32,000 bases of DNA from Pseudomonas aeruginosa (GTDB lineage Bacteria > Pseudomonadota > Gammaproteobacteria > Pseudomonadales > Pseudomonadaceae): the NCBI RefSeq assembly GCF_001457615.1, contig NZ_LN831024.1, forward strand, positions 3,240,001 through 3,272,000. Reading direction: 5' to 3'. A model generated the notes under the pieces. That model did not search any database. It saw only the letters and a list, made by a program, of their open reading frames with translations, and was not told the DNA's origin. The position numbers were made by a program, and so were the translations under genes. This document shows positions 1-32,000 of the stretch, piece after piece. Position 1 is the stretch's first letter, and every line of letters begins with the position of its first letter.

Positions 1-162
1 AGGGGACTGGTTCTGCCGCTCCGGCCCGCCGACGAAAGGCGCAACGGCAGGGCTTGTTCCCAGCGGACATAAACTCATGGCGCAAAGGTCTAAGCCGTCC
101 CTGGAAAATCCCCCGGCTCGACGGACATCCGTGGACACACCGGAACAAGGGATGCCCCGACC

Positions 163-2805
163 ATGCACCGATCGCTCCACACCGACCCGCCGCTGGGCGC
201 CGCCCTGCTGCTGGCCCTGCAGCTCGCTCCCGGCAGCGCCGCCGCGGCGGAGGGACAGGCGCCTGTCGACCCGCCCACGGTCCAGTTGCAACGAATCGAG
301 GTGACCGGTAGCGCGATCCGCCGGGTCGATGCGGAAACCGCGGTGCCGATCAGCGTCCTGCGCGCCGAGGAGCTGCGCCAACAGGGCGTGACCAGCACCG
401 AGGAACTGATCGGCCGGCTTTCCGGCAACCAGGGCGTATACAACTCCAGTCGCTCGGTCGGCAGCGCCACCGGCGGCGCCTCGTTCGCCGACCTGCGCGG
501 GATCGGCGCGAACAAGACCCTGGTGCTGCTCAACGGCCGGCGCCTGGCGAACAATGCCATCGACGGCTCCGCCGTGGATCTCAACACCATTCCCTTCGCC
601 GCCATCGACCGGGTCGAGGTGCTGCGCGACGGCGCCTCCGCACTGTACGGCACCGATGCCATCGGCGGGGTGATCAACTTCATCACCCGCAAGAGCCTGA
701 ACGAAGGCCGCGTCGACAGCGGCTACGCCTCCCCCACCCACGACGGCGGCGGCAACCAGCGCAACGTCAGCGCTAGCTGGGGCTTCGGCGAGCTGGAGGA
801 GGATCGCTTCAATGTCTTCGCGGTGGCCAACTACGACAAGCAGGAACGCCTCGGCGCCAAGGACCGCGGCTACACCTACAACTACCAGCCGGGACGCGGC
901 CTCGACTACAGCTCCGGCACCGCCTTCCCCGGCAACTGGAGCCAGGGCGCCAACGCCAGCAATCCGCTGGCCGCCGGCGGTTGCAAGGGCGCCGACCTGA
1001 TCCCGCGCAACGGCATCTGCCGGCAGAGCCTGTGGCGCTACCTCGACCTGGTGCCGGAAACCGAGAAGACCTCGGTGTTCAGCCGCGCCACCGGCAAGCT
1101 GGCCGACGAGCACAACGTCAGTCTGGAGTACTTCTGGTCGCGCAACGACAACGCTACCCAGGTCGGCCCAGGGACCCTCACCGGCCTGCAGATCGATCCC
1201 GGCACCGCCTTCTATCCCGGCAACGGCATCACTCCCGGTCCCGGCGGCTTCGTCCTCGACCCGAGCCGGCCGGTGGAGGTCAACTGGCGGCAGAGCGTGC
1301 TCGGGCCGCGCCTGCAATCCTCGCAGAACACCGGCCAGCGCCTGCTGCTCGGCTTCGACGGCCAGTTCGCCGGCTGGGACTACGATATCGGCGCCTCGTA
1401 CAACCAGAACAAGGTGGTCGACCATATCCACAGCGGCTACGTCGACGATCGCGCCGCCGCCCTCGGCATCGCCAACGGGACGCTGAACCCGTTCGGGCCG
1501 CAGACCGACGCCGGCCTCGCCTACCTCGGCAGCCATGCCCTGAGCGGCGACTTCCGTACCTCGGTCGGCCGCGTCAAGGGCCTGGACGCCCGCGCCAGCC
1601 GGGAGATCGGCGACTGGTTCGGCGCCGGGCCGGCGGCCCTGGCGCTGGGCGGCGAGTTCCGCAAGGAAGCGTTCCACCAGGACATCCAGGACTTCGCCGG
1701 CAACGTGCAGAGCCTCGGCGTCGATCCCGCCGCCACGGTCAGCGGCGAGCGCAACCTGAAGGCGCAGTACGCCGAACTCAACGTGCCGGTGCTGGACAGC
1801 CTGGAACTCAGCGCGGCGATCCGCCACGACAAGTACAGCGACTTCGGCAGCACCAGCAACCCGAAATATTCGTTCCGCTTCCAGCCGTTCCGCCAGTTGG
1901 TCCTGCGCGGCGCCTACAGCGAAGGTTTCCGTGCGCCGTCGCTGTACGAACTGTACAACCCGACCTTCACCACCTATACCAGCGCCAACTACGACGACCC
2001 GCGCCTGTGCGCCGGCGGCCAGCCGAGCCAGGGCGGCATCGCCAACCGCGACTGCGCCCAGCAGTTCTACAACGCCACCGGCGGCAATACCGACCTGCGA
2101 CCGGAAACCGCGCGCAACGTTACCCTGGGCCTGGTCTACCAGCCGCTGCGCGACCTTTCCGTCGGCCTGGACTTCTGGTGGATCAGGATCGCCAACCAGA
2201 TCGCCGAGTTTCCCGAAGCGGCGATCTTCGCCGACCCGCAGGCCTACGCCGGACGCATCGTGCGCAAGGCCGACGGCTCGATCGATCACGTCGTCACCGG
2301 ACTGGCCAACCTCGGCAAGGTAAAGACCAGCGGCGTCGACCTGAGCCTCGATTATCGTTTCCCGGCCAGCCGCTACGGGCAGTTCGGGCTCGACCTGCAA
2401 GGCACCTACGTGTCCCGCTACGACTTCCAGCAGCAGATCGGCGGCCAGTACCTGGACAACGTCGGCGACTTCCAGGGCGTCGGCGTGATCGCCCGCTGGA
2501 AGCACGTCGCCAACGCCACCTGGAGCCGCGACGCCTGGCAGGCCACCCTGAGCAACCGCTACACCAGCGGCTACAACGACTACAACCGCGCCAGCCACGG
2601 CAAGGTCGGCTCGTGGAACCTCTGGGACCTGGCCGGCAGCTACCGCCTCAGCCACGCGCTGGGGCTGACCCTCGGGGTGAAGAACCTGTTCGACCGCGAA
2701 CCGCCGTTCAGCAACCAGACCTACACCTTCCAGAGCGGCTACGACCCGCGCTACACCGATCCCTACGGGCGCATCCTGTTCGGCCGCCTCAGCTACAGCT
2801 TCTGA
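163..2805 (+). CDS. TonB-dependent outer-membrane receptor (plain receptor, no N-terminal signalling domain)
   Basis: 880-aa ORF with ATG at 163. Signal-peptide-like N-terminus (LLLALQLAPGSAAAAEG). Plug-domain motifs VQLQRIEVTGSAIRR and VEVLRDGASALYGTDAIGGVINFITR. Long beta-barrel region ending in the aromatic C-terminus RLSYSF. Position corresponds to PA2070 in my memory of PAO1. Confidence 0.9.
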   Translation: MHRSLHTDPPLGAALLLALQLAPGSAAAAEGQAPVDPPTVQLQRIEVTGSAIRRVDAETAVPISVLRAEELRQQGVTSTEELIGRLSGNQGVYNSSRSVGSATGGASFADLRGIGANKTLVLLNGRRLANNAIDGSAVDLNTIPFAAIDRVEVLRDGASALYGTDAIGGVINFITRKSLNEGRVDSGYASPTHDGGGNQRNVSASWGFGELEEDRFNVFAVANYDKQERLGAKDRGYTYNYQPGRGLDYSSGTAFPGNWSQGANASNPLAAGGCKGADLIPRNGICRQSLWRYLDLVPETEKTSVFSRATGKLADEHNVSLEYFWSRNDNATQVGPGTLTGLQIDPGTAFYPGNGITPGPGGFVLDPSRPVEVNWRQSVLGPRLQSSQNTGQRLLLGFDGQFAGWDYDIGASYNQNKVVDHIHSGYVDDRAAALGIANGTLNPFGPQTDAGLAYLGSHALSGDFRTSVGRVKGLDARASREIGDWFGAGPAALALGGEFRKEAFHQDIQDFAGNVQSLGVDPAATVSGERNLKAQYAELNVPVLDSLELSAAIRHDKYSDFGSTSNPKYSFRFQPFRQLVLRGAYSEGFRAPSLYELYNPTFTTYTSANYDDPRLCAGGQPSQGGIANRDCAQQFYNATGGNTDLRPETARNVTLGLVYQPLRDLSVGLDFWWIRIANQIAEFPEAAIFADPQAYAGRIVRKADGSIDHVVTGLANLGKVKTSGVDLSLDYRFPASRYGQFGLDLQGTYVSRYDFQQQIGGQYLDNVGDFQGVGVIARWKHVANATWSRDAWQATLSNRYTSGYNDYNRASHGKVGSWNLWDLAGSYRLSHALGLTLGVKNLFDREPPFSNQTYTFQSGYDPRYTDPYGRILFGRLSYSF

Positions 2806-2859
2806 TGCCGGCGCGGGCGCCCGGCCGGTATGGCCGGCAAGCCCGTCGACGGCTGTCCA

Positions 2860-2912
2860 GCTACCAGATCCGGTAGCCCTGCCAGATTTCGCAGGCGACC
2901 AGATCTGGCAGG
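2860..2912 (+). promoter_or_regulatory. Array of three abutting lux-type (las/rhl) box-like palindromes upstream of the carbamoyltransferase gene
   Basis: GCTACCAGATCCGGTAGC (2860-2877), CCTGCCAGATTTCGCAGG (2878-2895), GCGACCAGATCTGGCAGG (2895-2912). The first two fit the CT-N12-AG las/rhl consensus exactly (2861-2876, 2879-2894); the third is CG-N12-AG (2896-2911). CCTGCCAG and TCTGGCAGG are the two half-sites of the lasB OP1 box ACCTGCCAGTTCTGGCAGGT. Box centres lie about 117, 99 and 82 nt upstream of the ATG at 2985. Confidence 0.55.
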
Positions 2913-2984
2913 TTGTTGGGCTCCCGGTGCCATGCAACCTATTACGCCTCTCGCCCCCCACCCGTTCGCGCAAGAGGACACCGC

Positions 2985-4709
2985 ATGATCATTCTCGGGA
3001 TCACCAACAACGACCTGGCCGGCGCCTGCCTGGTGCGCGACGGCGGGATCGTCGCCGCCGCCAGCGAGGAGCGCTTCACCCGCCAGAAGGACCACAAGGC
3101 CTGGCCGAGCCGCTCCATCGACTATGTGCTCGGCGAGGCCGGCATCGACCTGGCCGACATCGACCGCATCGCCTACGGCTGGAACGCCGGGTTCGACGCC
3201 GGGCGGCACCTCGACCTCTATCTGGACCGGGTCCTCGAGGAAGCCCGCGAGCGTCCCGAGGGCCTGCCGCACCTGCGCAAGCGGATCGCCGACGAAATGG
3301 CCAACGACAAGGCCAAGCGCGGCGAATTCGATGCCTTCGTCCGCGCCAACGGCCTGCGCGGCAAGGTCGAGTACATCGACCATCACGAATGCCACGCCCT
3401 CGGCGCGTTCGTCTGCTCGCCGTTCGACGAGGCGCTGACCCTCACCTGCGACGGCCGCGGCGACTTCCAGTCGCTCACCGTCACCCACTACCGCGCCGAC
3501 GGCGGCGAGACGGTCCTGCAACGCGAGACCAGCGTCGACAGCCTGGGCTACTTCTACGGGCGCATCACCCGCCTGCTCGGCTTCAAGCCGAACCGCCACG
3601 AAGGCAAGATCACCGGCCTGGCGGCGTTCGGCGACGCGGAAAAGCTGCTGCCGCTGATGAACGACATGATCCGCCTGGAGAACGGCCGCCTGCGCGCCCG
3701 CTGCGGCGAACTGTACCTGCCCTCCTACGACGGCTACAGCGATCCGCTGCTGCAACGCTGCGCGGCGGAACGCCCGGCGGATGTCGCCGCTGCCGCGCAA
3801 CGGCACTCCGAAGACCTGCTGGTGGCCATCGCCCGGGAGCACGTGGCGCGCACCGGCTGCGCCAACCTGTGCCTGGCCGGCGGGGTGTTCGGCAACGTCA
3901 AGCTGAACCAGCGCCTGCGCGAGATCCCCGGGGTCCGCGATGTCTACGTGCTGCCCTGCATGGGCGACGGCGGCCTGGCCCTGGCCGCGGCGGTGGCGGT
4001 GGCCTATCGCGAGAACGGTACGCGCTTCCCGGCGCCGAGCATGGCCCTCGGGCCGGACGCGCGCAGCGCCGCGCAGAATGCCGAGCTGATCGCCAGCCAG
4101 TACCCGCAACTGGCCTACAGCCGGCCGGCCAACCTGATCGAGACGCTGGTCGAAGCGCTGCGGGAAAACCAGGTGCTGGGCATGTTCAAGGGCCGCATGG
4201 AGTTCGGCCCGCGCGCCTTGTGCAACCGCAGCATCGTCTACCATCCCGGCGATGCCAGCGCCAACGACTGGCTCAATCAGCGCATGGAACGCACCGAGTT
4301 CATGCCATTCGCCCCGGTCACCGCGGTAGAACACGCCGAGGCTTGCTACGTTGGCTGGCGTGAAGACCAGGTGGCGGCCGACTACATGACCATGACCTAC
4401 GATTGCCATGCGGATTTCCGCGCGCGCTGCCCGGCAGTGGTGCATGTCGACGGCACCGCCCGGCCGCAGATCATCCGGCCGCAGGCCGATCCGTTCATGC
4501 ACGCCCTGCTGCATGCCTGGCATGCCCGCAGCGGCCAGCCGGCGCTGATCAACACCTCCTTCAACCGCCACGAGGAACCGATCGTCTGCGCCCCGCAGGA
4601 CGCCCTCGGCGCGCTGGAGGACGGCATGGTCGACCTGGTGGTGCTGGGCGAGTCCCTGCTGGTCTGGCGCAAGGGCGAGAACGCCTTCGCCAGGGCGCGC
4701 TTCGAGTGA
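2985..4709 (+). CDS. NodU/CmcH/TobZ-family carbamoyltransferase
   Basis: 574 aa from ATG 2985, in frame with the longer ORF-track entry 2913..4709. RBS AAGAGGA at 2972-2978, 6 nt upstream. Family-typical N-terminus MIILGITNNDLAGACLVRDGGIVAAASEERFTRQKDH. Also IDHHECHALGAF, CMGDGGLALAAA and the C-terminal LINTSFNRHEEPIV. Corresponds to PA2069 from memory. Confidence 0.9.
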   Translation: MIILGITNNDLAGACLVRDGGIVAAASEERFTRQKDHKAWPSRSIDYVLGEAGIDLADIDRIAYGWNAGFDAGRHLDLYLDRVLEEARERPEGLPHLRKRIADEMANDKAKRGEFDAFVRANGLRGKVEYIDHHECHALGAFVCSPFDEALTLTCDGRGDFQSLTVTHYRADGGETVLQRETSVDSLGYFYGRITRLLGFKPNRHEGKITGLAAFGDAEKLLPLMNDMIRLENGRLRARCGELYLPSYDGYSDPLLQRCAAERPADVAAAAQRHSEDLLVAIAREHVARTGCANLCLAGGVFGNVKLNQRLREIPGVRDVYVLPCMGDGGLALAAAVAVAYRENGTRFPAPSMALGPDARSAAQNAELIASQYPQLAYSRPANLIETLVEALRENQVLGMFKGRMEFGPRALCNRSIVYHPGDASANDWLNQRMERTEFMPFAPVTAVEHAEACYVGWREDQVAADYMTMTYDCHADFRARCPAVVHVDGTARPQIIRPQADPFMHALLHAWHARSGQPALINTSFNRHEEPIVCAPQDALGALEDGMVDLVVLGESLLVWRKGENAFARARFE

Positions 4710-4752
4710 GGCGCAAACCGCAGCGAACCGGCACGGCGACGCGGGAACCGGC

Positions 4753-5916
4753 ATGTACCTGATCTTTTCCGGCTACTTCGCCGCCGAGGGGCTGATCTAT
4801 CCGTTCTGGCCGACCTGGCTGGCCAGCCTGGGCTTCGGCGCCAGCCAGATCGGCCTGTTGATCGCCGCGGCCTACTGGCCGCAGGTGATCGCCGGGGTGG
4901 CGCTGACCTACGTGGCCGACTGGCGCATCGACCAGTTGCGCCTGGCGACCCTGCTGGCGGCCCTGGCCGGCGCCTGCGCCCTGCTGTTCCAGCTGGCCGA
5001 GGGCCTGCCCCTGTTCATCGCCCTGAGCGTGCTCTACGGCGCATTCTGGACCAGCGTGCTGCCGCTCACCGAATCCTACCTGCTCAAGCGCGACAAGGCC
5101 GCCCTGCAGAACTACGGGCGGGTACGCGCAGTCGGTTCGCTGGCCTTCATCCTCACCGCGACCCTGGGCGGCCTGCTGCTCGGTCGGTTCGGCCAGCAAC
5201 TGGTGCCCGCCCTGGTCGGCCTGACGATGCTGCTCACCGCGCTGGCCTGCCTGTTCCTCCGTCGCCGCAGCCTGCGCCGTCCGGACTCGCCGCTGCCGGG
5301 CGCCAGGCGCCGTCCCGACCTGCGCGGGATCCTCCGGCAACGCCCCCTGCTGCTGGCCATCGCCGCGGCGGGAATGATCCAACTGAGCCACTCGCTGTAC
5401 TTCACCACCGCCTCGCTGGGCTGGCAGGCGCTGGGCTACTCGTCGTTCTCGGTCGGCGCCTTCTGGGGCCTGGCGGTGATCGCCGAGATCAGCTTCTTCG
5501 CCGTCTCCAACCGCATCCTGGACCGCCACCCGGCGCTCCAGGTGATGCTCTTCTCCAGCCTTTGCGCGGCGCTGCGCTGGGGCCTGCTGGCCGGCAGCGA
5601 ACATCTCGCCGCGATCCTCCTCGGCCAGTGCCTGCACGCCCTCAGCTTCGCCGCCTACCACGCCGCGGTGATGCGCTACATCCGCGACCACGCGCCGGAA
5701 AGCGCGCGGGTACTGACCCAGGGAATCTACTACTCTCTGGCGGTAGCGCTGCCCATGGGCCTCGCCAGTCCGGCCGCCGGCTGGCTGTACGAAGGCCTGC
5801 CGCAGTGGTCCTATCTGATCATGGCGCTGTTCGCCCTCGGCGGCGCGGTCCTGGTCTGGCTTGCCCTACAGAGTGCCCGAGATGCATCGACTAGCGTTTT
5901 CAGCCGTTCTGTTTGA
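4753..5916 (+). CDS. MFS transporter (12-TM, LacY/HcaT-like MFS_1_like type)
   Basis: 387 aa with ATG at 4753, 43 nt after the carbamoyltransferase stop. Hydrophobic throughout. N-terminal GYFAAEGLIYPFWPTWLASLGF resembles the first TM signature of the MFS_1_like family. A central charged loop (RRRSLRRPDSPLPGARRRPDLR) separates two 6-TM halves. Confidence 0.85.
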   Translation: MYLIFSGYFAAEGLIYPFWPTWLASLGFGASQIGLLIAAAYWPQVIAGVALTYVADWRIDQLRLATLLAALAGACALLFQLAEGLPLFIALSVLYGAFWTSVLPLTESYLLKRDKAALQNYGRVRAVGSLAFILTATLGGLLLGRFGQQLVPALVGLTMLLTALACLFLRRRSLRRPDSPLPGARRRPDLRGILRQRPLLLAIAAAGMIQLSHSLYFTTASLGWQALGYSSFSVGAFWGLAVIAEISFFAVSNRILDRHPALQVMLFSSLCAALRWGLLAGSEHLAAILLGQCLHALSFAAYHAAVMRYIRDHAPESARVLTQGIYYSLAVALPMGLASPAAGWLYEGLPQWSYLIMALFALGGAVLVWLALQSARDASTSVFSRSV

Positions 5917-6586
5917 CATGGACGGCGTCCTGATCAGCTCCCGCGAAGCCATCGCCGCGGCCTGGAGCCGGGTCGCCGGCGAACAGGGCGTGGCGCTCGG
6001 CCCGGACTGCCTGCGCGACCACGTGCACGGTCGCCCGGGCGGCTACACCCTGGACTATCTGTTCGGCCACCTGCCGATGGAGCGCCGGCGGATCCTCAAG
6101 CAACGGGTCGATGCGCTGGAGGAAGGCGCCGACTGTCCCCTGCTGCCCGGCGTCGCCGCGGTGATCCGCCAGCTGCGTTGGCTGGACGTGCCCTTGGCGC
6201 TGGTCACCAGCAGTTGGCCGGCACGCATCGACCACGTGCTGCGCCAGCACGACCTGCAGGCGGCGTTCCGCACCCTGGTCAGCCGCGACGACGTGGTCCA
6301 CGGCAAGCCGGCTCCGGATGGCTATCGCCTGGCCGCGGCCAGGCTCGGCGTGGCACCGTCGCGCTGCCTGGTGTTCGAAGACTCCCTCAGCGGCGTGCAG
6401 GCCGCCTGTGCCGCCGGCGCGACCTGCGTGGCGATCGGCGAGGAGAGCGGCCTGCTCGCCGCCGGCGCGCGCTGGTCGGTCCGGGATTTCCGCGAGCTAC
6501 GGATCGTCCGCGAAGACGACCGGCTGTACTGCCAGCATCGGCACCCCGCCACGACCGGCAGCGAGAGGAGCGTTGGCGTCCCATGA
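5882..6586 (+). CDS. HAD-superfamily hydrolase/phosphatase (subfamily IA)
   Basis: HAD motif I LFDMDGVLISS, motif II LVTSS, motif IV FEDSLSGVQAA. The ORF-track start at 5861 is a TTG, so I prefer ATG 5882 (MHRLAFSAV...). Either start overlaps the MFS gene end (5916) out of frame. The stop overlaps the next gene start in ATGA (6583-6586). Confidence 0.85.
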   Translation: MHRLAFSAVLFDMDGVLISSREAIAAAWSRVAGEQGVALGPDCLRDHVHGRPGGYTLDYLFGHLPMERRRILKQRVDALEEGADCPLLPGVAAVIRQLRWLDVPLALVTSSWPARIDHVLRQHDLQAAFRTLVSRDDVVHGKPAPDGYRLAAARLGVAPSRCLVFEDSLSGVQAACAAGATCVAIGEESGLLAAGARWSVRDFRELRIVREDDRLYCQHRHPATTGSERSVGVP

Positions 6587-7221
6587 GCCCGACCCTGCAA
6601 GATGCCCGGCTGCTCTGGGACTTCCTCGGCCAGGGCCGCTGCCATGTGCCCTGCGAACTGCTGGTGGTATGCGGCTCCTACGACCTGCGGGTCTGCGACC
6701 ACGCCTGCGAGCTGCTCGAACGCGGCCTCGCCGAACGCCTGCTGTTCACCGGCAACACCGGGCACTGGACGCGCCATCTCTGGGTCGAGCCGGAAGCCGA
6801 GCTGTTCGCCCGCCACGCCAGGGCACGCGGGGTAAGCGACAGCCTCATCGTGATCGAGCCGCGGGCGACCAACTTCGCCGAGAACATCGCCTTCGCCCGC
6901 GAGCTGTTCCCCGACCTGCGCCGCGCGACCTTCGTCACCAAGCCCAACTCGATCCGCCGCGTGGCGCTGACCCTGCCGGTCCGCTGGCCGGGTCTGGAGG
7001 GACACGTGGATGCGCCCGACTACGCATTTCCCGACGGCATCTCGAACCTGGTCGGCGTACTCGGGGTGATCGACGAGATGGTCGGCGACCTTGACCGCAT
7101 CATGCGTTACCCGGCGCTGGGCTTCCAGGTCGCCTGCCCGATCCCGGCGCAGGTCATGGACGCCTGGGAACGCCTGGTGGCGCGCGGTTTCGACCGCCAC
7201 CTGGTGAACCCGCCGCGCTGA
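6583..7221 (+). CDS. DUF218 / YdcF-like protein
   Basis: 212 aa from ATG 6583, in frame within ORF 6178..7221. RBS GAGAGGAG at 6562-6569. Shares the ATGA overlap with the HAD stop. DUF218-like core LVVCGSYDLRV...LLFTGNTGH...EAELFARHARARGVSDSLIVIEPRATNFAENIAFAREL. Confidence 0.8.
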   Translation: MSPTLQDARLLWDFLGQGRCHVPCELLVVCGSYDLRVCDHACELLERGLAERLLFTGNTGHWTRHLWVEPEAELFARHARARGVSDSLIVIEPRATNFAENIAFARELFPDLRRATFVTKPNSIRRVALTLPVRWPGLEGHVDAPDYAFPDGISNLVGVLGVIDEMVGDLDRIMRYPALGFQVACPIPAQVMDAWERLVARGFDRHLVNPPR

Positions 7222-7223
7222 GC

Positions 7224-7238
7224 TGACAGCACTGTAAT
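7224..7238 (+). promoter_or_regulatory. cop/Cus-type box (putative CopR-family response-regulator site) upstream of pcoA
   Basis: TGACAGCACTGTAAT has the same half-site spacing as the E. coli CusR box (TGACAAnnTTGTCA) and ends in the TGTAAT typical of pco/cop boxes. It lies about 130 nt upstream of the pcoA ATG, followed by possible -35 TTGCCG (7251-7256) and -10 TAGGGT (7272-7277). Confidence 0.5.
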
Positions 7239-7369
7239 CTTCCCCACAGCTTGCCGACAGGCGCGCGCCGCTAGGGTGTCCGCATCGCCGCACCGCCCTG
7301 GCGGGGCCGCGACTTCCCGGCTGCGCAGGCTCGCGCAGTCCGTCCTGCCACCTGCGTGGAAACCAGCGG

Positions 7370-9214
7370 ATGCACAGAACTTCGCGACGCACCTTCGTCA
7401 AAGGCCTCGCCGCCACCGGTCTGCTCGGCGGACTGGGTCTCTGGCGCGCCCCGGCCTGGGCCCTGGCCGGGCCGGGCCAGCAGAACCTGCTCGCCGGCGA
7501 CAGTTTCGACCTGTTCATCGGCGAGACCCCGGTGAACCTCAGCGGCTCGCCGGCCACCGCCATGACCATCAACGGTTCGCTGCCCGGCCCGACCCTGCGC
7601 TGGCGCGAAGGCGACAACGTGACCCTGCGGGTGCGCAACCGCCTCGCCGAGGACACCTCGATCCACTGGCACGGCATCATCCTGCCGGCCAACATGGATG
7701 GCGTGCCGGGCCTCAGCTTCGAGGGCATCGCTCCCGGCGGTCTCTACGAATACCGCTTCAAGGTCCGGCAGAACGGCACCTACTGGTACCACAGCCACTC
7801 GGGGCTACAGGAGCAGGCCGGGGTCTACGGCGCCCTGGTGATCGACGCCCGCGAGCCGGAACCGTTCAGCTACGACCGCGACTACGTGGTGCTGCTCAGC
7901 GACTGGTCGGACGAGAAGCCGCAGCGCATCCTCGCCAAGCTGAAGAAGCAGTCCGACTACTACAACTTCCACAAGCGCACCGTCGGCGACTTCATCGACG
8001 ACGTCAGCGCCAACGGCTGGGCCGCGACCCTGGCCGACCGCAAGATGTGGGCCGAGATGAAGATGAGTCCCACCGATCTCGCCGACGTCAGCGGCTACAC
8101 CTATACCTACCTGCTCAACGGACAGCCGCCGGACGGCAACTGGACCGGCCTGTTCCGCCCCGGCGAAAAGCTCCGCCTACGCTTCGTCAACGCCTCGGCG
8201 ATGAGCTATTTCGACGTCCGCATTCCCGGCCTGAAGATGACCGTGGTGGCCGCCGACGGACAGCACGTCGAGCCGGTCAGCGTCGACGAGTTGCGCATCG
8301 CCGTGGCCGAGACCTACGACGTGATCGTCGAACCGGGCGGCGAGCGCGCCTATACCCTCTTCGCCCAGTCCATGGACCGCAGCGGCTACGCCCGCGGCAC
8401 CCTGGCGCTGGCCGAAGGGCTTAGCGCGCCGGTGCCGACGCCCGATCCGCGCCCGCTGATCGGCATGGACGACATGGGCATGGGCGGCATGGACCACGGC
8501 GCCATGGGGCATGGCGCGGCGACGAGGCCCGCCAGCGAGATGGACCATTCGAAGATGTCGGGCATGGACATGAATGGCATGGACCATTCGAAGATGGCCG
8601 GCATGGACATGAACGGCATGGACCACTCCAAGATGGCCGGCATGGACCACTCCAGGATGGGCATGGACACCATGCCGATGCAGTCCCATCCGGCTTCGGA
8701 GGACGGCAACCCGCTGGTCGACATGCAGACCATGACGCCGACACCGAAGCTCGCCGACCCCGGCCTCGGGCTGCGCGACAACGGGCGGCGGGTGCTGACC
8801 TACGCCGACCTGCGCAGCCGCTTCGCCGACCCGGACGGCCGCGAACCGGGGCGCACCATCGAGCTGCACCTGACCGGGCACATGGAGAAGTTCGCCTGGT
8901 CCTTCGACGGCATCAAGTTCTCCGACGCCGAGCCGCTACGCCTGACCTACGGCGAGCGCCTGCGGATCGTCCTGGTCAACGACACCATGATGACCCACCC
9001 GATCCACCTGCACGGCATGTGGAGCGACCTGGAGGACGAGCAAGGCAATTTCCTGGTGCGCAAGCACACCATCGACATGCCGCCGGGCACCCGCCGCAGC
9101 TACCGGGTCACCGCCGACGCCCTGGGACGCTGGGCCTATCACTGCCACCTGCTGTTCCACATGGAGATGGGCATGTTCCGCGAAGTGCGGGTAGACGAAG
9201 GAGACAACGCATGA
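7370..9214 (+). CDS. pcoA: Copper-resistance multicopper oxidase (CopA/PcoA), Tat-exported
   Basis: 614 aa. Twin-arginine signal [31 protein letters not shown]. Copper-ligand motifs HWHG, WYHSH, HPIHLHG and [12 protein letters not shown]. Met/His-rich insert ([13 protein letters not shown] repeats). Confidence 0.95.
8540..8668 (+). repeat. In-frame 39-bp tandem repeat encoding the Met-rich Cu(I)-binding motif of PcoA
   Basis: Units at 8540-8578 and 8579-8617 (atggaccattcgaagatg..ggcatggacatgaa.ggc) differ at 3 positions. A third, diverged and partial unit lies at 8618-8668. They encode MDHSKM(S/A)GMDMNG twice, then [17 protein letters not shown]. Confidence 0.85.
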
Positions 9215-10266
9215 GCCGCCAGCCGAAACCCGCCCGCCTGGCCGGCGGTGCCCTCGCCCTGGGTCTGCTGCTGGGCCTGCCGAATCCCGTCGAGGCCGCG
9301 CAGGACAATGGCATGGACCACTCGGCCATGGACCACGGCGCGATGCCTGGCATGGACCACGGCCAGAGGACCTCCGCCCCGGCGAAACCCATGGACCACC
9401 AGGGGATGGGGCATGGCCGGATGCCGGGGATGGACCACGGCACCGCATCGCCCGCCCCGGCACAGCCCATGGAGCACCAGGGAATGGACCATGGCCGGAT
9501 GCCGGGGATGAGCCGCGCTGCGCGGCAACCTCCGGCGCAGGCCGCGCCCAGCCAGAGCCGTACGCCGATCCCGGTGCCGACCGAGGCCGACCGCCGTGCC
9601 GCCTTTCCGCCGCTGGAGGGGCACAAGGTGCACGACAGCGCGCTGAACAGCTTCTTCCTGCTCGACCAGTTGGAATACCAGGACGCCGACGACGGCAGCG
9701 CGCTGGCCTGGGACGCCAGCGGCTGGATCGGCGGCGACATCAACCGCCTGTGGCTGCGCAGCGAAGGCGAACGGCTCGACGGCAAGACCGAGGACGCCGA
9801 GGTCCAGGCGCTGTTCGGGCACGCCATCGGTCCCTGGTGGGACCTGGTCGCCGGCGTGCGCCAGGATTTCAAGCCCGGCTCGCCGCAGACCTGGGCGGCG
9901 TTCGGCGTGCAGGGCCTGGCGCTCTACGACTTCGAGGCGGAAGTCACCGCCTTCCTCGGCGAGAACGGCCAGAGCGCGCTGCGCCTGGAGGGCGAGTACG
10001 ACATCCTGTTGACCAACCGGCTGATCCTCCAGCCCAGCGCCGAGGTCAACCTGTACGGCAGGAACGATCCCGCCCGCGGCATCGGTTCGGGCCTTGCCGA
10101 TAGCGAGCTGGGCCTGCGCCTGCGCTATGAGATCCGTCGCGAGTTCGCGCCCTACATCGGGGTGACCTGGAACCGCTCCTACGGCAACAGCGCCGACCTG
10201 GCCCGCGCCGAGGGCGAGGACGACGACGAGGCGCGCTTCGTCGCCGGTATCCGCATGTGGTTCTGA
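9211..10266 (+). CDS. pcoB: Copper-resistance outer-membrane protein (CopB/PcoB)
   Basis: 351 aa from ATG 9211. ATGA overlap with the pcoA stop (9211-9214). Signal peptide [21 protein letters not shown]. Met/His-rich N-terminal region ([17 protein letters not shown]). C-terminal beta-barrel ending in [10 protein letters not shown]. Confidence 0.9.
9388..9510 (+). repeat. Two 45-bp near-identical coding segments 78 bp apart in the PcoB Met/His-rich region
   Basis: 9388-9432 and 9466-9510 match at 41 of 45 positions by my alignment. They encode [15 protein letters not shown] and [15 protein letters not shown]. Confidence 0.75.
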
Positions 10267-10285
10267 ACGCGATCGCGGCCAGCCG

Positions 10286-11509
10286 CTAGCGGTAGCCGTC
10301 GAGCAACGGCGAATCGTCGATGAGGTCGCAGCGTTCCAGCGCTGGCAGGTTGCACGGCCGGTAGTCGGGGCATTCGTCCAGCCGCCGCTGCACCGAACGG
10401 TGCAGCTTGACCCGGGTTTCCTGCCCGACCGGTTCCAGCGGCCGCGAGCGCGGCCGGCCACGCGACCAGCGCCAGGCGCGGTTGCCGCTGCGGCGGTCCC
10501 AGACCAGCAGCGGCAGCCACTCGGCCAGGCGCCAGGGCCGGGTCATCACCGGCAGGATCGGCGCGGTCGGGTCCGGGCCCTGCTTCGAACGTGCGCGCAA
10601 CTGGTCGCGGCTGCGCGCCGGGTCGACATGCAGGCCGGCCTCCAGCGCCTCGCCGAGCATCCAGGTAAAGGCCACCAGAGCCAGCCGCGAGTCCTTCGGC
10701 GCATAGCCACCGCCGACATCGGAGTGCATGCCGGGGAACCACACCTGCAACACGTCGGACTTGCGGTCCTTCTCGCCGAACCAGAGGTTCTGCCGGAAGA
10801 AGCAGCGGCATTCGTCGATGGCCAGGGCCTGGCGGACCACGTCGACCATTTCGTTGTTCGAGGAATACGGCACGGTCAGCGGGTCGTAGACCCAGCCCAC
10901 CGAGGTCACGGTGTCGAACAGGCCGAGGAAGTGCACCTTCACCTGCCGGCCGAAGACCTTGCGGAAGCGTCCCAGCAGGCCGAAGTCCGGTCCGCGGCGA
11001 CGCGTGCCGGCCCGCTTGTCTTCGTCGCGGGGCGGCATGCGGGTGGTGAGCAGGGTCCAGGCGTAGTCGAAGAGGTGCGGCTGGTGCGCATCGATCAGGC
11101 CCACCGCGCGCAGCATCGCGGCCAGCACCCGCACCGCGTAGGCCCCGCGGGAAAAGCCGAAGAGGAATATCTGGTCGCCGGGCCGGTAGTGCTCGGCAAG
11201 GAAGCGATAGGCGCCCTCGACGTTGCGCTTGAGCCCCCAGCCGAAGGCCAGGCCGGCGATCCGCGAGGGAAACTTCTGCCACTCGAACAGGGTTTCCTTC
11301 AGGCCGAAGGTGCCGACGCCCTGGTCGTAGTAGGCCAGCACCCTGCGCGGATCGCGCGACAGCGAGCGGTACAGGCGCACCACGTTGGTCGGCTGGTCGC
11401 CGAAGCGGTTCGAGGTTCCGTCGATGCAGACCACCAACTGGCGCGGCGCGTCGTTGTCCTGGGCGCTGCCGGCAGGCGGCAAGGCGGAATCGGGGGAGAG
11501 ATCGTCCAT
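10286..11509 (-). CDS. DUF2235 alpha/beta hydrolase (T6SS Tle1-like phospholipase fold), orphan
   Basis: 407 aa from ATG 11509; the ORF-track start at 11620 is a TTG extension. DUF2235 hallmarks: VVCIDGTSNRFG, YYDQGVGT, nucleophile elbow LFGFSRGAYAVR (GxSxG) and WFPGMHSDVGGGY. No signal peptide. Confidence 0.8.
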   Translation of the reverse strand: MDDLSPDSALPPAGSAQDNDAPRQLVVCIDGTSNRFGDQPTNVVRLYRSLSRDPRRVLAYYDQGVGTFGLKETLFEWQKFPSRIAGLAFGWGLKRNVEGAYRFLAEHYRPGDQIFLFGFSRGAYAVRVLAAMLRAVGLIDAHQPHLFDYAWTLLTTRMPPRDEDKRAGTRRRGPDFGLLGRFRKVFGRQVKVHFLGLFDTVTSVGWVYDPLTVPYSSNNEMVDVVRQALAIDECRCFFRQNLWFGEKDRKSDVLQVWFPGMHSDVGGGYAPKDSRLALVAFTWMLGEALEAGLHVDPARSRDQLRARSKQGPDPTAPILPVMTRPWRLAEWLPLLVWDRRSGNRAWRWSRGRPRSRPLEPVGQETRVKLHRSVQRRLDECPDYRPCNLPALERCDLIDDSPLLDGYR

Positions 11510-11618
11510 TGGGCTCACGCAGGCAAAGCCTGACTTCCGTCGGCGGTGGATGGGAATGGCGACGCATGATACCCAACCTGGATGATCCGCCAAGCGCACA
11601 TTGCCGGGAAATGGCGGC

Positions 11619-11648
11619 AAAGACGAAAAGCCCCTGGAGCCGCAGGGC
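11619..11648 (-). terminator. Candidate intrinsic terminator after the IscS-like gene
   Basis: Minus-strand sequence GCCCTGCGGCTCCAGGGGCTTTTCGTCTTT. This is a GC-rich stem (GCCCTG/CAGGGGC, one bulge) with a 6-nt loop, followed by a U-rich tract, about 65 nt after the stop at 11712. Confidence 0.4.
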
Positions 11649-11673
11649 GAATAACCGCTTCGCGGTTATCCGC
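11645..11673. repeat. REP-like palindromic element (single copy)
   Basis: GGGCGAATAACCGCTTCGCGGTTATCCGC forms a 12-bp imperfect hairpin. It belongs to the same family as the elements at 21632-21664 and 21706-21737. Confidence 0.6.
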
Positions 11674-11711
11674 AGCCCCTGGCTTCGGCGAGGGCGGGTC
11701 GAGCCGGCCGC

Positions 11712-12893
11712 TCAGCCTGCCCTGGATACCCCGAGGAACGGCTGCCACGCCGGCGCGCCACTATCCGCCGCGGCCTTGAGGGCGGCCACCGCCGCGTCGA
11801 CGTCGGCCTCGCGGGTGTAGCGACCGAGGCTCAGGCGCACGCTGCGGCCAGCGCTGGCGGCATCGTGGCCGAGGGCGAGAAGCACGTGGGACGGCGCCGG
11901 CCGCGCCGAGTTGCAGGCCGAGGTGCTGGACACCGCCAGGCTGGACTCCAGTGCCTGGGGGACAAAGGCCGGGTTGTCGAAGGTCAGGTTCAGGGTATGC
12001 GCGATGCGTGCGTCGGCGCTGCCGTTCAGGCGCCAGCCGTCGATCTGCGCCAGCCCCTCCAGCAGACGCCGCTGGAGTCCGGCGATGCGCCTGCCCTCCT
12101 CCTCGAAAAGCTCGCCGGCGAGGGCGAAGGCCTCGCCCATACCGACGATCTGGTGGGTCGCCAGGGTCCCGGAACGCAGGCCCTGCTCGTGTCCGCCGCC
12201 GTGGATCTGCGCCTTCAGCCGCCGCTCGGCGCGCGGCCCGACGTACAACGCGCCGATGCCCTTGGGCCCGTAGGTCTTGTGTGCGGAGAACGACATCAGG
12301 TCCACCGCCAGGCGGCCCAGGTCGATCGCCACCTTGCCGCTGGCCTGCGCCGCGTCGACGTGGAACAGCGCGCCGCGCTCGCGCACCCGTTCGCCGATGG
12401 CGGCGATGTCGGTCAGGGTGCCGAGTTCGTTGTTGACCCGCATCAGCGACACCAGGCGGGTATCGGCGCGCCAGGCCGCCTCCACCTGTTCCGGCCGGAT
12501 CAGGCCATCGGTGCCGGGCGCCAGCCAGGTCACGCTCCAGCCGTCATCGGCGAGTTGCTGCACGGTGTCCAGCACCGCCTTGTGCTCCAGGCGACTGGTG
12601 ATCAGGTGGCCGGGTGCGTCCAGCGCCTGGGCCACGCCCTTGAGGGCCAGGTTGTTGGATTCGGTGGCGCCGGAAGTCCAGACGATCTGCCCGGCGCTGG
12701 CGCCGACCAGCGCGGCCACCTGCTCCCTGGCCCGCTCCACTGCCCGCCGCGCCTGGCGGCCGTAGGCATGGGAATTCGACGCGGGATTGCCAAAACACGC
12801 CTGGTAGCCGAGACACTCCACCATGGCCCGGATCACGCGCTCGTCCACGGGCGTGGTGGCGGCGTAATCGAAGTACAACGGTAACGAACTCAT
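11712..12893 (-). CDS. IscS/NifS-like class-V PLP enzyme (cysteine desulfurase family)
   Basis: 393 aa with ATG at 12893 and RBS GGGGGA upstream. IscS-like N-terminus [20 protein letters not shown]-lysine motif [18 protein letters not shown]. Catalytic-cysteine loop [22 protein letters not shown], compared with IscS SSGSACTS. Confidence 0.9.
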
Positions 12894-13038
12894 CGCATTC
12901 CCCCAATCGATCGGACGGACCCGGAAGCCGACATGGCTCCTTGTCCCTGACGGGCCCGCAGGCCGATCTTAAGAAAAGCGCCGGGGCGTCTGGAAAGAAC
13001 CTTTCGGAACATCCTTAGAGTCAGCATGGTTTCCCGCC

Positions 13039-14649
<1,611 letters not shown>

Positions 14650-14650
14650 C

Positions 14651-15667
14651 TCATGTCCTCGGATCGAAGGCGTCGCGCACCGCTTCGCCGATGAACACCA
14701 GCAAGCTGAGCAAGGTCGCCAGGACCACGAACACGGTCAGCCCGAGCCAGGGCGCCTGGAGGTTGTCACGGCCCTGCCCGACCAGTTCGCCAAGGCTCGG
14801 CGAGCCGGGCGGCAGGCCGAAACCGAGGAAGTCCAGGGCGGTCAGGGTGGTCACCGCGCCACAGAGCAGGAACGGCAGGAAGGTCAGGGTCGCGACCATG
14901 GCGTTGGGCAGGATGTGCCGGAACATCACCCCGGCGTCGCCGAGGCCGAGGGTCCGCGCCGCCTTGACGTACTCCAGGTGACGACCGCGCAGGAACTCGG
15001 CGCGAACCACGTCGACCAGGCTGGTCCAGGAGAACAGCAGCATGATCGCCAGCAGCCAGCCGACCCCGGGCTGCACCAGGCTGGCGAGGATGATCAGCAG
15101 GTAAAGCATCGGCAGACCCGACCAGACCTCGATGAAGCGCTGGCCGAACAGGTCGATCCAGCCGCCGTAGTAGCCCTGCACCGCGCCTGCGCAGATTCCC
15201 AGCAACGACGAGGCCAGGGTCAGGCCGAGGGCGAAGAGAATCGACAGGCGCAGGCCGTAGATCACCCGCGCGAGCACATCGCGGCCCTGGTCGTCGGTAC
15301 CCAGCCAGTTCTCCGCCGAGGGCGGCGCCGGCGCCGGGCGCGCGTAGTTGATGCTGCGGGCGTCGAAGCGGATCGGCGGCCACAGCGCCCAGCCGTCGCG
15401 GGCGATGCGTTCGCTCATGAAGCGGCCGCGGTAGTCCGGCGGGAACGGCAGCTCGCCGCCGAAGGCGGTTTCCGGATAGTCCCGCAGCACCGGCAGGAAC
15501 CACTGGCCACGGTATTCCAGCAGCAGCGGGCGGTCGTTGGCGATCAGCTCGGCGAACAGGCAGGTGACGAACAGCGCGAGGAACAGCAGCAGGGCCAGGC
15601 GCCCGCGGCGGTTGGCGCGGAACGCGGCGAGGCGGCGGCGGTGCAGCGGGGAAAGGACGATGGCCAT
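14651..15667 (-). CDS. sppC: ABC transporter permease (YejE-like, peptide/opine family)
   Basis: 338 aa, polytopic. Contains an EAA-type loop (VKAARTLGLGDAGVMFRHILPNA). There is a 1-nt gap to each neighbouring gene. Confidence 0.9.
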   Translation of the reverse strand: MAIVLSPLHRRRLAAFRANRRGRLALLLFLALFVTCLFAELIANDRPLLLEYRGQWFLPVLRDYPETAFGGELPFPPDYRGRFMSERIARDGWALWPPIRFDARSINYARPAPAPPSAENWLGTDDQGRDVLARVIYGLRLSILFALGLTLASSLLGICAGAVQGYYGGWIDLFGQRFIEVWSGLPMLYLLIILASLVQPGVGWLLAIMLLFSWTSLVDVVRAEFLRGRHLEYVKAARTLGLGDAGVMFRHILPNAMVATLTFLPFLLCGAVTTLTALDFLGFGLPPGSPSLGELVGQGRDNLQAPWLGLTVFVVLATLLSLLVFIGEAVRDAFDPRT

Positions 15668-15668
15668 C

Positions 15669-16742
15669 TCACTGTCTCCTCGCGGCGAAGTCGATGCGCG
15701 GGTCGACCAGGCTGTAGGCCAGGTCGCCGGCCAGCTTCACCAGCAACCCGAGCAGGGTGAAGATGAACAGGCTGCCGAACACCACCGGGTAGTCGCGGCC
15801 GAGCGCCGCTTCGTAGCCCATCAGGCCGAGGCCGTCGAGGGAGAACAGCACCTCGATCAGCAGCGACCCGGTGAAGAACACCGAGACCAGCGCCGCCGGC
15901 AGCCCGGCCACCACCAGCAACATGGCGTTGCGGAACACATGGCCGTAGAGCACCCGGCGCTCGCTGAGCCCTTTGGCGCGAGCGGTGGCGACGTACTGCC
16001 TGGATATCTCGTCGAGGAAGCTGTTCTTGGTCAGCAGGGTCAGGCTGGCGAAACCGCCGACCACCAGCGAACCCACCGGCAGCGCCAGGTGCCAGAGGTA
16101 ATCGGCGAAGCGCGCCAGCGGGCCGAGGCGCTCGGCGCCCTCGGAAGCCAGGCCGCGCAGGGGGAACCAGTCCAGGTAGCTGCCGCCGGCGAACAGCACG
16201 ATCAGGACGATGGCGAAGAGGAAGCCGGGCACCGCATAGCCGACCACCACCAGCGCGCTGCTCCACAGGTCGAAGGCGCTGCCGTGGCGCACCGCCTTGG
16301 CCACCCCCAGGGGAATCGACACCAGGTAGGTGATCAGTGTCGCCCACAAGCCCAGGGACAGCGAGACCGGCAGCTTCTCGGCGATCAGGTCGATGACCCG
16401 CGCGTCGCGGTAGAAGCTCTCGCCGAAATCCAGCCGGGCGTAGCTCGACAGCATCAGCCAGAGCCGTTGCAGCGGCGGCTTGTCGAAGCCGTACTGGCGC
16501 TCCAGGGCGGCCACCAGCTGCGGATCGATGCCGGTCTCGCCGTGGCGCTGCGGTTCCAGAGCGCCATGCCCACCCTCCCCGCCACGCCCCAGCGGGCCGC
16601 CGCCGTCGACGCCCTGCAGGCGCGCGATGGCCTGATCCACCGGCCCGCCGGGTGCGGCCTGGACGATGGCGAAGTTGATCAGCAGGATGCCCAGCAGGGT
16701 CGGCAGGATCAGCGCCAGGCGGCGCAACAGGTAGCCGCCCAT
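15669..16742 (-). CDS. sppB: ABC transporter permease (YejB-like)
   Basis: 357 aa. N-terminus [28 protein letters not shown] is typical of the DppB/OppB/YejB family. EAA loop [22 protein letters not shown]. Confidence 0.9.
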
Positions 16743-16743
16743 G

Positions 16744-18552
16744 TCACTGCGCCTCCCGGATCGGCGCGGCCCGCTCGCGGACTTCCCACCAGGTGTTCAG
16801 CCCCAGGCTGTAGCGCGGCGCCTGCGGCGGTCGGCCGAAGCGATTCCAGCTGGCGATCCAGACCTCGTCGGAATACCAGGTCGGGATCAGGTAGTAGCCC
16901 CATTGCAGCACCCGGTCGAGGGCGCGCACGGCGGTTTCCAGGGCGGCCCGCGAGTCGGCCTCGACCACCGCCTGGACCAGCCGGTCGATGGCCGGGTCCT
17001 TCAGGCCGATGCGGTTGTAGCCGCCGGGATCGGCGTAGCTGGAGGAATGCCAGAAGCTGTACTGCTCGTTGCCCGGCGAATTGGACTGGGAGAAGCTCGA
17101 AACGATCATGTCGTAGTCCCGCGCACGTATGCGCTCGATGTATTGCGAAGCGTCCACCTGGCGCAGGCGCATATCGATGCCGATCCGCGCCAGGTTGCGC
17201 TGGAACGGCAGCAGCGCGCGCTCCAGGCCCTTGCCCTGGAGCAGGAGGTCGAAGCGCAGCGGCCGTCCGGCGGTGTCCAGCAGGCGCCCGTCGACGGCAT
17301 GCCAGCCGGCCTCGCCGAGCAGGCGGTAGGCCTGCACCAGGCGCTCGTGGATATCGCCGCTGCCGTCGTTCACCGGCGGAGCGTAGGCCTGGCCGAAGAC
17401 CTCCTCGGGGATTTGCCCGCGCAGCGGCTCCAGCAAGGCCAGTTCGTCGGCGCCGGGCAGGCCGCGGGCGGCCATCTCCGAGTTGTCGAAATAGCTGCGC
17501 AGGCGCTTGTAGCGACCGCCGAAGAGCTGTCGGTTGGTCCATTCGAAGTCGAACAACAGGCTCAGCGCCTGGCGTACCCGGCGGTCCTCGAACAGCGGCC
17601 GGCGCAGGTTGAACACCAGGCCCTGGAGGCTGGCCGGGTACGGGTAGGGAAAGCTCTCCTGGCGCAACCGGCCATCGCGCAGGGCCGGCGAGTCGTAGCC
17701 GCTGCTCCAGGCCTTGACGCTGGTCTCGACATTGATGTCGGCCTGCCCGGCCTTGAACGCCTGCAAGGCCACGCCGCTGTCGCGGTAGTAGTCGAAACGG
17801 ATCCGCTCGAAGTTGTACAGGCCACGCCCGACCGGCAGGTCGCGAGCCCACCAGTCGGGGTTGCGCCGGTAGCTCACCGAACGCCCCGCCTCGGCCTTCT
17901 CCAGCCGGTAAGGTCCGCTGCCCAGCGGCGGCTGCATGCTGCTGCGGTTGAAGTCGCGTCCCTGCCACCAATGCCTGGGCAGCACGTAGAGCTGGGCCAG
18001 CACCAGCGGCAGTTCGCGGTTGCCGGCATGACGGAAATCGAAGCGGATGCGCAGGCGATCCTCCACCACCGGCTCGCGGACCTCCTTGTAGTAGGCGCGC
18101 CAGAACGGGCTGCCCTGCTCGACCAGGCTATCGAAGGAAAACTTCACGTCCTCGGCGGTGACCGCCACGCCGTCGCTGAAGCGCGCCCGCGGATCGATAT
18201 GGAAACGCACCCAGCTGTTGTCCGGGGCTTTCTCGATGTAGCGCGCCAGGTAGCCGTATTCGGTGAACGGCTCGTCCAGTGACTGGAAGCCGAGGGTTTC
18301 GTAGATCAGCGCGGCCTGGGTCATGCTGATCGGCGTGCCGCGGTTGGCGAAGGGGTTCAGCGTGTCGAAGCTGCCGCTTTCCATCCGCCGCAGGCTGCCG
18401 CCCTTGGGCGCCTGCGGGTCGACGAAGTCGAAGTGCTGGAAACCCGGCGGATATTTCGCCGGCTCGTCGTAGAGCGTGATGGCATGGCGCGGCTCGCTGC
18501 GGGCCAGGCTGGCGAGCAGGCAGCAAGCGAAGACCAGGATGCGTCCGGGCAT
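16744..18552 (-). CDS. sppA: Periplasmic substrate-binding protein, family 5 (YejA-like)
   Basis: 602 aa. Signal peptide [19 protein letters not shown]. Size and sequence are typical of YejA-type SBPs. The start lies 3 nt after the sppR stop. Confidence 0.9.
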
Positions 18553-18555
18553 GGC

Positions 18556-21513
18556 TCAACCACCGAAGTGATAGCTGAAGTCCAGCCACCATTGGCGGCC
18601 CATGGCGTCGTAGTTGCCGGTGGGATAGTACGGCCAGCCATCGGAGTCGTCCTCCTTGATCTGGTCGAGCAGGTTGTTCACCGTCAGGCCGACGCTGGCG
18701 CGTTCGTTGAGCCGGTAGCGGGCGCTGGCGTTGAACACCGTCCACGGGCTCAGGCGCCCGCTGCCAGCGGCGTTGGTAACGCTGCCGTAGCGCACCGCGA
18801 AGAGCGTCGAGGTGAACTGTGCGTAGTCCCAGGTCAGGCTGGCGTTGAGTTTGCTGCGCCAGTCGTGGGAGTCGAGGCTGTCGCGCTGGTTCTCGCTGGG
18901 GTAGTCGTCGGACTGCTTGTAGTCGTGGGACAACACCAGGGTGTAGCCGAGGGTCGAGGAGAAGGCGCCGTAGTCACCGGCGCCCCAGCGGATGTTGCTG
19001 CGCAGGTCGATGCCGCTGGTGCGCTCCTTGGCCGCGTTGATGGCATTGACGTAGACCTTGTTCAGGCGATTCGGATCGACGCTGGCGTCGCCGGCGTTGC
19101 GCTCGACCCGCGCCAGGGTGTCGCGGCACTGCGCCGAGTCCGGATCGAGCCCGCCGCTACGGCAGGCCGCCTCGTCGCGCAGCAGTTTGTCCGGATCGAG
19201 GGTGGTCAGCAGGTCATCGATCTGGATGTGGTAGTAGTCGGCGGAAAAGTCGAACCTGCTCGACGGCGACCAGACGAAGCCGTAGCTCCAGTAGCGCCCG
19301 CGCTCGGACTTCAGGTCGGGCGTGCCGCTCTGCACGTAGTCGACCCGGCCGTTCTTGCAGGCGCCGTCGACGCCTTTCTCGCAACCGTAGTAGTCCTTCT
19401 GCGCCGGGTAGTAGCCGTTGGCGTCGGCCTGGTAGATGTAGTTCAGGTCCGGCGCGCGGAAGCTGGTGCCGTAGCTGCCGCGTAGCAGCAGGCTGGTCAG
19501 CGGGCGCCACTCCAGCCCCAGGTTGTAGGTGGTCTGCTCCTCGGTGCGACCGCTGAACCTGTACTGGTCCCAGCGGCCGGCGGCGGACGCCAGCAGCGTG
19601 TCGTGCAGCGGGATGCTGAATTCGCCGCCGGCGGCGTAACGGTCGCGCGAGCCGCCGGAGCTGCTGGCCTTGGAGACGTTGTAGAGAGAGCCGTCGTTGT
19701 ATTGCGAGTCGGGACGGATCCTGTAGCCCTGCTTGCCCACCTCCAGCACGCCGGCGAAGGCCACCGGGCCGGCCGGCAGGTCGAACAGCTCGCCGTTGCC
19801 GGTGAAGCTGTAGGTCTGCGAGTAGGACTCGCTGTGCTGGGTCACGTTGCGCCGCAGGCTGCGCCACTCTTCCTCGCTCAGCGGACGTCCGAGGCGCGCC
19901 GGATCGGGATCGTAGACCGGGTAGCCGTCGCGTTCGCCGAGCTTGCGGCCCAGGTACAGGTCGAGGATCCCGGCCGCCGGGGTGTAGCGGGTAGTGCGGT
20001 CGCTGCGGTACTCGGAGCGGGTCGCGGCCAGTTCGTATTCCCAGGAAGTATTGGCGACGCGGTCGCTGTAGCCGAGGGTGCCGGTCCAGGACACCTCGCG
20101 CCACTTGCTGTTGTTGCTGCTCTTGCCGCCGATCTCCTCGGGCGAGAACAGCCGGTACCAGCGCTCCAGGTCGCCGCTGGAGGCATTGATGAAGTCCGGC
20201 GAGGTGAAGGACGGCCCACGGGTATTGTTCTGCAGGTGGTCGAAGCCGAACAGCAGGTCGGCGAACAGCTTGCCGCTGTCGCTCAGGTGCCAGGTGCCGC
20301 CGGCGTAGCCGTCGTAGTTTTCCTTCTTGGTCTGCAGGGTCCAGTAGTTGTTGTAGTACTGGTCGGTCATGCAGCGATAGCCACCCCTGGCGCCCGGCAC
20401 CGGCGCCACGTTGCCGCCGAACAGGCCGCCGAGGCCGGCGCAAGAGGCGTCGCCGAGGTAGCGTCCGCTCTGCGGGTTCAGCCGGTAGCCGACGTTGTTG
20501 CCGTCCGGGTAGCTGTCCATGAAACCGCGCTGGTTGGCCCAGACCGGCTGGCGCTGCTCGACCTGCAGGCCGAACAGGCCTTCGAATTCGCCCGTCGCGC
20601 CGCCGCCGACCAGTTGCAGGCGCTGGTTGTCGCCGCCGCCGCGCTCGGTGGTGCCGGCGCGCAGGTTGACGTCGACGCCATCGAATTTCTTCTTCAGGAC
20701 GATATTGACCACCCCGGCGATGGCATCCGAGCCGTAGATCGCCGAGGCGCCGCCGCTGAGGATCTCGATGCGGTCGATCATGACCGCCGGGATGTTCGCC
20801 AGGTTGGTGAAGTTCACCGAGCCGCCATAGGCGGTCGGGTAGTCGGCGACGCGCCGGCCGTTGATCAGCACCAGCGTGTGGTTGGGGCCGAGATCGCGCA
20901 GGTTGAGGGCGTTGGCCGCCGGTTGCCAGGTGTTGCCGTAGTCCTCGCCCTGGGTCATGCCGGTGTTCTGGGTCTGCGTCTGCAAGGCCTCGAAGACGTT
21001 GCGGTAGCCACGGTTCTGGATTTCCTCGCTGCTGATCACCGTGACCGGCGACGGCCCTTCCTGCTGGGCGCGGGGAATCCGCGAGCCGGTCACCACCACC
21101 CGCTCCAGGGTCTGCTCCGCTTTCGCCGCCAGCGGCTGCACCTTCGCCGCCGGTACGGCCGCGCGCAGCGGCGCGGCGGAAATCACCGCGCCGCGCTCGG
21201 AACGGCGGAACTGCAGGCCGCTACCGCGCAGGGCCTGTTCCAGGGCCTGGTCGACACTCAGCGGACCGCGCACCGCCGGCGCCTGCCGGCCGCGCACCAG
21301 CGACTGCTCGAAGGAGATCAGCAAGCCGCTCTGTCGCGAGATGCCCAGCAGCACCTGGTCCAGCGGGCCGGCGGCGACGTCGAAGGTGAGCGCCTTGGCG
21401 GCGGGCGCGGGCGTCTCCGCACGTGCCTCCGGCGGCGCGGCGTAGGCCGCCGCGAGCAGCGCGGCCAGGGCCAGGCTGGAAGGCAGGCGTGTGGATGGAG
21501 CATGGTGCGGCAT
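18556..21513 (-). CDS. sppR: TonB-dependent transducer (receptor with N-terminal STN signalling domain)
   Basis: 985 aa. Signal peptide LALAALLAAAYAAPPEARA. An STN-type extension follows (ALTFDVAAGPLDQVLLGISRQSGLLISFEQSLVRGRQAPAVRGPLSVDQALEQALRGSGLQF). Then the plug (LERVVVTGSRIP...IEILSGGASAIYGSDAIAGVVNIVLKK) and a beta-barrel ending in WLDFSYHFGG. Confidence 0.92.
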   Translation of the reverse strand: MPHHAPSTRLPSSLALAALLAAAYAAPPEARAETPAPAAKALTFDVAAGPLDQVLLGISRQSGLLISFEQSLVRGRQAPAVRGPLSVDQALEQALRGSGLQFRRSERGAVISAAPLRAAVPAAKVQPLAAKAEQTLERVVVTGSRIPRAQQEGPSPVTVISSEEIQNRGYRNVFEALQTQTQNTGMTQGEDYGNTWQPAANALNLRDLGPNHTLVLINGRRVADYPTAYGGSVNFTNLANIPAVMIDRIEILSGGASAIYGSDAIAGVVNIVLKKKFDGVDVNLRAGTTERGGGDNQRLQLVGGGATGEFEGLFGLQVEQRQPVWANQRGFMDSYPDGNNVGYRLNPQSGRYLGDASCAGLGGLFGGNVAPVPGARGGYRCMTDQYYNNYWTLQTKKENYDGYAGGTWHLSDSGKLFADLLFGFDHLQNNTRGPSFTSPDFINASSGDLERWYRLFSPEEIGGKSSNNSKWREVSWTGTLGYSDRVANTSWEYELAATRSEYRSDRTTRYTPAAGILDLYLGRKLGERDGYPVYDPDPARLGRPLSEEEWRSLRRNVTQHSESYSQTYSFTGNGELFDLPAGPVAFAGVLEVGKQGYRIRPDSQYNDGSLYNVSKASSSGGSRDRYAAGGEFSIPLHDTLLASAAGRWDQYRFSGRTEEQTTYNLGLEWRPLTSLLLRGSYGTSFRAPDLNYIYQADANGYYPAQKDYYGCEKGVDGACKNGRVDYVQSGTPDLKSERGRYWSYGFVWSPSSRFDFSADYYHIQIDDLLTTLDPDKLLRDEAACRSGGLDPDSAQCRDTLARVERNAGDASVDPNRLNKVYVNAINAAKERTSGIDLRSNIRWGAGDYGAFSSTLGYTLVLSHDYKQSDDYPSENQRDSLDSHDWRSKLNASLTWDYAQFTSTLFAVRYGSVTNAAGSGRLSPWTVFNASARYRLNERASVGLTVNNLLDQIKEDDSDGWPYYPTGNYDAMGRQWWLDFSYHFGG

Positions 21514-21614
21514 CGTTCGGTTCCCCCCGAAAACATGGTTTCCAGGGGATGAGCGATGAGCGCGGGAGATTTGCAGGGCAGGCTTGGAACGCTTTGTTCT
21601 GAGCTTATAAGCGC

Positions 21615-21765
21615 GGGCGAATAGGCATAGCGGCGGATAACGCCTCCGGCGTTATTCGCCCTACCCAAAAAGCTTCCCCCAGCTCCGCTACCGGCCTTGC
21701 CCCGTGTAGGGCGAATAGCCGCTTGCGGCTATCCGCCGGTCCGAACACGGCGTTATCCGCCCTGC
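21615..21765. repeat. Cluster of REP-like elements including an inverted pair (REPIN-like)
   Basis: GGCGGATAACGCCTCCGGCGTTATTCGCCCTAC (21632-21664) and GTAGGGCGAATAGCCGCTTGCGGCTATCCGCC (21706-21737) are inverted relative to each other, with a 41-bp spacer. Partial copies lie at 21615-21626 (GGGCGAATAGGC) and 21749-21763 (GGCGTTATCCGCCCT). Confidence 0.65.
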
Positions 21766-21775
21766 CGCCCTCGGG

Positions 21776-22678
21776 TCAGTACGTCAGCGCCCCGCACCAG
21801 TGCGCGCTCTTCAGTTCCTCATAGAGCGCGCCGATCTTCAGCGAGCACTGCCGCGACGGCGGGTAGATCAGCGACACCGGGCACAGCGGCGGTTCGAACG
21901 GCTGGAGGATGCGTACCAGTCGACGCCGGCGGATCGCTTCCTCGGCCATGAAGCCCATCACCTGGACGATGCCCTGGCCGACCAGCGCCGCGTCGACCAG
22001 CGCGTCGGCCACGTCCAGCACCAGGTCGCCGCGCACCGCCAGGCTCAGCGGCTGGCCGTCGCGCTGGAACTGCCATTCCAGCAGCTTGCCGGTATGCAGG
22101 TCGCGCACCGTCGGGCAGTTGTGCCCGGCGAGTTGCTCCAGGCGCTCCGGCGTGCCGTGGCCACGCAGGTATTCCGGCGACGCCACCGTGACCCAGCGCA
22201 ACGCCGCCAATGGCCGGGCGATCAGGCGCACGTCGCCGACCCGACCGAGACGCACGGCGGCGTCGAAGCCTTCCTCGGTGAGGTCGACCAGGCGATCGGT
22301 CATCGCCGCCTCGATCTGCAATTGCGGGTAGCGCCGCGTCAGTTCGCGCAGCACCGGCATGATCACGATCCGCCCGAGCGCCTGCGGGGTGGTGATCTTC
22401 AGCGGACCGCTCGGCGCGCACTGGCGGTCCACCAGCAACTTCTCGACTTCCTCCAGTTCCGCCAGCAAGGGTGCGCAGCGCTCGTAGAACAGCTGGCCGT
22501 CCGGGGTCAGGCTGACGCTGCGGGTGGTGCGGTGCAGCAGACGCACGCCGAGTTCGGCTTCCAGCCGGCCGATGGCGCGCGACAGGCCGGACTGGGTCAG
22601 ACCGAGAGAAACGGCGGCCTGGGTGAAGCTACGGGTCTCGGCCACGCGGGCGAGCAACTTGACGGCATTCAGGTCCAT
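21776..22678 (-). CDS. LysR-family transcriptional regulator
   Basis: 300 aa from ATG 22678 (MDLNAVKLLARVAETRSFTQAAVSLGLTQSGLSRAIGRLEAELGVRLLHRTTR, a canonical LysR HTH). An alternative upstream ATG at 22705 would add MKIIIDEIA. The ORF-track start at 22768 is further upstream and unlikely. Confidence 0.88.
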   Translation of the reverse strand: MDLNAVKLLARVAETRSFTQAAVSLGLTQSGLSRAIGRLEAELGVRLLHRTTRSVSLTPDGQLFYERCAPLLAELEEVEKLLVDRQCAPSGPLKITTPQALGRIVIMPVLRELTRRYPQLQIEAAMTDRLVDLTEEGFDAAVRLGRVGDVRLIARPLAALRWVTVASPEYLRGHGTPERLEQLAGHNCPTVRDLHTGKLLEWQFQRDGQPLSLAVRGDLVLDVADALVDAALVGQGIVQVMGFMAEEAIRRRRLVRILQPFEPPLCPVSLIYPPSRQCSLKIGALYEELKSAHWCGALTY

Positions 22679-22690
22679 GGCGATCTCATC

Positions 22691-22706
22691 GATGATTATT
22701 TTCATC
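22691..22706. promoter_or_regulatory. Candidate LysR-type operator in the divergent LysR/MFS intergenic region
   Basis: GATGATTATTTTCATC is an AT-rich dyad (GATGA-N6-TCATC) containing a T-N11-A-like core. It lies between the divergently transcribed regulator and the DHA2 MFS gene. Confidence 0.3.
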
Positions 22707-22788
22707 AGTGAAAGGACGGAGAGGCTATTTATCACGATTCCAGCATGAGAAACACTGGCCGCGCCCAACCCAGACCAGGAGTCCCGCC

Positions 22789-24204
22789 GTGACGGACCGT
22801 GCCGCCCCTTCCAACTGGATGCTCGCCCTGCTCGCCTGCGCGCAACTGATCATCGCCCTCGACGCCACCATCGTGTTCGTCGCTCTGCCGGAAATCAGCC
22901 GGGCGCTGGATTTTTCGGCGCAACGCCTGCAATGGGTGGTGAGCGCCTATACGGTGGCCTTCGGCGGCTTCCTCCTGCTCGGCGGGCGCGCCACCGACCT
23001 GCTCGGCCGGCGCCGCATGTACGTCCTCGGGCAAAGCCTGTACGCCCTCGCCTCCCTCGCGGGCGGCCTGGCCCAGAGCGAGTTGCCGTTGATCCTCGCC
23101 CGCGCCGTGCAGGGCCTGGGTGGCGCGCTGCTGTTCCCGGCGACCCTGGCGCTGATCGGCAATCACTTCGCCGAGGGCCCGGCGCGCAATCGTGCCCTGG
23201 CGATCTGGAGCATCGCCTCGGCGTTCGGCCTGGCCCTCGGCTCGGCGCTCGGCGGCGCGCTCACCGAGCTGTTCGGCTGGGCCTCGATCTTCCTGGTCAA
23301 CGTGCCGCTGGCCGGCGCCGCGGCGCTGCTCGCCCTGCGCCTGATCCCGGCCGACGCCCGGCGCCAGCGCGGTCGACGCTTCGACCTGGCCGGCGCGCTG
23401 ACGGTCACCGCCGGCGCCACCCTGCTGGTCTTCGCCCTGGTCCAGGGCCCCGAGTCGGGCTGGGATGCGCCCTCGGTACGTTTCGGACTTTACCTTTCCG
23501 TCCCGCTGCTACTGGCGTTCCTCGCCATCGAACACTACAGCCGCGACCCGCTGATGCCGCTGCGCCTGCTGGGCAACCGCAACCTGCAGGTGGCGATGCT
23601 GCTGACCGCGATCTTCATGAGCAGCTACGGCGTGCAGTACTACTTCCTGGCCATCTACTTCCAGTCGGTGTACGGCTACAGCGTGTTGCAGACCGGCCTG
23701 GCGTTCCTCCCGGCGACTCTGCTCTGCACCCTCGGTATCCGCGTCGCCGAGCGCCTGCTGGCCCGCCACGGGGCACGCGCGACGCTGGTCGCCGGCCTGC
23801 TGCTGGGCGCACTCGGGCTCGGCCTGCTGGCAGCGTGCCTGCCGCTGGGGCGCGGCTTCCTGGCGCTGCTGCCAGCCATCGTGATCCTCAGCATCGGCCA
23901 GGGCATGACCTGGACCGCCATGTGGGTGAGCGCCGCCAGCGGCGTCGATCCCGCCGAACAGGGCGTCGCCTCGGGGATGGCCTCGATGACCCAGCAGATC
24001 GGCGGCGCGCTCGGCCTGGCCCTGCTGGTGGCGCTGGCCAACGCCCAGGTGCGCGGCGCCGATGCCGCCAGCCTGCTGGCCAGCCAGGCGCGCGGCATCG
24101 AATGGGTGACCGCGCTCAGCGCCCTGCTCGCCCTGTTCGGCGCCGCCCTGGCCTTGCGGCTGCGCCGTGAGGAACCCGCGGCGTTGCAGCCGAGTCGCGG
24201 CTGA
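22789..24204 (+). CDS. MFS efflux transporter, DHA2 (EmrB/QacA, 14-TM) family
   Basis: 471 aa from GTG 22789, with AGGAG at 22777-22781 placed 7 nt upstream. The ORF-track start at 22708 is a GTG with no RBS. Motif A-like GGRATDLLGRRRMYVLG. Length and hydrophobicity fit a 14-TM DHA2 transporter. Confidence 0.85.
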   Translation: MTDRAAPSNWMLALLACAQLIIALDATIVFVALPEISRALDFSAQRLQWVVSAYTVAFGGFLLLGGRATDLLGRRRMYVLGQSLYALASLAGGLAQSELPLILARAVQGLGGALLFPATLALIGNHFAEGPARNRALAIWSIASAFGLALGSALGGALTELFGWASIFLVNVPLAGAAALLALRLIPADARRQRGRRFDLAGALTVTAGATLLVFALVQGPESGWDAPSVRFGLYLSVPLLLAFLAIEHYSRDPLMPLRLLGNRNLQVAMLLTAIFMSSYGVQYYFLAIYFQSVYGYSVLQTGLAFLPATLLCTLGIRVAERLLARHGARATLVAGLLLGALGLGLLAACLPLGRGFLALLPAIVILSIGQGMTWTAMWVSAASGVDPAEQGVASGMASMTQQIGGALGLALLVALANAQVRGADAASLLASQARGIEWVTALSALLALFGAALALRLRREEPAALQPSRG

Positions 24205-24210
24205 TCCCGC

Positions 24211-25098
24211 TCAGGCGTCGCCCAGCTCGGCGCCGAGTTCCAGCGCCAGGGCCTGGAAGGCCAGGCGCGCGGCACCGGGGTGGCTGCCCTGGCGCCAGAA
24301 CAGCGCTACCTGGCGGGTCGGCAACGCCGGCCGCAGCGCCACGCAGCGCAACCCGGCCTGCTGGCGCGCCACCGCCTCCGGCAGGATGCTGGCCAGTCTT
24401 CCGCGGCGAACCACGTCGACGATGGCGCTGATCGAGTTCGCCTCCAGCGCCACCCGCGCCGTCACCCCTTGCTGGCGCAGGTAAGCGTCGATGTGCCGGC
24501 GCGTGGCGAAGTCGTCGCGCAACAACGCCAACGGCAACTCCGCCAGCGCTGCGGCGGCCAGCGGCGCGTCCGCCGCCGGGTGTTCCGCCCTCAGCACCAG
24601 GCCCAGGCGCTCCAGGTAGAGCGGCTGGCTGTCGATCTCCACCGAACCCGGCTCGCTGAAGGCCACGCCAAGGTCCAGGCGATCGTCGATCAGCGCCGCC
24701 TCCAGGGCGTCCTGGGGCAACTCCTCGAGGCTCAACTCGATGCCCGGATAGCGCTGATTGAACGGATCCACCAGGGCGCCCACCAGATAGCAGGTGAAGG
24801 TCGGCGTCATGCCCAGGCGCAGGCGGCCGCGACTGAGGTCGCGCACCTCGTGGATCGCCCGTTGCGCCGCTTCCAGCTCGCGCAAGGCACGCCGCGCATG
24901 AAGCAGGTACAGCTCGCCGGCATCGGTGGGACGCACGCTCCTGCCGGAGCGGTCGAGCAATTGCACGCGCAGTTGCTCTTCCAGTTGCCGCACCTGCTGC
25001 GACAGGGTCGGCTGCGAAACGTGCAGCGCCTCGGCGGCGCGGGTGAAGTTGCGATGCTCGGCGACAGCGAGCAGGTAGCGCAGGTGGCGAAGCAGCAT
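24211..25098 (-). CDS. cynR: LysR-family activator of the cyanate operon
   Basis: 295 aa from ATG 25098; the ORF-track start at 25110 is a TTG. N-terminus MLLRHLRYLLAVAEHRNFTRAAEALHVSQPTLSQQVRQLEEQL closely parallels E. coli CynR as I remember it. Divergent from cynT-cynS. Confidence 0.9.
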   Translation of the reverse strand: MLLRHLRYLLAVAEHRNFTRAAEALHVSQPTLSQQVRQLEEQLRVQLLDRSGRSVRPTDAGELYLLHARRALRELEAAQRAIHEVRDLSRGRLRLGMTPTFTCYLVGALVDPFNQRYPGIELSLEELPQDALEAALIDDRLDLGVAFSEPGSVEIDSQPLYLERLGLVLRAEHPAADAPLAAAALAELPLALLRDDFATRRHIDAYLRQQGVTARVALEANSISAIVDVVRRGRLASILPEAVARQQAGLRCVALRPALPTRQVALFWRQGSHPGAARLAFQALALELGAELGDA

Positions 25099-25110
25099 GG
25101 AAACATCCAA

Positions 25111-25160
25111 CTATAGACCAGACCAATGACTGGAATAATAAACCGGTCTTGGACCCTATG
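25111..25160. promoter_or_regulatory. cynR/cynT divergent control region: imperfect inverted repeat and sigma70-like elements
   Basis: ATAGACCAGACC (25113-25124) and GGTCTTGGACCCTAT (25145-25159) form an imperfect inverted repeat around an AT-rich core. Possible cynT promoter: -35 TAGACC (25113-25118), 16-nt spacer, -10 ATAATA (25135-25140). Confidence 0.3.
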
Positions 25161-25212
25161 GCTCAATCCGCGCATCCTGGCCCCACCATTCGACGGCCAG
25201 GAGCCCAGCGCC

Positions 25213-25875
25213 ATGCGTGACATCATCGACGGCTTTCTCCGCTTCCAGCGCGACGCCTACCCGGCGCGCTCGCAACTGTTCAAGTCCCTGGCCACCCGGC
25301 AAGCCCCCAAGGCACTGTTCATCGCCTGCTCGGACAGCCGGGTGGTCCCCGAACTGCTGACCCAGCGCGAGCCCGGCGAACTCTTCGTGATCCGTAATGC
25401 CGGCAACATCGTCCCCGGCTACGGGCCGCAGCCCGGCGGGGTCAGCGCCTCGGTGGAATACGCGGTGGCGGTGCTCGGGGTCGGCGACATCGTGGTCTGC
25501 GGCCACTCGGACTGCGGCGCGATGGGCGCCATCGCGTCCTGCGCCTGTCTCGACCAGCTGCCGGCGGTGGCCGGCTGGTTGCACCACGCCGAGGCCGCAC
25601 GGGCGATGAACAGCGCCCACGAACACGCCTCCGAGGCGGCGCGGCTGGACGCCCTGGTGCGGCACAACGTGATCGCCCAACTGGCCAACCTGCGCACCCA
25701 CCCCTGCGTCGCCCGCGCCCTGGAGCAGGGTCGGCTGAACCTGCACGGCTGGGTCTACGACATCGAAAGCGGCCGCATCGACGCCCTCGACGGCGCCAGC
25801 CGGCGCTTCGTCTCCCTCGCCGAGCATCCCGAAGTGCGCGCGGTAGGCGGCGAACCCGGGCAGGCGGTCGCCTGA
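25213..25875 (+). CDS. cynT: Beta-class carbonic anhydrase
   Basis: 220 aa from ATG 25213, with AGGAG at 25199-25203. The ORF-track start at 25126 adds an unlikely 29 aa. Zinc-ligand motifs FIACSDSRV and [10 protein letters not shown]. Confidence 0.93.
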
Positions 25876-25914
25876 ATCCCTTTCCTCACAACCACCCGCA
25901 AGGAGAGTCATCTC

Positions 25915-26385
25915 ATGCAACACAGCCAAGTGTCCCCCAACGCGCGCCAGCAACTGGCCGAGACCGTGGTCCTGAACAAGGCCCGCCTGGGCCTGTCCTG
26001 GCAGGACCTGGCCGACGGCACCGGTCTCGCCCTGACCTTCGTCACCGCCGCCCTGCTCGGCCAGCATGCCCTGCCAGAGGCGGCGGCGCGCAAGGTCGCC
26101 GCCCAACTCGGCCTGGACGACGACGCGGTGCTCCTGCTGCAAAGCATCCCGCTGCGCGGCAGCATTCCCGGCGGCATTCCCAGCGACCCGACCATCTATC
26201 GCTTCTACGAGATGCTGCAAGTCTACGGCAGCACCCTGAAGGCGCTGGTCCACGAACAGTTCGGCGACGGCATCATCAGCGCGATCAACTTCAAGCTGGA
26301 CATCAAGAAGGTCGAGGACCCGGAAGGCGGCTCGCGGGCGGTGATCACCCTCGACGGCAAGTACCTGCCGACCAAGCCGTTCTGA
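25915..26385 (+). CDS. cynS: Cyanase (cyanate hydratase)
   Basis: 156 aa with RBS AGGAGAG at 25901-25907. Cyanase C-terminal domain [41 protein letters not shown]. Confidence 0.95.
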
Positions 26386-26422
26386 AGCGTCGCGCCGCCC
26401 GGCTCGCCGCCGGGCGCGCGCC

Positions 26423-27376
26423 TCAGCGGCTGGCGATGCTGACCCAGTAGGGCCCGTGGTAGTCGAGCCGGATCGGTAGGCTCTGCTCCAGCAATGCCAG
26501 CGCCGCGCCGCTGTCGTCCAGCGGGTAGATGCCACTGACGCGCAGCGCCGCCGCGTCGTCGGCGACGCTGATGATGCCGCGGCGATAGGCGCGCAACGCT
26601 TCCAGCACCTCCCCCAGCGGGCGGTCGCGGACCTCCAGCCGGCCATCCAGCCAGGCGCTCTCGCCGCCTTCGGCAGGACCTCGGGCGAGAATCGCCGAGG
26701 CGTCGAAACGGGCGCTCTGGCCGCGCTCCAACAGGCATTGCCGTCCGTCGGCAGTGGTGATCCGCACCCGCGACTCGAGCACCACCACTCGCGAGCTGGC
26801 GCCGTCATCGCTGACCTGGAAGCGGGTTCCCTGCGCCTCGACCTGGCCACGCCCGGTGTCGACGACGAAAGGCCGCGCCGGATCCCGTGCCACGTCAACC
26901 AGCAGGCGGCCCTCGCGTAAGCGCAGGCGACGCCGGTAGCCATCGAATTCGGGGCGTACCCGGCTGCGCGCGTCCAGCACCAGTTGGCTGCCATCCTCCA
27001 GGCGGAAGCTCTGGCGTTGTCCGGTGCCGGTATACAGGTCGCCGGGCCAGGGGAAGCCGACGATGCCGATCCGCCCCAGCGCCAGCGTCGCCACGCCGAA
27101 CGCCGCCAGGGCGAGGCTGCGCTGGAGAAACCGGCGACGAGCGGACGGCGCCTCGAGGGCTCCGATCAATTGCTCGGCGCGCAAGCCGTGCAGGGGCTCG
27201 TCGCGAAACGACTGCAAGCCCAGGCTGAGCCGGTCGAACACCGCACCGTGCTCGGCATCGGCCTGGCGCCACTGCTGGAACGCCAGGCGCTCCTCGGCGC
27301 CGGCATGGCCGGATTGCAGCAGCGCCATCCACTGCGCCGCTTCGTCGAGGATGCGTTCTCGCCTTCCCTGGCTCAT
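26423..27376 (-). CDS. FecR-type transmembrane anti-sigma factor / sensor
   Basis: 317 aa from ATG 27376. ATGA overlap with the sigma-factor stop (27373-27376). FecR N-terminal pattern ILDEAAQWMALLQSG...FQQWRQADAEHGAVF. Single TM LALAAFGVATLALG. Periplasmic FecR domain. Confidence 0.9.
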   Translation of the reverse strand: MSQGRRERILDEAAQWMALLQSGHAGAEERLAFQQWRQADAEHGAVFDRLSLGLQSFRDEPLHGLRAEQLIGALEAPSARRRFLQRSLALAAFGVATLALGRIGIVGFPWPGDLYTGTGQRQSFRLEDGSQLVLDARSRVRPEFDGYRRRLRLREGRLLVDVARDPARPFVVDTGRGQVEAQGTRFQVSDDGASSRVVVLESRVRITTADGRQCLLERGQSARFDASAILARGPAEGGESAWLDGRLEVRDRPLGEVLEALRAYRRGIISVADDAAALRVSGIYPLDDSGAALALLEQSLPIRLDYHGPYWVSIASR

Positions 27377-27879
27377 TCGGCAAGCACCTGGTAGCACTGC
27401 TTGAAGCCCTCGACCATGTACTGGTGGATGCGGCTGACGGAAACCTCCAGCAAGCCGGCGATCTCCACGTAGGTCAGTCCGCCGATCTGGCTATGGATGA
27501 AGGCGGCGCGGGCCTTCGGCGACAGCCCGGCGAGCATGCGCTCCAGGCGCAGCAGGGTTTCCACCACCTGGGCCTGCTCCTCGGCGGACGGCGCGAGGGC
27601 CTCCGGAAGCCCGGCCAGGCTTTCCAGGTAGGCGCGTTCCAGGTCCTGGCGCCGCCAGCCGTCGTACATCAGCCGGCGGGCGATGGTGGTGAGCAGCGCG
27701 CGCGGCTCGCGGATGCTTGCCGGATCCGGCAGGGCAAGGACCTTGAGGAAGGTTTCCGAGGCGATGTCCTCGGCGCTGTGGGGGCAGCCGAGGTAGCGCC
27801 GCAGGCGCCCGCTCAGCCAGGAATAGTCGTTCTGGAACATCAGGCCGACGAGGCGATTGCGTGTCTGATCCATGCCCAT
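27373..27879 (-). CDS. ECF sigma-70 factor, FecI-like
   Basis: 168 aa from ATG 27879, with GAGAG 6 nt upstream. ATG 27873 is an alternative start. Region 2 (AEDIASETFLKVL) and region 4 HTH (LSPKARAAFIHSQIGGLTYVEIAGLLEVSVSRIHQYMVEG). Translationally coupled to the FecR gene. Confidence 0.9.
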   Translation of the reverse strand: MGMDQTRNRLVGLMFQNDYSWLSGRLRRYLGCPHSAEDIASETFLKVLALPDPASIREPRALLTTIARRLMYDGWRRQDLERAYLESLAGLPEALAPSAEEQAQVVETLLRLERMLAGLSPKARAAFIHSQIGGLTYVEIAGLLEVSVSRIHQYMVEGFKQCYQVLAE

Positions 27880-28206
27880 TCCGCACTCTCGTGCTACGGG
27901 CCTGCGCCACCGGGCGTCGGGGTGGCAGGCGAAACCTTGATCGGCGGGAGGCGGCGCCGACGTCGGATTGCACGTGTCCCTCCCGCAAACAGCGATGGCA
28001 GGCCGCCGGGCCTGCGCGGAAGGCAATATGCCGCAGAAGCTCGAACGCAAAAAAGAATATTAATTAAGGTGTCCTTAACTTTTTGGCATTAGAAGATCGC
28101 CATCCCGCGACGACTGTCGTCATTCCTTACGAAATGGCAACGCCGCGATCCGCCGAAAGCGGCATACTCGTCAGCTTGTTTCGCCGCGTCGACAACGCCC
28201 GTACCA

Positions 28207-30201
28207 ATGTCCGCCTCGCTCCCCAACGACACCCCGCCTGACGAAGCCCTGCCCCTGGTCCTGGCCGGTCCCCTGCTGCGCCGCGCAGAGCCCGGACGCC
28301 TGGTGTTCTGGCTGGCCACGTCATGCCCGACGACCATCGAACTGATCCTCGCCAGCGAAGGCGAGGCGGAGCGTCGGGTCCGCCTCGCGGAAGGAACCCA
28401 CTCGGCCATCCGCATCGGCACCCATGCCTGGCTGCACCTGCTGGATGTCGCGCTCGACCCGCCGTTGCCCTGCGCCCGCCTGGTCGACTACGACCTGCGC
28501 CTCGCCGCCGACGGCCGGGAGCCTGCGGGAATCGCCGAATGGGCGCCGCATCTGCTCTACCCCGGTCGCCAGCGCGCCAGCCTGGTGCTCAAGCCACGTC
28601 TCGACCAGTTGCTCCACGGCTCCTGCCGCAAGCCGCATCACCCAGCGGCCGATGGCCTGCTGCAGGTCGACCGGCTGCTGGAGGAAAACCTGCTGCAGGC
28701 CGAAAGCCGCCCGGCGTTGCTGATGATGAGCGGCGACCAGGTCTACGCCGACGACGTCGCCGGGCCGATGCTGGTGGCCATCCATGGGTTGATCCACCGC
28801 CTCGGCCTGTACGGCGAACACCTGGAAGGCGCACTGGTGAACGACAGCGAGGCACTCTACGCGCACCCGGCCACCTACTACCGGCGCGAGGACCTGCTGC
28901 CCGCCTTCGAGTCCAACGAAGCCCTGCGCGAGCGCTTCTTCGGCGGGGTGAAGAAGCCGATCTTCACCTCGGCCAACGCCCACAACCATCTGGTCGGCCT
29001 GGCCGAGGTGCTGGCGATGTACCTGCTGGTCTGGTCGCCGGCGCCCTGGCGCCTGGTCAGGCTGGAACCGCCGCCGGGGCTGGATGCGCGGCACGCGCAG
29101 CGCTTCGCCGGCGAGCGCCGGCACATCGAAGCCTTCCGCGATGGCCTGCCCCGCGTGGCGCGGGCGCTGGCGCATATCTCGTCGCTGATGATCTTCGACG
29201 ACCACGACATCACCGACGACTGGAACCTTTCAGCACGCTGGGAGCTGACCGCCTACGGCCATCCGTTCTCCCGGCGGATCATCGGCAACGCCCTGCTCGC
29301 CTACCTGCTCTGCCAGGGCTGGGGCAACGACCCGCAGCATTGCGGCGAATGGCTGGCGCCGGTCGCGACCCTGATGGAGGGTGCCGCGGCAGACGGCCGG
29401 CTGCCCTGCGCCGAGCAGGACCGCCTGCTCGATGCCCTGCTCGACTTCCAGCACTGGCACTACCGGTTGCCTGGCAGCCCGACCCTGATCGTCCTCGACA
29501 CGCGCACCCGCCGCTGGCGTAGCGAGCGCAACCTGGGCCGGCCCTCCGGGCTGATGGACTGGGAGGCACTGAGTGAATTCCAGCAGGACCTGCTCGGCGA
29601 AAAGGCGGCGATCATCGTGTCGCCGGCGCCGATGTTCGGGGTCAAGCTGATCGAGGGCGTACAGAAGCTTTTCAGTTGGATCGGCCAGCCGCTGCTGGTC
29701 GATGCGGAAAACTGGATGGCCCATCGCGGCGCGGCCTCGGTGATGATGAACATCTTCCGCCACTCGCGTACGCCGGGTAACTACCTGATCCTTTCCGGCG
29801 ACGTGCATTACTCCTTCGTCTACGACATCCGGATTCGCCATCGCGAGCGCGGGCCCCGGCTCTGGCAGATCACCAGCAGCGGGATCAAGAACGAATTCCC
29901 GCGACGCCTGCTGGACTGGTTCGACCGCCTCAATCGCTGGCTCTATGCGCCCTGGTCGCCGCTGAACTGGCTGACCCAGCGGCGCAGTCTGGAAATCCGC
30001 CCGCGCGTTCCGCAGCACAGCCAGGCCGGCGAGCGCCTGTGGAACAGCGCCGGGATCGGCCAGGTATTCATTGGCGAGGACGGCCGTCCGCGCGCGGTGT
30101 TGCAGGTCAATGCCGATGGCTCGCCGGCGACCGCCTTCGAGCGACATCGCGACGTCGAAGACGAACGAGCGGACCAGTCGCCGGTCGCGCCGGGTCGCTG
30201 A
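28207..30201 (+). CDS. PhoD-like metallophosphatase / phosphodiesterase, no export signal
   Basis: 664 aa with ATG at 28207. Metallophosphoesterase/PhoD-type motif order LLHGSCRKP, MMSGDQVYADD, MIFDDHDITDDWN, ILSGDVHYSF. The N-terminus lacks a Sec or Tat signal. Confidence 0.75.
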   Translation: MSASLPNDTPPDEALPLVLAGPLLRRAEPGRLVFWLATSCPTTIELILASEGEAERRVRLAEGTHSAIRIGTHAWLHLLDVALDPPLPCARLVDYDLRLAADGREPAGIAEWAPHLLYPGRQRASLVLKPRLDQLLHGSCRKPHHPAADGLLQVDRLLEENLLQAESRPALLMMSGDQVYADDVAGPMLVAIHGLIHRLGLYGEHLEGALVNDSEALYAHPATYYRREDLLPAFESNEALRERFFGGVKKPIFTSANAHNHLVGLAEVLAMYLLVWSPAPWRLVRLEPPPGLDARHAQRFAGERRHIEAFRDGLPRVARALAHISSLMIFDDHDITDDWNLSARWELTAYGHPFSRRIIGNALLAYLLCQGWGNDPQHCGEWLAPVATLMEGAAADGRLPCAEQDRLLDALLDFQHWHYRLPGSPTLIVLDTRTRRWRSERNLGRPSGLMDWEALSEFQQDLLGEKAAIIVSPAPMFGVKLIEGVQKLFSWIGQPLLVDAENWMAHRGAASVMMNIFRHSRTPGNYLILSGDVHYSFVYDIRIRHRERGPRLWQITSSGIKNEFPRRLLDWFDRLNRWLYAPWSPLNWLTQRRSLEIRPRVPQHSQAGERLWNSAGIGQVFIGEDGRPRAVLQVNADGSPATAFERHRDVEDERADQSPVAPGR

Positions 30202-30258
30202 GACGCCAGAACAAGGGGGACGGGCGGACGCCGCGCCGCGTCATCCGCCCGCCCGGTT

Positions 30259-30555
30259 TCAGAACGGCCGCTCCTGCACGTCCAGGGTCGCCGCCAGCGC
30301 TTGCCAGAGCACCTCGGCGAAGACCCGCTGGGCGTCGCCGGACAGGTACGCCTGCATGGCCGCTTCATCGCTCCACTCGCTGTGCAACAGCCACAGGTCG
30401 GCGTCCCCGTCCGCCTGGCGCAGTTCGTAGCGCAGGCAACCGGGTGCAGCCTGGCCCGCCTGCGCCAGCTCTTGCAGGCGCAGGCCGAGGCGGTGCGACT
30501 GGCCGCTGCGGGCGCGAATGCTGACCAGGTGACTGGCCCGATTGAACGCTGGCAT
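30259..30555 (-). CDS. ABM-domain (antibiotic biosynthesis monooxygenase-like) small protein
   Basis: 98 aa from ATG 30555, with RBS GAGGAGG 8 nt upstream. The ORF-track start at 30666 adds 37 implausible residues. ABM-like pattern HLVSIRARSG...PGCLRYELRQ...DLWLLHSEWSDEAAMQAYLSG. Corresponds to PA2048 from memory. Confidence 0.8.
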   Translation of the reverse strand: MPAFNRASHLVSIRARSGQSHRLGLRLQELAQAGQAAPGCLRYELRQADGDADLWLLHSEWSDEAAMQAYLSGDAQRVFAEVLWQALAATLDVQERPF

Positions 30556-31025
30556 GCTCTCTGCCTCCTCGACATGGATTCGCCGCTGCGCAAGCGGCAC
30601 CAGGAGTGGAAGGGCCGGCGGCGCCGAGACGCCGGCCGGCCGCTGTGGGGTGTAAGGGTGACGCATGTGCCCTGCCTCCGATTACCAGTTGCCGGGATGG
30701 GTCCGCGCCAGCGTGCCGCCCGCGGCTGGGCCGGCAGGCGAACGGGAAGGCGTGTCGGGGACCAGAGCGCCGTCGCGCGACCGCGAACGGGAGGCGCCCG
30801 GCGCGCGCTCCGGCGGCACGCCGCCCGATGACAGTCTGGCCTGTTGATTTGACATAGGTGTGTCCCCCTGCAGGTATTTCCCATCGGCATGACGGAGATT
30901 CCGCCATGCCAGCCAGATTAGGGGGACGGCGCGGGGAATCGGTAGACGGATACTGTCGGGTTCTTGCCTGAAACTGCCGCGTTCCGGTTTTTTCTCATCC
31001 GCTTGCGCCCGGTGAAACGAGCTGG

Positions 31026-31079
31026 CTTGCCTGTTCCTGGCGAATGCTTGCCTGATCCTGCCATCGCGCAGCGCGATGG
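31026..31079. promoter_or_regulatory. 21-bp-phased direct repeats plus a 19-bp palindrome upstream of the AraC-family gene
   Basis: CTTGCCTGTTCCTGGC (31026-31041) and CTTGCCTGATCCTGCC (31047-31062) match at 14 of 16 positions and lie 21 bp apart. A third copy, CTTGCCTGAAACTGCC, lies at 30963-30978, 63 bp upstream. The perfect palindrome CCATCGCGCAGCGCGATGG occupies 31061-31079. Confidence 0.4.
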
Positions 31080-31136
31080 ATGCCTGTCGCCGCGACGCGC
31101 GCTAGTCTTGGGAAGGTTTCCCCCGCGAGTCCCCGC

Positions 31137-32000
31137 ATGAGCGAAAACACCCCGCTTCTTTCCGTCGATCTCCCCGCCGAATTGCGCCAGCGCCAGAGCG
31201 AACTGGCGCAGTCGCTGCTCAGGCATTGCCCCCGCGACGGTATCTACGGCACCGCCGTCGACCCCCTCGCCCTGATCCGCGCCGACGGCCCCACCCTGCC
31301 GGCGCGCGGCATGCACAAACCTGCCCTGTGCATCATCGCCCAGGGCCGCAAGGAGGTGCAGTTGGCCGAGGAACGCTATATCTACGATCCGTTGCACTAC
31401 CTGGTGGTCTCGGTCACCCTGCCGCTGGCCGGCCAGGTGATCGACGCCTCGCCGGACGCGCCCTACCTCTGCGTCCGGCTGGATATCGACCCGGCGGAAA
31501 TCACCCAGTTGATCTCCGACGCCGGGCCCATGGAAGTGGCCAGCCGGCGCGGCGACCGCGGCCTCTACGTCGACCGTATCGACGCCAGCCTGCTGGATGC
31601 GGTGCTGCGCCTGATCCATCTGCTGGACAGCCCGCGCGACATCCCGATGCTGGCGCCGCTGATCCTCCGCGAGATTTTCTACCGCCTGCTGCGCAGCGGC
31701 CAGGGCCAGCGCCTGCACGAGATCGCCATCGCCGACAGCCAGGCCCACCGCATCACCCGCGCCATCGACTGGATCAACCAGAACTACGGCAAGCCGCTGC
31801 GCATCGAGCAACTGGCCCAGGTGGTCAACCTCAGCCCCTCGACCCTGCACCACCGCTTCAAGGCCGTGACCGCGATGAGCCCGTTGCAGTACCAGAAGCA
31901 GCTGCGCTTGCAGGAAGCACGCCGGCTGATCTTCAGCGAGGGCCTGGAAGTGGCCGCCGCCGGCTACCGGGTCGGCTACGAAAGCCCGTCGCAGTTCAGC
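31137..32000 (+). CDS. cmrA: AraC-family transcriptional regulator (AraC_N + HTH), 3'-truncated by the window edge
   Basis: Open frame of 288 codons from ATG 31137 to the window end, absent from the ORF track because it has no stop. It encodes MSENTPLLSVDLPAELRQRQSELAQSLL... and a C-terminal AraC HTH (LRIEQLAQVVNLSPSTLHHRFKAVTAMSPLQYQKQLRLQEARRLI...GYESPSQFS). The track ORF 30918..31853 on the minus strand is its antisense shadow. Corresponds to PA2047 (cmrA) from memory. Confidence 0.88.
   Translation, partial: MSENTPLLSVDLPAELRQRQSELAQSLLRHCPRDGIYGTAVDPLALIRADGPTLPARGMHKPALCIIAQGRKEVQLAEERYIYDPLHYLVVSVTLPLAGQVIDASPDAPYLCVRLDIDPAEITQLISDAGPMEVASRRGDRGLYVDRIDASLLDAVLRLIHLLDSPRDIPMLAPLILREIFYRLLRSGQGQRLHEIAIADSQAHRITRAIDWINQNYGKPLRIEQLAQVVNLSPSTLHHRFKAVTAMSPLQYQKQLRLQEARRLIFSEGLEVAAAGYRVGYESPSQFS

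Follow-up and report, generated by a model that had tools for sequence, protein, structure and literature searches.

Three Adjoining las-rhl Boxes in the Quorum-Sensing Promoter of the Carbamoyltransferase Operon PA2069–PA2066 of Pseudomonas aeruginosa

Locus and Operon

In front of the carbamoyltransferase operon of Pseudomonas aeruginosa, three las-rhl (lux-type) boxes adjoin one another within 53 nt, which raises the question of whether all three serve quorum-sensing (QS) control or whether one of them does the work. The segment occupies positions 2860–2912 of the window, i.e., the whole 32-kb stretch of DNA that was analyzed. Published work already covers this promoter, including the start site, the regulators, and two of the three boxes. 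The unreported detail is that three good boxes stand side by side: Wurtzel 2012 and Keegan 2023 each annotated one box, and not the same one; the three-box arrangement is mentioned in neither study, and box 1 is annotated in neither. The segment is a known QS element, and the abutting three-box layout and a natural two-box allele are modest new details.

The locus was identified by gene collinearity and homology as the P. aeruginosa PA2070 | PA2069–PA2066 region (the PA14_37745 operon). From PA14_37730 through pcoA, the PA14 genes run collinear with those of the window at a constant offset (window position = PA14 position − 3361853), which is backed by the collinearity of the downstream genes and by the mapping of published EMSA primers. 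The TonB-dependent receptor gene PA2070 (163–2805) is located upstream of the boxes and is co-directional with the operon. The first gene of the operon (PA2069/PA14_37745, 2985–4709, plus strand) encodes a protein with the Pfam domains Carbam_trans_N and Carbam_trans_C; it has 99% identity to the P. aeruginosa carbamoyltransferase, and thousands of P. aeruginosa assemblies encode exactly this protein. The remainder of the operon (4753–7221, plus strand) contains the genes of an MFS transporter (4753–5916), a HAD hydrolase (5918–6586), and a DUF218 protein (6583–7221), according to Pfam and to the gene calls in loci L066 and L078; a multicopper oxidase gene comes next. The four-gene transcription unit PA14_37745-37780 is listed in Table S3 of Wurtzel 2012 (PMC3460626).

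Published Regulation of the Operon

The original prediction placed las-rhl boxes before the carbamoyltransferase operon, and the literature bears this out for two of them: box 3 is a published LasR box and box 2 is a published RhlR motif. Wurtzel 2012 (PMC3460626) demonstrated a gel shift with purified LasR and LasR-dependent lacZ expression, and listed box 3, CGACCAGATCTGGCAG, as the single LasR box of this promoter, at −52..−37, validated by ‘LacZ + EMSA’. The primers used there map to 2799–2815 and 2958–2972 of the window, so the fragment (2799–2972) holds all three boxes. In Keegan 2023 (PMC10732425), an RhlR ChIP-seq peak is centered at PA14 position 3364761, corresponding to window position 2908, and the motif listed for this PA14_37745 peak, GCCCTGCCAGATTTCGCAGGC, is box 2. 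The ChIP-seq signal of RhlR is 423.7 in the wild type, 4.9 in the delta-rhlR strain, 112 in the delta-pqsE strain, and 37 in the delta-rhlI strain (PMC10732425). In a second data set, from a 2026 study (PMC13192270), RhlR occupancy rises from 33.8 in the absence of C4-HSL to 408.8 in its presence. The occupancy by RhlR in vivo is thus dependent on C4-HSL and, in part, on PqsE. For LasR, Huang 2019 reports a ChIP-seq peak at PA2069.

The strong QS induction of the operon, mentioned in the original prediction, is likewise confirmed by published data. Expression of the operon depends 34-fold on RhlR and 14.6-fold on RhlI (Keegan 2023, PMC10732425), and RhlR alone raises PA2069 expression 37-fold, RhlR together with PqsE 224-fold (Letizia 2022, PMC9241726). 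PA2066–PA2068 behave likewise (PMC9241726), and all four genes are RhlR-dependent. The PA2069 operon is one of the most strongly RhlR-dependent in P. aeruginosa and a validated target of both LasR and RhlR. The inclusion of QscR among the regulators of the array is contradicted by published data: QscR ChIP-seq revealed a single genomic target, the PA1897 promoter (Ding 2018, PMC6113619), and the factors that Huang 2019 lists for PA2069 do not include QscR.

The RhlR signal of 423.7 is the third lowest among the true sites listed in Table 1 of Keegan 2023. At this site (3364761), an RhlR ChIP signal near the bottom of the list goes together with an RhlR-dependent expression change near the top (34-fold). 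The position of the peak center was calibrated on nine promoters with known boxes, and the resulting offset (+19.6 ± 19 bp) is too coarse to pick a box; the offsets of the peak from the three boxes correspond to z = −0.8, 0.1, and 1.0. Since the EMSA fragment holds all three boxes and the ChIP offset is coarse, the published binding data apply to the fragment and not to each box.

Sequence and Coordinates of the Three Boxes

The segment 2860–2912 reads GCTACCAGATCCGGTAGC / CCTGCCAGATTTCGCAGG / (G)CGACCAGATCTGGCAGG. Box 1, a las-rhl box (2860–2877; core CTACCAGATCCGGTAG at 2861–2876), is centered at −79.5 from the transcription start. Box 2, an RhlR box of the rhlA type (2878–2895; core CTGCCAGATTTCGCAG at 2879–2894), is centered at −61.5, and the published 21-mer covers 2876–2896. 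Box 3, the promoter-proximal las-rhl box (2895–2912; core at 2896–2911), is centered at −44.5. The centers are at 2868.5, 2886.5, and 2903.5, with a spacing of 18 and 17 bp, and they precede the ATG at 2985 by 116.5, 98.5, and 81.5 nt, in agreement with the distances given originally. The description of three abutting boxes is right in that the array is contiguous over 53 nt, although boxes 2 and 3 overlap by one base (G2895).

A repeat finder recovered the box 1 palindrome, as well as the relations between boxes 1 and 3 and between boxes 2 and 3, each as a direct and an inverted repeat. It also confirmed the predicted inverted repeat, CCTGCCAGAT / ATCTGGCAGG, whose 10-nt arms are perfectly complementary across a 15-nt spacer (repeat-finder pair I4). 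The palindrome ascribed to box 3 is perfect only in its inner 10 bp, CCAGATCTGG; of its outer pairs, just one in four is complementary (C2896–G2911). In the left half-site of this box, CG replaces the conserved CT.

The lasB OP1 sequence cited in the original prediction matches the published one (CTGCCAGTTCTGGCAG in Wurtzel, AACCTGCCAGAACTGGCAGGT in Keegan), and its two half-sites are reproduced by the left arm of box 2 and the right arm of box 3. The boxes closest to those of the array belong to other promoters. Box 1 is identical at 14/16 positions to the boxes of vqsR, phzA1, phzM, and rahU, box 2 at 15/16 to the rhlA box, both in P. aeruginosa and in P. paraeruginosa, and box 3 at 15/16 to the rahU box. 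Among themselves, the three boxes agree at just 11–13/16 positions. Tandem Repeats Finder reported no repeat at the array. The greater likeness to the boxes of other promoters, together with this result, indicates that the array is not simply a fresh duplication. A tandem repeat or repetitive extragenic element was also considered and rejected, given the 11–13/16 identity among the boxes versus 14–15/16 to boxes of other promoters.

Statistical Support from Motif Scoring

The CT-N12-AG rule invoked in the original prediction describes the boxes correctly, including the CG of box 3, but it does not discriminate by itself: 78 matches occur in the window versus 97 expected. As the rule is uninformative, weight matrices were built from published sites, with this promoter left out. 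The RhlR matrix is a 21-mer based on 25 further motif instances that Keegan 2023 lists for RhlR ChIP-seq peaks, and the LasR matrix is a 16-mer based on 33 other boxes of Table S4 of Wurtzel 2012; several promoters are common to both, so the two matrices are not fully independent.

By consensus and matrix match, all three sites are las-rhl boxes and stand at the top of the window under both matrices, box 1 being preceded by one unrelated site under the RhlR matrix. With that matrix, box 2 scores 19.4 bits and ranks first among 64,000 window positions, box 3 is second (13.6 bits), and box 1 (9.4 bits) is below all training sites, the unrelated site scoring 10.6. With the LasR matrix, the scores are 20.3, 17.5, and 17.4 bits for boxes 1, 2, and 3, and the three boxes account for the six best strand-positions of the window; the next unrelated site, within an ORF, has 14.5 bits. 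The matrices order the boxes differently, box 1 being the top for LasR and box 2 for RhlR. No comparable copies of the boxes were found elsewhere in the 32-kb window with either matrix. In simulated 32-kb sequences of the same dinucleotide content, 0.023 positions reached at least 17.4 bits with the LasR matrix. Three sites of 17–20 bits within 53 bp are therefore not due to chance.

Promoter Anatomy

The transcription start of the PA2069–PA2066 operon (Wurtzel 2012, PA14 3364801) corresponds to window position 2948 on the plus strand; with the ORF start at PA14 3364838, the 5′ UTR is 37 nt long (Tables S3/S4, PMC3460626). A putative −35-like hexamer TTGTTG (2913–2918, plus strand; 3/6 to TTGACA) is located 17 bp upstream of AACCTA, a putative and weak −10-like hexamer (2936–2941, plus strand; −12..−7 from the published start). 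A scan of 2600–3200 for consensus promoters and terminators gave no match, as expected for promoters, since this one is activator-dependent.

According to a review (PMC13043044), activation requires a lux box just upstream of the −35 element. Only box 3 stands in this canonical position: it directly adjoins the −35-like TTGTTG, and −52..−37 is the modal LasR-box position in the table of Wurtzel 2012 (PMC3460626). Box 2 starts at −69 (−69..−54) and box 1 at −87, both being non-canonical positions; published boxes are also known at −73 and −90 (Wurtzel 2012, PMC3460626). The spacing of 17–18 bp between boxes is about 1.65 helical turns, so that adjacent dimers would lie on different faces of the DNA and their 20-bp footprints would overlap by 2–3 bp.

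An imperfect inverted repeat, AGGTTGTTGGGCTCC / GGTGCCATGCAACCT, at 2910–2940 covers the putative −35 to −10 region. Several other regulators, RsaL among them, have ChIP-seq peaks at PA2069 in Huang 2019. A second operator over the core promoter of PA2069 is conceivable.

Variation in P. aeruginosa and Comparison with Relatives

The 53-nt segment is identical in 21 of the 25 P. aeruginosa-type sequences. A metagenome contig (L082, OKFU01000504.1) has the sequence of the window minus 17 nt (2891–2907), deleted between GCAGG direct repeats. The deletion takes out exactly one box unit and brings box 2 to −52..−37, beside the −35 element, and its RhlR matrix score rises to 22.2. Three P. aeruginosa assemblies (L087, L088, and L089) have a C to T substitution at 2877, which belongs to the two-base linker separating the cores of boxes 1 and 2, and all core positions are intact in them.

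All three boxes are kept in P. paraeruginosa (L001 and the metagenome contig L086). Box 3 is unaltered there; box 1 differs by a single substitution (A to G at 2863, giving CTGCC) and box 2 by two (giving CTGGC...CACAG). These substitutions are compatible with the matrix, and the matrix scores of boxes 1–3 are 8.6, 17.5, and 13.6. In P. paraeruginosa ATCC 9027 (L001 1–3860 compared with about 163–2838 of the window), the receptor gene PA2070 is missing and a divergent fusA2 gene (elongation factor G) is located upstream; homology with the window starts about 20 bp before box 1. The retention of the boxes without the receptor gene indicates that the array belongs to the operon and is not a terminator of the receptor gene.

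The intergenic segment shared by P. aeruginosa and P. paraeruginosa shows a divergence of 6.8% versus 12.4% at four-fold gene sites (P = 0.02). In the comparison of these two species, the boxes do not stand out in conservation from the flanking promoter DNA. The three interspecies changes were not significantly more benign than random ones in a substitution-tolerance test (P = 0.14–0.21). Among 65 loci with orthologous cassettes from other genera and other Pseudomonas (protein identity of at most 73%), none had convincing boxes directly upstream; the many matches in AT-rich genomes arise artificially because the background model is G+C-rich. The comparison is thus confined to P. aeruginosa and P. 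paraeruginosa.

Proposed Working of the Promoter and Alternative Explanations

The 53-bp segment is probably the QS operator region of the activator-dependent PA2069–PA2066 promoter, in which boxes 1 and 2 would be auxiliary to box 3. In the proposed mechanism, an RhlR (or LasR) dimer bound at box 3, whose center at −44.5 is the usual position of a LuxR-type activator, would contact RNA polymerase. Box 2, the best RhlR match and nearly a copy of the RhlR-specific rhlA box, and box 1, the best LasR match, would act upstream as auxiliary high-affinity entry sites; they would raise the local occupancy of the regulators and may help load the weak box 3. The outcome would be a strong RhlR dependence combined with LasR binding in vitro.

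Several other explanations deserve consideration. A single box may be the working one, either box 3 by its position or box 2 by its affinity, with the others being non-functional look-alikes, e.g., the undecayed remains of old unit duplications. Each published study explained its data with one box, and canonically a lux box has to lie against the −35 element (PMC13043044). The weak RhlR ChIP enrichment, the lack of a box-specific conservation signal between the two species, the off-phase 17–18 bp spacing with overlapping 20-bp footprints, and the occurrence of a unit-length change (the 17-nt GCAGG-repeat deletion in L082) point in the same direction. However, chance is a very unlikely reason for the persistence of three 17–20-bit sites in 53 bp, and P. 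paraeruginosa, at a neutral divergence of 12%, still has all three. Each box is also nearer to the consensus than to its neighbors, and it is the proximal box whose CT is damaged, while the best RhlR match lies one unit upstream. A single working box is a serious alternative but less probable than an operator with auxiliary boxes.

A more elaborate variant is a composite operator, where two to three RhlR–PqsE and/or LasR dimers sit on the neighboring out-of-phase boxes at once, or where a dimer is handed over from the distal to the proximal box. We regard this variant as rather doubtful, and the published RhlR ChIP signal (423.7, the third lowest of the true sites) is a counter-signal to strong occupancy by several dimers. 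If it were true, it would explain the very large C4-HSL- and PqsE-sensitive induction of PA2069 despite the low steady-state occupancy, the number of boxes would be a naturally variable tuning parameter (cf. the 17-nt deletion allele), and the architecture would be one undescribed for LuxR-type QS regulators. Still less likely is the platform suggested in the original prediction, which would be occupied simultaneously, in a cooperative or competitive manner, by LasR, RhlR, and QscR on adjacent helix faces. It agrees with the binding of LasR to the fragment in vitro and of RhlR in vivo, with the LasR ChIP-seq peak at PA2069 (Huang 2019), and with the different ranking of the boxes by the two matrices (box 1 by LasR, box 2 by RhlR); but the lone genomic target of QscR is PA1897 (PMC6113619), the spacing of 17–18 bp is out of phase with 20-bp footprints that overlap, and the ChIP occupancy is low.

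The array might also act in RNA, its hairpins terminating or stabilizing the transcript of the TonB-dependent receptor gene instead of serving as a promoter element. It lies 55–107 nt past the receptor stop codon, and the plus-strand RNA fold is strong (−34.2 kcal/mol, z = −3.9), which three related palindromes yield automatically. Against this, transcription of the operon, a unit of its own, starts 36 nt beyond box 3; neither a U-tract nor a terminator-like match was found, and the TTGTTG that follows the array is the putative −35 element. The boxes are kept in P. paraeruginosa with the divergent fusA2 upstream in place of the receptor gene, the register of the fold differs between the species, and the two box 2 changes hit paired positions uncompensated. 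Rfam gave zero matches in the whole window, and a separate strong hairpin (2807–2853) directly follows the receptor stop codon. A role in RNA is thus highly improbable, and the narrower alternative, that the palindromes are only the terminator of the receptor gene, is refuted by the downstream start at 2948, the missing U-tract, and the retention of the boxes without that gene. An intrinsic (Rho-independent) terminator was rejected as a class for the array: its tail reads TTGTTGGG, and the array is kept without a co-directional upstream gene.

The hairpin at 2807–2853 is G+C-rich, lies apart from the boxes, and is absent from P. paraeruginosa along with the receptor gene. It is a more plausible candidate for the 3′ end structure of the receptor gene than the boxes are.

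The presence of three boxes reconciles the differing single-box annotations of the two genome-wide studies, and it cautions that a pipeline with a single motif reported for each peak can mask multi-site promoters. The promoter is a compact natural test case for the use of packed sites by LuxR-type regulators and for the encoding of RhlR, LasR, and PqsE dependence in DNA; the natural two-box allele (L082) is a ready comparison to the three-box promoter.

Comparison with Known Systems

The original prediction held that QS promoters normally carry one box and that lasB has two. The two boxes of lasB are confirmed, but the statement is incomplete: Wurtzel 2012 (PMC3460626) names two multi-site promoters, lasB with two LasR boxes and PA14_21030 (PA3326) with four. 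Like the promoter studied here, the lasB promoter is activated by LasR and RhlR through more than one las-rhl box, the proximal one being at −50..−35. However, the two lasB boxes (−50..−35 and −111..−96) are 61 bp apart, whereas the three boxes of PA2069 follow one another at 17–18 bp with no spacer. The PA14_21030 (PA3326, clpP2) / azeB region is another multi-box QS promoter, to which LasR binds in EMSA and RhlR according to ChIP-seq; its four LasR boxes are 30–33 bp apart (about three turns, on the same face), in contrast to the out-of-phase, abutting boxes described here.

The rhlA promoter has a box, CTGTGAAATCTGGCAG, with 15/16 positions in common with box 2, and both promoters depend on RhlR and C4-HSL. 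Unlike box 2 at −69..−54, the rhlA box is located at −51..−36, beside the −35 element, and it is recorded as negative for LasR binding in EMSA. The lux box of Vibrio fischeri luxI is a 20-bp dyad directly upstream of the −35 element, to which a LuxR-type dimer binds in an acyl-homoserine-lactone-dependent manner and recruits RNA polymerase (PMC13043044). In this respect it resembles the present promoter; in contrast, luxI has one box, and activation is lost when that box is moved (PMC13043044).

Cooperative arrays of the lambda OR or BvgA type have demonstrated cooperative binding and a whole-turn spacing that permits contacts between dimers; the array of PA2069 differs from this class, its boxes being about 1.65 turns apart. 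BvgA is a response regulator with the same DNA-binding fold as the LuxR-type regulators. At the hcnA promoter, the main lux box is reportedly preceded, within a few bp, by a weaker second one. This promoter is said to carry lux boxes alpha and beta plus an ANR site, i.e., two boxes and not three. By analogy, the alpha/beta pair would be a precedent for nearly abutting boxes.

Other Variation at the Locus

Five carbamoyltransferase sequences (P0002, P0003, P0004, P0005, and P0066) were considered as divergent alleles and rejected, as they come from ordinary P. aeruginosa with frameshifts or deletions or from an unrelated AT-rich organism. Shortened carbamoyltransferases are present in some P. 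aeruginosa assemblies (524 aa in P0002 and 519 aa in P0003 versus 574 aa), apparently as a result of internal deletions; these alleles may represent loss-of-function variation in a QS-controlled gene.

A carbamoyltransferase–MFS–hydrolase cassette of an AT-rich organism was found in a Logan contig (L076, orthologue 75% identical). There, a 30-nt palindrome, TTGATAGATAATCA-TG-TGATTATCTATCAA, at positions 280–310 precedes the cassette instead of lux boxes, which suggests, as far as the sequence goes, that this cassette may be under a different regulator.

In the 5′ UTR of the PA2069 operon, the poly-C tract at 2954–2959 is six or five C long, depending on the P. aeruginosa sequence (L067, L072, L073, and L079), and it reads CCACCC in P. 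paraeruginosa.

Follow-up and report, generated by a model that had tools for sequence, protein, structure and literature searches.

Among the closest known relatives of the Pseudomonas aeruginosa carbamoyltransferase PA2069 are TobZ, the monomeric class III 6''-O-carbamoyltransferase of tobramycin and kanamycin, and GdmN, NovN and VtdB, the O-carbamoyltransferases of polyketides and aminocoumarins. With TobZ, PA2069 shares its length class (574 versus ~570 aa), a Kae1-like plus YrdC-like fold (TM 0.71-0.74, 28% identity), the HxxxH/D/D metal site, conserved C-terminal domain motifs and the lack of a dimerisation tail. However, it has Asn-Asn-Asp in place of His14 and a longer three-helix insertion (residues 72-121, confidently modelled by AF2), and it is encoded outside an antibiotic gene cluster and always together with a HAD phosphatase. 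Its best sequence and fold matches are VtdB (4.5e-62), NovN (4.9e-61) and GdmN (6e-55), at TM 0.76-0.79, whose iron ligands and Gly-Arg oxyanion hole are identical to those of PA2069. In contrast to PA2069, all three retain the catalytic histidine and act as tailoring enzymes within large biosynthetic clusters, and GdmN and NovN possess a dimerisation domain of ~100 aa and a hydrophobic pocket. NodU, the Nod-factor 6-O-carbamoyltransferase, has Pfam families in common with PA2069 and acts on a sugar hydroxyl. PA2069 itself was rejected as a NodU, as it scores 119 bits against the NodU equivalog NF041651 (cutoff 1000) and no nod genes are present.

Small solutes can be made by two-step synthase/phosphatase routes, such as OtsA/OtsB for trehalose and glucosylglycerol-phosphate synthase/phosphatase. 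The locus described here may be analogous, as it strictly pairs a group-transfer enzyme with a dedicated HAD phosphatase, would start from a primary phospho-metabolite and has no other pathway genes, although a carbamoyl rather than a glycosyl group would be transferred. The last protein of the locus, PA2066, resembles E. coli YdcF (3CA8) in being soluble and single-domain, at only 20% identity, whereas SanA and ElyC, which published work places in envelope biogenesis, are membrane-anchored DUF218 proteins of another architecture.

Operon structure and quorum-sensing control

The window, the whole 32,000-nucleotide stretch of P. aeruginosa DNA that was analysed, contains the operon PA2069-PA2068-PA2067-PA2066 (Table 1), whose encoded proteins match P. 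aeruginosa database entries exactly. A sequence-only reading of this DNA had described four tightly packed genes on one strand, and all of its coordinates were verified: a 43-nt gap separates the carbamoyltransferase and MFS genes, the HAD and MFS genes overlap by 35 nt (or by 56 nt from an alternative TTG start at 5861), and the HAD stop and DUF218 start share ATGA. Pseudomonas kribbensis, Chromobacterium and Sorangium share the gene order and the 35-nt overlap, and P. kribbensis also the ATGA junction, so the tight packing is not due to chance. Pfam likewise backs each of the earlier gene family calls, and a Pfam scan of the window ORFs found no NRPS, PKS or glycosyltransferase near the cassette, in agreement with the reading. 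As it had also stated, no product has been named, in that no paper in the searchable literature gives one for the operon.

Table 1 Features of the operon and its upstream region, in positions of the window
Feature	Position	Strand	Description
TonB-dependent receptor PA2070	163-2805	same strand as cassette	Pfam TonB_dep_Rec 4.9e-47 plus Plug domain
First lux-type palindrome (candidate)	2861-2876		CTACCAGATCCGGTAG, CT-N12-AG; read from sequence
RhlR motif	2876-2896		GCCCTGCCAGATTTCGCAGGC; single exact match in window; 89 nt upstream of PA2069 ATG
Second lux-type box	2879-2894		CTGCCAGATTTCGCAG; read from sequence
Third CCAGAT-containing palindrome (putative half-consensus lux box)	2897-2912		CGACCAGATCTGGCAG; read from sequence
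Carbamoyltransferase PA2069	2985-4709	+	574 aa; class III (TobZ/NodU-type); ATG 2985, TGA 4709
MFS transporter PA2068	4753-5916	+	387 aa; HcaT/nucleoside/LacY-like; ATG 4753, TGA 5914-5916
HAD-IA phosphatase PA2067	5882-6586	+	234 aa; sugar-phosphate phosphatase/beta-phosphoglucomutase-like group; ATG 5882, TGA 6584-6586
YdcF-type DUF218 protein PA2066	6583-7221	+	212 aa; cytoplasmic; ATG 6583, stop 7221

The lux-type boxes noted previously were confirmed, two of them upstream of PA2069. Published ChIP-seq data give the 'PA14_37745 operon', whose expression shows a 34-fold RhlR-dependent change, an RhlR peak (PMC10732425) that was observed again in PMC13192270; the motif of this peak, GCCCTGCCAGATTTCGCAGGC, falls by exact match upon the second box, with occupancy taken from the literature. 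The CT-N12-AG boxes and this published occupancy place the operon among those regulated by LuxR-type proteins (RhlR/LasR). The first palindrome is not among the motifs of the published RhlR ChIP table. Published work further assigns the operon to RhlR plus PqsE class II regulation, validated by RT-qPCR, reports that PA2066-PA2069 are all repressed together by a quorum-sensing inhibitor, and lists PA14_37745/60/70/80 within the core lasR regulon. The earlier view of the cassette as one density-controlled unit is thus borne out by the RhlR site, the joint repression and the core lasR regulon, although density control is already published and is not new. According to this literature, RhlR, aided by PqsE, binds the box at 2876-2896 and turns on all four genes at high cell density.

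A mobile module of a carbamoyltransferase and a HAD phosphatase

PA2069 belongs to a distinct 'NND' carbamoyltransferase clade that extends over four phyla at 50-72% identity. Synteny was counted over 24 loci carrying this clade, P. aeruginosa included, from Pseudomonas, Vreelandella, Chromobacterium, Sorangium, Streptomyces, Kitasatospora, Saccharothrix, Umezawaea, Vibrio, Photobacterium, Aliivibrio, Xenorhabdus, Cedecea and Tenacibaculum. This comparison of neighbourhoods, which the sequence-only reading had proposed, identified an orthologous HAD gene as the invariant partner (24/24), while an MFS gene of one of two non-orthologous types adjoins the carbamoyltransferase in 17 loci and is missing in seven, a DUF218 gene adjoins it in nine (15/24 are without one) and a TonB receptor only in P. 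aeruginosa (1/24). PA2067-type HAD genes were found near none of ~63 more distant carbamoyltransferase homologues. Flanking genes differ in every genus and include no recurrent gene for a biosynthetic scaffold, and no scaffold-building enzyme travels with the module in any of the 24 loci, which fits the earlier suggestion that an existing primary metabolite is modified. The P. aeruginosa operon represents a local form of a small module that moves horizontally and has the carbamoyltransferase clade and the HAD-IA phosphatase as its invariant core, with DUF218 as an add-on. It is this comparative picture of the module that is new, its regulation having been known beforehand.

The receptor gene PA2070 ends 179 nt upstream of the cassette on the same strand, and the sequence-only reading had joined the two into one secretion and re-import system, resembling a siderophore cycle, in which the receptor takes the product back up. 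The shared strand and short distance favour such a joint system, as does the resemblance of PA2070 to haem and siderophore receptors in NCBIfam, where all matches lie below the curated cutoffs. However, in the other 23 loci the cassette has no adjacent receptor gene, no receptor homologue was matched by tblastn in 87 loci, the RhlR box stands between receptor and cassette, and PA2070 is missing from the quorum-regulated gene lists that include PA2066-PA2069; published work links it instead to metal uptake signalling and biofilm antibiotic tolerance. As it is adjacent only in P. aeruginosa, the receptor is an unrelated neighbour outside the module, and a common re-import cycle is scarcely credible.

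The invariant partner, PA2067 (Pfam Hydrolase/HAD_2, ~1e-26), carries the four motifs of HAD-IA phosphatases (D12-M-D14, T109, K142 and E166-D167), all invariant across eight orthologues, and scores 79.6 bits against TIGR01509 (cutoff 29.4). The motif set is complete only with the ATG 5882 (or TTG 5861) start, as the 222-aa version of many database entries (ATG 5918) would remove the nucleophile Asp12. In the PDB and NCBIfam, its neighbours are phosphatases of sugars, hexitols and pseudouridine, its nearest characterised relatives include nucleotide phosphatases, and its score against the beta-phosphoglucomutase/YqaB subfamily TIGR02009 is 110.7 bits, below the cutoff of 153. Judged by its sequence, PA2067 is related to beta-phosphoglucomutase/YqaB enzymes and is assignable to no named sugar phosphatase. 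Overexpression of PA2067 failed to relieve glycerol-3-phosphate stress in published work, which excludes one simple substrate.

PA2068 is an MFS protein, as had been called (Pfam MFS_1_like 1.2e-48, Nuc_H_symport 1.6e-11; 162.8 bits against the cutoff of 100 of the generic MFS model NF037955), whereas the role in product export also proposed for it would sit less easily with its nearest relatives, which are HcaT, nucleoside and LacY-type importers. It scores 216 bits against HcaT (NF008346), below the cutoff of 259 for 3-phenylpropionate transporters, and 51 bits against the SET sugar efflux model, and its sole solved relative is YegT. This kinship with uptake systems runs against a pathway ending in export. 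As the families nearest to PA2068 (HcaT, Nuc_H_symport, LacY and YegT) are proton symporters for uptake, the cassette might instead handle an imported or foreign compound, with a hydroxylated nucleoside, sugar or antibiotic taken up by the MFS and its hydroxyl then masked for detoxification, resistance or salvage; class III carbamoyltransferases can modify aminoglycosides (TobZ), and the hosts of the module are competitive, antibiotic-rich taxa among which it moves horizontally. However, the invariant partner is a dedicated phosphatase rather than a kinase or hydrolase, which indicates an endogenous phosphorylated precursor. In addition, PA2068 is replaced by a non-orthologous MFS_1 protein in the actinomycetes and Tenacibaculum, and the transporter is missing in seven loci, as is typically seen for exporters that accompany biosynthetic genes. 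Expression in P. aeruginosa responds to cell density, and the regulation papers cited here identify no inducing substrate. Import followed by masking is accordingly decidedly unlikely. Since no transporter gene is linked to the cassette in the Vibrionaceae, Xenorhabdus and Cedecea, export is not an obligatory step.

The carbamoyltransferase active site and a proposed pathway

PA2069 (Pfam Carbam_trans_N 1.7e-42, Carbam_trans_C 1.2e-54), whose exact database match is named 'carbamoyltransferase [P. aeruginosa]', combines an N-terminal Kae1-like and a C-terminal YrdC-like domain in one chain, the class III architecture. Its PDB sequence matches to VtdB, NovN, GdmN and TobZ range from 1e-51 to 1e-62, and its AF2 model (pLDDT 85.7) aligns with the same four enzymes at Foldseek TM 0.71-0.79. 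The metal site of GdmN consists of H133, H137, D156 and D333, alongside a Gly-Arg oxyanion hole (PMC9633730). In PA2069, which carries DHHECHA, CDGRGD and MGDGG, the metal-site and oxyanion residues H133/H137/D156/G157/R158/D328 are invariant across 15 orthologues and 80 homologous loci, and the C-terminal motifs GRxEFGPRAL-NRS, RxxFxPFAP, HVDGTxRxQ and NTSFN align with VtdB and NovN. The clade thus keeps the TobZ/GdmN metal ligands and carbamoyl-AMP motifs. In contrast, the general-base histidine (TobZ H14, GdmN H27) is missing, as PA2069 reads G-I-T-N-N-D-L-A there and N8-N9-D10 is invariant in its orthologues. The catalytic residues on which the sequence-only reading had made its case depend are therefore partly in place, with metal ligands and oxyanion residues kept and the general base lost.

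This substitution bears on whether PA2069 O-carbamoylates anything, or instead carbamoylates an amine or thiol or only makes carbamoyl-AMP. The H27N mutant of GdmN is inactive (PMC9633730), the best-scoring TobZ entry of the PDB for PA2069 is an H14N variant, and HMMER pairs N9 with the Asn of the H14N variant 3VEX. However, an ungapped alignment puts the invariant D10 at the histidine position, where it could act as base, and all remaining active-site residues are conserved. Moreover, the wider family of uncharacterised carbamoyltransferases varies greatly at the general-base position (H, K, N, Y, I, D/E), so the histidine is not universal. With the histidine absent, a different base, for example D10, may serve in O-carbamoyl transfer, or the carbamoyl group may go to an acceptor other than a hydroxyl, but an enzyme that O-carbamoylates nothing seems very improbable. 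The GdmN paper links the absence of a C-terminal dimerisation domain to polar acceptors, and the lack of a GdmN-type tail in PA2069 suggests, by analogy, a polar acceptor here.

The core of carbamoyltransferase and phosphatase probably makes a small carbamoylated molecule. The YrdC-like domain would form carbamoyl-AMP from carbamoyl phosphate and ATP, and the Kae1-like domain would pass the carbamoyl on to a hydroxyl group of some small and polar compound. Primary metabolism would supply this compound as a phosphate ester; sugar, polyol and nucleoside phosphates are the likeliest candidates. The HAD enzyme may take off the phosphate first, which would free the hydroxyl for carbamoylation, or only once the carbamoyl group is in place, comparable to the order in OtsA/OtsB. 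The MFS, where present, would export the neutral carbamate ester, and in Pseudomonas and the Halomonadaceae the YdcF-like protein may be an accessory enzyme that acts on this pool of metabolites. Taken as a whole, this model of a self-contained module under RhlR control, in which a phosphorylated primary metabolite is converted into a carbamate ester that has lost the phosphate and is usually exported, has, in our judgement, slightly better than an even chance of being correct. Its bolder form, an unrecognised mobile two-enzyme pathway that swaps a metabolite's phosphate for a carbamate by a form of the TobZ mechanism that dispenses with the histidine, with an RhlR-controlled, secreted product and PA2066 as a pathway enzyme, is tentative, its chances falling well short of even. 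If true, P. aeruginosa would make an undiscovered RhlR-controlled secreted small molecule, and the type VI 'toxin' behaviour reported for PA2066 would be a side effect of overexpressing a pathway enzyme.

PA2066 and the type VI toxin claim

PA2066 belongs to the DUF218/YdcF family (PF02698, E 2.9e-12, 47.1 bits against a cutoff of 27.6), the sole strong fold match of its AF2 model (pLDDT 94.3) is E. coli YdcF (3CA8; E 1e-10, TM 0.80), and no hydrophobic N-terminal segment was found in its sequence. A DUF218 gene is also paired with the orthologous HAD in Stigmatella, in a 14.7-kb locus in which no carbamoyltransferase gene was called. The sequence-only reading was made without knowledge of the published putative type VI toxin status of PA2066.

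According to that proposal, PA2066 is an H2 type VI toxin carried in the Hcp2 tube and PA2067 its immunity protein, as a kinase/phosphatase pair, so that the last two genes would encode a toxin-immunity unit and no pathway enzymes. In Howard et al. 2021 (PMC8262886), PA2066 is tenfold enriched in an Hcp2 cross-link pulldown, co-purifies with Hcp2-His, no longer binds after substitution of a conserved threonine of the inner ring and, tagged at its N-terminus, lowers E. coli survival by 2-log. Later published work treats PA2066 as an effector gene, and the H2-T6SS operon is also an RhlR target (PMC10732425) and would be co-expressed with it. However, the HAD orthologue partners the carbamoyltransferase in the 15 loci, out of 24, that lack any DUF218 gene, a pattern unlike effector-immunity inheritance, so its primary role cannot be immunity to PA2066. 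PA2066 is the last, translationally coupled (ATGA) gene of a metabolic operon, P. kribbensis and Vreelandella have an orthologous DUF218 gene at the same place, no immunity candidate lies downstream, where pcoA follows after 148 nt, and the fold matches YdcF alone, a nucleotide/SAM-binding protein, and no kinase. PMC8262886 describes the Hcp2-PA2066 complex as weak and lost on gel filtration, and toxicity as varying with tag position, and the passages of it covered here contain no secretion or competition assay. The published toxin and immunity claim fits the synteny poorly, and we regard it as unlikely.

No vgrG, hcp, PAAR or adaptor genes were found among the window ORFs scanned, although Hcp-borne effectors need no such linkage. 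The Hcp2 binding and E. coli toxicity described in PMC8262886 are left unexplained by the pathway model. The minus strand carries a Tle1-like DUF2235 gene 3 kb from the cassette, at 10286-11620.

Conservation of the carbamoyltransferase–phosphatase module

The receptor and the cassette genes, which are PA2070 and PA2069–PA2066 by the PAO1 map and by agreeing gene descriptions in papers, encode five proteins that are exact matches to Pseudomonas aeruginosa proteins. The tight packing first read from the sequence was correct in every figure: a 43-nt gap separates the carbamoyltransferase and MFS genes, the HAD gene overlaps the MFS gene by 35 nt (56 nt from the TTG), and the HAD stop and DUF218 start overlap in ATGA. 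The genes around the cassette likewise included no NRPS, PKS or glycosyltransferase among the window ORFs, as claimed. A promoter and terminator scan of 2700–7450 gave no prediction, such a scan being uninformative in DNA of 69% GC (the window averages ~69%).

Features of the window
Feature	Position	Strand	Support
TonB-dependent receptor (PA2070)	163-2805	+	strong Pfam support
CT-N12-AG palindrome, first	2861-2876
CT-N12-AG palindrome, second	2879-2894
Motif under the RhlR ChIP-seq peak	2876-2896
Three lux-type palindromes together	2861-2912
Carbamoyltransferase (PA2069)	2985-4709	+	strong Pfam support
MFS transporter (PA2068)	4753-5916	+	strong Pfam support
HAD hydrolase (PA2067)	5882-6586	+	strong Pfam support
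DUF218 protein (PA2066)	6583-7221	+	strong Pfam support
pcoA and pcoB	7370-10266
Tle1-like phospholipase	10286-11620	-	DUF2235, 2.8e-77
Class V aminotransferase	11712-12893
Oligopeptide-type ABC transporter	13039-18552	-
Second TonB-dependent receptor	18556-21513	-

Among the taxa with a PA2069 homologue of 50–72% identity are Pseudomonas species, Vreelandella, Chromobacterium, Xylophilus, Sorangium, Streptomyces, Kitasatospora, Vibrio, Photobacterium, Xenorhabdus and Pantoea. Eighty genomic loci were fetched by profile and seven by exact protein, and were searched with the window's proteins; the synteny set comprises the 24 loci, window included, whose carbamoyltransferase has an Asn-Asn-Asp (NND) motif (each species is represented by one genome, with a few additional records, and adjacency is set by tblastn thresholds). 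An orthologous HAD gene (37–59% identity) is adjacent in all 24, an MFS gene in 17 (11 of the PA2068 type and six encoding a different MFS_1 protein, in actinomycetes and Tenacibaculum) and DUF218 in nine, from Pseudomonas and Vreelandella only. The carbamoyltransferase/DUF218 pair, singled out for neighbourhood analysis in the sequence-only reading, thus stands in these nine loci but is missing from the others, where the HAD persists. The TonB receptor, which that reading had included in the cassette system, is adjacent in the window only (1 of 24) and is irrelevant to the module.

None of the ~63 more distant carbamoyltransferase homologues (33–53% identity, lacking NND) has this HAD nearby. 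A metagenome scan with the HAD profile returned only paralogues of ≤42% identity, none of which had a carbamoyltransferase, DUF218 or MFS gene nearby, and in that scan generic HAD-IA genes were not linked to carbamoyltransferases. The cassette flanks differ in each genus, and no scaffold-building gene recurs in those of the NND loci. By gene order, the carbamoyltransferase–HAD linkage is obligate in these loci and free of scaffold genes. P. kribbensis, Chromobacterium and Sorangium have exactly the same 35-nt MFS/HAD overlap, and P. kribbensis also has the ATGA junction. The Vibrionaceae and Xenorhabdus loci lack a transporter and have, after a divergent LysR gene, the carbamoyltransferase gene, a conserved 79-aa ORF and the HAD gene. 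The Cedecea unit comprises just LysR, the carbamoyltransferase and the HAD; nothing there matches the 79-aa ORF, and the genes on either side are unrelated. In Stigmatella aurantiaca, an orthologous HAD gene (48% identity) adjoins an orthologous DUF218 gene (57%; locus L088, 6282-8522), and no carbamoyltransferase gene was called in this 14.7-kb locus; in Fluviispira, DUF218 stands alone. The HAD, present at every NND locus and paired with DUF218 in Stigmatella, is therefore the hub, with separate links to the carbamoyltransferase and to the YdcF-like protein.

Several minor features were observed at the comparison loci. The 79-aa ORF has no Pfam match and is 43–84% identical across Photobacterium, Aliivibrio, Vibrio and Xenorhabdus (L085 9715-9954, L014 3208-3444, L033 9930-10172, L084 9721-9942). 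In Photobacterium (L085) and Xenorhabdus (L084), its two ends run a few bases into the adjoining genes. In Xenorhabdus sp. TH1 (L084 9950-11734), a DDE_3 transposase gene (10287-11327) splits the HAD gene, and the module is therefore probably inactivated. The Stigmatella pair is followed by an NTP_transf_2/DUF4037 nucleotidyltransferase-like gene. In Streptomyces sp. TG1A-8 (L081 4052-7156), the cassette diverges from a set of methionine-salvage genes, which encode an MtnA-MtnB fusion, acireductone dioxygenase and an enolase-phosphatase-like hydrolase; a link to methionine salvage was dropped, as five further actinomycete loci lacked this arrangement, which is probably coincidental.

Predicted active sites and the proposed pathway

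The best solved relatives of PA2069 are VtdB, NovN, GdmN and TobZ (E 1e-51 to 1e-62, ~28% identity), and its AlphaFold model (pLDDT 85.7) superposes full-length on all four (TM 0.71–0.79). Together with the C-terminal domain signature motifs, which are present, sequence, fold and predicted metal ligands uphold the TobZ/NodU-type assignment as a putative class III enzyme; at 119 bits, short of the cutoff of 1000 in the curated NodU model, PA2069 is not NodU itself. Compared with TobZ, it has an insertion at residues 72–121. In GdmN, H133, H137, D156 and D333 bind iron, G157/R158 form the oxyanion hole, and H27, whose Asn mutant is dead, is the general base (PMC9633730). PA2069 carries DHHECHA, CDGRGD and MGDGG, all invariant among orthologues, but lacks the base histidine. 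The catalytic residues, the integrity of which the sequence-only reading had made decisive, are therefore retained for the metal-ligand and oxyanion motifs and missing for the general base, such that PA2069 resembles the superfamily in fold and metal ligands yet fails one defining catalytic feature, and its carbamoyl-AMP-type site is predicted to be complete apart from the base. In its N-terminal loop, GITNNDLAGACL, residues N8, N9 and D10 are invariant; N9 and D10 are the candidates for the equivalent of TobZ His14 in an alignment made without coordinates, and among TobZ entries the top score belongs to 3VEX, the H14N variant. As this position is very variable in the wider, uncharacterised family (H, K, N, Y, I, D/E), loss of the histidine is not proof of inactivity and would instead mark a mechanistic variant. 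For enzymology, a TobZ-type protein that naturally lacks the catalytic histidine makes a useful case, and such an active site is not described in the literature searched.

PA2067 is a predicted HAD-IA phosphatase that appears intact, with all four catalytic motifs present. Among characterised enzymes it is most closely related to sugar, hexitol and pseudouridine phosphatases and to beta-phosphoglucomutase, and it reached no cutoff among the curated equivalog models; a published test with glycerol-3-phosphate was negative, and this is an unlikely substrate. Many database entries are 222 aa long and start at ATG 5918, just past the MFS stop, which removes Asp12, the catalytic nucleophile of the invariant FDMDG motif. 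Because of this loss, and because the upstream residues A8, F11 and D12 are conserved across genera, the overlapping ATG 5882 is the real start and the common annotation is too short. Database HAD+DUF218 'fusion' proteins were rejected, their sequences showing them to be frameshifted P. aeruginosa assemblies.

We infer that a phosphorylated primary metabolite is the source of the acceptor. The architecture of the enzyme and the relatives of the HAD make a polar phosphate of a sugar, polyol or nucleoside probable; PA2069 lacks the C-terminal dimerisation domain, an absence that the GdmN authors linked to polar acceptors such as aminoglycosides. PA2067 may act first, exposing a hydroxyl that is then carbamoylated, or second, dephosphorylating a carbamoylated intermediate by analogy with synthase/phosphatase pairs. 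Symporters of the HcaT, nucleoside and LacY types are the nearest relatives of PA2068, which would export the product; sugar-efflux SET proteins match it less well. The transporter is optional in the module, and its non-orthologous replacement and absence in some lineages are more in keeping with an exporter added to a biosynthetic core than with a specific importer. If a secreted carbamoylated metabolite is indeed made, it would be a new compound among those that an important pathogen makes under quorum control, and a function would be defined for a module common to Streptomyces, Vibrio, Chromobacterium and myxobacteria. The stand-alone carbamoyltransferase–phosphatase module, found across four phyla, is not described in the literature searched.

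PA2066 and the type VI secretion annotation

The AlphaFold model of PA2066 (pLDDT 94.3) has one strong fold match, E. coli YdcF (TM 0.80), the remainder being weak, generic Rossmann-like similarity. The fold search was needed for this match, as a sequence search against the PDB gave only chance METTL3 hits (E ~0.1). PA2066 differs from SanA and ElyC in having no hydrophobic N-terminal segment in its sequence. Its invariant residues include D34, D39, E92 and K120.

In Howard et al. (PMC8262886), PA2066 is the top Hcp2-specific interactor, its co-purification with Hcp2 is weak, its toxicity in E. coli is tag-dependent, and PA2067 is speculated to confer immunity to it, the two forming a kinase/phosphatase pair; PA2066 was counted as a T6SS effector gene in later clinical genomics. 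Hcp2 binding itself is contradicted by neither synteny nor fold, and the H2-T6SS is likewise an RhlR target (PMC10732425), so PA2066 could conceivably have both roles, bound to Hcp2 and in the pathway. A toxin–immunity pair is nonetheless unlikely: the HAD is kept with the carbamoyltransferase where DUF218 is missing, which argues against an immunity role, and a kinase was rejected for PA2066, whose fold matches include none. The comparative evidence suggests that the effector label needs direct testing, and its conflict with synteny is not described in the literature searched.

The genes beyond the cassette comprise a copper-resistance pair, a Tle1-like DUF2235 gene and a class V aminotransferase. 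The Tle1-like (T6SS) phospholipase gene lies 3 kb from PA2066, with no vgrG, hcp or PAAR nearby among the ORFs scanned in the window. Directly after the cassette come pcoA (multicopper oxidase) and pcoB (CopB domain); the longest CopB ORF starts at 9019, overlapping the end of pcoA (9214), and the true pcoB start is therefore probably later.

Quorum regulation of the cassette

The PA2070–PA2069 intergenic region contains two CT-N12-AG palindromes and a third, CCAGATCTGG, palindrome. The 21-mer GCCCTGCCAGATTTCGCAGGC, which occurs once in the window, is the motif under the RhlR ChIP-seq peak of the 'PA14_37745 operon', for which a 34-fold RhlR-dependent change was reported (PMC10732425), and the peak was found again in a 2026 study (PMC13192270). 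PA2069 is a class II gene, activated by RhlR and boosted by PqsE, with RT-qPCR validation (PMC9241726). PA2066, PA2067, PA2068 and PA2069 are jointly lowered by a published quorum-sensing inhibitor, and all four PA14 orthologues belong to the published core lasR regulon of clinical isolates. The population-density control suggested by the lux-type boxes is thus borne out, RhlR-dependent activation of the cassette being established by the published site, RhlR/PqsE activation and co-regulation. Co-regulation of the four genes is documented; the literature searched yielded no direct proof that they form a single transcript. No lux-type palindromes were found upstream of the cassettes of Chromobacterium, Sorangium, Vreelandella and P. 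kribbensis, and quorum control therefore looks like an overlay specific to P. aeruginosa.

The locus and its density control are already known. Literature on the cassette consists of expression lists, a PQS-probe pulldown, a T6SS study and the negative glycerol-3-phosphate test; no product or phenotype of PA2069–PA2066 or the PA14 orthologues was found in the literature searched, consistent with the earlier decision to leave the product unnamed. The operon is a long-standing known unknown of P. aeruginosa quorum sensing, now with sharper testable predictions. A PQS photoaffinity probe captured PA2069 in the wild type and not in pqsR or rhlR mutants (PMC5674140), which may reflect merely its quorum-dependent abundance or, alternatively, may represent alkylquinolone binding.

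The three CCAGAT-containing palindromes abut within 52 bp, and the RhlR ChIP-seq motif is listed for the middle one only. The receptor adjoining the cassette lacks an STN signalling domain; a second TonB-dependent receptor in the window carries one and adjoins the oligopeptide-type ABC transporter and the class V aminotransferase.
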